A stretch of DNA of 64,000 bases from Alphaproteobacteria bacterium (GTDB lineage Bacteria > Pseudomonadota > Alphaproteobacteria > JAVJVX01): NCBI GenBank assembly GCA_040220875.1, contig JAVJVX010000003.1, forward strand, positions 21,353 to 85,352, given 5' to 3'. This document shows, one piece after another, positions 1 through 64,000 of this stretch. The notes below the pieces were generated by a model. The model did no database searches, was not told the origin of the DNA, and saw nothing but the letters and a program-made list of their open reading frames with translations. The position numbers and the translations under genes are program-made. Position 1 is the first letter of the stretch. Every line of letters starts with the position of its first letter.

Positions 1-518
1 GCACCTATACGCAGGACCTGTTCGGCAAGGACGACGAAACCTTCTTCGATGACATCGACCAGTTCCTTGAATTGCAGGAACAGGCCGTTAACGAGAAGGC
101 CGCGCAATTCGTGGCTGAAGGCAGAAAGGTTGAGATCACCAAAGCCTATTCGATCCCGAACTGGCAGTACCGGGATGCCGAAGACGGCGAGGATGGTGTC
201 ACGATCATCAACCTCTCCCCGCATGGCGACGTGGATATCCGCGAGAACGCGGTGTCCTACGAACTGGACCGTAAGACCGCGCAGGCGACGGCCGATACGC
301 CGGCAGCACCCTCGAAGCCGAAACCTTCCTACAGCGGGCCGCTGTGCCGCCACATGGCGTATCAAAAGAGCCTGGCCGTGCAATCTGTGCTGATGCGCAA
401 TCCGCGCGTTGCGAAGATCGTCGCGATCATCGACCGGCTCGGGCACATGAACGACGTGCACGAAAGCCATCCAAGCCTCAATCCGCAGATAGCGCTCCCG
501 AGCCAGACGACACGGTGA
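1..518 (+). CDS. C-terminal part of a ParB-like / ICE-associated conserved protein (5' end cut by window edge)
   Basis: Frame is open from nt 3 (TYTQDLFGKDDETFFDDIDQFLELQEQAVNEK...) to the stop at 518. Resemblance to large ParB-like proteins of integrative elements is from memory only. Confidence 0.35.
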   Translation, partial: TYTQDLFGKDDETFFDDIDQFLELQEQAVNEKAAQFVAEGRKVEITKAYSIPNWQYRDAEDGEDGVTIINLSPHGDVDIRENAVSYELDRKTAQATADTPAAPSKPKPSYSGPLCRHMAYQKSLAVQSVLMRNPRVAKIVAIIDRLGHMNDVHESHPSLNPQIALPSQTTR

Positions 519-714
519 AGGACGCCGATGGCGAGCGCTCTCCGGAATTCAAGATGCCCAAGGACGACGATTAGTCGGGACCGGCGGTCTGGCCGGGGTC
601 CGATCTAGGTCAGCGCAGTGCAATCAGAGGCAGAATGGCCTGCGGCGGTCTTTCGTTGCGGGTTCCCGATTTTTCCCGTATTTTCTCATAGGGACATGCG
701 TCGCAGGACACGTC

Positions 715-900
715 ATGCAGACAGACATTATGACCATCAAAGAGGTCGCGGAGTACCTGAAGCTGACTGAGAAAACCGCTTATCGGTTGGCGGCAGAGCG
801 GAAGATACCCGGCTTCAAGGTTGGTGGCGCCTGGCGGTTCCGGCGCTCCGAAATAGACGAGTGGATCGAACGGAAGACGAAAGAATCAACGAAGGGTTAG
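715..900 (+). CDS. Excisionase-family helix-turn-helix DNA-binding protein (MerR-superfamily HTH_17 / AlpA-like)
   Basis: 61-aa ORF. MTIKEVAEYLKLTEKTAYRLAAERKIPGFKVGGAWRFRRSEIDEWI matches the classic excisionase HTH pattern. Its stop is 3 nt before the SNF2 start. Confidence 0.8.
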   Translation: MQTDIMTIKEVAEYLKLTEKTAYRLAAERKIPGFKVGGAWRFRRSEIDEWIERKTKESTKG

Positions 901-903
901 GCC

Positions 904-3753
904 TTGATCACTGAGTACCACGCCAAACTGTTTGCTCATGAGCTGAGCAGGCGGCATTCCGTAGCGGATGCCGAGAAGCTGGCGGGCGCATTGCTGGATG
1001 CTCAGGTCGATCTCAATCCGCATCAGGTCGAGGCGGCCCTGTTCGCCTTCAAGTCTCCGCTTTCCAAGGGCGCCATTCTTGCTGACGAGGTTGGGCTCGG
1101 CAAAACGATCGAAGCCGGGCTTGTGCTCGCGCAGAAATGGACTGAGCGGAAGCGCCGCATTCTGGTTATCACACCGGCAAACCTGCGAAAGCAGTGGTCT
1201 CAGGAGATTGAGGAAAAGTTCTTTCTCCCGACGATCATCCTGGAGGCGAAAAACTACAACAAGATGGTGAAAGAAGGCGTTCGCCGTCCTTTCGAACAGA
1301 AAAGCCTCGTTATCTGCTCGTTCCAGTTTGCCGCGCGCCATGCTGACGAACTCATGGTCGTACCGTGGGACCTTGTCGTCATCGATGAAGCGCACCGGTT
1401 GCGCAACGTCTACCGCCCGGACAATAAAATCGGCAAGGCACTCAAAAATGCTCTCGTCAATGCGCCGAAGGTGCTGCTCACGGCGACGCCGTTGCAGAAT
1501 TCGCTGCTGGAGCTATACGGCCTCGTCAGCCTGATCGACGATTACGCGTTCGGCGATGTAAAGAGCTTCCGCTCCCAGTATGCGCGACTTTCAGGCGACG
1601 GGCAGTTCGACGAGCTCAAGAGCCGGTTACAGCCGGTTTGTCACCGGACGCTCCGGCGTCAGGTGCTTGAATATATCCGCTATACCAATCGTATCCCCGT
1701 TACGCAGGAATTCGTGCCGACGGAAGACGAGCAATCGCTTTACGACATGGTTTCGGATTACTTGCGCAGGCCGTCTTTGCAGGCACTTCCGTCTAGTCAA
1801 CGCACGCTCATGACGCTGATCATGCGTAAGCTGTTGGCGTCATCGACCTTCGCTATCGCTGGCGCGCTCGATACGCTGGCTCGCAAACTTGAGCGGCAGC
1901 TGCGCGACGACAAGAATTTGCGTGAGAAGCTGGAGCAGGAGCTGGCCGAAGACTATGAGGAATTCGATGAAATCGCCGATGAATGGTCCGACGAGGTGGA
2001 GGACCCTCAGCTCCTGAACGAAGAGGACATCGCGGCGATTGAAGCTGAAATCGTCGACCTTCGCGCGTTTCGCGACCTTGCGGTCTCCATATCCGAGAAT
2101 GCGAAGGGACAGGCCCTTCTCAGCGCCTTGCGGGCCGGCTTCGAAAAAACGGCTGAGCTTGGTGGCGCGGAGAAAGCCATTATCTTTACTGAATCCCGCC
2201 GCACCCAGGAGTATCTGGTTCGTCAGCTGTCGGAGAACGGGTACGAGGGCAAGATCGTCCTCTTCAACGGTTCGAATTCGGACCCGCAATCGAAGGCGAT
2301 CTACGAGGCTTGGCTCGAACGACATCGTGGTACGGATCGCGTCTCGGGTTCCCGCACGGCGGATATTAGGGCGGCGCTCGTCGACTATTTCCGCGAAGAA
2401 GCCTCGATCATGATCGCGACGGAGGCGGCGGCTGAAGGTATCAACCTTCAATTCTGTTCCATCGTCGTAAATTACGATCTGCCCTGGAACCCGCAACGCA
2501 TTGAGCAGCGTATCGGCCGTTGTCACCGCTATGGTCAGCGCTACGATGTGGTGGTCGTCAATTTTCTCAATAAGAACAATGCCGCCGATCAGCGCGTTTA
2601 CGAGCTTCTCGCTGAGAAGTTCCAGCTCTTCTCAGGCGTGTTCGGGGCTTCGGACGAGATTTTGGGTGCTATCGAATCCGGCGTCGAATTCGAGAAGCGC
2701 ATTGTCTCGATATACCAGAATTGTCGATCGACGGAGGAAATCGAGACCGAGTTCGAATTGCTCCGTACCGAGATGGACGAGAATATCGACGCGACGATGG
2801 AAGACACCCGTCGCAAGCTGCTCGAAAACTTCGATGCGGAAGTCCATGACCGTCTGAAAATCAATCTCGACAAGAGCAAGGAGTATATCGGGCGATACGA
2901 ACGCATGCTGTGGGCCGTGACCCAGCATGAGCTTCGCCAGCACGCCAAGTTTGACGATGAGTATCTGACGTTCACGTTGAAGCGTGTGCCCGATGGCGTG
3001 GATGTACCGTCCGGCGGATACGGGATCGCGAAACAAGGCTTGAGCGAACACCGCTATCGGTTAGGACATCCGCTGGCTCAGCACGTTGTTTCCAAAGCCC
3101 GAGACCGGTCGCTCAACGGCAAGACGCTGGTTTTCGACTATTCGGGTTGGCCCGCAAAGGCTGTGAGTGTCGAGCCGTTGGTCGGTCAATCCGGTGTCAT
3201 GGTTGCCGAGTGCTTGAGCTTCACGGGCTTCGATGAGCAGGACCATATTCTGTTTGCGGCTAAGGCCGATGACGGTCGCGACATCGAGCCGGAGGTCGCT
3301 CGCCGCCTGTTCGAGATGCCATGCCGGACAGAGGCAGGCGACATTGGAAACGAGCGTGCTCGACTGGACCCGGTTCTGGCGAAACGCGAACAGGAGCTGA
3401 TCGAAGAGCTGAAGCGACAGAATGCGCAGTGGTTCGCGGAGGAAAGCCAGAAACTGGAGAAGTGGGCCGAGGACAAGGTATTCGCTGCCGAGAAGGAGCT
3501 GTCCGATGCCAAGGCCCGGATACTCGAATTGAAGCGTGAAGCACGCGCCGTCGAGACGCCGGAACAGCAGCACCGTATCCAGACGCAGATACAGGAACTG
3601 GAGAAGTCCAAGCGACGGCTGAGGCAGCGCATCTTCGAGGTCGAGGACGAAATTATCGAGCAGCGGGACGGGATGATCACCGACCTGGAGGCTCGCATTC
3701 AGCAGCATACAAGCAAACAGGAGCTCTTCACGATCCGTTGGACGGTCGCGTAG
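904..3753 (+). CDS. SNF2/SWI2-family helicase with long C-terminal coiled-coil extension
   Basis: TTG start at 904. Motif I is ILADEVGLGKTIEAG, motif II is VIDEAHRLRN (DEAH at 1384-1395), and helicase-C motif VI is QRIGRCHRYGQ. About 380 aa of C-terminal extension ends in heptad-like KELSDAKARILELKREARAVE... Confidence 0.9.
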   Translation: MITEYHAKLFAHELSRRHSVADAEKLAGALLDAQVDLNPHQVEAALFAFKSPLSKGAILADEVGLGKTIEAGLVLAQKWTERKRRILVITPANLRKQWSQEIEEKFFLPTIILEAKNYNKMVKEGVRRPFEQKSLVICSFQFAARHADELMVVPWDLVVIDEAHRLRNVYRPDNKIGKALKNALVNAPKVLLTATPLQNSLLELYGLVSLIDDYAFGDVKSFRSQYARLSGDGQFDELKSRLQPVCHRTLRRQVLEYIRYTNRIPVTQEFVPTEDEQSLYDMVSDYLRRPSLQALPSSQRTLMTLIMRKLLASSTFAIAGALDTLARKLERQLRDDKNLREKLEQELAEDYEEFDEIADEWSDEVEDPQLLNEEDIAAIEAEIVDLRAFRDLAVSISENAKGQALLSALRAGFEKTAELGGAEKAIIFTESRRTQEYLVRQLSENGYEGKIVLFNGSNSDPQSKAIYEAWLERHRGTDRVSGSRTADIRAALVDYFREEASIMIATEAAAEGINLQFCSIVVNYDLPWNPQRIEQRIGRCHRYGQRYDVVVVNFLNKNNAADQRVYELLAEKFQLFSGVFGASDEILGAIESGVEFEKRIVSIYQNCRSTEEIETEFELLRTEMDENIDATMEDTRRKLLENFDAEVHDRLKINLDKSKEYIGRYERMLWAVTQHELRQHAKFDDEYLTFTLKRVPDGVDVPSGGYGIAKQGLSEHRYRLGHPLAQHVVSKARDRSLNGKTLVFDYSGWPAKAVSVEPLVGQSGVMVAECLSFTGFDEQDHILFAAKADDGRDIEPEVARRLFEMPCRTEAGDIGNERARLDPVLAKREQELIEELKRQNAQWFAEESQKLEKWAEDKVFAAEKELSDAKARILELKREARAVETPEQQHRIQTQIQELEKSKRRLRQRIFEVEDEIIEQRDGMITDLEARIQQHTSKQELFTIRWTVA

Positions 3754-3784
3754 GGACGGAAATTAGGCAGGAGAACCGAGTTAC

Positions 3785-6700
3785 ATGGCAAATATCGAGA
3801 AGCAGCGCGAACGCCTGATAGTCCTGTTGAAGGAGCTGTTCCAGCTAGACCAGCCCGACCTGGACTTCGGCTTCTATCGCATCATGCATGCGAAGGCCGG
3901 TCAGGTGAGCAAGTTTCTCGAAGAGGATCTGCTTGGCATCATCCGCGAGGCGTTCGGCGAAGCGGATGATGCGCGGATTGCCGAAGCCCGGGCAGCCTAT
4001 GAGGCGGCGAAAAAGCAGGCCGAGGAATTCGGAGCACCTGATCCGGATGCCGCGCCGAAGGTGAAGGAAGTCAAAGTTGCCTGGGACGTGGCGAAGGACA
4101 GCGGCAGCAACGAAGGCGACGTTTACGACCACCTGTACCGGTTTTTCGAGCGCTATTACGACAACGGCGATTTCATGAGCCGCCGGTACTTTGCGCGCGA
4201 AACCGACGGCAAGGCCGCACCCTACGCCGTTCCTTATGACGGGCGGGAGGTGTATCTGCACTGGGCGAACCGCGACCAGTACTACATCAAGACATCGGAA
4301 TATCTGAGCAACTTCACCTTCGACCCGACGCAGGCGACAGAGTTCAAGGCACATCATGGCGAGCTTTTCGACGACAAGCCGATCAAGGTGCACTGCCGCG
4401 TCGTCGAGGCGAGCGAAGGGGAGCACAACAACGTTAAGGCGACCGAGCAAACCGAGCGCTACTTCATCATCCACGATCCGGAACCGGTGAAGCTGGAAAC
4501 GGGGGGGACCGGGGCACCGGAGCTTGTCATGCAGTTCGAATATCGCCCCGACGCTGAGAAGACGGGGCAGGAAGGGACTTGGCGGAAAAAGCGCCTGTTG
4601 GAGGCAGCTGAGAAAGTGAAGGGATTGCTGCCGAGCCTAGATGGCGGCGGTGACTACGTGACGGCGCTCATGACGCCGGCGCCCACGGAAGCGGAGAAGG
4701 ATCGAACGCTGCTGGAGAAATATCTGGCGCAGTACACTGCCCGCAACACCATGGACTATTTCATACACAAGGACCTGGGCGGGTTCCTGCGGCGCGAGCT
4801 CGACTTCTACATCAAGAACGAGATCATCCGGCTGGACGACATCGACTCCGCCGATGCGCCGCGCGTGGAGAGCTATCTTGCCAAGGTCAAGGTGCTGCGG
4901 CGCATCGCGCAGCATTTGATCGATTTTCTGGCGCAGTTGGAAAATTTCCAGAAGAAGCTGTGGCTTAAGAAGAAGTTTGTCGTCGATACGCAATACTGCA
5001 TCACGCTCGATCGTATTCCTGAGGAGTTCTATCCGGAGATCGCGGCCAACGACGCGCAGCGGAGAGAATGGGTTCGGCTTTTTGCGATTGACGACTTGTC
5101 CGATTACTCAAGCACACTCAATGCCGCCTTTCTAAAGGCCAATACCAGCTTGACAGTCGACACAGCACTTTTCGGAAACGATTTTCGAGACAGGGTAATC
5201 AGTGCGCTTGAGGATATTGAGAACGAGACGAAGGGTGTTCTCGCTCACTCAGAAAACTTTCAGGCGGTACGCCTCTTTGAAGCAAAATATAGAAAATCAG
5301 CTTCCGCAATCTATATCGACCCACCTTACAACGCAAAATCGAGTGAGATTGCTTACAAAAATACTTATAAGCATTCCTCTTGGCTTTCCTTCATGCAGGA
5401 TCGCATACACTCCGGTGCAAGCCTTTTGCGGGATGACGGCGTCCATGCTGTTGCGATTGACGAAGTCGAACAGGAAGTTCTGAGCATCATATTGGATCAA
5501 GTTCTTAATGACATGAAGACGGTCGTCCTTCCGATCGTTAGCAATCCTCGTGGCCAGCAGGGTAAGAATGTTTCAGCTGTCCATGAATATATGATCCTCT
5601 CCTATCCCTCTGACGCGAAGAAATACTTGGCTGACACCCCGAAAAACGAGGTGGATTCGAGGACACTACGGGACTCAGGGACTGAGTCAGATCGTACTGA
5701 TGCCAAGACTTGCTTCTATCCATTTATCGTGCGGAATGGCGAGATTGTGGAAATTGGGCAGGTTCCACCAGATGATTTTCATCCCACCGGCGCGAATGTT
5801 GTTTTGCCGAATGGCGATATCGAGGTCTGGCCGCTCACGGACGGAGGTGACGAGAAGAAATGGCGGTATGGTTGGGATACTGTACCTCAAATTCTTGAAA
5901 AACTTGAGCCAAAGTCTGGAAGAAACTCGATCCAGATCATCTTTCACAAAGATACGGGGACAATGAGAAGTCTGTGGGTCGGGGCACAGTACGATGCCAG
6001 TGAGTATGGCACAAAAGTTCTACAAAAGATGCTAGGGGAAGAGCTGGCAAAAGAATTTTCTTATCCGAAGTCTATAAATACTGTGCGTGAAGCTCTTGAG
6101 GTTCAGCTCAATGGGCAATCCAACGGATTGGTGGTCGACTACTTTGCTGGCTCTGGAACGACTGGACATGCCGTTATTGAGATAAACAGAAAAAGTGAAG
6201 AAAATGACATTCGGTACGTTCTTGTCGATATGGGGTCCTATTTTGATGTCGTATTGAAGCCACGCATTCAGAAGTCAATATACTCTTCAGATTGGGATGG
6301 CGGAAAGCCGCTATCAAGAAATGGCGTTAGCCAATGTATAAAGTACGTCAGGCTTGAAACATATGAAGACGCCTTAAACAATTTGGCATTCCGGCCGGCC
6401 CCGTCTACAGCACAGGCCTCGCCAGACTTCGCGCGTGACTACATGCTCCGCTACTGGCTCGACTTTGAGTCCAAGGGTAGTCCGTCACTCCTGAACATCG
6501 AATGGTTCGATGATCCAACAGCCTACAAGCTAAAGATCAAGAAGCCCGGCACGGACGAGTATGTCGAGAAGGCCGTCGATCTGGTCGAGACATTCAATTG
6601 GTTGATCGGGCTGCATGTCGAGCATCTGGATCGCTGGCGTGGTTATGACGCTGCCTTCAAGCGAGAGGCTGATCCCGAACTGCCAGGCGATACCAATACG

Positions 6701-7036
6701 CGCCTGATTTTGGACGGTGCGCTTAAGGAGACCGACGACGGCGCATGGCGTATCCGCAAGGTCGAAGGCTATAGGCTGCGCACTCCCGGCGACCAGAACG
6801 ACCGTGAGAAGGTGCTCGTTATCTGGCGCAAGCTGACGGACGATCTGGAGCAGGACAATCTTGTGCTGGACGAGTGGTTCAAGAAATGCCGCTTGTCCAC
6901 ACAGGATACCGAGTTCGACGTAATCTACGTCAACGGCTCCAACAATCTTCCCAATTTGCGCAAGGACGAAGAGACCTGGAAAGTCAGGCTGATCGAAGAA
7001 GCCTTCCATCAGGCCATGTGGGATGTGGAGGGTTAA
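3785..7036 (+). CDS. Very large (1083 aa) beta-class N6-adenine/N4-cytosine DNA methyltransferase, Type III Mod-like core with long N- and C-terminal extensions
   Basis: SD AGGAGA at 3769-3774. Motif IV IYIDPPYN (DPPY 5318-5329) precedes motif I VVDYFAGSGTTGHAV (6143-6163), which is the beta-class order. About 440 aa N-terminal and about 220 aa C-terminal regions have no motif I recognise. Confidence 0.9.
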   Translation: MANIEKQRERLIVLLKELFQLDQPDLDFGFYRIMHAKAGQVSKFLEEDLLGIIREAFGEADDARIAEARAAYEAAKKQAEEFGAPDPDAAPKVKEVKVAWDVAKDSGSNEGDVYDHLYRFFERYYDNGDFMSRRYFARETDGKAAPYAVPYDGREVYLHWANRDQYYIKTSEYLSNFTFDPTQATEFKAHHGELFDDKPIKVHCRVVEASEGEHNNVKATEQTERYFIIHDPEPVKLETGGTGAPELVMQFEYRPDAEKTGQEGTWRKKRLLEAAEKVKGLLPSLDGGGDYVTALMTPAPTEAEKDRTLLEKYLAQYTARNTMDYFIHKDLGGFLRRELDFYIKNEIIRLDDIDSADAPRVESYLAKVKVLRRIAQHLIDFLAQLENFQKKLWLKKKFVVDTQYCITLDRIPEEFYPEIAANDAQRREWVRLFAIDDLSDYSSTLNAAFLKANTSLTVDTALFGNDFRDRVISALEDIENETKGVLAHSENFQAVRLFEAKYRKSASAIYIDPPYNAKSSEIAYKNTYKHSSWLSFMQDRIHSGASLLRDDGVHAVAIDEVEQEVLSIILDQVLNDMKTVVLPIVSNPRGQQGKNVSAVHEYMILSYPSDAKKYLADTPKNEVDSRTLRDSGTESDRTDAKTCFYPFIVRNGEIVEIGQVPPDDFHPTGANVVLPNGDIEVWPLTDGGDEKKWRYGWDTVPQILEKLEPKSGRNSIQIIFHKDTGTMRSLWVGAQYDASEYGTKVLQKMLGEELAKEFSYPKSINTVREALEVQLNGQSNGLVVDYFAGSGTTGHAVIEINRKSEENDIRYVLVDMGSYFDVVLKPRIQKSIYSSDWDGGKPLSRNGVSQCIKYVRLETYEDALNNLAFRPAPSTAQASPDFARDYMLRYWLDFESKGSPSLLNIEWFDDPTAYKLKIKKPGTDEYVEKAVDLVETFNWLIGLHVEHLDRWRGYDAAFKREADPELPGDTNTRLILDGALKETDDGAWRIRKVEGYRLRTPGDQNDREKVLVIWRKLTDDLEQDNLVLDEWFKKCRLSTQDTEFDVIYVNGSNNLPNLRKDEETWKVRLIEEAFHQAMWDVEG

Positions 7037-7039
7037 GTC

Positions 7040-10000
7040 GTGGCTGCGCGCAAAAAGATCAAACCGTTACCATTCAGTCACAAGCTCGTCCTAAACCAGT
7101 GGATTGTGAGCCTGTTCGGTTTCGACCCGATCAAGGATCACAAGGACGGAAAGCGGACGTTGCGGCCCATGCAGCCGCTGGCGAGCGTGGTCAAGGATGC
7201 GCAGGAGGGCATGACGTCCGAAAACCTGCACCACTTTTACAAGGCGCTGGATATCAACCTTCAGTCATCGGCCAAGATCACGCGGGCCGACCTGCTGCGA
7301 TACGAACACAACATCGTTAGCCACACGTTGGCGATCAACGAGAAGCGCGACCGGCCCATCGTCTGGAAGTATTACCAGTGGCTCTCGCTGCTGTTTGCGG
7401 AAATCTATCTGGACCGGTTTTTCGCGGACCGCGAGGCGTTGCTTGAGGCGCTTAACGCCTATGTCGCCGATTTCAACACCTACTGGACCGACGAGGGATA
7501 TGAGACCGGTATCACACCATACGAACTTGATGACCTGAACAAGCTCTGCCTCCAGAACGCGACGGGCTCGGGCAAGACGTTGCTGATGCACGTTAATTTC
7601 CTTCAATTCCGCCACTACGCGTCTTCGTCGCGGTTCAAGCACGACCTTACCCGGACGATCCTCATTACGCCGAACGAAGGCCTCTCGGTTCAGCATGCCC
7701 GTGAGATGAAAGGGAGCGATATCACGGCTGCTAGGTTGCTGACGGACAGCGGCGATTTGTTGTCTTCTGGCAAGAGCGGTTTGCGGCAAGTGGACTACAC
7801 CGAGATTACCAAACTGGGCGATACGGATGGTCCGAACGTCATCGCCACGCGCAATCTTGGGGACAAGAACCTGCTTCTGGTCGATGAGGCGCACCGGGGC
7901 ATGGGGAGCCAGGAAGAACGCGGCTGGTTTCGAAGTCGTGCGCGCCTGTCGGAGAAGGGATTCGTGTTCGAGTATTCCGCGACCCTGAAGGAGGCTGTCA
8001 CAGCCGCTAAACGCCCGGAGATCGAGGCGTCATACGCAAAGACGATCCTATTCGATTATTCGTACCGGTATTTCTACGAGGACGGCTACGGCAAGGACTA
8101 CCGCATCTTCAATCTGCCGCGCACCTTCAGCGAGCTGGAGTTCGCATATCTGACAGCCTGCCTGATGTCGTTCTACCAGCAGCTCAAGCTGTATGAGGAC
8201 AATCAGGGCCTTTACGCGCCCTACAACATCGAGAAGCCGTTGTGGGTGTTCGTGGGATCAAGCGTTACCAAGGCAACGGGGACCAAGGCCGAAAAGGCGA
8301 CCGTCTCCGATGTGGGAAAGATCCTCGCGTTCATCGCCCGGTTTCTGAAGAGTGATGCTGCGTCATCGTCCGAGATAGACCGCATCCTGACAGGCAACGC
8401 TAAAAAGACCGGTCTCCTTGACGAAAGCGGGGGAGACATCTTTGCGGGGGGCTTCATCTATCTTCAGCAGCTGATGCTGCGAGAAGGCTGGGAAGCAACT
8501 GACCTCTATCGCGATATTCTTGCCAAGCTGTTTCAGAACAAAGCCGGTGGTGAGCTCTCGATCGCGCGGATCAGAGGCGACGAGAACGAGATCATGCTTC
8601 GCGTTGGACAGGCGGACGTACCGTTCGGCCTGATCAATGTCGGCGATGCGTCGGGCCTCGCAAGCCATATTGCCGAACAGAGTTTTGACAACGTGGTCGT
8701 GCATGACTCCGAGTTCGCTGAAACCATGTTCGGCCAAATCAACCTGTCCAGTTCGCCGTTAAATCTGCTGATCGGATCGAAGCGGTTTGTCGAAGGGTGG
8801 GATTGCTGGCGCGTGAGCACGCTCGGTCTGATGCATGTCGGGAAGAGCGAGGGAGCGCAGATTATTCAGCTGTTCGGACGGGGTGTTCGACTGAAAGGCT
8901 ACGATTGGACGTTGCAGCGGAGCGGTTTTGCGACTCCGACCCACCAGCCGGATTTCATTCAGTATGTGGAAACGCTCAACGTCTTCGGTATCGAGGCCGA
9001 TTTCATGGAGCGATTCCGGAAGTTCCTTGAGGAAGAAGAGCTGCCTAGAAACGACAAAAAAGACATCTTCAGGGTCCCGCTGAACGTAACCTACGAATTC
9101 GGCAAGCGATTGAAGGTGCTGCGGCCCCGAAAAAAACGCGACGACGGGCGGGAGTACGATTTCAAAAGGGACGGCGCCGTTCCTGCGCTCGGGATCATGC
9201 CCGAAAAAATCCGTCAGAAGGGCGTCGAGATCGACTGGTATCCCCGTATCCAATCACTTGAATCGAAGAAGGGTGTGAAGCTCGGATCGAAGGAAGAGAC
9301 TACTTTCCGGGACGGCCATCTCGCGTTCCTGGATTACGACGATCTGTTTTTCCGGCTGGAGAAATTCAAGCGGGAGAGGACCTGGCACAATTTCAACATT
9401 ACCAAGCAACAACTGTCCGAACTGCTCGCCGATAGGACCTGGTACAAGCTGGTTGTGCCGTCGGGAAAGATGGACTTTTCAGACTTCTCGAACGTCAGCC
9501 TGTGGCAGGAGATGGCAGCCGAGCTTCTGCAAAAATTCGCCGAAGAGTATTATAATTATTGCAAGGCGGCGTTCATCGAGCCGCGGCTTGAGTTGCGCGA
9601 AATCGAGCCCAATGATGGCAGCCTCCCGCAGGAGGACGAATATCAGCTCATCGTCGATGCCAATGAGTTGGCGTTGATAGGCGATATCCAGACACTCACG
9701 AAGGAGATTGCCGCCCGCAAGACAGGCATCCTTCGGGCCGGCGACCTAAAGGGGTGTCTTTTCAGTGCGCATCTCTATGAGCCGGTCCTCCATACGGCGA
9801 AGGGCAGTAAAATCCAGATTGCGCCGGTCTCGTTGAACGAGAGCGAGTTCCAGTTCATCGATGACCTTCGTATATGTCTGGAGCGCGAGCAGGCTCGGCT
9901 GGAGAACGAAGGTATAGAGATTTTCCTTCTGCGTAACAAAAGCCGGGGCAGGGGTATCGGGTTCTTCGAGGCGGGCAATTTCTATCCCGACTTCCTTTTG

Positions 10001-10288
10001 TGGCTCGTGAAAGACGGGCGTCAGTATCTCTCTTTCGTTGAGCCTCACGGATTGCAGCACGAAGGCCCCGGCCACAAGAAGATCGAATTCCATCGGGTGA
10101 TCAAGGATATCCAGGCTAGGCTGGCGAGCGAGAACGTCGTTTTGAATAGCTTTATCGTTACGCCAACCCGGTTCGGGAAACTGAACTGGGGCAAGTCCAT
10201 CGACGATCTGATGGATATGCATGTGTTCTTCATGGAGGATCAGAGGGACACCTACGTTCCTGAAATTCTGGAACGCATGCAGGCATAG
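7040..10288 (+). CDS. Res-like SF2 (DEAH) helicase with putative C-terminal PD-(D/E)xK-type nuclease
   Basis: GTG start is 3 nt after the methylase stop. Walker A is NATGSGKTLLMH (7564-7578), DEAH is LLLVDEAHRG (7883-7894), and motif VI-like is QLFGRGVRL. C-terminal FYPDFLLW...LSFVEPHG (9986-10048) resembles a restriction-endonuclease core. Confidence 0.8.
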   Translation: MAARKKIKPLPFSHKLVLNQWIVSLFGFDPIKDHKDGKRTLRPMQPLASVVKDAQEGMTSENLHHFYKALDINLQSSAKITRADLLRYEHNIVSHTLAINEKRDRPIVWKYYQWLSLLFAEIYLDRFFADREALLEALNAYVADFNTYWTDEGYETGITPYELDDLNKLCLQNATGSGKTLLMHVNFLQFRHYASSSRFKHDLTRTILITPNEGLSVQHAREMKGSDITAARLLTDSGDLLSSGKSGLRQVDYTEITKLGDTDGPNVIATRNLGDKNLLLVDEAHRGMGSQEERGWFRSRARLSEKGFVFEYSATLKEAVTAAKRPEIEASYAKTILFDYSYRYFYEDGYGKDYRIFNLPRTFSELEFAYLTACLMSFYQQLKLYEDNQGLYAPYNIEKPLWVFVGSSVTKATGTKAEKATVSDVGKILAFIARFLKSDAASSSEIDRILTGNAKKTGLLDESGGDIFAGGFIYLQQLMLREGWEATDLYRDILAKLFQNKAGGELSIARIRGDENEIMLRVGQADVPFGLINVGDASGLASHIAEQSFDNVVVHDSEFAETMFGQINLSSSPLNLLIGSKRFVEGWDCWRVSTLGLMHVGKSEGAQIIQLFGRGVRLKGYDWTLQRSGFATPTHQPDFIQYVETLNVFGIEADFMERFRKFLEEEELPRNDKKDIFRVPLNVTYEFGKRLKVLRPRKKRDDGREYDFKRDGAVPALGIMPEKIRQKGVEIDWYPRIQSLESKKGVKLGSKEETTFRDGHLAFLDYDDLFFRLEKFKRERTWHNFNITKQQLSELLADRTWYKLVVPSGKMDFSDFSNVSLWQEMAAELLQKFAEEYYNYCKAAFIEPRLELREIEPNDGSLPQEDEYQLIVDANELALIGDIQTLTKEIAARKTGILRAGDLKGCLFSAHLYEPVLHTAKGSKIQIAPVSLNESEFQFIDDLRICLEREQARLENEGIEIFLLRNKSRGRGIGFFEAGNFYPDFLLWLVKDGRQYLSFVEPHGLQHEGPGHKKIEFHRVIKDIQARLASENVVLNSFIVTPTRFGKLNWGKSIDDLMDMHVFFMEDQRDTYVPEILERMQA

Positions 10289-10331
10289 GTTTCGTTGGAA
10301 AACGAAAAACCCCCGCACGATGGCGGGGGTT
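10289..10331. terminator. Tandem hairpins between convergent genes (likely bidirectional terminator)
   Basis: First hairpin is GTTTCGTT-GGAA-AACGAAAA. Second is the perfect 9-bp stem AACCCCCGC-acgatg-GCGGGGGTT (10308-10331). Confidence 0.6.
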
Positions 10332-10353
10332 CCGAACGCGTCGTTGAATTGTC

Positions 10354-10647
10354 TCAAGCTGCGCTGCGGTCTTCCTTCGGCGTCACCCGCTGGCCTTCCA
10401 GCCAACGGTTGAACTCGGCCCTGTCGATGTAGACGCGGCCACCGACTTTGATCAGTGCCTGATCCAGGCCGTTTGTATCCGAATGGAAGATCCACCAGCG
10501 GAGCTTGCTCTCCGTTACGAACGGTGCCTCGGCAGCGAGCTGCCGGACCGTGCGTAACTGCTGGTAATCGACCAGTGGACTGTCCTTTGTCCTTGTCCAA
10601 AAAATAGCCAGAGACAATGCCCCCGAAGGGGCACTTAATAGATTCAA
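10354..10647 (-). CDS. AlpA/excisionase-like HTH protein (candidate recombination directionality factor); start uncertain
   Basis: C-terminal part FVTESKLRWWIFHSDTNGLDQALIKVGGRVYIDRAEFNRWLEGQ fits the excisionase HTH pattern. It lies downstream of int and the DUF4145-like ORF on the same strand. The TTG start at 10647 is only one option. Confidence 0.6.
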   Translation of the reverse strand: MNLLSAPSGALSLAIFWTRTKDSPLVDYQQLRTVRQLAAEAPFVTESKLRWWIFHSDTNGLDQALIKVGGRVYIDRAEFNRWLEGQRVTPKEDRSAA

Positions 10648-10712
10648 TTAAAGCCCTCAAAACTCAATAGGAAAATCTCAGAAAAATAGAGTTTTCAAAC
10701 TAAATCAGTAGT

Positions 10713-11249
10713 TTACCTCTCCACCCCGTAGAGTTCACTGATCAATTCGGTGGCTAAGGCCACGCCGCTGACGGCCATTGTAGGGTCGTAGATGCTCTGG
10801 CGGTCCGCATGGCTCGCCTGGTTTCTCAACTGTCGCGCGGCAGACCATTGTTCGAAGCGCGCGGTCGACATTATGCCCTGATCACGGAGCCATTTCAGAG
10901 CGTCGGCGTATTGCTTTAATCGGTTGGGCGCGCCTGATGATGCGCATTTGTGCATCACCGCCGCCTCAAGCACGCGATACAGCTGCTCGCTTCCGAGCGT
11001 GTAGAGTGGATAGAAGAAGCACCCGTAGCAGAGGACGCCCTGGGCGACTTCGAACATATTGCGGATGTCTTCCGGTACAGACGGTTCGAGCTCATGCTCC
11101 AGGATCAGCGCCGTCCAATCTTCCTTTGTGATCCCGTGGGTTGTCCCGTCCGCTGCGACCCGGACGATGTGGCGTGCGGTTTCATCGGGCGTTAGCCAGT
11201 TATCCGTGGTGAGCTTCTTGAACAGCCGCCTGTCGGTTTCACTCGTCAT
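10713..11249 (-). CDS. Hypothetical protein, possibly DUF4145-like
   Basis: 178-aa ORF whose ATG overlaps the integrase stop (ATGA at 11246-11249). AARQLRNQASHAD resembles the R-N-x-x-x-H signature I associate with DUF4145 (memory, unverified). Confidence 0.5.
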   Translation of the reverse strand: MTSETDRRLFKKLTTDNWLTPDETARHIVRVAADGTTHGITKEDWTALILEHELEPSVPEDIRNMFEVAQGVLCYGCFFYPLYTLGSEQLYRVLEAAVMHKCASSGAPNRLKQYADALKWLRDQGIMSTARFEQWSAARQLRNQASHADRQSIYDPTMAVSGVALATELISELYGVER

Positions 11250-12361
11250 GAAAACAGCTTGTCGTTCATCAGCTCGACCACGTCCTTGGTGTGGTCCTCG
11301 GAGAGGTGTGAATAGCGTTTCACCATTTGAAGCGTTCGGTGCCCAAGGACCTGGGCAATCTCCAATTCGGACGCGCCATTCATCGCGAGGTAGCTGGCCG
11401 TACTGTGCCGCAGGTCATGAAAACGGAAATCCTCTATCCCGGCCGCTTCACGGGCATTTTCCCAAGATTTCCGAAAATCCATTGGAGCCTGGCCATCTTT
11501 TCGCGGGAATACCCATTGCTTGGCCGGAGGGGTTTTTGCATCGGCGTATCGCGTCTTGACGTCTTTGATATGCGTCTTAAGGAGCTCGGCCAGGTGTGAG
11601 ACCACCGGCACCGCTCGCGTATCCTTATTCTTCGTGTCTCGGAGTACAGCGTACCCGCGTTTCAGGTCAATATCATCAATGGTTAGCTTTAGAATTTCAC
11701 CCTTCCGGGCGCCCGTCGATATCGCGAACACAACGATCGGGTAAAGAAGCTTGTTGGCGCTAGCCTTGCATGCCTTTAGCAGATCGGCGCGTTCTTCGTC
11801 GCTGAGATAGCGAACACGCTCGTTTCGAATGTTGATAATGCGGTTGACGCCCTCAACGGGATTGCTCCCGATCAACCGCCAGCGCTTGGCGTGTTTGAAA
11901 AGCAGCTCCAGGGTGTCCCGGTAGAGTTTGATCGTTTTGCGGCTCTTGGGCTTTGGCGGCTTTTCTCCATCTTTGAGTTGAATGCGGCTATCGCCTTCAC
12001 CGGCCAGCTTTCGCAGGCGCTCTGAGATATGCTCGGGTTTGACGAAGGAGAGGGCGTGCTTGCCGAGCTCCGCTTTCCAGAACTTTAGGTAGGTTTCTTC
12101 CACCCGCTGTGTCGACAGGGATTTCTCGGGCAACACCTCCGCCCGATAGCGGTCGATTACGTCCTTGACGGTTGTTCCCCGCGCGGCAGAGACGACGTTT
12201 TCAAACTGCCCGCTCTTGATGTCCTCTTCGGTCTTGTGAGCCCACCGGCGAGCGTCGGTGAGTCTCTTGAACGACCGGCGCTGAATTGGAAATCCGTTAA
12301 CGCGCACTACGGCTCTATAGACTGTGCCTTTCTTGCGTTCCCTTTTCTCAATCGTCGCCAC
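11246..12361 (-). CDS. int: Tyrosine recombinase / phage-type integrase
   Basis: GTG start. C-terminal catalytic region is FRFHDLRHSTASYLAMNGASELEIAQVLGHRTLQMVKRYSHL (R..H-x-x-R..Y). N-terminal SAM-like arm is TVYRAVVRVNGFPIQRRSFK. Confidence 0.95.
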   Translation of the reverse strand: MATIEKRERKKGTVYRAVVRVNGFPIQRRSFKRLTDARRWAHKTEEDIKSGQFENVVSAARGTTVKDVIDRYRAEVLPEKSLSTQRVEETYLKFWKAELGKHALSFVKPEHISERLRKLAGEGDSRIQLKDGEKPPKPKSRKTIKLYRDTLELLFKHAKRWRLIGSNPVEGVNRIINIRNERVRYLSDEERADLLKACKASANKLLYPIVVFAISTGARKGEILKLTIDDIDLKRGYAVLRDTKNKDTRAVPVVSHLAELLKTHIKDVKTRYADAKTPPAKQWVFPRKDGQAPMDFRKSWENAREAAGIEDFRFHDLRHSTASYLAMNGASELEIAQVLGHRTLQMVKRYSHLSEDHTKDVVELMNDKLFS

Positions 12362-12404
12362 CTTTCCAACCCTTTCAACTCGTTAAAAACCTGAAGTGCC
12401 CACT

Positions 12405-12433
12405 TTGGGGACGTTTTGGGGACACTTGGGGAC
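12405..12433 (+). repeat. Three phased direct repeats TTGGGGAC (candidate arm-type integrase/RDF binding sites or int operator)
   Basis: TTGGGGAC occurs at 12405-12412, 12416-12423 and 12426-12433, a 10-11 bp period. The sites lie 44-72 nt upstream of the int start. Confidence 0.5.
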
Positions 12434-12539
12434 AAAAAAATATGGATATTCCCAACAATTGCCAACAACCAATATGTCGACAAACCATTGAAAAATATGC
12501 AAGAAAATATTGACGCTTGTTGACGTTTTTAGAGATACG

Positions 12540-12590
<51 letters not shown>

Positions 12591-12597
12591 ATAAATC

Positions 12598-12631
12598 AAC
12601 GGGTTAAGCGAAAGCTTAGCCCGTTTTTTTA
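12598..12631 (+). terminator. Rho-independent terminator of the (disrupted) tRNA-fMet gene
   Basis: AACGGGTTAAGC-GAAA-GCTTAGCCCGTT forms a 12-bp stem with one G:U pair. It is followed by a T run. Confidence 0.75.
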
Positions 12632-13005
12632 TGTATTTTACACTCACACAGTCCTTACACATAATCAGGCGCCATTAATCCGGAGGTGCCCTGTTCGTGC
12701 AGAATGTCCTTGCCACCTATGTTGAACGTGACCTGGGCGGCAAGCTTGTTGCGGTTGGTAACAAGCACGGGGGAGGGGACAGCGGTTAAAATTCCATGTG
12801 ATGAAATGAACGGTCCGCCAATGCTATGCTGTCGGCGTTTGCAGCCCGTGTGGCTTTCATCAGGACTGGATTCGGTACTCACCTGGCGAATGGCGGGTCG
12901 TGCCGATTGCTGATCGCGTGCTCGGTATCCGCCAGCGTGGATAGTTTCCTGACCGTGCATTCGGCCCTGATGTCCAAACTTTGGTAGCAGCCGAGGGTTG
13001 ACACA

Positions 13006-13977
13006 ATGCAAATATCTTTTCTTAAAGGCCGGCACAGTCTGATTCCCATAGCCCTAGTATGCGTACTGATAGTCGCCGGTTCCATAGTCGTCGGCTCTCA
13101 ATGGGTCTGGATTGCTAACGCATCTGCTCCCATAACCGAGTGCGACAGGCTTGCGGCACACCCTCTCGACAAGCATGCCGTTTCTCCAGGCATCAATACG
13201 GACAATCTCGATGCGAGCAAAGCCGTTGTCGCGTGTCGGGTGGCCGTCAAAGAATTCCCGGACGAACGTCGTTTCAAATACCAGTTGGCGCGTGCGTTGG
13301 CGAAAGACCGGACAACCGCTAAAGAGTCATTTTCTATTCTGCTCAATCTTGATCCGACGAACTATCCCGCGGCCGCCACCACTCTTGGCTACCTGTATGC
13401 CGATGGCCTTGGCGTGGAGAAAAATAATACTGAGGCCGTCAAATGGTACCGCAAGGCAGCCGAGCAGGGTTATGCCGGCGCGCAGGCCAACCTTGGAGTC
13501 ATGTACGAGAATGGCCGCGGCGTGAAGAAGAGTAGCACTGACGCTGTGACGTGGTTCCGAAAAGCCGCAGAGAAAGGCGATGCCAGGGCACAAAATAATT
13601 TGGCTATTCAGTATATCAATGGCCAAGGTGTTGAAAGGAATTTAGCGGAGGCCCTGAAGTGGATGCGTATGTCTGCTGATCAGGGATACAAAGAAGCTCA
13701 AACAAATTTGGTAAAGATGAGGAGCGCCGCCTCTTCACAAGGCTCTCTTCCCTCTATTCGCCGGCTCGAAGACATCTTGAACATGGATTCGGACGACGCC
13801 CTCGTTACAGCCGGTGGAATTATTGCTGCATTTGTCGGGTTAGCTTTTGCTATTGATGCGGCTGACGGAAAGATCCACGACGAAGAAGATTCTAGCGGCT
13901 ACAGTGGAAGCTACGAGGATTTCAAGAGTAAGCTAGAATTCCAAGAATGCATGACGCGTGGCACATCTTGCTGGTGA
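13006..13977 (+). CDS. Sel1-repeat (SLR/TPR-like) protein with N-terminal membrane anchor and a second hydrophobic segment near the C-terminus
   Basis: It has repeated A..WYRKAAEQGYAGAQANLGVMYENGRGV-type units, about five in total. GC is lower than in the neighbouring chromosome. Confidence 0.85.
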   Translation: MQISFLKGRHSLIPIALVCVLIVAGSIVVGSQWVWIANASAPITECDRLAAHPLDKHAVSPGINTDNLDASKAVVACRVAVKEFPDERRFKYQLARALAKDRTTAKESFSILLNLDPTNYPAAATTLGYLYADGLGVEKNNTEAVKWYRKAAEQGYAGAQANLGVMYENGRGVKKSSTDAVTWFRKAAEKGDARAQNNLAIQYINGQGVERNLAEALKWMRMSADQGYKEAQTNLVKMRSAASSQGSLPSIRRLEDILNMDSDDALVTAGGIIAAFVGLAFAIDAADGKIHDEEDSSGYSGSYEDFKSKLEFQECMTRGTSCW

Positions 13978-14084
13978 ACCGCCCCAGGATTGCCCGGGGC
14001 TTCATCTTCTGAGAAGAAGGAACCATTGCCTTTTGAACGGGAGCCGCCGCCGTGTCCTCACACCGCCATTTCCTTCTTACGGCC

Positions 14085-14567
14085 TCACGCCGTCTCTTCC
14101 AGGCTGGCGATCAGCGCGCCCAGATCGTCGGTCAGGCGGGTTTCCCAGCCGGGGGCGAGGCGGGCGTCCAGGGTGTCGTCCAATTCCGCCAGAATGGCGC
14201 GGGCATCTGACATCACCCGCTCGCCCGCCGCCGTGAACAGGATGATCTTGCGGTTGCGCCGGTCCGGATCGGGACGCTGCGCCAGCCAGCCCTTGCCCGC
14301 CAGATCCGTGACCGTCTTGGCCACCATCTGGCGCGATACGCCGAGCCGGCGGGCCACGTCCGAGGCGTGATTGACGCCGCAATCAAGCTGGCCGAGGAAC
14401 TCCAGCGCCGGCAGGGTCAGCGCGCCATGGCCCCGCGCCCGCAGCCGGTCCACCAGCCAGGCCAGCAGTGCCGCCCGCCCCCGGCCGAGCAGCAGGGCCA
14501 GGCCCAGGCTGCGGCTTTCCGCCATGGGGAGATCGGTCTGCCGATTTGTTGACAATCTGGTTGACAA
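14085..14567 (-). CDS. MarR-family transcriptional regulator (start may be the internal Met at 14525)
   Basis: Winged-helix region is ASDVARRLGVSRQMVAKTVTDLAGKGWLAQRPDPDRRNRKIILFTAAGE. Confidence 0.85.
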   Translation of the reverse strand: MSTRLSTNRQTDLPMAESRSLGLALLLGRGRAALLAWLVDRLRARGHGALTLPALEFLGQLDCGVNHASDVARRLGVSRQMVAKTVTDLAGKGWLAQRPDPDRRNRKIILFTAAGERVMSDARAILAELDDTLDARLAPGWETRLTDDLGALIASLEETA

Positions 14568-14613
14568 GAACCCGTGCGCTTTCTACCGTCTTTATTGTCA
14601 ATGAGGTTGACAA
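14549..14613. promoter_or_regulatory. Candidate MarR operator / divergent promoter region
   Basis: TTGACAA occurs at 14549, 14561 and 14607. The inverted repeat TTGTCAA-tgagg-TTGACAA spans 14595-14613, between the MarR gene and the divergent membrane-protein gene. Confidence 0.4.
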
Positions 14614-14628
14614 AAAGGACGATACGCC

Positions 14629-15015
14629 ATGCCCTCCCTGAAGACAATCCTCCGCCTCAACGCCGCAAGCTGCCTCGGTTTCGGCGCGGTTTTCCTGACT
14701 CTGCCCGGGTCCGTCGCGGCATTTCTGGGCGCGCCGCCGGCCCCCGCCTGGCTGCTCGCCGCGCTCGGCGCCGCGCTGATCGTGAACGGTGCGCATCTTA
14801 TTCTGGCCAGCCGCCAGGCGCTGCCGCCCAAGGCCCTCATCCTCTATTTCAGCGCCGGCGATTTCGCCTGGGTGCTCGCTACCCTCGGCCTGATCGCCAG
14901 CGCCACCTGGATCACCCGGCCCGAAGGGCTGATCGCCGCCCTCCTGGTCGCCGCCTTCGTCGGCTGGGCCGGTGTCAGCCAACTCTTCGCCCGCAAGGCG
15001 CTCGGCCATTGCTGA
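14629..15015 (+). CDS. Small hydrophobic membrane protein, function unknown
   Basis: 128-aa ORF with about 4 hydrophobic segments. It is divergent from the MarR gene. Confidence 0.6.
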   Translation: MPSLKTILRLNAASCLGFGAVFLTLPGSVAAFLGAPPAPAWLLAALGAALIVNGAHLILASRQALPPKALILYFSAGDFAWVLATLGLIASATWITRPEGLIAALLVAAFVGWAGVSQLFARKALGHC

Positions 15016-15098
15016 CATCGCCAGGCCTGACGCTTTCGTGACTGGTGTTCCGGAACGATCATTCATAAACTGACCGCCCCCTCACCGAACAGGAAAAG

Positions 15099-15509
15099 GT
15101 GCTTCCCATGACTTGGCTTCGCTCGCTGGTCCTTGCGATCAGCCTCGCTATCGGGCTCGGTTCGGCGTCGGCTTCCGCCTCGGCGCGCTGGGTCGATTAT
15201 TCGCCGGAAAATTTCGCCCGCGCGCAGGAAACCGGGCAGACCATGCTCGTCGACGTGACGGCCAAATGGTGCACGACCTGCAAGGCCCAGCATCCCATCC
15301 TCGAGGAGCTCGCCGGTGACGAGCGGCTCAAGGATGTCATGTTCGTCCGCGTGGATTTCGATACCCACAAGGACTTTCTCCAGGAGCATCAGATTCCACG
15401 CCAATCGACGATCCTCGTGTTCGACGGCAAGGCGGAGATCGATCGCTCCGTCGCGGAGACGAACCGGGACCGGCTGCGGCAGTTCGTGTTCGCCGCGGTG
15501 GAAAAATGA
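15099..15509 (+). CDS. Secreted thioredoxin-fold protein
   Basis: It has a signal-peptide-like N-terminus and the CxxC motif WCTTCK. Confidence 0.8.
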   Translation: MLPMTWLRSLVLAISLAIGLGSASASASARWVDYSPENFARAQETGQTMLVDVTAKWCTTCKAQHPILEELAGDERLKDVMFVRVDFDTHKDFLQEHQIPRQSTILVFDGKAEIDRSVAETNRDRLRQFVFAAVEK

Positions 15510-15552
15510 CCCGTCCGGGCCAACGCCGCTGACACCGGGCATGAGGTGACGG

Positions 15553-16269
15553 ATGAGTAGTGCCGCCCTCGCATTTCTGGCCGGGCTGGTCACGATACTC
15601 AATCCCTGCGTGCTGCCGATCCTGCCGGTCCTGGTCGGATCGGCCGCGAGCGAGAGCCGGTTCGGCCCGGCGGCGCTGGCGGCCGGGCTGGTACTCTCGT
15701 TTTCCACCTTCGGCCTTCTCATTATCGCCTTCGGATTTTCCATCGGCCTCGATGGCGAGCTCGTCCGGAACGGCGCCGCCTTCCTCCTGATCGCCGCCGG
15801 CGCGCTGCTTCTCGTGCCTCGGGCGCAGGCGGCCTTCGCGAGCGCGACGGGGCCGCTCGTCAGTGGTGGCAACCGGTTGCTGGGCCGCGTCTCGGGCGAC
15901 GGCATGGCCGGGCAGTTCGCCATTGGCGCGCTGCTCGGGATCGTCTGGGCGCCCTGCGTCGGGCCGACCCTGGGCGTCGCCATCGCCGCCGCCAGCCGGG
16001 GCGAAAACCTCATCGGCGCGTTCTTCATCTTTCTCGTCTTCGGCTTCGGCGTGGCGGCGTCCATCCTCGCCTTCGCCTACGGCTCGCGCAAGGCGCTGGC
16101 CGCCAGGAAGGACCGGCTTCAGGCGGTGGCACGCTACGGCAAACCGCTTTTCGGCGGCGCGCTGGTGCTGGTGGGGGCAATGATCCTGACCCGGCTGGAC
16201 AAGGCGGTCGAGGCCTGGATGCTGGAGGCGATGCCCCGCTGGCTGGTCGAGCTCACGACGCGCTTCTGA
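15553..16269 (+). CDS. ccdA: Cytochrome c biogenesis CcdA/DsbD-type thiol-disulfide transporter
   Basis: It has conserved membrane Cys motifs ILNPCVLPILPV and VWAPCVGPTLG, and about 6 TM segments. Confidence 0.85.
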   Translation: MSSAALAFLAGLVTILNPCVLPILPVLVGSAASESRFGPAALAAGLVLSFSTFGLLIIAFGFSIGLDGELVRNGAAFLLIAAGALLLVPRAQAAFASATGPLVSGGNRLLGRVSGDGMAGQFAIGALLGIVWAPCVGPTLGVAIAAASRGENLIGAFFIFLVFGFGVAASILAFAYGSRKALAARKDRLQAVARYGKPLFGGALVLVGAMILTRLDKAVEAWMLEAMPRWLVELTTRF

Positions 16270-16292
16270 GGGGACGCCGCGGACAAAAATAC

Positions 16293-16321
16293 GGCGGGAG
16301 GGACGTTTCGTCCCTCCCGCC
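16293..16321. terminator. Bidirectional terminator hairpin between ccdA and katG
   Basis: Perfect 12-bp stem GGCGGGAGGGAC-gtttc-GTCCCTCCCGCC. Confidence 0.7.
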
Positions 16322-16348
16322 GGAAACCGCTCAAGGTCCCCGCCCGCG

Positions 16349-18595
<2,247 letters not shown>

Positions 18596-18657
18596 TTATA
18601 GTCCACAAAAACTTTGGGGTAGGCCGGAAAAAATCCGACCGCCAATCGGGGGGTATC

Positions 18658-19779
18658 TCAGGCCCTGTCGCGAAGGATCGGAGGCCGGTCGAGGGTGGCG
18701 CTCTTGATCAGGGCGAAGACAGGCCGGCCGGGCGCAAGCCTCAGCTCCTCGACGGCTTCGCGGGTCACCCCGGCGCGCAGCCGGCCGCCGCCGATATCGA
18801 CCAGGATTTCGGCAAAGGCCGCCCCCGTGTCTGCGCGAATTTCGACGATCCGGCCCTCGAGGATATTGCGGATACTGAGTCCGGCGGGGCGTTCGATCGC
18901 AAGCGCGACGTCACGCGCGCGCACCCGCAGGCGAACCGTATCACCCGGCGCGGCGTTGCAGTCGGGGATGGTGATCTGCTGCCCATGATGGTCCAGGCGG
19001 GTGATCCGGTACCTCTCGTCCAGACTCACAACGCGCGCCGTCAGCACCACGCTGGCCTCAGACTCATCTTCAAGCAGGCTGGACTCGGGCCGCTCGAGGA
19101 TTTCGCCGACAGGTCCCTCCGCCAACTTCCGGCCATCGGAAAGGATCACAACGTTATCGGCAAGACGGGCGACTTCCCCGATATCGTGGCTGACATAAAG
19201 GGCGGGGATCGCAAGTTCGCGGTGGATCTTTTCCAGATAGACGATGATTTCTTTCCTGGCCGGCTGATCGAGCGCGGAAAGGGGCTCGTCCAGCAATAGC
19301 AGCTTCGGGCCCGTGAGGAGCGCGCGCGCGATGGCGACCCGTTGACGCTCGCCGCCTGAAAGGGTGCCGGGGGCGCGTGCCAGCAGGGGGCCGCAGCCGA
19401 GGAGCTCGATCACATCGTCAAGCCCGGGCGCGCCGGGCCCGCCGCGTCGGGCTGCCCGCTTCAAGCCGTAGACCAGGTTGTCGCGCACGGACAGATGGGG
19501 GAACAGGCTCGCTTCCTGAAAAACATAACCGACGGCCCGGCGATGCGGTTGGAGAAACCGGCCCGTCACGTCGTCCTGCCATACCTCGTCACCGATCCGG
19601 ACCCGGCCGGACATTCGGTCCAGCCCCGCGAGGCACCGGAGCACCGTCGTCTTGCCCGCGCCCGACGGCCCAAACAGAGCCGTCACGCCGCTTCCCGGCA
19701 ACCGGACTTCGAGATCGAGCGAGAATTCCCCGAGCCGTCCCCGGAAGGCAGCCTCGATCATGGCCGACGGGCGCGTCAC
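18658..19779 (-). CDS. modC: Molybdate ABC transporter ATP-binding protein
   Basis: Walker A is GPSGAGKTT and the signature is [15 protein letters not shown]. It has a C-terminal TOBE/Mop-like domain and overlaps modB by 4 nt. Confidence 0.9.
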
Positions 19780-20465
19780 TGGTTGCCCCTCCTGAGCCGT
19801 TTCTCGAGCAGCATCATGCTCAGAATGACCAGGAAGGCGAAGACCACCAGCCCGCCGGCCAGGACATGCGCCTCGGTCCAGCGCAGCGTCTCGACGAAAT
19901 CAAAGATCGCGACGGACAGGACCCTGGTTTCGCCCGGGATGTTGCCGCCAATCATCAGCACGACGCCGAATTCACCCACCGTGTGAGCGAAGCCGAGCAC
20001 CGCGCCCGTCAGGAAACCCGGGCGCGCCAGCGGTACGGCCACGGTCCAGAACCGGTCCCGGGGGGATGCACCGAGCGTGGCGGCGACCTCGAGGGGTCTG
20101 GTGCCGATGGCCGCGAAGGCGTTTCGAAGTGGCTGGACGACGAATGGAAGGGAATAGACGACCGAGCCCGCCACCAGCCCCTCGAAGGTAAAGGCGAGAG
20201 AGCGGGCGCCATAAAGCCCGGCAACCCAGCCGCCGGGGCCTTGCGGACCGAGCAAGATCAAAAGATAGAAGCCGAGAACCGTCGGCGGCAGTACCAGCGG
20301 CAGCGCCACCACGGCGGCCACGGCTTCTTTCCAGCGCGCCTTTGATTGTGCCAGCCACCAGGCGATCGGGGTCGATACGATGAGCAACAGGAGTGTCGTG
20401 ACCGAGGCCAGCTCGAGAGTGAGCCGAATGGGCGACCAGAGTTCCGCGAAATCAAGATCGGGCAT
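19776..20465 (-). CDS. modB: Molybdate ABC transporter permease
   Basis: 229-aa permease with an EAA-loop-like [20 protein letters not shown]. It lies between modA and modC. Confidence 0.9.
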
Positions 20466-20474
20466 GATGGTTCG

Positions 20475-21269
20475 TCAGTCGCCGATACCATATCCGAAAC
20501 GCCGGATGATCCTGCGCGCGTCGGGCTCTTGCAAGAAGGCGAGGAAGGCGTGCGCCGCCTCGTTCTCGGCGCCGCGTTCCAGAAGCACGGCATCCTGGGC
20601 AAGGATGGGATGCATCTCCGCCGGCACCACCCAGCGGGATCCGCGGGTTTCGTGGACGACCTGCGACAGGGCGACAAGGCCGGCTTCGACACTTCCGCTC
20701 ATGACGAACTGGTAGGTCTGGGCGATGCTGTTCCCCTGCACGAATTTGGGCTGGAGCGCCCCATAGACATCAAGCCGTTTCAATAACGCAACGGCCGCCG
20801 CACCGTAAGGCGCGGTCGCCGGATTGGCGATGGCGATCTTGGCGAATTGTCCCTCTCGCAGCGTCTCCGGCCCCGTGACGAGGCCTTCGTCGCGGCTGAA
20901 CAGGACGATCCGGCCGATCGCGTAGGTGAAGCGGCTGTTTGCAACAGCAAATCCCTCATCGATCGCTCGCGCCGGCCGGGCCCCGTCGGCGGCGAGAAAA
21001 ACCTCGAATGGAGCGCCCTGGGTGATCTGCGCATAAAGGACGCCGGTCGGACCAGAGCTGAATGCGGCACTGTGGCCGGTCTGTTCGTGAAAGACCCTGC
21101 CGATCTCCTGCGCGGCCGCGGTGAAATTGGCGGCGACGGCGACCCGGGTCTCGCGCGCCGGGGCGTCACCGGCGATCGCGAAGACAAGGGCGGCGATGAG
21201 CAGGCCAGCTCCCCGTCCAGTGCGTCCGCGCCTGCCTCCCGATTTCCTGCCCGGCATCATGGTCGCCAT
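20475..21269 (-). CDS. modA: Molybdate-binding periplasmic protein (start chosen at MATMMPGRK; uncertain)
   Basis: It has a signal peptide, then RVAVAANFTAAAQEIGRVF... typical of ModA. It is the first gene of the modABC set. Confidence 0.85.
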   Translation of the reverse strand: MATMMPGRKSGGRRGRTGRGAGLLIAALVFAIAGDAPARETRVAVAANFTAAAQEIGRVFHEQTGHSAAFSSGPTGVLYAQITQGAPFEVFLAADGARPARAIDEGFAVANSRFTYAIGRIVLFSRDEGLVTGPETLREGQFAKIAIANPATAPYGAAAVALLKRLDVYGALQPKFVQGNSIAQTYQFVMSGSVEAGLVALSQVVHETRGSRWVVPAEMHPILAQDAVLLERGAENEAAHAFLAFLQEPDARRIIRRFGYGIGD

Positions 21270-21346
21270 GTTAGCGCCGGCGCGCCCCGCATGACAGAGG
21301 ACCATTGCGGGCGCCTTTCGCCCATGGTTCCGGCCGACTCGGAGAC

Positions 21347-22363
21347 TTATTTGGCGCCGGCCTCCTCGGCCACCATGACCCGGTCGCGCCCGGCCCGCTT
21401 GGCCCGGTACAGAGCCTGGTCGGCCCGCGCGATCATGGGTCCGGGCCCGTCATCCCTGGCGCGCATCGCCGTGACGCCGACACTGGCGGTCACGGTGAGG
21501 GCGGTCCCGGCATCGTGTTCGCCCCGGGAGAGAACGATCGGTGTCCCGCCGAGGGATTCGCGAATTCGCTCCGCCGTGACGCGCGCGCCCATCAATCCGG
21601 TTTCCGGCAGGATGGCCACGAATTCCTCCCCGCCCCAGCGGCCCAGCAGGTCGCTCGCCCGCAAATTCTCAAGGATGCGCTCGAAAGTTTCCTTCAATAC
21701 GTCGTCGCCCACAGTGTGACCGTAAGTGTCGTTGATCTTCTTGAAGTGGTCGATGTCGAGCATGAGCAGGGCGCAGTCCCGATGATAGCGCGCGGCTGTC
21801 GCGCAGAGGGACTTTGCGCCCGCCATGAAGGCGCGGCGGTTCAACGCACCGGTCAGGGCGTCCGTGTTGGCGAGATCCTCGAGATGACGTTGCGTGCGAT
21901 GTTGCTCGCTGCGGTCGCGGACGATGGCTACCATAACCGTCCCGCTCGCCGTTTCGGTGCGGCAGATAGAGATGTCGAGCGGGATCTCCTCGCCCGCGGC
22001 CGTCAGGCCCATGATCTCCGCCTGGCGCTCGCCCATGTGGCGTGCCGGAGAAGCGTCGCGGGCAAAGGAGTCCATGTATCCGTCATGCCGCGCGCGCAGC
22101 CGTTCAGGCAGCAGCATCTTTATGTTCCGCCCCAGGATGTCGTCGGCTGCGTGGCCGAACATCGCGGTGGCGGCGGGGTTGAAGAGAATGATCCGGCCGT
22201 TGCGGTCGATGGCGATGATGGCATCGGCCGCATGGGCCACGATCGAGCGGAAAAGCCTGTCATCCGCCGGCTCGATCCAGCCGCTGCCGGCCGGGTCGGT
22301 CGAGATATCGGCCCCGGATGATAGCGGGGGCGTTTCTGCCATTTTTGTTCCGACACCCGACAT
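21347..22363 (-). CDS. PAS-domain diguanylate cyclase (GGDEF)
   Basis: N-terminal PAS-like region, then RWGGEEFVAILP (the GGEEF active site). Confidence 0.9.
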   Translation of the reverse strand: MSGVGTKMAETPPLSSGADISTDPAGSGWIEPADDRLFRSIVAHAADAIIAIDRNGRIILFNPAATAMFGHAADDILGRNIKMLLPERLRARHDGYMDSFARDASPARHMGERQAEIMGLTAAGEEIPLDISICRTETASGTVMVAIVRDRSEQHRTQRHLEDLANTDALTGALNRRAFMAGAKSLCATAARYHRDCALLMLDIDHFKKINDTYGHTVGDDVLKETFERILENLRASDLLGRWGGEEFVAILPETGLMGARVTAERIRESLGGTPIVLSRGEHDAGTALTVTASVGVTAMRARDDGPGPMIARADQALYRAKRAGRDRVMVAEEAGAK

Positions 22364-22634
22364 GATGGGATAATATTCCGTAAACCGTTGAAAAGCTGTG
22401 AGAAACCTTGAATAGAATTATCCTAAACTTGTAAACGCGGTCTGAACGGGGTGAATGGCCAGGTCCAATTCCCGCGCCGATGCATCAAGAGGATAATAAA
22501 TGTCATTGTTTTCACCGGGGGGCCGGCCGGGCCGGCCACCCGCAGGGGCAAGAACGGAAGAAAGAGTTTCTAAATAGGCACGCGAGAGGATAGCGGCTGC
22601 CTCGCCTCTCACGCACGGGAGCCAGGAACGACGA

Positions 22635-23078
22635 ATGCCAGGCAATGGTCTTATTCAGGTGATCTACGCCAGTGCCGCCGTGGAGAAATTCTCCCCCGAG
22701 GCACTCCACGAACTTCTGGCCAAATCCCGGCGCCATAATGGCGCTCAGGGAATCACCGGGCTGCTGGTCTATCACGAGGGTTCGTTCCTTCAGGTTCTGG
22801 AGGGGCCGTCGGCGGCGGTGGACAGGCTGATCGAGATCATCAAGGGCGATTCGCGGCACCATCGCTTTCAGCTGCTTTGGCGCGATCTCGTTCCGGAACG
22901 GGAGTTCGGGGGCTGGTCCATGGGCTTCGTCGATACGACGAACAGCACGAGCGATCTCCTGGGCTTTCTCGATTACCGATCCGAGCTCGATGCCGCCACC
23001 AGCGACGGATCGCGGGCGGCAAGTGTCCTCAAGCGCTTCCGTGACGGTCAATGGCGCCATTATGTGGAGGGGAGATAG
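22635..23078 (+). CDS. Short BLUF-domain blue-light FAD photoreceptor
   Basis: LIQVIYASAAVEKFSPEALHELLAKSRRHNGAQGITGLLVYHEGSFLQVLEG is a canonical BLUF core. Confidence 0.9.
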   Translation: MPGNGLIQVIYASAAVEKFSPEALHELLAKSRRHNGAQGITGLLVYHEGSFLQVLEGPSAAVDRLIEIIKGDSRHHRFQLLWRDLVPEREFGGWSMGFVDTTNSTSDLLGFLDYRSELDAATSDGSRAASVLKRFRDGQWRHYVEGR

Positions 23079-23156
23079 GGGCTGGCGATGGCCTCTTCCT
23101 GTCTCGGCACCCGTCCTTCTCTTTCACGTTTCCTCCGTATTCCGAATTGACCTAAC

Positions 23157-24575
23157 GTGGGCGCTCGCCCGCTGATGCGGGGCGGGGCAGAAGCGATGGG
23201 GGAGCGGAGCATTATCTCTTCGAATGATTTGACATCGGTCGGGACGGATGGCGAGAAACCGGCGGACTCGGGTTCGGTGACCGCGTTCCAGATACTGGCG
23301 GTAGTCCTGTGCTGGACGATCAACATGCTCGACGGATTCGATGTGCTGGCGATCGCGTTCACCGCGCCCGAGATCTCGGCCGACTGGGGGCTGCAGCCGG
23401 CGGCGCTGGGTGTCGTGTTCAGCGCGGGCCTCTTCGGCATGATGGCCGGCGCCCTTTTCCTGGCGCCCATCGGCGACTACCTCGGGCGGCGCAAGACGAT
23501 TCTGGCCGGCCTCGTCATCATCACGCTCGGCATGTTTGTGACCGCCTACGTCACGACGGTTTCCGAAATGGTCGCCGCACGGGGCTTCACCGGGCTGGGC
23601 ATCGGCCTGATCCTGGCCAGCCTGACGTCGATCACGGCCGAATATGCGCCGGCCCGCTGGCGCAATCTGGCGATCACCTTCATGCATGCAGGCTATCCCG
23701 TAGGCGCCGTGCTGGGAGGGCTGGTGTCGGTCTATCTGATCCGGACCGATGGCTGGCCGGCCGTCTTCATTTTCGGCGCCGCCGCCTCGGCGGTGATGAT
23801 CCCGCTGGTCTATCTCTGCCTGCCGGAATCGGCCAAGTTCCTCCTCATCCGCCAGCCGCCGCGGGCCCTCGATCGGGTCAACGCCATCAGGGCGCGGCAG
23901 GGCCATGCCGCGCTGTCGTCGCTGCCCCCGAGGCCGGCCTGGCCGGATCGATCGCGAGTCAGCGTCCTGGTCCTGTTCTCCAAAGACTACCTCGCTGCCA
24001 CGCTGGCCCTTTGGACCGGTTTTTTCATGGCGATGCTGGCGCTTTATTTCCTCGTGAGCTGGACGCCAAAAGTGCTGAGCGACGCCGGGCTCTCCCCCGA
24101 TCAGGGCAGGTTTGCCGGCGTGCTCATGAACCTTTGCGGCATCTTCGCCATGCTGCTGCTGGGCGCGCTTTCGGTGCGGTTCGGCCTGCGGCGGGTGATC
24201 CAGCTCCTCCTCGGGCTTTCGGCTGTCGTCATCATGGTCTTCGCCGCCGTACCGTTGCCGGCCCCGGTGCTGTTGGGGCTGGCGTTTCTCATGGGGCTGG
24301 CGATGGCGGGTCTGGTCGGGTTCTACGCCGTTGCGGCCCGGCTCTACCCGACTGAAATCCGCAATACGGGTGTCGGCTGGGCGATCGGAATCGGGCGCTG
24401 GGGGGCGGTCGTGGGGCCGCTGGCGGCCGGCTGGATGATCGGCGCCGGATTCGAGCGCTGGGTTTATTTCCTGGTCCTGGCCGCCGGGCCGGTCCTGATC
24501 GCGGCGTTGAGCGTCGGCCTGATCCGGGCGCCGGGGTTGGAATCCGGGACCGCGGGGCGGCCCGGGACCGGTTAG
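23157..24575 (+). CDS. MFS transporter, aromatic-acid/H+ symporter-like (start uncertain; alternative Met at 23196)
   Basis: It has 12-TM hydrophobicity, plus [17 protein letters not shown] and DYLGRRK motifs. Confidence 0.85.
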
Positions 24576-26425
24576 GCGGCCCGCAACCTTGCCAGGAATT
24601 CGTCGATATTGGTCCGCAGATACTGGGCCTGTTGTGACAACTCGTCCGCCGCCCCCAACAGATTATTCGCCGACTGCCCGGTCTCGTCCGCCGCCGCGGT
24701 CACTTCCGAGATGCTTCGGCTGACTTCCTGCGTGCCGAGGGCGGCCTGCTGGGCGTTGCCGGCGATTTCGCTGGAGGCTGCGCTCTGTTCCTCGACTGAC
24801 GAGGCCACGGTGGTGGCGGCTTCGCTGATACTGTTGATGTCCTCGCGAATCTGACCGATCGCCGAAGACGTATCCGCCACGGTCGCCTGTACCCCCGCGA
24901 TCTGCGCGCTTATTTCTTCCGTTGCCTTGGCCGTCTGATGTGCGAGGTCCTTGACCTCGGAGGCGACGACGGCAAATCCCTTGCCGCTTTCCCCCGCGCG
25001 GGCCGCCTCGATGGTCGCGTTGAGGGCCAGCAGGTTGGTCTGCCCGGCGATTTCATTGATCAGCTCCACGACCTCGCCGATGCGTTCCGCGGCTTGCGAC
25101 AGGTCGGTGACGGTCGCCGTCGCACGTTCGGCACGTTCGACCGCCCGGCGGACCATCTCATCAACATTCATGATCTGCCGGCTGACTTCCTGGACGGCGT
25201 TCCCAAGCTGCTCCGTTGCGCTGGCCACGGTCTGCACGTTCCCCGCCGTCTGGTCGGACGCGGTGACAACCGTTACTGCCTGGGCGTTTGTGCGTTGGGC
25301 GATATCCGCCATGGTCTCGGCCGATGCCCGCGTTTCGGATGTCGCCGATGCGAGCGCCTCGACAACTGTCTTGATGCTGGATTCAAGCTCGTCCGCCATG
25401 TTCAGGAGGGCCCCACGGCGCTCGGCCTCGGCCCTCTCGTCAGCCTGGCGTCTTTCCTCTGCCGCCCGCTGGTCGGCCGCACGTCTCTCCTCCACCCCCC
25501 GAAGCTCGGCCTGGCGTTTTTCCTCCGCCGCCCGCTCTTCCGCTTGGCGCTTTTCCTCGGTCATGCGTTGCATTTCGAGCATGCTCCGCTTGAACGACAG
25601 GAAGGCCGTGCTGACCTGGCCGATCTCATCGCGGGAACGGACCTTCAGGTCAACGCTGGTATCGCCGGCCGCAAGAGTATTCAACGCATGCACGACCTCG
25701 CCCAACGGTTTGGAGATACCGAAACGAACAAGTATAAAATTGAGAAAAAGACCGGCGACCAGGGCGAAGAGGGTGATGAGAATCATCAGTCTTTCACCCG
25801 CCGCCTCATGCTCTTCGGCCTCATTGACGGCGGCGAGCGTAAAGCCCTCGATTGTCGCGAGAAGGTCCTGCATCTCGCGATTGAGCTGTTCCTCCTCCCG
25901 TTCCAGAATCAGAAGCTTATCCGCGATGTTGTCGGCACGGCCCGCCGTGATCAGCGCGAAAACCTCGTCCGCGTGATCGGCATAGGCAGTGTGGTGCGTC
26001 TCGATGGTCTTCAACTCATCGAGCACGCGGGAAAAGTTGGCTTTCTCCGCCGCTATGTCGGCAGCTTCGAGGGCGCTCGTCGTCAGAACCCGGCCGGCCT
26101 CGATTTCCTGGTTGACCTTGGTGTCGATAGCCTCGAATTCCTCGACCGCGGCCGCAAAGGACTGGCGGGCGGCGAGGTCTGCACCGATCTGCTGCCCGTG
26201 GCGGACGGCCCGTTCGAACCGGATGGCCTGCTCGAGCTGGTGCGTGGTGACTTTCGTGAAGGCCTCGGTCAGCGGAACGTCGCGTTTCGCGATGCCGGTC
26301 AGCTCCTCGCCGATGCTTTGCATCTGGAAGATCCCCGTCCCGGCGACCAGGGCGGTGAACAGGGCACTCATCACGGCGAGTGCCAGAAGTTTCCAGGTGA
26401 CAGAAATGCTACGAAAAAATGACAT
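24572..26425 (-). CDS. Methyl-accepting chemotaxis protein
   Basis: Two TM segments flank a periplasmic helical sensor. A HAMP domain follows, then the conserved signalling hairpin [38 protein letters not shown]. Confidence 0.9.
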
Positions 26426-26561
26426 TCTCGAGTGCTCCGAGGCATAAGCGACGCGGTCGCCGGATACACGCGATTGTCTGCGAATGACCTTAAAAATTTC
26501 TTGCGGCGGTGCAATAGGGAGAACTTTTTAAACGTCTGCCGGACCCCCGACCGGCCGCCGG

Positions 26562-28502
26562 TCAGGCGGTGAGGGCGGGGCGGTGTTCACGCCGGGTGGC
26601 GAGGCCCAGCCGTTCTTCCGCGGACGACAGGATCGCCTGCAGCAATTCCGCGTAGCGCATGCCCTGAAACTCCGCCATCAGATTCATCTTGCCGTCCCAG
26701 CACCAGCCCGGATTGGGGTTGACCTCGAGCAGCTTGACTTTGCCCCTGCTATCGGCCCGGAAATCGAAGCGCGCGTAATCGCGGCAGCCGAGGCGCTCGA
26801 AGAGCCGCATGGCATGGTCGATCATGGCCGATTGCACACTGTCGGGCAGGGCGGCTTCGCGGTAACGGATCTGGGTCCAGTAGGGGCTCTCGGGCAGCCA
26901 TTTCGATTCGTAGCCAAGGATCCGGGGAAGGGCCGGGTCAAGGCCGGTATAGTCCACCTCCAGCAGGCGGAGTGCCCGCAATCCCTGTTCCGGGTTGCCG
27001 ATCAGGCCCACCGTGTATTCGGGACCGGTCAGGAATTCCTGCACCAGGACCGGGCGTTTCGGAAACTGGACATGGAGTTTCTCGAGATAGGCCAGGAACG
27101 ACTTCTGGTCCGATACGACCGCTTCCTTGGTGATACCCTCGCTCGAATCGCCGAAATTGGGCTTGAGGATGGCAGGAAAGACCGAGGGCAGGGTGGCGCC
27201 CTGGTCGTCGGGCCGGATGTAGCTCTCAAGCGGCACCGGGACATCGAGCTGGGTGGCAACGGCGCGCACGAGCCCCTTGTCATAACAGGCGGCCAGGCAG
27301 CGCGGCGGCGCGCCGGTGTAGGGCAGGTCGTGCATCTCGAGGATCGCCGGCACATGCAATTCCTTGAAGGCATCGTTGTTGAGGCCTTCATCGCACAGAT
27401 TGAAAACCAGGTCGGTCCGCAGCGCCGAGAGGTCGCGTTCCAGCGTCGCGTGATTATCGAGATAGCGAAAATTGAAGCCCTTGAGCTCGCCGAGGGCGTC
27501 CTTCAACGCACGGATGGTCTGATGGTCCTCCGGGTTGAACTGTCCGCCGCGTTTGATGGTATCTGGCAGGCGCGGGTCGCCCAGCAGGACGGTGACTTCA
27601 AGGATTTTGTCACGTCCCCGGCTGGCGCGCGCCGTCCTTACGGGAGCGTCCGCCGTGATCAGCAGGCGGCGGGCCATCATGCCCAGGTCATGCCCCCGGT
27701 CGGACAGGGAGTCCAGGTTGCCGTGGTGGCGGACGTTGCGGAACCCGGTCTTTTCCAGAAGGGCCGTGATGGCTTCGCGCGTATAGAGACGTTCGGCATA
27801 GAACTGGTCGGCGATGACGCCCATCTCGTCATGAGTGATGACCTCACGCGAGATCAGTCGCTCGCCATCGCTCGCCAGCGAGCGTTCACGGCAGACGAAG
27901 TGGTGATCGTCGATCCATTCCCACGAGCGCGGCTCGTAATGGGATTTCAGCCACTCGCCATCGGCCAGATCGAGAACAAGCGTGCCGGACTGGCGCAGGA
28001 GCCGGCCCACGGCGCCCAGCACTTTTTCATCGTCGTGCTTGCTGGAGAAATATCCGAAGGAATTTCCCATCAGCGTCACACAATCGTAGCTCTCCTCGGG
28101 AAGGCGGGGGGTGCGTGCGTCACCCTCCTTGAAAAAGGCTGTAAGCTTGCGCGCCGCCGCGCGTTTCTTGGCCAGGCGGACAAGATAGCGCGACCGGTCG
28201 AGGCCACTCACGTTTGCGAAGCCGCGCCCGGCCAACTCGAGCACGTGCCGCCCCTGTCCACAGCATAGATCCAGGATATGATCTTCCTGCCGCAGGGACG
28301 TGGCGGACAGGATGAAATCGACGTCGCGCCGCGTGTTCTCGTCATTCTCGACAACGTCGCCGTCGGTCTTGACATAAAGGGCGTTGAACAGCGTGCGCCA
28401 CCACTCCTCCGGAAGATGGGCTTCCAGATCGGCGACGGGACCAAGACTGCGTTGCGCCTGTGACCGGCGCGCCCGCTTCGCGCGGGTGGGGACCTGGACC
28501 AT
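26562..28502 (-). CDS. Fusion protein: N-terminal class I SAM-dependent methyltransferase plus C-terminal ATP-grasp (D-Ala-D-Ala ligase-like) domain
   Basis: SAM motif I is ILDLCCGQGRHVLELAGRG. The C-terminal half has ATP-grasp features (LPYTGAPP..., VLVQEFLTGPEYTVGLIG, ARFDFRADSRGKVKLLEVNPNPG). Confidence 0.75.
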   Translation of the reverse strand: MVQVPTRAKRARRSQAQRSLGPVADLEAHLPEEWWRTLFNALYVKTDGDVVENDENTRRDVDFILSATSLRQEDHILDLCCGQGRHVLELAGRGFANVSGLDRSRYLVRLAKKRAAARKLTAFFKEGDARTPRLPEESYDCVTLMGNSFGYFSSKHDDEKVLGAVGRLLRQSGTLVLDLADGEWLKSHYEPRSWEWIDDHHFVCRERSLASDGERLISREVITHDEMGVIADQFYAERLYTREAITALLEKTGFRNVRHHGNLDSLSDRGHDLGMMARRLLITADAPVRTARASRGRDKILEVTVLLGDPRLPDTIKRGGQFNPEDHQTIRALKDALGELKGFNFRYLDNHATLERDLSALRTDLVFNLCDEGLNNDAFKELHVPAILEMHDLPYTGAPPRCLAACYDKGLVRAVATQLDVPVPLESYIRPDDQGATLPSVFPAILKPNFGDSSEGITKEAVVSDQKSFLAYLEKLHVQFPKRPVLVQEFLTGPEYTVGLIGNPEQGLRALRLLEVDYTGLDPALPRILGYESKWLPESPYWTQIRYREAALPDSVQSAMIDHAMRLFERLGCRDYARFDFRADSRGKVKLLEVNPNPGWCWDGKMNLMAEFQGMRYAELLQAILSSAEERLGLATRREHRPALTA

Positions 28503-28672
28503 TATTCAAGAAACTCCAAGCGTGTCCGGGGCGCTCGCCGGGTCGGCTGGCGGATCGGCCCTCGGTCGCGATACGGAACCGTCTTCCGCTCGCCGATTTT
28601 GCTCAAATACTCCTTTCCGGCCGGCAGTCAATAGGGACATGAAAAAATACGGACGCGCCGTCCGGGGCGGCG

Positions 28673-29590
28673 TCAATTCCCGGACGCGAGACGTTCCTCC
28701 GCCCCTTTCAGTCCCGTCGCCCGCCTCGCCATGGGCTTCCAGGGATCGTCTGTCTGAGCGAGGCGGCGAAAAATATTCCCGAGCGTATAGGTCCGCGGCC
28801 CGAGACCGCCGGCGAGCGCCTCCTCCCAGCGCAGGGGCGTGGCCACCGGTGCGCCCGGTCGAGCGCGGAGCGCATAGGGCGCGACCGCGGTCTGGCCATA
28901 GGCGTTGCGCAAATAGTCGATGAAGACCCGGTCGCCGCGATCCGCCTTCCGCTGGGCTGTGGTCAGGCGGTCCGGGTGGCGGCGGGCGAGGCTCTCGGCG
29001 AGGCGGCGCGCGAAGGCCCGGACGCGGTCGAACCCGGCTTCGCGGTCGAGCGGTACCACGATATGCAGCCCGCGCGAGCCCGTGGTTTGCACGAAACTGG
29101 GCAGGTCGAGCTCATCGAGCCCCGCCCTGAGTGTCCTCGCGGCAAACTGGACCTTGCTGAAATCGTCATCCGACGGATCGAGATCGAAGATGAGTCGGTC
29201 AGGGTGCCCGGGCCGGTCGCGCCGAGAGAGCGCGAGGTGGGGGGTCAGGCAGGCCTGATTGGCAAGGTAGACGAGGGCGGCCGCGTCGTTCGCGATGACA
29301 TGGGTGATCTCTCCGCCCTCCTTGGCCAGGGTGACGCGCGCCATCCAGGCAGGAAAATGCTCGGGCATGTTTTTCTGGAAGAATCCCTTCGCATCGATGC
29401 CGTCGGGGAAGCGCTGCATGGTCAGCGGACGGTCGCGATAATGCGGAACTGCGGTCTCGGCGATCCGCGCATAGTAATCCACGACATCGCCCTTGGTGAT
29501 CCCGTCTTCGGGAAACATCACCTTGTCCAGGCTGGAGAGGGTGAGACTATGTCCGTCCAGCCGGATCGTCTTTTCCGCGGCCCCGCTCAT
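28673..29590 (-). CDS. Stand-alone LigD-type polymerase/primase domain protein (NHEJ PolDom)
   Basis: LSSLDKVMFPEDGITKGDVVDYYARIAETAVPHYRDRPLTMQRFPDGI and GSRGLHIVVPL are typical of LigD Pol. Start chosen at MSGAAEKT. Confidence 0.85.
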   Translation of the reverse strand: MSGAAEKTIRLDGHSLTLSSLDKVMFPEDGITKGDVVDYYARIAETAVPHYRDRPLTMQRFPDGIDAKGFFQKNMPEHFPAWMARVTLAKEGGEITHVIANDAAALVYLANQACLTPHLALSRRDRPGHPDRLIFDLDPSDDDFSKVQFAARTLRAGLDELDLPSFVQTTGSRGLHIVVPLDREAGFDRVRAFARRLAESLARRHPDRLTTAQRKADRGDRVFIDYLRNAYGQTAVAPYALRARPGAPVATPLRWEEALAGGLGPRTYTLGNIFRRLAQTDDPWKPMARRATGLKGAEERLASGN

Positions 29591-29654
29591 GGGTGCCTCG
29601 CCATGTTGTTCCGGGTCTCGCGCGCCGCCGCGCCCGGTCGGGAAAAGATATCGC

Positions 29655-30287
29655 TCAGCCTGGGCCTCCCTTCCCGTTGCGAGCGCGCGCCCGGATTTGC
29701 GTGATCGTGCGGCCGCTCTTGACCGATTTGGGCTGGCTCGAGACGGGGTTACGCCGGGCATCGGCGGCCGCGTCATCTGTCTTGATCAGGAGCCATTGCT
29801 GGTCGTCGTCCCGGCCCGCACCTTTTTTCTTGCCTTCTTTCATGCGCTGAAGGGCGTATCCGCCCTGTAGCTTCTTGCCGTGCAGGCGCACCAGCACGTG
29901 ACCGTCGTCTATGGCCGCGGCTATCGGGACAGTCCTGCCGTTTTTCTCGGTAATGTTGTCGTAACGTCCGCGATCCCAAATCAGCACCGGCCCCGCGCCA
30001 TAGGCGCCTTCGGGAATGACACCCTCGAATTCCGCATAGGCGAGCGGGTGATCCTCTGTCCGGAGGGCCAGGCGCTTTTCGCGCGGATCGGTGGATGGGC
30101 CCTTGGGGACCGCCCAGGACGCGAGCTGCCCCGCAACTTCGAGGCGAAAATCATAATGAAGCGTCGTCGCATCGTGCTTCTGAATCACAAAGATCGGATG
30201 GTTGCCGGCGCGACGCTTTTCTGCGTCCCCGCGCGGCTCACCGGTGAGACGGAAGTCCCTTTTCTTTTCGTATTCCGATTGTCCCAT
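29655..30287 (-). CDS. Stand-alone LigD-type 3'-phosphoesterase domain protein
   Basis: FVIQKHDATTLHYDFRLEVAGQLASWAVPKGPSTDPREKRLALRTEDHPLAYAEFEGVIPEG is the LigD PE signature. Start chosen at MGQSEYEKK. Confidence 0.85.
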   Translation of the reverse strand: MGQSEYEKKRDFRLTGEPRGDAEKRRAGNHPIFVIQKHDATTLHYDFRLEVAGQLASWAVPKGPSTDPREKRLALRTEDHPLAYAEFEGVIPEGAYGAGPVLIWDRGRYDNITEKNGRTVPIAAAIDDGHVLVRLHGKKLQGGYALQRMKEGKKKGAGRDDDQQWLLIKTDDAAADARRNPVSSQPKSVKSGRTITQIRARARNGKGGPG

Positions 30288-30321
30288 GCCTGGCCTGTTC
30301 TGCCGGGCCTGTCCGGCCCTT

Positions 30322-30669
30322 CTAGGGCTTCTCAGCCTGGCGGTAGAATTCGACATAGAACCGCGTTCCCTCGCGGGGGGTGACTTCGTGCGGCTCTTCC
30401 GGCCGGATGACGCCCGGCGTTCCCGGAACAAGGCGGCTTTCCGCTGCCTTTCCGGCTTCCGGCGCGAGGCGTCGCAGGAGGAGTGAGCCCGAGAGAACCT
30501 GGATGAGCGCCCAGGTGCCGCGCTTGGTGCGGTGCTCGTGGGTCAGGGCCGCGGGGATGGTCGCCGCGTCGAAGACGGGCGTGCGTTTGTAGGCTGTAGC
30601 GTCGGCGGGGAGCTGTGGCGTTTTCTCGCTCACGATCTGTCTCCGGGTTTTCGTCATCTGGGTGGACAA
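30322..30669 (-). CDS. DUF1971 (YeaR/TehB-N-like) protein
   Basis: YKRTPVFDAATIPAALTHEHRTKRGTWALIQVLSG...YVEFY follows the YeaR pattern as I recall it. Confidence 0.7.
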   Translation of the reverse strand: MSTQMTKTRRQIVSEKTPQLPADATAYKRTPVFDAATIPAALTHEHRTKRGTWALIQVLSGSLLLRRLAPEAGKAAESRLVPGTPGVIRPEEPHEVTPREGTRFYVEFYRQAEKP

Positions 30670-30761
30670 TCACGGTGTCGCGCGTGCATGTCAGGATAGC
30701 GCTGGAAATTGCCCCGCACTATGGTGTCGCGGTCAAGAGCCGAATTGAATTGAGGTAATCT

Positions 30762-31496
30762 GTGATCGAAATCATGCTGGATCCCGCGATCTGGGTGAGC
30801 TTCCTGACGCTCGCGGTTCTCGAGATCGTCCTCGGGATCGACAACATCATCTTTATTTCGATCGCGGCCGAGCGGCTGCCGCCCGAGCTCCGGCCGCGCG
30901 CCCGCCTCATCGGTCTGGCCCTGGCGCTGGCCATGCGCATCGCGCTGCTGTTGTCGATCACCTGGCTGATCAAGCTGACGACACCGATCGTGACGGTGAT
31001 GGATTTCGGCTTCTCCTGGCGCGACCTGATTTTGTTTGGCGGCGGCCTGTTTCTTCTGGCCAAGGGGACGATCGAGATTTATGAAACGGTGGAGGGCAGC
31101 GAGACGCACGTTGCAGCGAAGCCCATTGCGGCCGGGTTTACAGCCGTGATCGTCCAGATCGTGCTGCTCGATCTCGTGTTTTCCTTCGATTCCATCCTCA
31201 CCGCGATCGGCCTGACGGATCAGCTGCTGATTATGATCGCCGCAATCACGGTCGCGATGGTTGTTATGCTGCTGGCCGCGCGTCCCCTCAGTGACTTCGT
31301 GAACCGCCATCTCAGCATCAAGATTCTTGCGCTTGCCTTTCTGCTGCTGATTGGCGCGGTGCTGGTCGCCGACGGGCTCCACTTCCACATTCCGAAAGGT
31401 TATATCTATTTTTCCCTCGCCTTCTCGGTGCTGGTCCAGGCACTGATCCTGCTGGCGGCGCGGCGCAAGGCGGGCGCGGGCGGCCGGGGAGCCTGA
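30762..31496 (+). CDS. TerC-family integral membrane protein
   Basis: LAVLEIVLGIDNIIFISI and FSFDSILTAIGL motifs. Confidence 0.9.
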   Translation: MIEIMLDPAIWVSFLTLAVLEIVLGIDNIIFISIAAERLPPELRPRARLIGLALALAMRIALLLSITWLIKLTTPIVTVMDFGFSWRDLILFGGGLFLLAKGTIEIYETVEGSETHVAAKPIAAGFTAVIVQIVLLDLVFSFDSILTAIGLTDQLLIMIAAITVAMVVMLLAARPLSDFVNRHLSIKILALAFLLLIGAVLVADGLHFHIPKGYIYFSLAFSVLVQALILLAARRKAGAGGRGA

Positions 31497-31503
31497 CCCG
31501 GCC

Positions 31504-31790
31504 TCAGGAATCGCGCGCGATCTCCCCCGCGAGGTGGCGACGGCCGCCCCACGGGCGGCGGCGACGGACGCGGGCGCCGGCACCCGGCCCCTCCACCTGT
31601 CTTCGGGCCGGCTTGGCCCGTCGCGCCGGAACAGGGCAAGCCGCGCTTGCGCGTGACGCTCTTCGGATTCCAGAATGTTTACGAGAGGCTGGGCCGGGCC
31701 AAAGGCTTCGATCACCCTGGCGCAGGTGGCGCGCGCCTTGTCTTCGTCCTCGAGCGCCCCGGTCAGCGCCGCCATCTCCGCCTCGTTCAT
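31504..31790 (-). pseudogene. Possible degenerate DUF2202 (ferritin-like) gene
   Basis: The first ~60 codons (LTGALEDEDKARATCARVIEAFGPAQPLVNILESEERHAQARLALF) look like DUF2202. After that the frame turns into Arg/Pro-rich sequence and runs on, stop-free, antisense through terC. Confidence 0.3.
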
Positions 31791-31820
31791 CGGACCGATC
31801 CCGGCCGGTCACCTTCCGGC

Positions 31821-32249
31821 CTATTTCAGAAGCAGCAAGGCGACGTCATTGAAGACGCGCCATTCGCTAATCCGGCCATCCGCATCAAATACGAAAGTGT
31901 CGGTGTAGCGCGCATTGTCGATGGACGGACCATCCGTCATCTGACCGAAGAGCTTGCCGTGGACGTTGACCGCAGTCTCTCCATGGATCCAGAGATCGAA
32001 TGATTTGGTGGGCACGCTCGTGAAGAGCTGGTCGATCATGCGGTACATGTCGTCGACACCGGCGTGTCCGGTGCCGGAAAATCCGGGAAAGACGATTTCG
32101 CAATCCGGGGTGATGAACGACTTGACCCGCGCCACGTCGCGCCCTGTCAGGGCATCGTCCAGCAATTCGATGATCCGCGCCTGGCGCCATTGCGCCGTGG
32201 ATGCCCGGCTGCCCGCGTTCTTCTCCAGTGTCTCCGTCATATCGTGCAT
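31821..32249 (-). CDS. SnoaL/NTF2-like fold protein
   Basis: 142 aa. Size and pattern (ITPDCEIVFPG...W.HGETAVNVHGKLFG...ISEWRVFND) suggest an NTF2-like fold. Confidence 0.55.
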   Translation of the reverse strand: MHDMTETLEKNAGSRASTAQWRQARIIELLDDALTGRDVARVKSFITPDCEIVFPGFSGTGHAGVDDMYRMIDQLFTSVPTKSFDLWIHGETAVNVHGKLFGQMTDGPSIDNARYTDTFVFDADGRISEWRVFNDVALLLLK

Positions 32250-32290
32250 CTCCGCTGATGAGAAAATGAGGCCGGCTGGTATCCGGGCGA

Positions 32291-32866
32291 TCAGGAGCCC
32301 GCCGATTGCGGGGCCGGCAATTCATGGACATGGACGTCCGCCGCCGAGTGGGTTTCGAGAATTCGACGGGCTTTGATTTCTTCCGCCCGAGTCCCTGTCC
32401 GCACCCACAGGAGCAACCCGCCCTTGTCCATTTGCGATTGAAGATAATCGGCATGGTGTTCGCCCACCAGATCGGCCAACGCCGTGCCGATCATGCTGCC
32501 GGCTCCGCCGCCGAAAACAGCCGCGACGGCGGCGGCCAGGACCGAGCCGGTCGTGGCCACCACGGCCCCCGCAGCCGTCACGGCTCCCACGTAGAGAAGG
32601 CTGCCGATCAGCCCGCCTTCCGCATCGCCGATAGATTCGGTTGATATATAGGCGGCGCGCGGTGCGGCGGGATCATCCTCGAGCTCGGCCACTTTCGAGT
32701 ACCTGTGGCCCAGTTTCTCGGCCACGGTATTCTCGCCAGCCAGCAGACTGAGGCCGGCGCGGTCGAAGCCCGAACTCAGAAGTTCGTCCACGGCGGCTTC
32801 CAGGCTGACCGCATCGTGAAAAACGCCGACCACCTCGGTGTGGGTGTGCTCCGATATATCAGTCAT
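32291..32866 (-). CDS. Hypothetical stress-type protein with Gly/Ala-rich membrane segment (YflT/DUF1269-like?)
   Basis: N-terminal VVGVFHDAVSLEAAVDELLSSGFDRAGLSLL module, then a central GAVTAAGAVVATTGSVLAAAVAAVFGGGAGSMIG segment. Confidence 0.45.
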   Translation of the reverse strand: MTDISEHTHTEVVGVFHDAVSLEAAVDELLSSGFDRAGLSLLAGENTVAEKLGHRYSKVAELEDDPAAPRAAYISTESIGDAEGGLIGSLLYVGAVTAAGAVVATTGSVLAAAVAAVFGGGAGSMIGTALADLVGEHHADYLQSQMDKGGLLLWVRTGTRAEEIKARRILETHSAADVHVHELPAPQSAGS

Positions 32867-32926
32867 TTTTCTGATCCTAACAGGCAGGTCTTGTGCAGGT
32901 CACGCTTGTGATCCGGGCTATTCGGG

Positions 32927-33232
32927 TCAGCGGCTGACCTCCTCCTCGATCTTCGCGATATCCCCGCTCGAAAAAAGATAGTCCTTCAACTCTTTCTCGA
33001 AATCGGGATTGTTCCGACGGAGCCATTCGATAAGCATCGCCGCATGCTCCAGCTCCTCGCGCATATTATGGAGCAGGATTGCCTTCAGTGGCGCGTCCTC
33101 ACAGTCGTCCGCACGCTGGCGGTACCAGTCGGCAGCCTCCATCTCCTCCATCAGGGATCTGATGGCCTGATGCAGGGCCAGCGTCTTCGGGCTCAATCTC
33201 TCGCGCGGCGCATGTAGGGCTTCACTCGACAT
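32927..33232 (-). CDS. Encapsulated-ferritin (EncFtn) family ferritin-like protein, without obvious targeting peptide
   Basis: AIRSLMEEMEAADWYRQRADDCEDAPLKAILLHNMREELEHAAMLIEWLRRNNPDFEKELKDYLF closely parallels R. rubrum EncFtn, recalled as AIVSVMEELEAVDWYDQRVD...ILAHNRDEEKEHAAMTLEWLRRND. Confidence 0.8.
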   Translation of the reverse strand: MSSEALHAPRERLSPKTLALHQAIRSLMEEMEAADWYRQRADDCEDAPLKAILLHNMREELEHAAMLIEWLRRNNPDFEKELKDYLFSSGDIAKIEEEVSR

Positions 33233-33446
33233 CTGCTATCCTCTTGGAAAATTTCCGGAACCTGTTGGCATGCCAGCACAGCCGGCTGGCGTCAGCATTC
33301 ACATATACTAACCTAAAAGGCGGCCTCCATCGCGCCTTGACCTGGCCCCGTAAAGCCGGCCGCCCGCGTATTTTCTTGCCGTCATCAATCTCCCGCCCTT
33401 AGATTGCCTGCGAATTCACGGACTTGGGTAGTTTCGAGCCGGCCCC

Positions 33447-34370
33447 ATGGCGGACCTGACAGTCATCATCCTGACCTATAACGAGGAAAAGCATCTCGCC
33501 CGCGCCCTCGCCAGCGTACGGCCTGTGGCGGCACGGATCGTCGTGGTCGATTCGCACTCAAACGACGCCACTTGCCGCATTGCCCGCGACGCGGGGGCCG
33601 ACGTCCTCCAGCATGATTTTGTCAATCAGGCGCAGCAGTTCAACTGGGCGCTCGAAAACGCCGGGGTAACGACGGGCTGGGTCATGCGCCTCGATGCCGA
33701 CGAGGTGGTCGAGGACGATCTCGCGCGCGAGATCGAAGCCCGCCTTGGCGCCCTCGGTCCGGAGATTGCGGGGATCAGGCTGCGCCGGAAGCACATTTTT
33801 CTCGGGCGCTGGATCCGCTGGGGCGGGCGCTACCCGGTCACCTTACTGCGCCTCTGGCGGAACGGCGCCGCGCGGTCCGAGCAGCGCTGGATGGACGAGC
33901 ACATCGTCCTGTTGCGCGGCCGGGTCGTGACCTTCCGGGGCGGCTTTGCCGACCACAATCTGAACGACATCACGGCCTTTACGGAAAAGCACAATCGCTA
34001 TGCCACGCGGGAGGCGGTCGAGATCATCAACCAGCGCTACGGGCTTTTTCCGCGCGACGAGATCATGACAGCGGGAAACAAACTCTCCGGCCCGGCTCTG
34101 AAGCGGTATCTGAAGGAAAATGTCTATAACGTTGCGCCTGCCGTTCTCAACGCGACGCTGTACTTCATTTGGCGCTATTTCCTGCTTCTGGGCTTCCTCG
34201 ACGGCAAGCCCGGCTTCATCTATCACTTTCTCCAGGGCTACTGGTATCGGGTGCTGGTGGAGGCCAAGGTTTTCGAGCTTGAGAGGGCGCTTGCCCCGCT
34301 CTCTTCGGCCGAGGAACGGCTCGCCGCCCTGGCTCGACATACCGGGCTGCCGCTCGACAAGGGCGGCTGA
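33447..34370 (+). CDS. Family 2 glycosyltransferase
   Basis: LTVIILTYNEEKHLARALASV...VVVDSHSNDAT and the RLDADE (DxD-like) motif. Confidence 0.85.
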   Translation: MADLTVIILTYNEEKHLARALASVRPVAARIVVVDSHSNDATCRIARDAGADVLQHDFVNQAQQFNWALENAGVTTGWVMRLDADEVVEDDLAREIEARLGALGPEIAGIRLRRKHIFLGRWIRWGGRYPVTLLRLWRNGAARSEQRWMDEHIVLLRGRVVTFRGGFADHNLNDITAFTEKHNRYATREAVEIINQRYGLFPRDEIMTAGNKLSGPALKRYLKENVYNVAPAVLNATLYFIWRYFLLLGFLDGKPGFIYHFLQGYWYRVLVEAKVFELERALAPLSSAEERLAALARHTGLPLDKGG

Positions 34371-34484
34371 AGGCCACCTGCCGCCGTGCCCGGGATGCCG
34401 GATGTCCGCCCGCCGGTTTCGGTTTCTCATGTCTGCTTTTTCGGGCCAATATCCGGGACCCGTATTTCAGCCGAGTGTTTCGCC

Positions 34485-35012
34485 ATGAGCAGAAAGCCGC
34501 CCTCACCAAAGGAGTCGCCGGCAAAAACGCGCGCCCGGCGCCCGCCCAGTCTCAAGGCCGATCTCGATCACCTGATCGGCCGGGGCCGGTTGGTCGGCTG
34601 GCGCGAATGGGTGGCGCTGCCCGACCTCGGCGTCCCCCGCCTCAAGGCCAAGATCGACACGGGCGCGCGGACTTCGGCGCTCCACGCGGTCAATTTGCGT
34701 CCTTTTGAGACGAACGGCGATGAATGGCTTGCGTTTACCGTCGAGCCTCATGTAAGGGGCGGGAGCGACCACGCTGCCATCGAGTGCCGGGCCCCTTTGT
34801 GGGATCGCCGCGCGGTGCGGAACTCGGGCGGCTCGGTGGAGAGCCGGTATGTCATCAAGACCGCACTTGCGATTGGCGGGCGGCAGTTTGAAATCGAGGT
34901 GACCCTGACGAATCGCAGCGACATGGGGTTCGAGATGCTTGTCGGTCGCACGGCGCTGCGCACGGGGCGCCTGTTCGTTCATCCCGCGCGGTCCTTCGTC
35001 CAGGGCAAATAG
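34485..35012 (+). CDS. RimK-associated retropepsin-like protease (DUF785 / putative ATP-dependent zinc protease)
   Basis: VGWREWVALPDLGVPRLKAKIDTGARTSALHA is the DUF785 signature. The gene lies immediately upstream of rimK. Confidence 0.8.
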   Translation: MSRKPPSPKESPAKTRARRPPSLKADLDHLIGRGRLVGWREWVALPDLGVPRLKAKIDTGARTSALHAVNLRPFETNGDEWLAFTVEPHVRGGSDHAAIECRAPLWDRRAVRNSGGSVESRYVIKTALAIGGRQFEIEVTLTNRSDMGFEMLVGRTALRTGRLFVHPARSFVQGK

Positions 35013-35072
35013 GGTCATTGCCCCAATTTGCTTTATCGTTGTCGCCGGGTCTGATCCGGAAGGAAGCCGTCC

Positions 35073-35978
35073 ATGAAAATAGCCATGATGGCCCGAAATC
35101 CCGACCTCTACTCTCATAGGAGGCTGGTGGAGGCTGCCGAGGCGCGAGGCCATGAAATCCATGTCATCAACACTCTGCGCTGTTATATGAACATTACCTC
35201 CTATCGGCCGGAGGTTTATCATAATGGCGAAAGCCTGGTGGGATACGATGCGGTCATTCCCCGGATCGGGGCCTCGATCACGTTCTACGGTCTCGCCGTC
35301 CTGCGGCAATTCGAGATGATGGGTGTCTATCCGCTCAACGAATCGGTTGCCATCGGCCGCTCGCGCGACAAGCTGCGTTCCATGCAACTCCTGGCGCGCG
35401 AGGGGATCGGCCTGCCGGTCACGGCCTTTGCCCATGATCCGCGTGTGACCGAACAGGTGCTGGATATTGCGGGCGGTGCACCCGCGGTGATCAAGCTGCT
35501 GGAGGGGACCCAGGGGATCGGCGTGGTGCTGGCGGACACGGCGCGCTCGGCCAAATCGGTGATCGAGGCGTTCCGGGGCGTCAATGTGAATATCCTCGTG
35601 CAGGAATTCATCAAGGAGGCGGCGGGGTCCGACATTCGCGCCTTCGTGGTTGGCGGCAAGGTGATCGCGGCCATGCAGCGGACCGGTGCCGACGGCGACT
35701 TTCGCTCGAACCTGCATCGGGGCGGATCGGCCCGCGCCATCAAGATCACCTCGATCGAACGCTCGACGGCCGTCAAGGCGGCAAAGGCGCTGGGACTCAA
35801 CGTCTGTGGCGTCGACATGCTGCGTGCCAACCGCGGCCCGCTCGTGATGGAGGTGAACTCGTCGCCCGGCCTGGAGGGTATGGAAAAAGCCACAGGAACC
35901 GACGTTGCCGACACCATCATCCAGTTCATCGAAAAGAACGCCCGCCCGGGCAAGACCCGGACGAAGGGCAAGGGATAG
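35073..35978 (+). CDS. rimK: Ribosomal protein S6 L-glutamate ligase (ATP-grasp)
   Basis: 301 aa with [45 protein letters not shown] and [17 protein letters not shown]. Confidence 0.92.
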
Positions 35979-35981
35979 GAC

Positions 35982-37019
35982 ATGGCGGAAGGGTTCACGA
36001 TCGGCGGCGTCAACGTGCCGCCCGGCAGCCGCCAGACGGTAGACCTGCCGGTCAGTGTCCTGTCCAACCACACGCCGATGTCGCTGCAGACACAGGTGGT
36101 GCACGGCCGCCGCGCGGGGCCGACGCTGTTCGTCAGTGGTGTGGTTCATGGTGACGAGATCATCGGGGTCGAGATCATCCGCCGGCTGCTCAATGTGCCC
36201 GCCTTGTCCCGGTTGCGCGGCACATTGCTGGCGATCCCCATCGTCAACGGTTTCGGCTTCATCAGCCATTCCCGCTACCTGCCGGATCGCCGCGATCTCA
36301 ACCGCGCCTTCCCCGGCAATGCCCGGGGCTCGCTCGCTGCCCAGCTTGCCGACCTCTTCATGCGCGAGATCGTCCTTCGTTCGGATTTCGGGATTGATCT
36401 TCACTCGGCCGCCCTGCATCGGGTGAATCTGCCTCAGATCCGGTTGTCCCCGTCCAATCCGACCGCACTCGACCTGGCCAACGCCTTTGGCGCGCCCGTC
36501 GTGGTGACCGCCGGGCTCCGCGAAGGGTCTCTTCGTCAGGCGGCGCTGGCGGAAGGCGTCGATATCCTCCTATACGAGGCGGGCGAGGGGCTGCGCTTTG
36601 ACGAGGTGGCGGTCCGGCAGGGTGTGAAGGGCGTGCTTCGGGTCATGGTGAAGCTGGGCATGCTGCCGTCCCGCGTCGTCAGTGCGGCCCGGCGACCGCC
36701 GGCCCTTTGCACGTCGAGCTACTGGGTCCGCGCGCCCCGGGGCGGAATCTTGCGGACCTTTCAACCGATCGGGGCGGGAGTCGAGGCGGAGGCGGTCATC
36801 GGCGTCATCTCCGATCCGTTCGGCGAGACGGAAAGCGAGGTCCAGGCGGGCGAGGGCGGATTGATCATCGGGCGCACCAACCTGCCGATTGTCAATCAGG
36901 GCGACGGGCTTTTCCATATCGCACGGGTGGTTCACGGACCCCGGGCGGAAGCGGGTGTCGAGCAGGCGCTTGCCGATCTGCAGTCCGATCCGATGTTTGA
37001 CGAGGACGAGATTATCTAG
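35982..37019 (+). CDS. Succinylglutamate desuccinylase/aspartoacylase-family zinc hydrolase
   Basis: It has VVHGDEIIGVEIIRRLL (the H-x-x-E zinc site) and DLNRAFPG. Confidence 0.85.
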   Translation: MAEGFTIGGVNVPPGSRQTVDLPVSVLSNHTPMSLQTQVVHGRRAGPTLFVSGVVHGDEIIGVEIIRRLLNVPALSRLRGTLLAIPIVNGFGFISHSRYLPDRRDLNRAFPGNARGSLAAQLADLFMREIVLRSDFGIDLHSAALHRVNLPQIRLSPSNPTALDLANAFGAPVVVTAGLREGSLRQAALAEGVDILLYEAGEGLRFDEVAVRQGVKGVLRVMVKLGMLPSRVVSAARRPPALCTSSYWVRAPRGGILRTFQPIGAGVEAEAVIGVISDPFGETESEVQAGEGGLIIGRTNLPIVNQGDGLFHIARVVHGPRAEAGVEQALADLQSDPMFDEDEII

Positions 37020-37480
37020 CGTCGGCCGCCGGGCGGGACGGTCTCCGGCCGGGTCGCGAGGTAGAGGGAAATGAGCGCGAGAAGGAAGCCCAGCCCATAG
37101 AGGACGCGATCCGGCATTCCCGCCAGCAGGGCCGTCAGGGCGAACGACAGGGAAATGCCTCCGATGGCCGCCATTTTCGAAGAGCGCTCGATAACCCGGT
37201 AGCTGACGAAAAGTTCGATCGGCTCGCCGAAACGCTTGTGGGCGAAGAGCCGGCGCTGAAGATCGGGCGCCCCCCGCGCGTAGCAGAAGGCCGCCAGAAT
37301 CCAGAAAATCGTCGTCGGCAGGAGCGGCAGGAAGATGCCCAGCGTGCCGAGACCGACCAGCGCCGTGCCGAGGCCGCGATAAAGGTAACGGCGGACGGGG
37401 GGCAGCGCAGGCGCGCCTCGCGTTTCGGCCCGGGCGGCGCGTTCCGACAGGGTGGGGCTGGTGGGCGATATCTGGGTCAT
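37016..37480 (-). CDS. DUF454 (YbaN-like) inner-membrane protein
   Basis: LGTLGIFLPLLPTTIFWILAAFCYARGAP is the YbaN family motif. Confidence 0.75.
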   Translation of the reverse strand: MTQISPTSPTLSERAARAETRGAPALPPVRRYLYRGLGTALVGLGTLGIFLPLLPTTIFWILAAFCYARGAPDLQRRLFAHKRFGEPIELFVSYRVIERSSKMAAIGGISLSFALTALLAGMPDRVLYGLGFLLALISLYLATRPETVPPGGRR

Positions 37481-37572
37481 CTCGGGCGGTCCGAGCCCTC
37501 ATTGGGGAGGTTTCCGGCCCCTTATAACAACCGATAGTTGCCAAGAAATGAAGACTTTCCCCGAATCCTTTC

Positions 37573-38337
37573 CTACGACGGCGTGTGTTCAGGGCTCACC
37601 GGTGCGGCGGGGCCCGGCACGGGCGAGAGATGTCGGCGCAACAGCGCCACACCCAGATAGATCAGCGGCGTGTCCAGAAGGGCGAGGATCACTTTGCAAA
37701 GATACGAGGCAACGATGATGCGTCCGACCAGGCCCCAATCCAGCCCCAGCCCGAAACCGAGAAAAAGACTGTTCACCACGATGGTATCGATCAGTTGCGA
37801 GCTCATGGTCGAGGCGTTGTTGCGCAGCCAGAGATGGCGACCCCGAGTGACCCGTTTCCAGAAATGAAACAGCCTGACATCGGCGAGCTGAGCGACGAGA
37901 TACGCGGTCATCGAGGCCATGATCAGGATCGTTGGCAGGGTGAAAACGGACTCGAAGGCGCGCTGCATTTCCTCGGCCGTGGCATAGTAGGGACTGGCGT
38001 CCGACCAGGCCGGGGCGGCTGGCAATGCCAGGGACAACTGGATCAGAAAAAGGGCTAGCAGGCTCATCGCGAAGCCGGTCGCAACCATCAGATTGGCGCG
38101 CCGCTGCCCCCAGATTTCGCAGACGATGTCGGTCAGGAGAAAGGTGAGCGGGTAGGTGATCAGCCCGGCGGTAAGGACCATGGCCTCGCCAAAGAGGCCA
38201 TGGGGCAGGGTGTCGGGAAAGGCCAGAAACAGCTTGATGCCGATAATGTTTGTCAGCACGAGCACCACGGCGAAGCCGGCCATGAGTACGGCGAAGGCGC
38301 GCTCGGATTTCTCGTCCTCGGAAGGTGTTTCGTCCAC
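37573..38337 (-). CDS. yhhQ: Queuosine-precursor transporter (YhhQ/DUF165 family)
   Basis: Polytopic membrane protein with TYPLTFLLTDIVCEIWG and ASTMSSQLIDTIVVNSLF motifs. Confidence 0.8.
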   Translation of the reverse strand: MDETPSEDEKSERAFAVLMAGFAVVLVLTNIIGIKLFLAFPDTLPHGLFGEAMVLTAGLITYPLTFLLTDIVCEIWGQRRANLMVATGFAMSLLALFLIQLSLALPAAPAWSDASPYYATAEEMQRAFESVFTLPTILIMASMTAYLVAQLADVRLFHFWKRVTRGRHLWLRNNASTMSSQLIDTIVVNSLFLGFGLGLDWGLVGRIIVASYLCKVILALLDTPLIYLGVALLRRHLSPVPGPAAPVSPEHTPS

Positions 38338-38497
38338 GGCGGATCTCGTCCGATGTTGGCCGGGCTAGCGTGGGGCGAGCATACTGGCCCGGGAGAAAGG
38401 GTCGAGAGGGAAATTGCCTGGCGTTTGACGCGGTCCGCCAAAGGCGCAATAAGGGAAGAAAGGGCCGGAACGACGGCAATTTTGCGGGAATCGGATA

Positions 38498-38887
38498 ATG
38501 ACGGAAAGTGCTTCTGAGGCCGTGGCGCGCGAGGTGATCGGCCGGCTTCGCTTCAACGAGGCGGGGCTTGTCCCCGCGATTGCCCAGCAATTCGATACCG
38601 GCAAGGTGCTGATGATGGCCTGGATGTCGGCCGAGGCTATCCGCGAAACCTTGGCGACGGGGCGGGTCTGCTATTACTCGCGCTCGCGCCAGAATCTTTG
38701 GCGCAAGGGCGAGACGTCCGGCCACACGCAGCGCCTCGTGGAGTTCCGCTTCGACTGCGACGACGACACGATCCTGCTTCTGGTCGACCAGACCGGTCCC
38801 GCCTGCCACACCAACCGGCCCAATTGTTTTTTCCACGCGGTCCGCGACGGCGGGATCGTTGAGATTTCGGAGCCGGTTGCCGACTAG
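38498..38887 (+). CDS. hisI: Phosphoribosyl-AMP cyclohydrolase (monofunctional)
   Basis: GLVPAIAQQFDTGKVLMMAWMSAEAIRETLATGRVCYYSRSRQNLWRKGETSGHTQ...CDDDTILLLVDQTGPACHT. Confidence 0.92.
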   Translation: MTESASEAVAREVIGRLRFNEAGLVPAIAQQFDTGKVLMMAWMSAEAIRETLATGRVCYYSRSRQNLWRKGETSGHTQRLVEFRFDCDDDTILLLVDQTGPACHTNRPNCFFHAVRDGGIVEISEPVAD

Positions 38888-38929
38888 CCGGAAGCCCGAT
38901 CCCGAGAAGCCGCGGCCGGAATAAGTCCG

Positions 38930-39703
38930 TCAGGCCATAATGTGCTGGCCGCCATCGATATAGTGGATACCGCCCGTGACGTTGGTCGCGCCGTCGCCGA
39001 TAAGGAAGCTTGCATAGGCGCCGATTTCATCGAGCGTAACCGTATGGTGTGTCGGCGCCTTTTCCCGCGCCTCGGCGAGCAATGCGTCGAAATCCTCGAG
39101 CCCGCCGGCGGCGCGGGTGGGGATGGGGCCGGGCGACAGGGCGTTGACCCTGATTCCGCGCGGCCCCAGCTCGGCTGCCGCATAACGCACCACCGCTTCC
39201 AGCGCGGCCTTGACCGGCCCCATCAGGTTGTAATGGGGAACGACCCTTTCCGCGCCGAGATAGCTGACGGTTATCAGGCTGCCGCCACCCCCCATCAGTG
39301 GCACGGCGCAGCCGGCGAGGCGAAGAAAGGAATGGCACGATGTGTCCATGGCGGTGAGGAAACCTTCGCGCGATGCCTGCCAAAGCGGCCGGTGCAGATC
39401 GTCTTTCGGGGCGAAGGCGACGGAATGGAGAAGAAAATCCAACTCGCCCCATACGCGTGAGATTTCCGCAAAAACCTGCGCCAGGGTGTGAGCGTCCCGC
39501 AGGTCCAGCGGCAGCACGATCTCGGCCCCCAGTTCCTGCGCCAGCGGAACCACATGGGCCGCCGCCTTTTCGTTGAGATAAGTGATCGCGAGCCGCGCGC
39601 CCGCGGTCTGAAAGGCCCGCGCGCAGCCGAAGGCGATGCTGTCGCGGTTGGCAATGCCGACGATAAGGCCTTTCTTGCCGTTCAGGCGAGAATCCGTGGT
39701 CAT
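38930..39703 (-). CDS. fabI: Enoyl-ACP reductase (NADH)
   Basis: LNGKKGLIVGIANRDSIAFGCA; it also has the Y...K catalytic region and RVNALSPGPI. Confidence 0.92.
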   Translation of the reverse strand: MTTDSRLNGKKGLIVGIANRDSIAFGCARAFQTAGARLAITYLNEKAAAHVVPLAQELGAEIVLPLDLRDAHTLAQVFAEISRVWGELDFLLHSVAFAPKDDLHRPLWQASREGFLTAMDTSCHSFLRLAGCAVPLMGGGGSLITVSYLGAERVVPHYNLMGPVKAALEAVVRYAAAELGPRGIRVNALSPGPIPTRAAGGLEDFDALLAEAREKAPTHHTVTLDEIGAYASFLIGDGATNVTGGIHYIDGGQHIMA

Positions 39704-39966
39704 GGCCGTGTCCTCTTGTCACGCCGCTCTCCCCCCTCCTTACGCGAAAAATGTGACGGTCCCGCGAAACCGGTCCCGGTGCGGCATGGCACAAAAAAAG
39801 CCATCCCCGCACGGCAAAAGGCCGAATCTGCGATTTTCCGGTTGGCACGCCGCCTCGCGGGCCTAGCATTGGACCGCCGCCGTCCGCTAGGATTTCACCA
39901 GGCGAGCGATACGGGAGAACGCCGGGCCCGGTTGCCGGCGACCCGGACCACGAGACGAGAAAGGAT

Positions 39967-41313
39967 GTGCCCATGAGTGAGCAAGTTGCCGATCTGGGAT
40001 CCCTCGGCGGCGGCGGCGGCCAGGACGAGGTTTATGTGACCACCTTTACCCGTGGCCGCGTCGGGCCGAGCGAGACGATGCTGGGACCGGTCAAGAGCGG
40101 CGGGCGCATCGTTACCGGCACGCCGCCGGGTTGCTGGTCACCGATGATTACGCCGGCCTTTCAGGGCGGGCATGAGGTGACGCAGCCCGTGGCGGTCGAA
40201 GGGGCCGAGGTGGGCGACTCGGTTGCGCTGACGCTGGAGCGCTGCCGCAACGTGTCGGAAGCATCCTCGTCGGGTGTCGATTCGTTTCTCGAAGGGCGCT
40301 ACAAGCAGGACCCTTTCGTCGCCAAGATTTGTCCGAATTGCGGCGCGGAGAACCCGGAAAGTTATGTCGAGGGAATCGGGCCGGAATCGATTCACTGCAA
40401 GGAGTGCGGGGCGGAGGCTTCCGTGTTCCGGTTTGCTCACGGCTACACGGTAGTGATGGACAAGGAGCATGACGTGGCCATCACCGTGCCGCCCGAGGTC
40501 GCGGCCAAGGTGGCGAACAACGCCAAGGCGCTGCATCACTCCCCGGCCAACGTGGCTGCTCACCCGATCCTGCTCTATGGCGCGGGCGAGATGCCGGGGG
40601 TCATCACCCGGGTCATGCCGTTTCTTGGCAATATCGGGACGACGCCATCGGCCAACATGCCCGATTCCCACAACGCCGGAGATTTCGGCCAGTTCCTGAT
40701 CGGTGCCGATCACGAATTCGGGGTCAAGGACGAGGAAGAGCTCAACCGGCACAAGACCGATGGCCATATGGATTGCGCCCAGGTGCGCGAAGGGGCGGTG
40801 CTGATCTGCCCCGTCAAGGTGCCGCAAGCCGGGGTCTATATGGGCGATATGCACGCCATGCAGGGCAATGGCGAGGTCGCGGGCCACGCGACCGATTCAG
40901 CCTCTGAGGTCGAATGCCGCGTGGATCTCCTCAAGGGCGTGACCATTGACGGGCCGATCCTGCTGCCGGTCTATGAGGACCTGCCGCACTTGCTGCGGCC
41001 GGTCACCAAGGAAATGCGCCGGCATGCCGAGGCGCTTGCGCAGAAATACGGCGTCGGGGAACTCGAGGAAAGCGGACCGGTGCAATTCATCGGCAGCGGC
41101 AAGGATCTCAACGCAGCCACAAAGAACGGGCTCGAGCGCGCGGCCAAGGCAACCGGGCTTTCTTTCGAGGAAGTCCAGAACCGGGCGACCATTACCGGCT
41201 CGATCGAAATCGGCCGCCTGCCCGGCGTGGTCAAGGTGGGGCTTCTCTGCCCCATGCCGGTCCTGGATCGCATGGGCATCGGCGACATCGTGCGCAAGCA
41301 GTACGATCTTTGA
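39967..41313 (+). CDS. Acetamidase/formamidase-family protein with inserted CxxC...CxxC zinc-ribbon
   Basis: VAVEGAEVGDSVALTL and GDMHAMQGNGEVAGHATD fit the FmdA/AmdA pattern. The insert is CPNCGAENP...CKECGAE at 40330-40407. Confidence 0.6.
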   Translation: MPMSEQVADLGSLGGGGGQDEVYVTTFTRGRVGPSETMLGPVKSGGRIVTGTPPGCWSPMITPAFQGGHEVTQPVAVEGAEVGDSVALTLERCRNVSEASSSGVDSFLEGRYKQDPFVAKICPNCGAENPESYVEGIGPESIHCKECGAEASVFRFAHGYTVVMDKEHDVAITVPPEVAAKVANNAKALHHSPANVAAHPILLYGAGEMPGVITRVMPFLGNIGTTPSANMPDSHNAGDFGQFLIGADHEFGVKDEEELNRHKTDGHMDCAQVREGAVLICPVKVPQAGVYMGDMHAMQGNGEVAGHATDSASEVECRVDLLKGVTIDGPILLPVYEDLPHLLRPVTKEMRRHAEALAQKYGVGELEESGPVQFIGSGKDLNAATKNGLERAAKATGLSFEEVQNRATITGSIEIGRLPGVVKVGLLCPMPVLDRMGIGDIVRKQYDL

Positions 41314-41401
41314 GAACCGGTGGCGGGCGATCTCGCCCGCATCATCGCCGTCGGACGGGCCCGCTGGTCGGGCCCGTCGTCTTTTGCGCGGACGACGACG
41401 C

Positions 41402-42364
41402 TCAGACCCTGCGCGCGAGGCCGGCCAGGGCCGGGTCGGGGAGGGTCAGACGCGCGACCGGGATCGCCCGGACGTAGTCGGTCATCGGGCCCTTGTCGTA
41501 AAAGGCGGCGAGGAACCGCTCGGCCGCGAAGGTCTCGCCCCAGCGGGGCAATATGCCCCCGGCGAGGAACACGCCACCGGTGGCGCCGAAAACCAGCGCG
41601 AGATCGCCGGCGATGGCGCCGAGGAATTCGGTGAAGAGGTCGACCGCCGCGCACGCGCGCAAATCGCCGCGCCGCGCCAGATCGAACACTTCGCCGGCCG
41701 AAAGATACGGATCGAAACGCTGCGTCTCGGCCGCGCCCAGCGCCGCCCAGAGATTCACAAGGCCAGGTCCCGAAAGGACGCGCTCGAGGGAAACGCGTCC
41801 GAATTGCTGGCGCAGGATTGCGAGCACATGGGCCTGGGCTTCGTCGGTGGCAGCCAGGGTCATGTGGCCGCCCTCACCCGCGTAACTCCGCCAGCCCCCT
41901 TCGCCGTCGGGGATCACGGCGGAAATGCCGAGCCCGGTTCCGGGGCCAACCGCAATCGCTGGCGCGGCCGGTGGCAGGAGCGCCAGGACAGCGGAAACCG
42001 GTGCGACATCCGCCGCCGTCAGGCCGGGGATGGCGTCGGCGACCGCCTCGAAATCGTTGAGCAGGTGAACGACCGCGCCGGGCGCAAGCTGCTTGATATC
42101 GGCTTCCCGCACGATCCAGTCGTTATTGGTCACGGCGATTTCCCGGCCCCTGACCGGCCCGGCGGCGGCGATGGCGACCGCGGCCGGCGTGCGCGATCCC
42201 TTGTCGGCCAGCCCGACCCGATCCAGATAATGGGCGAGCGCATCGCCAAAGGACGCAAAATCGGCGATCCGGAATCTCCGGATCTGGACGGGCTGGCCGT
42301 CCTCGGCCAAGGCAAATCGGATATTGGTGCCGCCCAGGTCGGCGATGACGGCGGGGGCGCGCAT
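41402..42364 (-). CDS. glk: Glucokinase
   Basis: VIADLGGTNIRFALA N-terminus, 320 aa. TGATG stop/start overlap with otsA. Confidence 0.9.
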   Translation of the reverse strand: MRAPAVIADLGGTNIRFALAEDGQPVQIRRFRIADFASFGDALAHYLDRVGLADKGSRTPAAVAIAAAGPVRGREIAVTNNDWIVREADIKQLAPGAVVHLLNDFEAVADAIPGLTAADVAPVSAVLALLPPAAPAIAVGPGTGLGISAVIPDGEGGWRSYAGEGGHMTLAATDEAQAHVLAILRQQFGRVSLERVLSGPGLVNLWAALGAAETQRFDPYLSAGEVFDLARRGDLRACAAVDLFTEFLGAIAGDLALVFGATGGVFLAGGILPRWGETFAAERFLAAFYDKGPMTDYVRAIPVARLTLPDPALAGLARRV

Positions 42365-43770
42365 CAGGGCCGTCGCGCCTTGTTATGGGCAGCCTCGAGC
42401 GCGGCGAGAAAATCCTCGCGCCACTTCACCACATCTTCGCTTTCGACAACATGGTACAGGCTTTCCCAGCGTCGCGTGCGTTCCTTGTGTGGCATATGAA
42501 CGGCCCGCTGCAGCGCTTCCGCCATATCTTCCTCGGCATAGGGATTGACGATCAGGGCGTCGCGAAGCTGCTCGGCCGCACCGGCGAATTGGGAAAGAAT
42601 CAGGACGCCTGGGTTGGCCGGGTCCTGCGCGGCGATATATTCCTTGGCGACCAGGTTCATGCCGTCGCGCAGCGGGGTCACGAGCCCTATTCGGCTGGCC
42701 CGGTAGAATCCGGCGAGCGAACGGCGCGCAAAGGCCCGGTTGATATACCGGATCGGAGTCCAGTCATAGTCGCCAAAGCGTCCGTTGATCTCGCCAGAGA
42801 GCGCTTCCAAATCGGCCTTGATCTCGGCATAGGCGTCGACGTTTTCGCGCGATGGCGGCAGGATCTGCAAAAAACTGATCTGGCCCCGGTTATCAGGATA
42901 ATCCTCGAGCATGCGCCCGAAAGCACGAAAACGATTGGGAACCCCCTTGGAATAGTCCAGCCGGTCCACCCCGATAATCTGCAAGCGCTTGCCGAGGAGG
43001 TCCCTGAGGCGTCCGATCTGGCGCCTGGCGTCGGCCGAAGTCGCAAAGCGTGCGAAGGTTCCGGCATCGATGCCGATGGGAAAGGCCTGGACCGACAATT
43101 TTCGCCCGAAGGCCCGCAGGCGGCCGTCCTCGATATGCTCGCCCATGTCCTCCTCTTCAAGATAGCGCACGAGGGCATTGCGATCGGCACGGGTCTGGAG
43201 ACCCACCAGGTCGTAGGCGGACAATGCGCGCGCCAGCCAGTCGTGATGGGGCAGCGCCTTCAGAATTTCGGAAGCGGGAAACGGGATGTGCAGGAAAAAT
43301 CCGATCGGGCCCTGCCAGCCCATAGCGCGCAATTCGGCACCCAGGGGGATCAGATGATAGTCATGGACCCAGATGACGTCGTCGGGCTTCAGGAGCGGGG
43401 CGAGTTGGGCGGCGAAGCGGCGATTGACACGCCGGTAGCCGTCCTCGAACCGGTGATCGAAATTCGCGAGATCGAGGCGCAGGTGAAAGACGGGCCAGAG
43501 TGTGCTGTTGGCGTAGCCGGAATAGTACTCGTCGTAATCGGCCCTGGTCAGATCGATGGTCGCCAGACGCACGTTGCCTTCGGCTTTCTGATGCACCGGC
43601 CCGTGCGTGCCTTTTTCGCTGATCTTGCCGGTCCAGCCGAACCACAGGCCGCCGCGATCCTTGAGCGCGTCTACCAGCGCCACCGCCAGCCCGCCGGCGC
43701 GTGCACTGTCCCGGATCGGACCGACCCGGTTGGAGACGACGACAAGGCGTTTCACAACACGCTCTCCCAT
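42364..43770 (-). CDS. otsA: Trehalose-6-phosphate synthase (start ATG 43770 or GTG 43755)
   Basis: RLVVVSNRVGP, GGLAVAL and WVHDYHLIPL are GT20 hallmarks. Confidence 0.92.
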   Translation of the reverse strand: MGERVVKRLVVVSNRVGPIRDSARAGGLAVALVDALKDRGGLWFGWTGKISEKGTHGPVHQKAEGNVRLATIDLTRADYDEYYSGYANSTLWPVFHLRLDLANFDHRFEDGYRRVNRRFAAQLAPLLKPDDVIWVHDYHLIPLGAELRAMGWQGPIGFFLHIPFPASEILKALPHHDWLARALSAYDLVGLQTRADRNALVRYLEEEDMGEHIEDGRLRAFGRKLSVQAFPIGIDAGTFARFATSADARRQIGRLRDLLGKRLQIIGVDRLDYSKGVPNRFRAFGRMLEDYPDNRGQISFLQILPPSRENVDAYAEIKADLEALSGEINGRFGDYDWTPIRYINRAFARRSLAGFYRASRIGLVTPLRDGMNLVAKEYIAAQDPANPGVLILSQFAGAAEQLRDALIVNPYAEEDMAEALQRAVHMPHKERTRRWESLYHVVESEDVVKWREDFLAALEAAHNKARRP

Positions 43771-45545
43771 CGTCGGCTGAGTCGCACCGCACCGTTGATG
43801 ACGCCCACCATCGAGTAGGTCTGCGGAAAGTTGCCCCAAAGCTCGCCTGTATCCGGATGCACGTCCTCGGACAGAAGGCCGAGATGGTTACGGCAGCTCA
43901 ACATGCTTTCGAAAATCTCGCGCGCCTCGTCGAATCGCTCCAGCCGCGCCAGGGCGTCGATATACCAGAAGGTGCAGATATTGAAGGCGGTTTCCGGCAG
44001 GCCGAAATCGTCCCTGGCGGCGTAGCGGAACATATGCTTGCCCTTGAGCAGGGTTTTTTCGATTCGCTCCACCGTGGCCAGAAATTTGGGATGGCTCGGT
44101 TTCAGGAAGCCGACTTCGGTCATGAGAAGTAGCCCGGCATCCAGGTCCGAGCCTTCAAAACTGGTGACGAAGGACGAAAGGTCTTCGTTCCATGCCCGCT
44201 CCATGACCACGGTCTTGATTTTGTCGGCTCGCTCGGCCCAAAGGTTCGCACGGTCCGTCACGCCGAGTTGCCTGGCGATGAGGCTGAGCCGGTCGCAGGC
44301 CGCCCAGCACATCACACTTGACGAGGTGTGAACCCGCGCCATGGTGCGAAATTCCCACATGCCCGCATCGGGCTGGTCGAAAAGCCGGAATGCCTGTTCT
44401 CCCGCTTCTTCCAGCAAGTGGAAGTCGTCGACGCTCCCCTTGCGAAACAGGCGCGAATCGAAGAACGACTGCGCGGCGCCGAGAATGACATTGCCATACA
44501 CATCATACTGGAAATGTTCATAAGCCTGATTCCCGGCCCGGACCGGTCCCTGGCCGCGATACCCTTGCAGATTAGGAACAATTCGCTCGTCGAGCCTTGA
44601 TTCAAGTCCAATTCCATAAACCGGCTGAAGATGGCCGTTTTCCGAGCTGCCGACGATATTTGTCAGGTAGCGCAGGTAGTTCTCCATGGTCTCCATTTCG
44701 GACAGGCTGTTGAGTGCCCGGATCACGAAGAACGCATCCCGGAGCCAGCAATAGCGGTAGTCCCAATTCCGACCGGAATTCTCGGCCTCCGGAACACTGG
44801 TGGTCATCGCCGCCACGATGGCGCCCGTTTCTTCAAAGGTGCAAAGCTTGAGCGTGATGGCTGCCCGGATCACGGCGGCCTGCCATTCATAGGGAATGGC
44901 AAGCCGGCGACACCATGTGCGCCAGTAATCGACCGTGCGTTCCTCGAAATCGCGCGCCGTTTCCTCGACCCCCTCCGTCAGTGTCTCGTCCGGCCCCAGG
45001 ACCAGGCTGAAGGGCTGGTCGAGAAAGAAGAATTTTTCGTCCAGCACATAGGTCACGGGCGCGTTGGTGGTCAGGCGCAGCACAGTGCCCGAATTGACAT
45101 ACCGAATATGGTTGCTGCCGTGGGTGATTGTGGCCCGGGCCGTGCCGTATTCGAACTGCGGGCGCAGGTGGACGCGAATCCGCGGTCGGCCGCGTAATGG
45201 CCGCACGCGGCGAAGCAGGACGAGAGGGCGAAACATGCGCCCCCGGGCCGGGAAACGAGGCGCCACGTCCGTGATTTCAAGGCTTTGCCCGTGGCGGTCG
45301 TACAGAACGGTCTTGAGCACGGCCGTGTTTTCCGCGTATGCCTGCTCGGCATGATCGAAATCCTCGAGCACGATCGAGAAGATTCCGTCCTGATCCTCGG
45401 GCGCGATATCGTCACCATTCAGGAGGCCGTGAAAGACCGGATCGCCGTCAAATCTTGGGAGACACATCCACTGCACGCGGGCGCAGTCGTCGATCAGCGC
45501 GCTAAAGGCGCAATTGCCGATGATGCCGAGGCCCAGAGAATTCAT
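43752..45545 (-). CDS. Glycoside hydrolase family 15 (glucoamylase/trehalase-like)
   Basis: GIIGNCAFSALID N-terminus, RNWDYRYCWLRDA, 597 aa. Confidence 0.9.
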   Translation of the reverse strand: MNSLGLGIIGNCAFSALIDDCARVQWMCLPRFDGDPVFHGLLNGDDIAPEDQDGIFSIVLEDFDHAEQAYAENTAVLKTVLYDRHGQSLEITDVAPRFPARGRMFRPLVLLRRVRPLRGRPRIRVHLRPQFEYGTARATITHGSNHIRYVNSGTVLRLTTNAPVTYVLDEKFFFLDQPFSLVLGPDETLTEGVEETARDFEERTVDYWRTWCRRLAIPYEWQAAVIRAAITLKLCTFEETGAIVAAMTTSVPEAENSGRNWDYRYCWLRDAFFVIRALNSLSEMETMENYLRYLTNIVGSSENGHLQPVYGIGLESRLDERIVPNLQGYRGQGPVRAGNQAYEHFQYDVYGNVILGAAQSFFDSRLFRKGSVDDFHLLEEAGEQAFRLFDQPDAGMWEFRTMARVHTSSSVMCWAACDRLSLIARQLGVTDRANLWAERADKIKTVVMERAWNEDLSSFVTSFEGSDLDAGLLLMTEVGFLKPSHPKFLATVERIEKTLLKGKHMFRYAARDDFGLPETAFNICTFWYIDALARLERFDEAREIFESMLSCRNHLGLLSEDVHPDTGELWGNFPQTYSMVGVINGAVRLSRRWESVL

Positions 45546-45561
45546 TTCGTTCCACCCCTGC

Positions 45562-46317
45562 CTATTCCGCTAAAAGACCCGGCATCATCCTGAGCCATTC
45601 GTGAACTGTCTGAACGTCTTTGACCGCGTATCCGGCGGCACTGTTTCCGTTGCCCACCTTGACGCCGAACCCGCCCATGGTGTTCACCACTCGAAAGCCA
45701 TCCTCGTCGGTTATGTCGTCTCCGATGAACACCGGCCGCCGGCCCCGGAAGGGCGCGTACTGCATCAGCGCCTCGATGGCCGAGCCCTTGTCGGCCATAT
45801 CCGACTTTATCTCGACGACGCATTTCCCATGCATCACATGATAACCGTCGAGACCCTGACAGAGAGAGGCCACGAGTGCGAGAATGTCGTTCTCGGCCGC
45901 CGGCGCCTGCCGGTAATGGAGCGTCGCCGCTGGCCCCTTGTCCTCAAAAACCACACCGGGACGCGCGGCGGCGAACGCCGCGAGGCGCGACTTGACGGCG
46001 TCGATCCGGGGCGGGTCCAGGCGGGTCACGGCATTTTCGCCCGGCAGGCGCCGTTCGAGCCCGTGGATGCCCGCCGCCGCCATGGTCAGGGGTGCCATGA
46101 AGCTGTCGAGATCGGCGATGGTACGGCCGGTGATAACGGCGACGGCACCCGCCAGTTCGGCGACCACACCCCGGAGTATGGGAATCATTTCCGGGTCAAG
46201 CGCCACGAGATGGGGCGCCTCCGCGATTTCGGCGATTGTGCCGTCGAAATCGAGAAACAGGGCCCAGTGACGGGACGGGGCCGGCAAACCGGCTGCATCG
46301 GAAATCAATGAGGTCAT
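45562..46317 (-). CDS. otsB: Trehalose-6-phosphate phosphatase
   Basis: HAD motif I is LFLDFDGTIAEI, with C-terminal FIGDDITDEDGF. Confidence 0.9.
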   Translation of the reverse strand: MTSLISDAAGLPAPSRHWALFLDFDGTIAEIAEAPHLVALDPEMIPILRGVVAELAGAVAVITGRTIADLDSFMAPLTMAAAGIHGLERRLPGENAVTRLDPPRIDAVKSRLAAFAAARPGVVFEDKGPAATLHYRQAPAAENDILALVASLCQGLDGYHVMHGKCVVEIKSDMADKGSAIEALMQYAPFRGRRPVFIGDDITDEDGFRVVNTMGGFGVKVGNGNSAAGYAVKDVQTVHEWLRMMPGLLAE

Positions 46318-46401
46318 CTGCGGTCGGAAAATCTGAACGCGGCCAGCCTACTGGAACTCGCGGGCGCGATCCATCGGCCAGGGCAACCGGCGGCGAAATG
46401 T

Positions 46402-47133
46402 CTAGGCGGCGGGGCCGAATTCCTCTTCCGCCTCCCGGACCGCCTTCTTCCAGGCTTTTTCCGACTTGTAGGGACCGAGCGGCTTGACGTCCTTGTCCCT
46501 GGCGGGCTTGACCCCGCCCTTTTTCGGAAGTTCCTTGAGGAACTGTCCCTCGCGGGTCAGGATGATGATGGGCCGCTTCTTGCGCGAAAAGGCCTTGCGC
46601 ATCGTGGCCGAATAATCCTTGTAGGTCTCGAATTCTTCGGGGTCACGCTCGAAAAGATAAAGATGGGCGTCGAGGCATTCGCTGACGAAGCTGGCCGTCA
46701 CCTGGCGCAGATTGCTGATCACCCAGCAGCGATCCTCGAAATCCCAATAGGTGGCGAGTCCGATCACTTCCTTTTCGCGTGAAACATACGGAAAAAAGGG
46801 GAAGGCGCGGCAAGCCAGTGTGCGGTTGTCCCGTTCACAAAAGGCAGCGCCCTTGCACTCGATCGCCTTGCAGGACGTGCCGGCTTCCTTAACGATGTCC
46901 CGGCCCGCCTTGTCCTTCGGCTTGTAGCCGTGCCAGAGATCGGTGCGCTTCTGCAGAAGCTTCCACTCGGGTTTCACCACCACCGGCACCGCGTGATCCG
47001 TGCTGCAGCAGACCGGGCTGCCGCCATTGAGCGGCGCGCATTTCCTGCCGCAATCCAGCCGGGCTACCGGTGCCTTGAAAGTGTCGTAAATATACCGGAA
47101 ATCCTTCTGGGTAAGCGGGTGTTTGCGGGCCAT
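46402..47133 (-). CDS. Cysteine-rich hypothetical protein (YkgJ/UPF0153-like Zn/Fe-S motif?)
   Basis: 243-aa ORF with CGRKCAPLNGGSPVCCS, CKAIECKGAAFC and a lysine-rich tail. Confidence 0.6.
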   Translation of the reverse strand: MARKHPLTQKDFRYIYDTFKAPVARLDCGRKCAPLNGGSPVCCSTDHAVPVVVKPEWKLLQKRTDLWHGYKPKDKAGRDIVKEAGTSCKAIECKGAAFCERDNRTLACRAFPFFPYVSREKEVIGLATYWDFEDRCWVISNLRQVTASFVSECLDAHLYLFERDPEEFETYKDYSATMRKAFSRKKRPIIILTREGQFLKELPKKGGVKPARDKDVKPLGPYKSEKAWKKAVREAEEEFGPAA

Positions 47134-47223
47134 GCCAGTCCTGTCACGAATGGTTGCGTTACGGCGCTTAACCTAACAGGAAATCATGACGATCCCAAAG
47201 CGGCAATGCGGCCCGGGTGTCCC

Positions 47224-48495
47224 TCAGCGCTCGTTGAGGAACACGCCGATAATCTCGAGATGTGCGGTCCAGAGGAACTGGTCGATCGGCTGCACATGCG
47301 CGAACCGGTAACCGCCATCCATCAGAATCCGCGCATCGCGCGCGAAGGTCTTCGGATTGCACGAGACGGCGACCACCACCGGCACCCGGCTTCGGGCGAG
47401 CGCGGCGGCCTGGGCCGGGGCGCCGGCGCGTGGCGGGTCGAACACGACGGCGCCGAGTCCGGCCAGCTCGTCCCCCTCGAGCGGACGCTGGCCGAGATCC
47501 CGCGTCTTGGCTGTCAGCTCATAGGCAAGACCGGCCTGCCGGCCGGCGGCATCGAGCGCGGCAATGGCCGCGCTGTCGCCGTCCAGCGCCAGCACCGGGT
47601 GGCGTGCCGCGAGGCGCAGGGAGAACGTCCCGATGCCACAAAAAAGATCGGCCACTTTTGCGCCGGTCGGGCAGCCGGCGAGCGCGGCCAGCACGGCAGC
47701 GGCCAGGGCTTCTTCGCCTTCCCGCGTCGCCTGCAGGAAAGGGGCTGGGGGCGGGACGATCCGGGCCGGGCCGATCGTGAGGTGCCCCGGTGCCAGATTG
47801 GCAACCGGTTCGACCGGGCCGTCGGGCGGCCCGGCGGAAAGTCGGGCCAGCCCTGTCCGGTGGGCAAAATCGGTAAGCCGCTCGATCACATCGAGCTTGG
47901 GTCGGGCCAGGCCATGCAGCACCAGATCGACCCCGTCATCGAGACGCGTCAGGGAGATATCGAGTTGGTGTCCCCGCGCCAGAATGGTGGCAAGGACGGA
48001 CCGCAGCGGCGGCAGGAGATCAAGCAGATCGGGATGCAGGATCGTGCATTCGTCAAGATCGACGATGCGTCGGCTGAGCGCCTCGTGGAACCCGAGCCTG
48101 ATACCATCCGGCAGGTGTCGCACGTGCAGCCGTGCGCGGCGTCGGGTGCCGGGCGGTACCCCGATCATCGCGCGCCGCTCCTCGGGCAGGGCGCGCGCGC
48201 GGTCCAGCGCCGCCTCGAGCAGCCCGTATTTCCAGCGCCGGTAAAGTTCGGGCGCGAGGTGCTGCACGCGGCAGCCACCACAACGGGTGAAATGGACGCA
48301 GGGTGACGTTTGCCGTCCGGCCGCCGGGCTCAGCACTTCGCGAAGAACGCCGCGCCGCGCCGCGCCGGCCCGGGTTTCAATCAGGGATATGCGCGCCCGG
48401 TCGCCGGGCGCGGTGTAGGGCACGAAAACCGGGCCCTTATCGGTTGGCGCGATTCCGTCACCGTCCTGGCCAAGGGCCTCGATCTCGACAAGCAT
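47224..48495 (-). CDS. RumA/RlmD/TrmA-family RNA (uracil-5)-methyltransferase with TRAM domain and Fe-S cysteines
   Basis: It has CVHFTRCGGCRVQH, DLFCGIGTFSL and FDPPRAGA. Start chosen at MLVEIEALG, 9 nt after the corA stop. Confidence 0.85.
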   Translation of the reverse strand: MLVEIEALGQDGDGIAPTDKGPVFVPYTAPGDRARISLIETRAGAARRGVLREVLSPAAGRQTSPCVHFTRCGGCRVQHLAPELYRRWKYGLLEAALDRARALPEERRAMIGVPPGTRRRARLHVRHLPDGIRLGFHEALSRRIVDLDECTILHPDLLDLLPPLRSVLATILARGHQLDISLTRLDDGVDLVLHGLARPKLDVIERLTDFAHRTGLARLSAGPPDGPVEPVANLAPGHLTIGPARIVPPPAPFLQATREGEEALAAAVLAALAGCPTGAKVADLFCGIGTFSLRLAARHPVLALDGDSAAIAALDAAGRQAGLAYELTAKTRDLGQRPLEGDELAGLGAVVFDPPRAGAPAQAAALARSRVPVVVAVSCNPKTFARDARILMDGGYRFAHVQPIDQFLWTAHLEIIGVFLNER

Positions 48496-48506
48496 GCCGG
48501 CCGGGC

Positions 48507-49661
48507 TCACTCGTCCGGCGACGGCCGGTCCGGACTGCCGCGCTCGCGCCCGATCCAGCCCTTCCGCCAGAAGTAGAAAACCATGCAGGCCGCGACCAGC
48601 GCCATGAAGCCGAGAGCGATCGGATAGCCCCATGGCCATCTCAGTTCCGGCATGTTGTAGGGCGAGGCCGCGCTGTCGAAATTCATGCCGTAAAGTCCCG
48701 CGATAAAGCCCAGCGGGATGAAGATCGTGGCGATGATGGTCAGCACCTTCATCACCTCGTTCATACGGCTGCTCTGGCTCGACAGGTACAGCTCGACGAG
48801 GCCGGAAGCGATTTCGCGCAGGACCTCGATACTGTCCATGCACTGGATCGCGTGGTCATAGCAGTCGCGCAGGTAAACGCGTGTTGGTTCGGCGATCAGC
48901 CGCGAATCGTCCCGTAACAGCGCGCCGATCGCCTCCCGTTCGGGCATCAGCGCCCGGCGGATCAGCATCAGGTCACGCTTGATCCGGTGGAGCGTGTTGA
49001 CATGGCGCACGTCCGGCGTTTTCAGAACATCCTCCTCGATGCCCTGCAACTCCTCGCCGTAATACTCGATCAGGGGGTAATAACTGTCGATCACGGCGTC
49101 GATCAGCGCATACATGAGGTAATCGGCCCCCGACTTCCGAATTCGCCCCTTGTCCGAACGAATGCGCTCGCGCACCGAATCGAAACAGTCGCCGGGTCGT
49201 TCCTGGAAGGTGATCAGATAGCGGCCGATCAGGAATGCCGAAATCTGCTCCGCCAGCAACTGATTTTGCTGCACTTCGAAGCGCCGCATCACGGTGAAGA
49301 TGTGATTGTCGAAATCGTCGGCCTTCGGGCGCTGATACGTGTTGACGACATCCTCGATGGCGAGGCTGTGGAACGAGAATTTGTCCGATATGGCCCGGAT
49401 CAGGTCGAGATCGGCAAGTCCGTTGACATTGATCCAGACCACGGCCATTTCGCTGGCCACATCCTCTATCCCTTCCGGGCCGGCAACGGTTTCCTCGCGC
49501 AGCCCGCCAGGGCCAAAGGCGATGACCTCGATTTCTGTCCGGCCGGCAAGCGGGTCGGCGATCAGTGTCCCCGGACTGGCGCCGGGCGCATGGCGGATTT
49601 TCGGCACCACGCGGTGGCGCGAACTGAAAGGAAGGCCTTTGCCGAGAATGCGGTTCTTCAC
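48507..49661 (-). CDS. corA: Magnesium/cobalt transporter CorA
   Basis: YGMNF signature (LYGMNFDSA) plus two C-terminal TM helices. Confidence 0.9.
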   Translation of the reverse strand: MKNRILGKGLPFSSRHRVVPKIRHAPGASPGTLIADPLAGRTEIEVIAFGPGGLREETVAGPEGIEDVASEMAVVWINVNGLADLDLIRAISDKFSFHSLAIEDVVNTYQRPKADDFDNHIFTVMRRFEVQQNQLLAEQISAFLIGRYLITFQERPGDCFDSVRERIRSDKGRIRKSGADYLMYALIDAVIDSYYPLIEYYGEELQGIEEDVLKTPDVRHVNTLHRIKRDLMLIRRALMPEREAIGALLRDDSRLIAEPTRVYLRDCYDHAIQCMDSIEVLREIASGLVELYLSSQSSRMNEVMKVLTIIATIFIPLGFIAGLYGMNFDSAASPYNMPELRWPWGYPIALGFMALVAACMVFYFWRKGWIGRERGSPDRPSPDE

Positions 49662-49732
49662 CTGTGGGCTCCCGGGTTTGTCGCCGTCTCGCCCGACCCC
49701 GGCCGGGGACCGGGCGAATATCGGGGCGCGCC

Positions 49733-49780
49733 AGTTTTCGTTCCAGTTTTCGTCCTAGTTTTCGTCCTAGTTTTCGTCAA
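49733..49780. repeat. Four tandem copies of a 12-nt unit spanning the FAH-gene stop codon
   Basis: The units are AGTTTTCGTTCC, AGTTTTCGTCCT, AGTTTTCGTCCT and AGTTTTCGTCAA. On the coding strand this reads GACGAAAACTAG repeated. Confidence 0.9.
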
Positions 49781-50618
49781 TGACCGTATTCGCGAGCGTG
49801 CCGATTTCTGAGACTGATACCTCGACCTGGTCTCCCGCCTTCATGAAGAGAGGCGGTTCGCGTCCCACGCCGACGCCTGAAGGCGTGCCGGTGCTGATCA
49901 CGTCGCCCGGCAGAAGGTCCATGAATGTGGTGATGTACGCGATCAGGTCGGGGATCGGAAAAACCAGATCGCCTACACTGCCATTCTGGACCACCTCGCC
50001 GTTCAGCCGCGTTTCGAGGGTAAGTTGACGGGGGTCGGCTATGACGTCGCGGGTTACGAGCCACGGCCCCATCGCGCCTGTCCGGCGAAAGTTCTTGCCC
50101 GGCATGTATTGCGAGGTATGGCGCTGCCAGTCCCGGATCGAGCCGTCCAACAGGATCGTGTAGCCGGCGACACTGTCGAGGGCCGTCTCGGCCGAGGTCT
50201 TGCCTGTCCGCCGGCCGATGACGACCGCAAGCTCGCCTTCGAAATCGTAGCGCTCGGACACGACGGGGCGGACGAGTGCGTCACCATGTCCAACCAGCGA
50301 CCCGGGATAGCGTGGAAAAAGCGAGGGGTAGGATGGCACGTCCATGCCCATTTCCTTGACGTGGCCGAGGTAATTGAGACCGACGCAAATGATTTTCCCC
50401 GAATCGGGCAATGGCGGGAGGAGCGTGACCTCGTCGAGGGAAAGCGTGGCTTCGATGTCCTCGGCCAGCGCCGCCGCCCGCTCGAGCGCGTCATGCTCCA
50501 GCACGCCCTTCAACGTCGTCACACCGGGCGAGACGCGCTCGCGAAGATCAACGATGCCCGCATCGGTGACCGCACCGAACCCGGCCTCGCCATCCTTCTC
50601 GAATGAAACCAGATGCAC
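49767..50618 (-). CDS. Fumarylacetoacetate hydrolase-family protein
   Basis: KIICVGLNYLGHVKEMG, FEGELAVVIGR and PGDVISTGTPSGVG. GTG start at 50618 is preceded by AAGGGAGAAAG. Confidence 0.85.
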   Translation of the reverse strand: MHLVSFEKDGEAGFGAVTDAGIVDLRERVSPGVTTLKGVLEHDALERAAALAEDIEATLSLDEVTLLPPLPDSGKIICVGLNYLGHVKEMGMDVPSYPSLFPRYPGSLVGHGDALVRPVVSERYDFEGELAVVIGRRTGKTSAETALDSVAGYTILLDGSIRDWQRHTSQYMPGKNFRRTGAMGPWLVTRDVIADPRQLTLETRLNGEVVQNGSVGDLVFPIPDLIAYITTFMDLLPGDVISTGTPSGVGVGREPPLFMKAGDQVEVSVSEIGTLANTVIDEN

Positions 50619-51093
50619 CCGCTTTCTCCCTTCTTGCCTGTGTCTTCCAATAGAGACAACTTCGAGGGCGGCTTGCCAAGCCCAAACGGTGCGAAAAAAT
50701 CTGTGTGTAACTTGGGGGAAAATCTCTGACGCGCGGTGGATAAGGGCGGCACCGGGCCGGGATAATTTCGGGATGACGGAGAATGAACGGGTCCGGCCCC
50801 CGCTATCGCCTCCACCTCCGCGCGCTTTGGCGGGGAGCGAGGGTGGGGATAAATTTCCGTGTCGAAATCGGCCCCGCCGAGGCCCGTCTCCGTTGACGGG
50901 CCGGTCCGCTCGCCCTACCATATCTTGTTGTCTGCCGAGTCTGTTCCCCAAATGCTGGGGAGATCAGGGGGTCGGGCGGCGACAGGGGTTGGGACACCTC
51001 CACACGATATATCCGGCCTGAAGAGGGCCCGGACGAGGTTTTGAGCGAAGGGCACGGCCCGTCGCGCCTTTCTTACAGTCGGAGCGGCACATC

Positions 51094-53013
51094 ATGGACG
51101 GCATCAGGGACAGCATCGCTCAAGGCGGCCCGGAGGCCTCGGCCGGCGACGATCGGGCGGCGGCGACAGAGGACCGTTTCAGGTCGGGCATGGATCTGGG
51201 CCGGGCGGTGCAGTACGCCGATGGCGCACGCGTGGAGGTGGAGCATACGCGCGACTCGCGCCTGACGGTGTTCGGCAAGGCAGTGCTGGAAGATCGCTAC
51301 CTCCTGCCCGGCGAGAAGCCCCAGGACCTGTTTGCCCGCGTAGCCGGCTATTACGGCGACGATGACGCACACGCGAAACGTCTTTACGACTACATCAGCC
51401 GCCTTTGGTTCATGCCCGCCACCCCCGTCCTCAGCAATGGGGGGACGGAGCGGGGGCTGCCAATCTCCTGCTTCCTGAACGAGGCGTCCGACAGCCTCGA
51501 CGGCATTCTCGGCCTGTGGAACGAGAACGTCTGGCTTGCCGCCAAGGGCGGCGGCATCGGCAGCTACTGGGGCAATCTGCGCTCGATCGGGGAAAAAGTC
51601 GGCGGCAATGGCAAGACGTCGGGCATCATCCCCTTCATTCGCGTGATGGACAGTCTGACGCTGGCAATCAGCCAGGGCTCGCTTCGCCGGGGCAGCGCCG
51701 CCGTCTACCTGCCCATTCATCACCCCGAAATCGAAGAATTCATCGAAATTCGCCGGCCGACGGGGGGCGATCCCAATCGGAAGGCCCCCAATCTTCATCA
51801 CGGTGTGCTGGTGTCGGATGCGTTCATGCGTGCTGTCGAGGCGGACGAGGCGTGGGCGCTGATCAGCCCGCTCGACGGCCACGTGGCGGATACCGTGTCG
51901 GCCCGGGCGCTTTGGGTGCGGCTTTTGACGGCGCGGGTCGAAACGGGTGAGCCCTACATCATTTATTCCGATGCCGTGAACCGCGCCATGCCCGAGCACC
52001 ACAAGCTGGCCGGCCTGACCGTCAAGACGTCCAACCTGTGCAGCGAGATCACACTGCCAACCGGGATCGACCATCTCGGCAATGACCGCACGGCGGTTTG
52101 CTGCCTCTCCTCGCTCAATATCGAGACCTATGACGAATGGGCCGATCACCCTGCCTTTATCGAGGATGTGATGCGATTCCTCGACAACGTGTTGCAAGAT
52201 TTTATCGACCGCGCGCCGGACGAGATGGCCAAGGCGAAATACTCCGCCATGCGCGAACGTAGCGTCGGGCTTGGCGTCATGGGGTTCCACTCCTTTCTGC
52301 AATCCAAGATGGTCCCCTTTGAATCGGCCATCGCGAAGTCATGGAACCGCCGGATCTTCAAGCACATCAAGGACGGCGTGGATGCCGCCTCCCAGGCGTT
52401 GGCGATCGAGCGCGGACCATGCCCCGACGCGGCCGATTACGGCATGAATGAGCGGTTTTCCAATAAGACGGCGATCGCGCCCACGGCCTCGATTTCCATC
52501 ATTTGCGGCGGCGCCAGCCCGGGGATCGAGCCCATTGCGGCCAACAGCTTCACTCACAAGACACTCTCGGGCTCCTTCAATGTGCGCAACCGCCATTTGA
52601 CGAAGCTGTTGGAGGAAAAGGGGCGCAATACGGATGAAGTCTGGTCCACCATCACGGTGAACGGCGGCTCGGTCCAGCACCTTGATTTCCTGACCGATGA
52701 CGAAAAGGCGGTTTTCAAGACGGCGTTCGAGCTGGACCAGCGCTGGGTAATCGAGCATCAGGCCGACCGCACGCCCTTCATCGACCAGGCCTCCTCGCTC
52801 AACCTGTTTCTGCCGGCCGACGTGCACAAGCGCGATCTGCACCAGATCCATTTCCAGGCCTGGAAGCGCGGGTTGAAGTCACTCTACTATTGCCGGTCGC
52901 TTTCCATTCAGCGGGCTGAATCGTCCGAAGTCGCCCGGGCGCCGGACTCGGCCCCCGAGGCCGTCAGCCCGGCGGAACCCGTCAATTATGAAGAATGCCT
53001 CGCCTGCCAGTAA
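51094..53013 (+). CDS. nrdA: Class I ribonucleotide reductase alpha subunit, short form without ATP-cone
   Basis: It has PATPVLSNGGT..GLPISCFL, NLCSEI and a C-terminal Y-x-x-Cys tail (NYEECLACQ). At 639 aa there is no room for an ATP-cone. Confidence 0.92.
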   Translation: MDGIRDSIAQGGPEASAGDDRAAATEDRFRSGMDLGRAVQYADGARVEVEHTRDSRLTVFGKAVLEDRYLLPGEKPQDLFARVAGYYGDDDAHAKRLYDYISRLWFMPATPVLSNGGTERGLPISCFLNEASDSLDGILGLWNENVWLAAKGGGIGSYWGNLRSIGEKVGGNGKTSGIIPFIRVMDSLTLAISQGSLRRGSAAVYLPIHHPEIEEFIEIRRPTGGDPNRKAPNLHHGVLVSDAFMRAVEADEAWALISPLDGHVADTVSARALWVRLLTARVETGEPYIIYSDAVNRAMPEHHKLAGLTVKTSNLCSEITLPTGIDHLGNDRTAVCCLSSLNIETYDEWADHPAFIEDVMRFLDNVLQDFIDRAPDEMAKAKYSAMRERSVGLGVMGFHSFLQSKMVPFESAIAKSWNRRIFKHIKDGVDAASQALAIERGPCPDAADYGMNERFSNKTAIAPTASISIICGGASPGIEPIAANSFTHKTLSGSFNVRNRHLTKLLEEKGRNTDEVWSTITVNGGSVQHLDFLTDDEKAVFKTAFELDQRWVIEHQADRTPFIDQASSLNLFLPADVHKRDLHQIHFQAWKRGLKSLYYCRSLSIQRAESSEVARAPDSAPEAVSPAEPVNYEECLACQ

Positions 53014-53038
53014 CGGCCGGCGCCATTGGAGCCAAACC

Positions 53039-53998
53039 ATGTCGCTTCTGACCGAACGCGTCGTCTACAAGCCGTTCCAGTATCCTTGGGCCTATGACGC
53101 CTGGCTCACCCAGCAGCGGATTCACTGGTTGCCGGAGGAGGTGCCGCTCGCGGATGACGTGAAGGACTGGCGCCGGAAGCTGAGTGAGGCGGAGCGCAAC
53201 CTTCTCACCCAGATTTTCCGCTTTTTCGTGCAGGCCGACGTCGAAGTGAACAACTGCTACATGAAGCACTATGCCCGCGTCTTCAAACCGACCGAGGTGC
53301 AGATGATGCTGGCGGCATTCTCCAATATCGAAACCGTACATATTGCCGCCTACAGCCATCTTCTGGACACGATCGGGATGCCGGAACTGGAATACGAGGC
53401 GTTCCTCAAATATGCCCAGATGAAGGACAAGTACGACTTCATGCAGGAATGGGGCGTCGACACGCCCGAGGACATCGCCAAGACGCTCGCCGTGTTCGGC
53501 GGGTTCACCGAAGGCCTTCAGCTTTTTGCCAGCTTCGCGATCCTGCTCAACTTCCCGCGGTTCAACAAGATGAAGGGCATGGGGCAGATCGTCACCTGGT
53601 CGGCGCGGGACGAATCGCTGCACACCAATTCAATCATCAGGCTGTATCGTACCTTCGTGAACGAAAATCCCTCCATCCGCACCCCCGCGCTGGAAAAGGC
53701 GCTGCTCGGCGCGTGCGAGACGGTCGTCAGTCACGAAGATGCCTTCATCGATCTCGCTTTCGAAATGGGTGGGGTCGAGGGCCTCGGTCCCGAGGAAGTG
53801 AAGGCCTATATCCGCTATATCGCCGACCGCAGGCTCACCCAGCTCGAACTCGCGCCCCGTTTCGGGTTCAACCAAAACCCGTTGCCCTGGATGGACGAGA
53901 TGCTCAATGGAATCGAGCATACGAATTTCTTCGAGAACCGTGCGACGGAATACTCCAAGGCCGCGACCCGGGGCACCTGGGAAGAGGCCTTCGCCTGA
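53039..53998 (+). CDS. nrdB: Class I ribonucleotide reductase beta subunit
   Basis: Di-metal and radical motif FSNIETVHIAAYSHL (E-x-x-H-x-x-x-Y). Start at MSLLTERVVYKPF. Confidence 0.92.
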   Translation: MSLLTERVVYKPFQYPWAYDAWLTQQRIHWLPEEVPLADDVKDWRRKLSEAERNLLTQIFRFFVQADVEVNNCYMKHYARVFKPTEVQMMLAAFSNIETVHIAAYSHLLDTIGMPELEYEAFLKYAQMKDKYDFMQEWGVDTPEDIAKTLAVFGGFTEGLQLFASFAILLNFPRFNKMKGMGQIVTWSARDESLHTNSIIRLYRTFVNENPSIRTPALEKALLGACETVVSHEDAFIDLAFEMGGVEGLGPEEVKAYIRYIADRRLTQLELAPRFGFNQNPLPWMDEMLNGIEHTNFFENRATEYSKAATRGTWEEAFA

Positions 53999-54034
53999 GC
54001 AAGAGGCAGGCCGGAAGAGAAAGGGATCGCCAGG

Positions 54035-54880
54035 ATGGACACAAGCGAGATTCAGACCAGTCTTGAAGGGCTGGTCGGCGCACTCGGCGACGGGTTGAGC
54101 CAGTATGGGCCCGGCCTGCTGGGCGGACTCGTCATCCTGGTCGTCGGCTGGGCCATCGCCAACTGGGCCCGGCGGGGACTGGATCGGGCCCTGGGCAGAT
54201 ATCCGCGGATGGATGTCACGCTGCGCCGGTTCCTCGCCAGCCTGGTCAAGTGGATCATCCTCGCGGTCACGTTCGTTGCAGTGCTCGGTCAGTTCGGCGT
54301 CCAGACGACCAGTCTTCTGGCGGTCCTCGGCGCGGCCGGCCTCGCCATCGGGCTCGCCTTGCAGGGAACCCTGTCCAACCTGGCGGCGGGGGTCATGCTG
54401 TTGCTGTTCCGGCCATTCCGCGTGGGAGATTATGTCGATCTGGACGGAATCGCGGGGACGGTCAAATCCCTTGACCTCTTCATGACCGAGCTCAGCACGC
54501 CGGACAATGTTCAGATTCTTGTGCCCAATGGCAAAATCTGGGGCGCGGCCATCCAGAACTTCAGCTTTTATCCGACGCGGCGCGTCGATATCACGCTGGG
54601 TATCGATTATGCCGACAATATCGATCTCGCGCTCGACACGATCCGGTCCGTGGTGGACCGGGACCCGCGCTGCCTCAAGGATCCCGAACCCCTCTATGTC
54701 GTGGGCGAGCTGGCGGACAGCTCGGTCAATATCATTGTCCGGGTCTGGTGCGAGAATGCGGAGTACTGGCCGCTCAAATTCTCCCTGACCAAGGCGCTGA
54801 AAGAGGCGCTGGACAACGCCGGCATCACCATCCCCTTCCCGCAACGCGTCGTGCACATGACGGGCGAAAGAGCGTCCTAG
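54035..54880 (+). CDS. MscS-family small-conductance mechanosensitive channel
   Basis: Three N-terminal TM segments, then LSNLAAGVMLLLFRPFRVGDYVDLDGIAGTV. Confidence 0.88.
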   Translation: MDTSEIQTSLEGLVGALGDGLSQYGPGLLGGLVILVVGWAIANWARRGLDRALGRYPRMDVTLRRFLASLVKWIILAVTFVAVLGQFGVQTTSLLAVLGAAGLAIGLALQGTLSNLAAGVMLLLFRPFRVGDYVDLDGIAGTVKSLDLFMTELSTPDNVQILVPNGKIWGAAIQNFSFYPTRRVDITLGIDYADNIDLALDTIRSVVDRDPRCLKDPEPLYVVGELADSSVNIIVRVWCENAEYWPLKFSLTKALKEALDNAGITIPFPQRVVHMTGERAS

Positions 54881-54901
54881 GCGCAGTTCGGCCGTTCCGC
54901 A

Positions 54902-56029
54902 ATGATTGCTGCCGACGATACCCTCGCACTCTGGACGAGCCTCCTTGCCCTGGCAGCGGCGGGATTCTGGTTTGACCGCACGCGTCTGGGCGGCCGGTTG
55001 TCCGGCGTCGTGCTGATTCTCGTCGCGGGTCTGGTTCTGTCCAATCTGAATGTCCTGCCCATGGCGGCGCCGGTCTACGACCATGTCTGGACCTATCTCG
55101 TGCCCCTGGCGATTCCGCTCTTGCTGGTACAGGCAAACCTGGCGCTGATCGTCCGGGAATCGGGGCCCACCCTGCTGGCCTTCCTCCTGGCGGCGCTAGC
55201 CACCCTGGCCGGGGTCCTCCTCGGCATTTGGCTGGTCCCGCTGGGGCCGGAGACGGCCAAGCTCGCCGGGATCTTTGCGGCCACCTATATCGGGGGCTCG
55301 GTCAATTTCGCCGCCGTCGCCAGCATGCTGGCCCTCGGTGACGATGCGGTGCTGGCTGCCAGCCTGGCGGCCGACAATCTGGGCGGGACGCTCTATCTGA
55401 TCGTGCTCATGGTGTTGCCGTCCCTCGCCATCCTGCGGCGTTTTCTGGGTGATCGGGAGTTGCGCAGCGAGGGACAGGACGGCGTGTCCACATCCGCGCC
55501 TGCGGTCCCCTTCAGCCCGACGGGCGTGGCCATGGCGCTGGCTCTGAGTGGCGCCATCGTTCTGCTGAGCCGGGTGCTGGCCGCATCGGTCGGCCTTGCG
55601 CCGTCCTATATTCTGCTCGTCGCGACCGCCTTGACCGTGGCGCTGGCGACGCTCGTGCCCCGGCTGCCCAGCCGGCTGCCGGGCGCCTACGAGCTGGGCA
55701 CGCTGATGATGTATCTGCTGTTCGGGACTATCGGGGCCGGCGCGGATCTCTCGGCCCTCCTCACCCATGCGCCCCAGATCATGGCGTTCGTCGCCATTAT
55801 CCTCACGACCCATCTCTGCCTGATCATCCTGCTTGGCCGGCTGTTCCGGCTGACAGTGGCGGAACTGGTCATCGCGTCCAATGCCGCCGTGATGGGGCCG
55901 GCGACCGCCGCGGCCATGGCGGGTGCCCGGGGCTGGCGGCCGCTGGTTACGCCGGCCGTCCTGTGCGGCGTGCTGGGTTATGCCCTGGCCAATTTCATCG
56001 GCACGGCGCTGGCAGCGTTCCTCGGTTAG
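54902..56029 (+). CDS. Polytopic membrane protein (DUF819-like?)
   Basis: 375 aa with about 10-11 hydrophobic segments. The family call is from memory only. Confidence 0.5.
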   Translation: MIAADDTLALWTSLLALAAAGFWFDRTRLGGRLSGVVLILVAGLVLSNLNVLPMAAPVYDHVWTYLVPLAIPLLLVQANLALIVRESGPTLLAFLLAALATLAGVLLGIWLVPLGPETAKLAGIFAATYIGGSVNFAAVASMLALGDDAVLAASLAADNLGGTLYLIVLMVLPSLAILRRFLGDRELRSEGQDGVSTSAPAVPFSPTGVAMALALSGAIVLLSRVLAASVGLAPSYILLVATALTVALATLVPRLPSRLPGAYELGTLMMYLLFGTIGAGADLSALLTHAPQIMAFVAIILTTHLCLIILLGRLFRLTVAELVIASNAAVMGPATAAAMAGARGWRPLVTPAVLCGVLGYALANFIGTALAAFLG

Positions 56030-56211
56030 TGGTGAGCGGCCTTAAGTCCCGATAAAATAATAATTTATTCGGGCCGTTGAAACTTTCGCCAACTGACCCA
56101 ACCTCTCAGGGGCGGCGTAGAACGATGGTAACAGTTGCGTGCCGGGCGGTTTCCCCCTGTGAAGCGCCGGGACGCAGGATTACCATAAATAAAAGAAGGG
56201 TAGATCCGCTC

Positions 56212-58524
56212 ATGGCCAACTTCACCCGTCCACTTCGCTCCGCACGGCGCAACCTCGTCAGCCGCCCGCTTCTCCATTGGTTCAAATCCGTCATGCCGCC
56301 GGTTTCCGAGACCGAACGCGAGGCGATCGAGGCGGGCTCGGTCTGGTGGGACCGCGAGCTTTTCTCGGGCCGGCCTGACTGGCGCCTGCTGCGCGACCTG
56401 CCGGCGGCGCGGCTCTCCGACGACGAGCGGGCCTTCATGAACGGGCCGGTGGAAGAACTCTGCGCCATGCTCGACGACTGGCAGATCAATTTCGAACTGA
56501 AGGATCTGCCGCCCGAGATATGGGACTTCCTCAAACAGAAGAAGTTCTTCGGCATGATCATCCCCGAGGAATATGGCGGTCTCGGATTTTCCGCCTTCGG
56601 CCATTCTTCGGTGGTGATGAAGATCGCGACGCGCTCGATCACGACCGCCGTGACGGTGATGGTGCCCAATTCCCTCGGCCCGGGCGAGCTTCTCATTCAT
56701 TACGGCACGGATGAGCAGAAGAGTTATTACCTGCCGCGGCTGGCCTCGGGCGAGGAACTGCCCTGTTTCGCCCTGACCGGTCCGCTCAACGGGTCGGACG
56801 CGGCCAATATGCCGGACGAGGGGGTCGTTTGCTGGGGCGAGGTCGACGGAAAGCGCACGCTTGGCATGCGCGTCAGCTGGGATAAGCGCTATATCACGCT
56901 GGGGCCGGTGGCGACGCTCCTTGGGCTCGCCTTCCGGCTCAAGGACCCGGACGGCCTGCTTGGCGTGGGGGGCGATCTCGGTATCACGCTGGCGCTGGTT
57001 CCGACGACGACGCCGGGTGTGGAAATCGGCCGGCGGCATTACCCCGCGCATCAGGCTTTCCAGAACGGCCCGAACCGGGGCCAGGATGTGTTTATCCCGA
57101 TGGATTGGGTGATCGGCGGCCAGGACCGGGTCGGCCAGGGCTGGCGCATGCTGATGAGTGCGCTGGCGGCCGGCCGGGCAATTTCCCTGCCCTCGCTGTC
57201 CACTGGCGGGACCAAGGTCGCCGCGCGCAGTACCGGCGCCTATGCCCGTGTCCGCCGGCAATTCGGCATCCCGATCGGCAAGTTCGAAGGGATCGAGGAG
57301 CCGCTCACGCGGATCGCCGCCTCCGCCTATATGCTCGAGGCGGGCCGCCAGGTCACGACAACGGCGATCGATCAGGGCGAGAAGCCGGCGATCCTGTCGG
57401 CCATCATGAAGTTCCACGCCACGGACGCCATGCGTCGCGCGGTCGATGATGCCATGGACGTCCATGGCGGCAAGGCCATTTGCGAGGGGCCGCGCAACTA
57501 TCTCGCAAATGCCTATCACGCGATGCCGGTCAGCATCACAGTCGAAGGCGCGAATATCCTGACCCGCAGCCTGATCATCGCGGGCCAGGGGATTTTCCGC
57601 TGCCATCCCTATGTGCTGACGGAAATGCTGGCGGCAAGCGATCCCGACGAGGCGGCCGGGCTCGAGAAATTCGATGAGGTGTTGTATCGCCACATCTGGT
57701 TCGATATCTCGAACGTGGCACGCACCTTTTTTCACAATCTCACCTTTGGCCGCCTCGCCGGCTCGCCGGCGGCCGGGGATCTCAGGCCCTATTACCGCCA
57801 GATCAGCCGCTGGTCCGTGACCTTCGCGACCATGGCCGAAATCCTGATGGCGACGCTCGGCGGCGGGCTCCGGCGGCGGGAGAAACTCTCGGCCCGCATA
57901 GGGGATGTCCTGAGCGACCTTTACCTCGTGAGCTGCACGCTCAAACGCTTCGAGGATGACGGCAGGCCCGAGGACGACCGGCCGCTCGTCCAATATACCG
58001 CGCAGGCGGCGTTCCACCGGATCCAGCAGAGGTTTGACGAGATCTTCGCGAATTTTCCGCTCCGGCCCGTGGGCTGGCTGCTGCGCTTCCTCACCTTCCC
58101 GCTGGGCCGGCGGGTCAAGGCGCCCGATGACCGGCTTGGCCAGAAGATCGCTGAAATTCTTCTCGCCCCGTCCGACACGCGCGACCGGCTGACGGAAGAC
58201 ATTTTCATCGGAGATGAAAGCCAGCCGCTCGGCCAGCTCGAGGCCGCCATGATCGCGGCCATTGACGCCGAGCCGCTCGAGCGCAAGATGAAAAACGCGC
58301 GCCTGTCCGACATCGATGCAGCCGTGGCGGCATTCGTTCTGTCGGCCGACGAGGCGGACCGGCTGCGTCGGGCGCGGGCCTTGGCGTTCGAGGTAATTGC
58401 GGTCGACGACTTTGCGCCCGAGGAGATCAGTCCGCGTTCGTCCTATCCAAGGAATTATCCGGGAGACACGCCATCGCCTACACCAGCACCAACGACGTCA
58501 CCGGCCGCACCGTCTACGTCGTAG
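56212..58524 (+). CDS. fadE: Large FadE-type acyl-CoA dehydrogenase
   Basis: N-terminus FKSVMPPVSETEREAIEAGSVWWDRELFSGRPDW parallels E. coli FadE. About 770 aa. The Pro/Ser/Thr-rich tail overlaps the thiolase frame. Confidence 0.9.
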   Translation: MANFTRPLRSARRNLVSRPLLHWFKSVMPPVSETEREAIEAGSVWWDRELFSGRPDWRLLRDLPAARLSDDERAFMNGPVEELCAMLDDWQINFELKDLPPEIWDFLKQKKFFGMIIPEEYGGLGFSAFGHSSVVMKIATRSITTAVTVMVPNSLGPGELLIHYGTDEQKSYYLPRLASGEELPCFALTGPLNGSDAANMPDEGVVCWGEVDGKRTLGMRVSWDKRYITLGPVATLLGLAFRLKDPDGLLGVGGDLGITLALVPTTTPGVEIGRRHYPAHQAFQNGPNRGQDVFIPMDWVIGGQDRVGQGWRMLMSALAAGRAISLPSLSTGGTKVAARSTGAYARVRRQFGIPIGKFEGIEEPLTRIAASAYMLEAGRQVTTTAIDQGEKPAILSAIMKFHATDAMRRAVDDAMDVHGGKAICEGPRNYLANAYHAMPVSITVEGANILTRSLIIAGQGIFRCHPYVLTEMLAASDPDEAAGLEKFDEVLYRHIWFDISNVARTFFHNLTFGRLAGSPAAGDLRPYYRQISRWSVTFATMAEILMATLGGGLRRREKLSARIGDVLSDLYLVSCTLKRFEDDGRPEDDRPLVQYTAQAAFHRIQQRFDEIFANFPLRPVGWLLRFLTFPLGRRVKAPDDRLGQKIAEILLAPSDTRDRLTEDIFIGDESQPLGQLEAAMIAAIDAEPLERKMKNARLSDIDAAVAAFVLSADEADRLRRARALAFEVIAVDDFAPEEISPRSSYPRNYPGDTPSPTPAPTTSPAAPSTS

Positions 58525-59780
58525 ACGGGACGCGCACGCCGTTTTTGCGCGCGCGCGGCCGACCGGGCCCGTTTACGCCGGTTGATCTCGCGGTTGCGGC
58601 CGGCCGGCCGCTGCTTCTGCGCCAGCCCTTCGAGGGGACGGCGTTTGACGAGGTGATCCTGGGCTGCGCGGCGCCCGTCTCGGAAGAGATGAACCCCGGG
58701 CGTGTGGCTGCGCTCCGTCTTGGCCTTGGCCACCGCATGCCGGGCTGGACGGTGCAACGCAATTGCGGCTCGGGCATGCAATCGGTGGAAACGGCCTGGC
58801 GCTATATCGCCGACGGTCGGGCCGACCTGATCCTGGCCGGCGGCACCGAATCGCTCAGCCATACGCCCCTTCAATTTAACCGCCACATGGTGGATTGGCT
58901 GGCCGATCTCGCCCAGGCGAAGTCGGCCACGGCTCGGCTCAAGGTACTGGCCCGCTTCCGGCCGCATTTCCTGAAACCGGTTATCTCGCTCGAGCGGGGA
59001 CTGACTGACCCGACCGTGCAGATGAACATGGGCCAGACGGCCGAGGTGCTGGCCGACCGGTTCAATATTTCCCGCGAGGCGGCGGACGCCTATGCCGTAC
59101 GGAGCCACCAGCGCCTTTCGCGCGCGACGGCGGAAGGGTTCCTCGTCGAGATGGAGCCGATTTTCGATGACCGGGGCAATCTCTACGACCATGACGATGG
59201 GGTGCGTCCCGATTCAACGGTCGAGCGGCTTGGCCGGCTGCGCCCCGTTTTCGAGCCGCCCTGGGGCAAGGTGACGGCTGGCAACTCGTCCCAGATCACG
59301 GACGGGGCCGCCTGGCTGATCCTCGCCAGCGAGTCGGCTGTCAATCGCTACGGGCTCGAGCCCCTCGGCCGGATCTCCGGCAGCCAGTGGTCGGCGCTTG
59401 ACCCCGCCCAGATGGGACTGGGGCCGGCGCATGCCTCGGCCGCGCTGATGCAGCGCTATCGTCTTGGCGTGGGGGATATCGACGCCTGGGAGCTGAACGA
59501 GGCTTTCGCGGCCCAGGTGCTTGCCTGCCTCAAAGTCTGGAAGGACGACGCTTATTGCCGCGACCAACTTGGTCTCGAGGGCGCGCTCGGCGAGATCGAT
59601 CCGGAACGCCTCAATGTTGATGGCGGGGCCATCAGCCTTGGTCACCCGGTGGGGACGAGCGGAGCGCGCATCACCCTGCATCTGTTGCACGTCCTCAGGC
59701 GTCTCGGCGGGCGGCGGGGGATCGCCACGTTGTGCATTGGCGGCGGCCAGGGGGGCGCTCTGCTGGTGGAGCGTCCCTAG
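58473..59780 (+). CDS. Acetyl-CoA C-acyltransferase (FadA/FadI-type thiolase); start codon non-canonical or unresolved
   Basis: It has thiolase motifs (NCGSGMQS active-site Cys, NVDGGAISLGHPVGTSGARI, CIGGGQG). The conserved N-terminal strand VYVVDGTRTPF lies upstream of the first canonical start (TTG 58545). ATC 58473 has SD GGGAGA 6 nt upstream. Confidence 0.8.
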   Translation: MAYTSTNDVTGRTVYVVDGTRTPFLRARGRPGPFTPVDLAVAAGRPLLLRQPFEGTAFDEVILGCAAPVSEEMNPGRVAALRLGLGHRMPGWTVQRNCGSGMQSVETAWRYIADGRADLILAGGTESLSHTPLQFNRHMVDWLADLAQAKSATARLKVLARFRPHFLKPVISLERGLTDPTVQMNMGQTAEVLADRFNISREAADAYAVRSHQRLSRATAEGFLVEMEPIFDDRGNLYDHDDGVRPDSTVERLGRLRPVFEPPWGKVTAGNSSQITDGAAWLILASESAVNRYGLEPLGRISGSQWSALDPAQMGLGPAHASAALMQRYRLGVGDIDAWELNEAFAAQVLACLKVWKDDAYCRDQLGLEGALGEIDPERLNVDGGAISLGHPVGTSGARITLHLLHVLRRLGGRRGIATLCIGGGQGGALLVERP

Positions 59781-59828
59781 TTTAGCCCACAAGTTTGGCC
59801 GACGAGTTTGGCCGACGAGTTTAGCCCA
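59779..59828. repeat. Four 13-nt-phased direct repeats (A-B-B-A) between thiolase and fadB-like gene
   Basis: AGTTTAGCCCA at 59779, AGTTTGGCCGAC at 59792, AGTTTGGCCGAC at 59805 and AGTTTAGCCCA at 59818. Confidence 0.85.
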
Positions 59829-59854
59829 AGGCGGAGCAGGCTCAACCGAAGGAA

Positions 59855-61891
59855 ATGAAAGAGAGAGCTTCAGTGACTGGACCTTCCCATCTCGATACCC
59901 GGCTTCGGCAGTCGGCCGCACCGGAAACCGCCCAGGCGAACAACTGGACGGGGTGGCGGGACAGCGACGGGGTCTTCTGGCTCTATTTCGACCAGGCGGG
60001 CTCGGAGACCAACACGCTCTCCGAAGCCGTCCTCGGCGAGTTCGCGCATGTGCTGGACCGCATCGCGGCCGATCCACCCCAGGGGCTCGTGATCGCCTCG
60101 GCCAAGCCGGGCGGCTTTATCGCCGGTGCCGACGTGCGTGAATTCCAGGCGGCGGAATCGGCCGATGCGCTTCGAGAAAAGGTGCGCCGGGCGCACGCCG
60201 TCTTTGACAAGCTCGAGGGGCTGCCGTTTCCCACCGTGGCCATGATCCACGGCTATTGCATGGGTGGCGGACTCGAACTGGCGCTCGCCTGCCGCTACCG
60301 CATTGCGCGCGAGGATAGCGCGCTGGCTTTTCCCGAGGTCATGCTGGGTATCTATCCGGGGTTCGGCGGGACCGGACGCCTCACGCGCCTCCTGCCGCCA
60401 CTGACGGCGATGGAAATGATGCTGTCAGGCAGAACCTGGCGGGCGCGACAGGCGAGGGCGTCCGGCCTGGTTGATGCCGTGACCCAGGATCGGCACCTCG
60501 CGGATGGCGCGGCCGCGGCCGCGCTCGGCCGGTTCCGGCCCCGGCGGCGGCGCTCGAAAATGCGTGCGTTAAATATTTGCCTCCAGAATTCAGCCGCCCT
60601 GCGCCCGCTTCTCGGCTGGCTGCTGCGCCGGGGTGTGAAGAAACGGGTCCGGTCCGATCATTATCCGGCGCCTTTCGCGCTGATCGATCTCTGGGTCAGG
60701 AGCGGCGGGCGCAAATCGGCCATGCAACGGGGCGAGGCCCGGGATGTGCCCGATCTCCTGACGGGAGCGGTCGCGCAAAACCTGATACGGGTTTTCTTTC
60801 TGCGCCAGCGCCTGAAAGGACTGGCGAAATCCGACGGCGGGCCGGTTTCACACGTGCACGTCATCGGCGCGGGAACCATGGGCGGGGATATCGCGGCCTG
60901 GGCCGCGCGCCGCGGTTGCACGGTGACACTGGAGGATCGCGAGGCCAAGTTCATCGCGCCCGCAATGCGCCGGGCCGGCGAGCTTTTCCGCCGGCAGTTG
61001 CGGGAACCTTGGCGCGTGCGTGACGCTCTCGACCGGCTTATTCCCGATCCGGCGGGCCGCGGCGTCTCGGAGGCCGATCTCGTGATCGAGGCGGTACCCG
61101 AGAAGCTCGACCTCAAGACATCGCTGTTCCAGCGGATCGAGCCCCGGATGAAGCCCGATGCCATCCTCGCCACCAACACTTCAAGCCTGCCGCTGGAAGA
61201 ACTGGCCCAGGTTCTCTCACGCCCCGAGCGCCTGATCGGCCTGCATTTCTTCAATCCGGTCGCGCGAATGCCGCTCGTCGAGGTGGTCCGGGGGAGGCAA
61301 AGCGGCGAGGCGGCCTATGCCCGCGCGCTCGCTTTCTGTCACCGGGCGGACAAGCTGCCCCTGCCGACACGAAGCGCGCCGGGCTTCCTCGTCAACCGCG
61401 CCCTGATGCCCTATCTCCTCGAAGCCGTCACCCTGCTGGAAGAGGGTTACGCGGCGGAGACGATCGATCAGGCCGCGCTGGATTACGGCATGCCCATGGG
61501 ACCGGTCGAGCTTGCCGATACGGTGGGGCTCGACGTTTGCCTGAGCGTCGCTGATGTCCTTTCCGGTCATTTTGGCGGCACCGTGCCGGCACGGTTGCGC
61601 CGTCTCGTCGAGGATGGCCGGCTGGGGCGCAAATCGGGCCAGGGTTTCTACAGCTACAGGAACGGCAAACCCCGCAAGTCCCGCCGGGCGCCGGCGCCGC
61701 CCGGCGACATGGCCCATCGGCTGCTCAACCCCCTCGTCGAAACCTGCCGGACCTGCGTGGAAGAGGGGATCGTCGAGGATGCCGATATGGCGGATGCGGG
61801 GCTCATCTTCGGCGCTGGCTACGCGCCGTTTCGGGGCGGGCCGCTGCACGATATCGCCGAGCGCCGGCGCGAGGCGTCGGGCCGTGAGTGA
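59855..61891 (+). CDS. Multifunctional enoyl-CoA hydratase / 3-hydroxyacyl-CoA dehydrogenase (FadB/FadJ-type)
   Basis: N-terminal crotonase fold (GGFIAGADVREF, GYCMGGGLELALAC), then the NAD Rossmann motif VHVIGAGTMGGDIA. Confidence 0.9.
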   Translation: MKERASVTGPSHLDTRLRQSAAPETAQANNWTGWRDSDGVFWLYFDQAGSETNTLSEAVLGEFAHVLDRIAADPPQGLVIASAKPGGFIAGADVREFQAAESADALREKVRRAHAVFDKLEGLPFPTVAMIHGYCMGGGLELALACRYRIAREDSALAFPEVMLGIYPGFGGTGRLTRLLPPLTAMEMMLSGRTWRARQARASGLVDAVTQDRHLADGAAAAALGRFRPRRRRSKMRALNICLQNSAALRPLLGWLLRRGVKKRVRSDHYPAPFALIDLWVRSGGRKSAMQRGEARDVPDLLTGAVAQNLIRVFFLRQRLKGLAKSDGGPVSHVHVIGAGTMGGDIAAWAARRGCTVTLEDREAKFIAPAMRRAGELFRRQLREPWRVRDALDRLIPDPAGRGVSEADLVIEAVPEKLDLKTSLFQRIEPRMKPDAILATNTSSLPLEELAQVLSRPERLIGLHFFNPVARMPLVEVVRGRQSGEAAYARALAFCHRADKLPLPTRSAPGFLVNRALMPYLLEAVTLLEEGYAAETIDQAALDYGMPMGPVELADTVGLDVCLSVADVLSGHFGGTVPARLRRLVEDGRLGRKSGQGFYSYRNGKPRKSRRAPAPPGDMAHRLLNPLVETCRTCVEEGIVEDADMADAGLIFGAGYAPFRGGPLHDIAERRREASGRE

Positions 61892-63707
61892 CACAAGTCA
61901 CCTGATCCCGCCGCAGGACGCGGTCACGCTGGACGGTCTGCTGCGCCGGCGCGCGGAGCGTACGCCGGACCTGCCGGCTTACCGTGAGTTCGATGCCGCC
62001 CGGTCCGACTGGGTGGAATGGCGTTGGGGTGAGGTGGCGGACGAGGCGGCGCGTTGGCGCGCCGCCTTCGCGGCCGAGGACCTCGTCCCCGGCGACCGGG
62101 TCGCGGTCCTCGCCCCCAACGGGCGCAACTGGGTGCTGTTCGACCAGGCGGCCCTCGGCGCCGGCCTTGTCACCGTGCCCCTCTATGTCGAGGACCGGGG
62201 CGAGAATATCCGCTATATCCTCAAGGATTCGGGCGCGAAGCTTCTCTATCTCGACGACGAGTCGCGTTGGGCGGATATCGGCGGCAACAAGGACGGCGCG
62301 GCGCGTGACGAGCTGGCCGGGCTTGTGCGTGTGGTCACGAAAGGGGGGGTGAGCCAGCGCGCCGATCCGCGCCTGACCTCTCTCGATCGCTGGCTGCCGG
62401 ACAAGGGCACGGACCATATCCGCGCGCGCGAGCCTGATGATCTGGCAACGATCGTCTATACGTCGGGCACGACGGGCGCGCCGAAGGGCGTCATGCTCTC
62501 CCATCGCAATATTCTCGAGAATGCCTGGGCCGGTCTGCAAAGCATCTCGATCTATCCTGACGATGTCCTGATCTCCTTTCTGCCGCTGTCCCATACCTTC
62601 GAGCGCACCGTCGGATATTACACCCCGATCATGAGCGGTTCGCTCGTCGCCTACACGCGCTCCATCCCCGATCTGGCCGAGGACCTCACGATCATCCGTC
62701 CGACGGCGATGATTTCGGTGCCGCGCATTTTCGAACGGGTCCATGAGCGGATCATGGCTCAGCTCGATGAGGGCCCCGGTTTCCGCAAATGGCTGTTCAA
62801 CAGGGCCGTTGAAATCGGCTACAGCCGCTTCGAGCGGCGTCAGGGCCGGGCTGGCTGGCGTCCGGGTCATCTTCTGTGGCCGCTTCTGGACCGGCTGGTG
62901 GCGGCGAAAATCCGCGCGCGCCTCGGCGGTCGGCTGCGCTTCGCGGTAAGCGGGGGCGCCGCGCTCCCGCCCTTCGTTTCGCGCGTGTTTCTGGGACTTG
63001 GCGTCAATGTCCTGCAGGGTTATGGCCTGACGGAGGCCGGGCCCATCGTCTCTGTCAACAAGCTGAGCCGCAACATTCCGGAAAGCGTGGGGCCGCCGCT
63101 TGAAGGGGTGGAGGTGCGGCTCGGCGAGAATGACGAGCTCGAAGTATCGGGGCCCAACGTCATGCTGGGTTACTGGCAGCGTGCGGACGCGACAGCGGAC
63201 ATGATGACAGGTGACGGCTGGCTTCGGACCGGGGACAGGGTGCGGATCCATGACGGGTATATCTATATCACGGGGCGGATGAAGGAGATCATCGTCCTCG
63301 ACAACGGCGAGAAAGTCCCGCCCGGCGATATGGAACACGCCATCGCCACGGACCCGTTGATCGATCAGGTCCTGGTGCTGGGCGAGGGGCGCCCTCATCT
63401 CGCGGCGCTCGTCGTGCTAAATGGCGAGCAGTGGCAGCGCGTCGCCGAGAGAGAAGGGCTGCCTGTTGATCCCGGCGATGGCCGCGACGAGCGGGTGGAG
63501 CGCTTCCTGCTCGGCCGGCTGGATGCGGCGCTCCACGCCTTTCCCGGCTATGCGAGGATCTATCGGGCTGCCATCGCGCAAGAGCCGTGGACGGTTGAGA
63601 ACGGCCTGATGACGCCAACCCTTAAAATCAGGCGGCCGAAGGTGCTGGAGCACTACGGCGAGCAGATCGAGGCGATGTATCAGAGCCGTCTGGCCCGGAA
63701 GGAATGA
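61884..63707 (+). CDS. AMP-dependent long-chain acyl-CoA synthetase
   Basis: The GTG start overlaps the fadB-like stop. AMP-binding motifs are IVYTSGTTGAPKGVMLSH, GYGLTE and TGDRVRI..DGYIYITGRMKEIIV. Confidence 0.88.
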   Translation: MSDTSHLIPPQDAVTLDGLLRRRAERTPDLPAYREFDAARSDWVEWRWGEVADEAARWRAAFAAEDLVPGDRVAVLAPNGRNWVLFDQAALGAGLVTVPLYVEDRGENIRYILKDSGAKLLYLDDESRWADIGGNKDGAARDELAGLVRVVTKGGVSQRADPRLTSLDRWLPDKGTDHIRAREPDDLATIVYTSGTTGAPKGVMLSHRNILENAWAGLQSISIYPDDVLISFLPLSHTFERTVGYYTPIMSGSLVAYTRSIPDLAEDLTIIRPTAMISVPRIFERVHERIMAQLDEGPGFRKWLFNRAVEIGYSRFERRQGRAGWRPGHLLWPLLDRLVAAKIRARLGGRLRFAVSGGAALPPFVSRVFLGLGVNVLQGYGLTEAGPIVSVNKLSRNIPESVGPPLEGVEVRLGENDELEVSGPNVMLGYWQRADATADMMTGDGWLRTGDRVRIHDGYIYITGRMKEIIVLDNGEKVPPGDMEHAIATDPLIDQVLVLGEGRPHLAALVVLNGEQWQRVAEREGLPVDPGDGRDERVERFLLGRLDAALHAFPGYARIYRAAIAQEPWTVENGLMTPTLKIRRPKVLEHYGEQIEAMYQSRLARKE

Positions 63708-63726
63708 GAGTCAATTCGGCCGCTAC

Positions 63727-64000
63727 CTAAAGCTGCGTGATCTCGGGCGGATATTCCTCTGCCCAATTGAGCCCCTTGTAATTGAAGCCGTGTTCAAGGT
63801 TCGGCTTGATGACGGCGAAATACGGCGAAATATCGAAGTCGCGCGGCGTGTACAGGCTGTGGTGGCGGATGTGCAGGATTTCGCGCTCCATATATTCCTG
63901 CCATCGCTTCGAATAACGCCGCTCGGTCCGGATCAGGGGCAGGACCGGGTAGCGGATTGCCTGAAAGGCCTGCGCGATCAAGGTGGAGCAGATGGCGCGC
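63727..64000 (-). CDS. C-terminal part of a hypothetical protein (N-terminus beyond window edge)
   Basis: The frame stays open to nt 64000 (..RAICSTLIAQAFQAIRYPVLPLIRTERRYSKRWQEYMEREILHIRHH...). No motif recognised. Confidence 0.4.
   Translation of the reverse strand, partial: RAICSTLIAQAFQAIRYPVLPLIRTERRYSKRWQEYMEREILHIRHHSLYTPRDFDISPYFAVIKPNLEHGFNYKGLNWAEEYPPEITQL

Follow-up and report, generated by a model that had tools for sequence, protein, structure and literature searches.

A putative restriction-modification cassette with a conserved SNF2-family gene, carried by a mobile element of an alphaproteobacterium

What kind of system is encoded when the gene for an SNF2 ATPase stands directly in front of genes for an unusually large Mod and a Res-like protein? 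Such an arrangement occupies positions 715–10,288 of the window, i.e., of the whole 64,000-nucleotide stretch of alphaproteobacterial DNA analysed here, and a sequence-only reading had seen in it a hybrid of Type III restriction-modification (R-M) and DISARM. We consider it probable that the locus is an R-M-type defence cassette, carried as mobile-element cargo, in which the SNF2 protein acts as a dedicated third motor subunit.

The operon consists of four closely packed ORFs on the forward strand: ORF1 (715–900; 61 aa) for a DNA-binding, HTH_17, MAD1/excisionase-like protein; ORF2 (904–3753; 949 aa, TTG start) for a RapA/DrmD-like SNF2 ATPase; ORF3 (3785–7036; 1083 aa) for a Type III-like Mod; and ORF4 (7040–10,288; 1082 aa, GTG start) for a Res-like protein. 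Between the TAG of ORF1 (898–900) and the TTG at 904 lie 3 nt, between the TAG of ORF2 (3751–3753) and the ATG at 3785 lie 31 nt with AGGAGA (SD), and between the TAA of ORF3 (7034–7036) and the GTG at 7040 again 3 nt. On the left, the operon is bounded by a terminator-like forward-strand hairpin (637–664; 12-bp stem, then a T-run), which ends the upstream ParB-like gene. The right boundary is a GC-rich hairpin (10,306–10,333; 11-bp stem with seven GC pairs, scored on the minus strand), located 18 nt past the ORF4 stop and before a convergent downstream ORF, while a scan within the operon found no hairpin above chance. The coordinates and spacers of the sequence-only reading were all correct, the motifs that it named (SNF2, DPPY before FxGxG, DEAH, PD..E-x-H) were all present at the checked positions, and its picture of a single operon of SNF2 helicase, Type III-like Mod and Res-like helicase-nuclease, carried as mobile-element cargo, was borne out.

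The island setting is visible in the GC content, which is 0.49–0.59 over positions 1–14,000 versus ~0.65 beyond, with a step at ~14 kb. A tyrosine integrase gene (11,246–12,361, minus strand; Pfam Phage_integrase, 8e-32) lies outside the system and belongs to the carrying element, and the source contig upstream of the operon contains ParB-like (ParB_N/HTH_ParB) and DUF2779 genes, all in agreement with the island proposed earlier. Related cassettes reside in ICEs that encode a relaxase, ArdA and a Trb T4SS; the carrier is probably an integrated element of the conjugative type. Such company may also be read differently: the methylase and the motors could protect or process transferred DNA in a new host, like P1 DarB or ArdC, without restricting foreign DNA. 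The position of the window cassette between a ParB-like gene and a mobile-element integrase would fit this, as would Hyphomonas relatives adjoining ArdA, DUF736, relaxase and T4SS genes, and P1 DarB, which defends against restriction, is annotated as a methyltransferase-helicase. Nevertheless, we find this reading very unlikely, given that the cassette is also found on non-mobilizable plasmids and at chromosomal sites without transfer genes nearby, that the whole Res family keeps a PD-(D/E)xK-type motif, and that canonical EcoP-like Res proteins fill the Res slot elsewhere. Moreover, relatives show embedded toxin/nuclease defence genes and swapping of specificity modules, both typical of R-M operons. 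The genes embedded between the three core genes in relatives are of the AAA_21 + DUF4276, Fic, YhcG, GmrSD and PDDEXK_3 types, as well as Schlafen, RhuM, Zeta-toxin, Abi or DUF262.

In ORF3, the DPPY motif at residue 512 (nt 5318–5329) precedes FAGSG at 787 (nt 6143–6157), and Pfam places N6_N4_Mtase (PF01555) at aa 508–815. Sequence matches in the PDB were Mbo45V (1e-24), EcoP15I Mod (7.5e-18) and the Mod 6k0w; Foldseek matched the AlphaFold2 model (pLDDT 75.5) best to the Type III Mods 6k0w, 4zcf and 7dsu (E 4e-17 to 1e-14), ranking Type III Mods above CcrM and Type II beta-class methylases. The PADLOC MTase_III model PDLC03646 covers almost the whole protein with 660 bits. Taken together, sequence and predicted structure strongly support ORF3 as a Type III-style Mod, i.e., a beta-class N6-adenine methylase. 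Its N-terminal (3785–5131; aa 1–449) and C-terminal (6425–7036; aa ~881–1083) domains are constant within the family and have many invariant columns, while the forward-strand segment between them (5132–6424; aa ~450–880), comprising the beta-class N6-adenine methyltransferase and the target-recognition region, is exchangeable. In relatives with 81–87% identical SNF2 and 84–86% identical Res proteins, identity of the methylase module drops to 16–54%; residues 1–449 are 80–98% identical to those of close relatives with a swapped module, and in the four closest relatives identity reaches 84–100% over aa 901–1050 and 60–78% over aa 851–900. Such comparisons give strong support to the view that the methylase module, with the target-recognition region, has moved as one block between cassettes that are nearly identical elsewhere. 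The Pfam search of aa 1–449 returned no match, and the Foldseek matches listed were methyltransferase chains only, of 177–616 residues and hence shorter than the 1083-aa query.

ORF4 carries the SF2 ATPase motifs GSGKT at residue 176 (nt 7565–7579), DEAH at 282 (nt 7883–7894), SAT at 313 and QLFGRGVR at 610–617, followed by a C-terminal nuclease-type motif (E936, P983-D984 and E1001-P-H1003; the motif region of nt 9986–10,048). It is recognised as ResIII/DEAD by Pfam and matches the PADLOC REase_III model PDLC03654 with 572 bits. The ATPase motifs, E936, P983-D984 and (D/E)-P-(K/H) are invariant in 44 diverse homologs, and the nuclease-type motif is kept in 77 of 80 loci, as DxK (39), ExH (31) or DxH (7); the window protein has H at the position where the catalytic K stands in most of the family. 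The conservation pattern strongly supports a Type III Res layout, in which an SF2 ATPase forms the N-terminal part and a PD-(D/E)xK-type motif lies near the C-terminus. The searches gave no support for homology to EcoP1I Res: hhalign aligned only the DExH..SAT patch (2.6% probability), phmmer and a family HMM gave no significant match to PDB chains, and the poor structure model (pLDDT 62) had no meaningful Foldseek match. With 804 clusters at 50% identity (E<1e-30), the Res family is no rarity, and the three-gene layout is widespread in bacteria.

ORF2 has GLGKT at residue 64 and DEAH at 161, within SNF2-rel_dom and Helicase_C domains (Pfam). Its best solved structure is RapA (1e-35), with which hhalign aligns the ORF2 start at RapA residue ~129; the RapA N-terminal domains are absent. 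The PADLOC DrmD model PDLC02619 matches aa 29–667 with 699 bits, while NCBIfam DrmD_b reaches 700 of the 950 bits required and covers aa 29–679 only. ORF2 is RapA/DrmD-like in its helicase core only. The ~380-aa coiled-coil tail proposed earlier has the right length past Helicase_C, but only aa ~815–935 look coiled-coil-like, by eye: aa 570–667 still align to DrmD models, and aa ~680–810 form a conserved globular segment of the family-specific C-terminal region, the last 280 aa being outside the DrmD matches. The protein is conserved at full length across phyla. One could imagine a class 1 DISARM or ARMADA in degenerate or minimal form, retaining DrmD and a methylase and having lost or replaced DrmABC or YprA, seeing that DrmD is the top name for ORF2 in both PADLOC and NCBIfam and that the order SNF2-then-methylase is common to class 1 DISARM and ARMADA type II. 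We find this scarcely credible, and membership tests largely refuted it: ORF2 stays under the DrmD_b cut-off with a match to the helicase core alone, the methylase belongs to PF01555 and resembles Type III Mods, not PglX, neither DUF1998 nor YprA nor PLD was found, and the trio is intact across phyla and therefore is not a remnant.

The small HTH protein of ORF1 (HTH_17, 7e-20, Pfam; antiphage_MADS1, 87.7 bits against a cut-off of 80, NCBIfam) had been listed in the earlier reading beside the three enzymes. It must be regarded as accessory, since just 6 of 50 related loci have it ahead of SNF2, and is probably a regulator of the operon; in MADS, mad1 deletion has little effect.

How firmly, then, does the SNF2 gene belong to the pair behind it? 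Among 60 Res-anchored genome loci with at least 7 kb of upstream sequence, Mod was present in 59, and a full-length SNF2 gene lay upstream, in identical order and on the same strand, in 55, from many phyla; E. coli and Klebsiella IncF plasmids, for instance, carry HTH-SNF2-MTase-DEAD with 34% Res identity. Co-conservation of SNF2 with Mod/Res thus holds in these related loci, but SNF2 is not universal: the pair occurs alone in 3 of the 60 genome loci and, among more divergent relatives, in roughly every second case of an IMG/VR sample. Anchoring on SNF2 instead gave 46 plasmid records with full-length homologs. In nine plasmid lineages lacking the giant Res, an SNF2 gene (41–74% identity over full length) is followed by standard Type III Mod and Res genes, called by PADLOC as MTase_III 03634 + REase_III 03647 or 03636 + 03648; the 03647 model also matches EcoP1I Res, and some of these pairs are EcoP1I-like. 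Because these lineages pair it with ordinary Mod/Res, SNF2 is a partner dedicated to Type III pairs, of which three families have it, and giant size, which the earlier reading had named together with the SNF2 partner, is an independent feature. These neighbourhoods strongly support the view that members of the ORF2 family stand almost exclusively before Mod/Res pairs of Type III type, drawn from three different families.

The same comparisons also feed a rather unlikely alternative, namely that Mod and Res form a self-sufficient Type III-like R-M system beside which SNF2 is a separable accessory rather than a subunit of the restriction enzyme. Apart from the two-gene relatives, a UvrD-PD-(D/E)xK helicase-nuclease holds the SNF2 slot in two lineages (Priestia and a Leptospiraceae MAG), and Hymenobacter has a RecD-like helicase besides SNF2. 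Defence genes of other kinds frequently separate SNF2 from Mod, and at depth the identity of SNF2 to the window is only weakly correlated with that of Res (Spearman 0.19); the modules recombine. That the same SNF2 tail accompanies Mod/Res pairs from three unrelated families speaks against a tight, co-evolved interface between the proteins. Against the alternative, SNF2 precedes Type III-type pairs in every inspected lineage, with constant order and strand and spacers often of 8–55 nt (31 nt in the window); ORF2 has no nuclease domain detectable in Pfam or PADLOC, unlike HmaA, which depends on its NOV_C nuclease domain; and analogous SNF2 partners are essential in ARMADA. As an accessory, SNF2 might be unnecessary, might have a regulatory part, or might be a reserve that counts only when particular phages or anti-restriction proteins are met.

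Returning to the three-subunit R-M cassette, we infer for the ORF2–ORF4 family methylation, cleavage and a need for the SNF2 protein. Mod would methylate adenine in a short, probably asymmetric site, marking host DNA as self, and, where incoming DNA carries unmodified sites, would also load Res there. Driven by ATP, Res would then communicate over long range along the DNA before cutting. The SNF2 protein, as the dedicated third motor, would be needed for efficient restriction but not for methylation, translocating on double-stranded DNA and thereby linking Mod-bound sites or clearing bound proteins, while ORF1 would be an optional transcriptional regulator. Such a motor role would parallel that of the SNF2 partners of methylases in class 1 DISARM, ARMADA, BREX type 3 and DUF499 systems.

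In the literature, we found neither a name for the three-gene layout nor an experimental test of it, although annotation tools are not blind to its parts, PADLOC calling MTase_III, REase_III and DrmD. The locus is closest to Type III R-M (EcoP1I, EcoP15I, Mbo45V), sharing mod then res in one operon, a beta-class N6-adenine Mod whose nearest sequence and fold kin are Type III Mods, the ATPase-nuclease layout of Res, and the filing of both proteins under PADLOC Type III models; the SNF2 family of ORF2 precedes genuine EcoP-like pairs, too. It differs in that its Mod is ~440–470 aa longer than EcoP15I Mod chains (612–644 aa), with constant terminal domains without a recognised fold and no phase-variation repeats found in the gene, and in that its Res is ~110 aa longer than that of EcoP1I (970 aa) and lacks significant similarity to it beyond the helicase motifs. 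The conserved upstream SNF2 gene likewise has no counterpart in EcoP1I and EcoP15I, which in their canonical form function without a third subunit.

DISARM, ARMADA, Hma/MANTIS and MADS are all excluded as names for the locus, which in each case fails a defining feature. With class 1 DISARM (DrmD, DrmMI, DrmA, DrmB, DrmC) it shares an SNF2 helicase gene directly upstream of an adenine methylase gene, a helicase core closest to a DrmD model and methylation-based defence borne on islands. However, Pfam and PADLOC found no DrmA, DrmB (DUF1998), DrmC (PLD) or DUF499 at the locus, which fits neither DISARM, as had been judged earlier, nor Hma; DrmMI is a pfam13659 PglX-like methylase, and the C-terminal 280 aa of ORF2 have no place in DrmD models, so that a hybrid with DISARM was an overstatement. 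In class 1 DISARM, co-deletion of drmD and drmMI nearly abolishes protection against phage Nami, which offers an analogy for an indispensable SNF2 motor. ARMADA I/II (ArmA SNF2, ArmB PglX-like methylase, ArmC YprA helicase-nuclease, with or without ArmD) likewise brings a methylase together with a RapA/BrxHII-like SNF2 ATPase and a large effector of the SF2 helicase-nuclease kind. Type II shares the gene order as well, and defence is lost when Walker A or Walker B of ArmA is mutated; the locus differs in its effector, which is not YprA/DUF1998, in its methylase, which is not PglX-like, and in having no GajB-like fourth gene.

The DUF499-centred, BREX-related systems (Hma; MANTIS/Gao_RL) and BREX type 3 also join an N6-adenine methylase to a helicase-type partner, of the Swi2/Snf2 family in BREX type 3 and BR systems (PMC12839542) and described just as a helicase-nuclease for MANTIS MtsD, and also host embedded defence genes; unlike them, the locus is without DUF499/BrxC ATPase, DUF3870, PglZ and PLD. 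ORF2 matches HmaA only weakly (169 bits versus 699 for DrmD), and ORF3 matches neither HmaB nor PglXI models. MANTIS hemimethylates asymmetric sites, its methylase directs the helicase-nuclease, and a swap of its target-recognition region switches specificity. In mechanistic terms, MANTIS is the best analogue of the locus described here.

The four genes of the cassette all lie on the forward strand. ORF1 (715-900, +) carries a Pfam HTH_17 domain, ORF2 (904-3753, +) SNF2-rel_dom and Helicase_C, ORF3 (3785-7036, +) N6_N4_Mtase and ORF4 (7040-10288, +) ResIII/DEAD. They are separated by spacers of 3, 31 and 3 nt, with AGGAGA ahead of ORF3. Inspection of the ORFs and junctions confirmed both the positions and the tight packing previously proposed by the sequence-only reading, and the following motifs were found as well: GLGKT and DEAH in ORF2, DPPY (residue 512) before FAGSG (787) in ORF3, and GSGKT, DEAH, SAT, QxFGRGxR and P983-D984 ... 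E1001-P-H1003 in ORF4. Terminator-like hairpins flank the operon on both sides (637-664 and 10306-10333). A promoter scan of 400-11300 gave matches that did not exceed those of shuffled sequence, with none upstream of ORF1. A tandem direct repeat, TTCCCGTATTT in two copies (663-684), is found 30-50 nt before the start of ORF1. It overlaps the tail of the left-hand hairpin and may be an operator for the HTH protein.

The GC content is 0.49-0.59 over window positions 1-14000, compared with approximately 0.65 beyond, and a Pfam-recognised tyrosine integrase gene (11246-12361, -) marks the end of the GC-poor part. On the source contig, DUF2779 and ParB-like genes precede the cassette, and the remainder of the window has a housekeeping character (KatG, MCP, ribonucleotide reductase and FadE/FadB-like genes). 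No tRNA genes were found across the whole window. Between the Res gene and the integrase there is an ORF of 178 aa (10713-11249, -) with sub-threshold matches to HEPN-type families (HepT-like 0.004, DUF4145 0.005), possibly encoding a small toxin or another defence accessory of the island. Beyond the integrase gene, next to its 5' end, two short repeats in direct tandem (TTGGGGACAC x1.9 and ATTCCCAACA x2.1; 12416-12468) may represent recombinase-binding or attachment-site elements. Relatives of the cassette were found inside ICEs, beside ArdA, relaxase and Trb genes, and on conjugative plasmids.

The order of motifs in ORF3 (IV before I) is that of a beta-class N6-adenine methyltransferase. 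Its sequence matches in the PDB were Mbo45V (1e-24), the EcoP15I Mod (7.5e-18) and the 6k0w Mod, and the best Foldseek matches of its AlphaFold2 model (pLDDT 75.5) were again Type III Mods (6k0w, 4zcf and 7dsu, E 4e-17 to 1e-14), with CcrM and Type II beta-class methylases ranking below them. The first 450 and the last 200 residues of the protein have no match in Pfam. A PADLOC MTase_III model of 1057 positions, in turn, matched aa 10-949 with 660 bits; the length of this model indicates that the giant form of Mod is already among annotated Type III enzymes.

Four close relatives of the cassette (loci L010, from Pacificimonas, L016, L017 and L032) were compared with it. Their SNF2 and Res proteins are 81-87% and 84-86% identical to those of the window, and their Mods keep 80-100% identity in aa 1-400 and 901-1050 but only 16-54% in aa ~450-850. 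The entire methyltransferase module (window 5132-6424, aa ~450-880) has been exchanged, not the recognition loop alone, and this natural domain swap is clean enough that it could be copied experimentally. Such a pattern appears to be what one would expect from a methylase-plus-recognition module being replaced to diversify sequence specificity, and it suggests that specificity could be reprogrammed. Simple-sequence repeats indicative of phase variation were looked for in mod, and none were found.

ORF4 matched Pfam ResIII and one long PADLOC REase_III model (PDLC03654, 572 bits), and gave no match to NCBIfam. Against the PDB, neither phmmer nor a family HMM built from 44 sequences returned a match. 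An AlphaFold2 model built with 56 close homologs was discarded: its mean pLDDT was 62, and neither RecA-like lobe reached 50; a Foldseek search of this poor model against the PDB gave nothing at E<0.1, only helical-repeat noise. At the level of motifs, the whole SF2 ATPase set is conserved without exception among 44 diverse homologs. The same holds for a C-terminal signature, E936 ... P983-D984 ... (D/E)1001-P-(K/H)1003, which was present in 77/80 loci. We thus consider that ORF4 has the apparent layout of a Res protein, that is, an SF2 ATPase followed by a putative nuclease of the PD-(D/E)xK type. The nuclease-type motif (window 9986-10048, aa 983-1003) takes the form DxK in 39 of the 80 loci, ExH in 31, the window included, and DxH in 7, its third residue being K or H in a clade-specific manner. 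Small stand-alone hypothetical ORFs on Enterococcus faecium plasmids (H29-H33) share 39.7% identity with aa 912-1080 of ORF4, meaning that the C-terminal nuclease-type domain also exists as an independent protein. In a Leptospiraceae MAG (L085:9944-13726), the Res homologue has 1260 aa, with a Peptidase_S24 (LexA/UmuD-like) domain at its C-terminal end.

The nearest solved structure for ORF2 was RapA (1e-35). In hhalign, the start of ORF2 corresponds to the end of the RapA N-terminal domains, and the alignment of the SNF2 family with E. coli RapA reported the first RecA lobe alone. The best family names for ORF2 were those of DrmD, with a match spanning only aa 29-679. As for ORF1, it exceeded the cut-off of the NCBIfam MAD1 model (87.7 bits, cut-off 80); the MADS authors described MAD1 as a widespread regulator, common to R-M systems and largely dispensable for defence. 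The HTH gene was considered as a core part of the system and rejected as such, since it precedes the SNF2 gene in no more than 6/50 loci.

The Res family is large: clustering at 50% identity gives 2585 clusters with E<1e-3, of which 804 have E<1e-30. Among the 150 that score best, most are ~1020-1130 aa long. Genome loci were collected across many phyla, 80 in all; 60 of them had at least 7 kb upstream of the Res gene and served as the denominator. Mod was found upstream of Res in 59/60 loci, and a full-length SNF2 gene, in the same strand and order, in 55 (aa 1-948 aligned, 45-87% identity). Conservation of the trio as a neighbourhood, which the sequence-only reading had proposed to check, is thereby borne out. 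On E. coli and Klebsiella IncF plasmids, the HTH-SNF2-MTase-DEAD arrangement is retained at a Res identity of just 34%; an E. coli/Klebsiella homologue of the cassette lies on pEC316_2 (NZ_CP018955.1, 29496-39248). Overall, the cassette type is much more widespread than was assumed at first. There are also departures from this arrangement. Three loci had Mod and Res only, without SNF2, and in Priestia and the Leptospiraceae MAG (L085) the SNF2 slot is occupied by a UvrD-PD-(D/E)xK helicase-nuclease. In a more divergent sample from IMG/VR, Mod accompanied Res in 16/16 loci and SNF2 in 8/16. Strict co-evolution of SNF2 and Res was unsupported (Spearman 0.19). On Conchiformibius steedae plasmid NZ_CP059562.1, SNF2 (19145-21982) comes after Res (15744-19118), and on Hymenobacter pHsw1 it lies at 201560-204454, upstream of the fetched locus L007, separated from Mod by a RecD-like helicase of SF1 and by one hypothetical gene; gene order is therefore not absolutely fixed.

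In E. coli, the full plasmid cassette was present in only 2/5426 complete genomes. Matches extended to 170 records from 157 genomes, and 10 among the 12 records listed contained a 298-bp Res piece, annotated as a DUF1158 protein and 99.7% identical to L006 ~10916-11213 (query 8324-8621 of L006:2593-12345). This piece looks like a widely spread remnant.

Reversing the anchor, full-length SNF2 homologs, including the tail beyond the helicase core, were found in 46 plasmid records, versus 25 with a full-length giant Res. Nine further lineages were inspected: Rhizobium (74% SNF2 identity), Cupriavidus (64%), Salmonella IncFIB plasmids, Deinococcus, a planctomycete, Roseomonas, Ketogulonicigenium, Paracoccus and Sphingopyxis. 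In all nine, a Type III Mod and Res of ordinary size (527-685 and 898-996 aa, respectively) come after the SNF2 gene, with an HTH gene ahead of SNF2 in four. These pairs fall into two PADLOC families, MTase_III 03634 with REase_III 03647 and MTase_III 03636 with REase_III 03648; the Res of EcoP1I itself matches REase_III 03647 with 343 bits. Judging from these neighbourhoods, the SNF2 family is a dedicated partner of no fewer than three distinct Mod/Res families of Type III. Such a dedication places the divergent Mod and Res of the window in the Type III slot and supports the Type III reading. It also follows that giant size and partnership with SNF2 are independent features. We had considered that the extra domains of the giant Mod serve as a docking platform for SNF2, an idea dropped on finding the same SNF2 tail beside ordinary-sized Mods.

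About 28 related loci (L021, L022, L024, L025, L031, L037, L044, L049, L057, L123, L124, L126 and L127 among others) contain extra genes embedded in the SNF2/Mod or the Mod/Res interval. Among them are AAA_21 and DUF4276 pairs (9-12 loci), Fic/DOC (7), the YhcG/DUF1016 nuclease (4) and GmrSD (3), as well as PDDEXK_3, Schlafen/AlbA_2, RhuM and Zeta toxin; in plasmid relatives, DUF262, Abi, AIPR and VapC are embedded. Assortments of this kind are commonly found within R-M operons, and the operon is a hotspot for embedded defence genes. Together with the exchange of the methylase module and the presence of relatives in ICEs and on conjugative plasmids, this adds support to a role in defence. The cassette is carried by ICEs and by clinical Klebsiella, E. 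coli and Salmonella plasmids, and may thus shape gene flow.

Our analysis shows which domains are present, that the catalytic-type motifs are conserved, that the genes form an operon and are conserved together, and that the specificity module is exchangeable. Taken together, we are quite confident that the locus represents an R-M-type defence, and we consider it rather likely that SNF2 is a functional part of it. Following Type III enzymology and MANTIS, Mod would methylate adenine in a short asymmetric site and would load Res at unmodified sites, and Res would spend ATP on long-range communication, with cutting coming after. SNF2 would be a third motor required for restriction, by analogy with ArmA, whose ATPase is essential in ARMADA, and with drmD plus drmMI in class 1 DISARM as a second analogy. 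Its task might be to connect sites or to remove proteins from the DNA, although we regard any specific role of this sort as rather improbable. It is tempting to suppose that SNF2-assisted Type III systems form a distinct, widespread and unrecognised R-M class, with a RapA-like dsDNA translocase as an obligatory third subunit that changes how targets are found or licensed, a scenario that we regard as speculative and rather improbable. If it were true, the motor could drive directional communication between Mod-bound sites or strip protective proteins; it would defeat the evasion of classical Type III systems by single-orientation sites and by DNA-coating or DNA-mimic anti-restriction proteins; and at least three Type III lineages, the giant Mod/Res of the window among them, would have recruited this motor.

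SNF2 motors also stand beside methylases in class 1 DISARM, ARMADA, BREX type 3 and DUF499 systems. Here, the same kind of motor sits on the very well understood long-range restriction of Type III enzymes, in a minimal three-gene operon. Relatives without the motor, relatives with another helicase instead and EcoP-like pairs with the same motor offer natural controls, so the function of SNF2 is directly testable by genetics and single-molecule work, and the cassette could be a simple system for learning what such motors do. In annotation pipelines, such a locus probably comes out as 'RM type III' plus an orphan or incomplete DISARM hit, which may inflate counts of partial DISARM.

Finally, we would like to compare the cassette with named systems. 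The sequence-only reading had held that the DISARM label does not fit, and this stands. In ORF4 and its neighbours within 49-13977, Pfam and PADLOC gave no match to DrmA, DrmB (DUF1998) or DrmC (PLD), the PADLOC matches of ORF4 being to REase_III models only. ORF2 remains below both DrmD equivalog cut-offs of NCBIfam (DISARM_DrmD_b, 700 bits against 950; DISARM_DrmD, 261 against 610). DrmMI is defined as a pfam13659 PglX-like adenine methylase, and ORF3 belongs to PF01555 (N6_N4_Mtase), with no DrmMI model among its 20 PADLOC matches. ARMADA is defined by a YprA-family helicase with DUF1998 and a PglX-like methylase; ORF4 has no DUF1998, DrmA or YprA matches, and ORF3 is not PglX-like. The core of Hma, the DUF499-centred BR systems and MANTIS (Gao_RL) is a DUF499 AAA+ ATPase (HmaC/MtsA). 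No DUF499-type match was found in the eight ORFs scanned within 49-13977, and ORF2 matched the HmaA model with just 169 bits. In the case of MADS, MAD6, MAD7 and MAD8 are mandatory in the published model, and ORF1 alone finds a counterpart (MAD1), ORF2-ORF4 matching no mad models. DISARM, ARMADA, Hma with the other DUF499 systems, and MADS were all rejected, each on a defining feature.

With Type III R-M, several features are shared. ORF3 is a beta-class enzyme homologous to Type III Mods, ORF4 shows the Res layout at the level of motifs, and mod lies directly upstream of res in a co-transcribed arrangement (a 3-nt ORF3/ORF4 spacer here; 59/60 loci). By sequence, ORF4 matches only a family-specific REase_III model and Pfam ResIII; hhalign against the EcoP1I Res aligned the DExH..SAT patch alone, at a probability of 2.6%. 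In Type III systems, the asymmetric site is hemimethylated, and cleavage requires ATP and two inversely oriented unmodified sites. Two gene products suffice there, the enzyme being Mod2Res1-2 without a further subunit. As to this last point, SNF2 is kept in 55/60 loci and pairs reciprocally with Type III enzymes, yet two-gene relatives exist. The theme of an SNF2 motor combined with a methylase and a helicase-nuclease is familiar. What appears to be new is the attachment of SNF2 to Type III enzymes, EcoP-like ones included, apparently unreported in the literature searched; our full-text search of that literature found no name for the trio of SNF2 with Type III Mod and Res. The most fitting name for the locus is SNF2-assisted Type III-like R-M cassette, and it would work like Type III R-M with an added motor.
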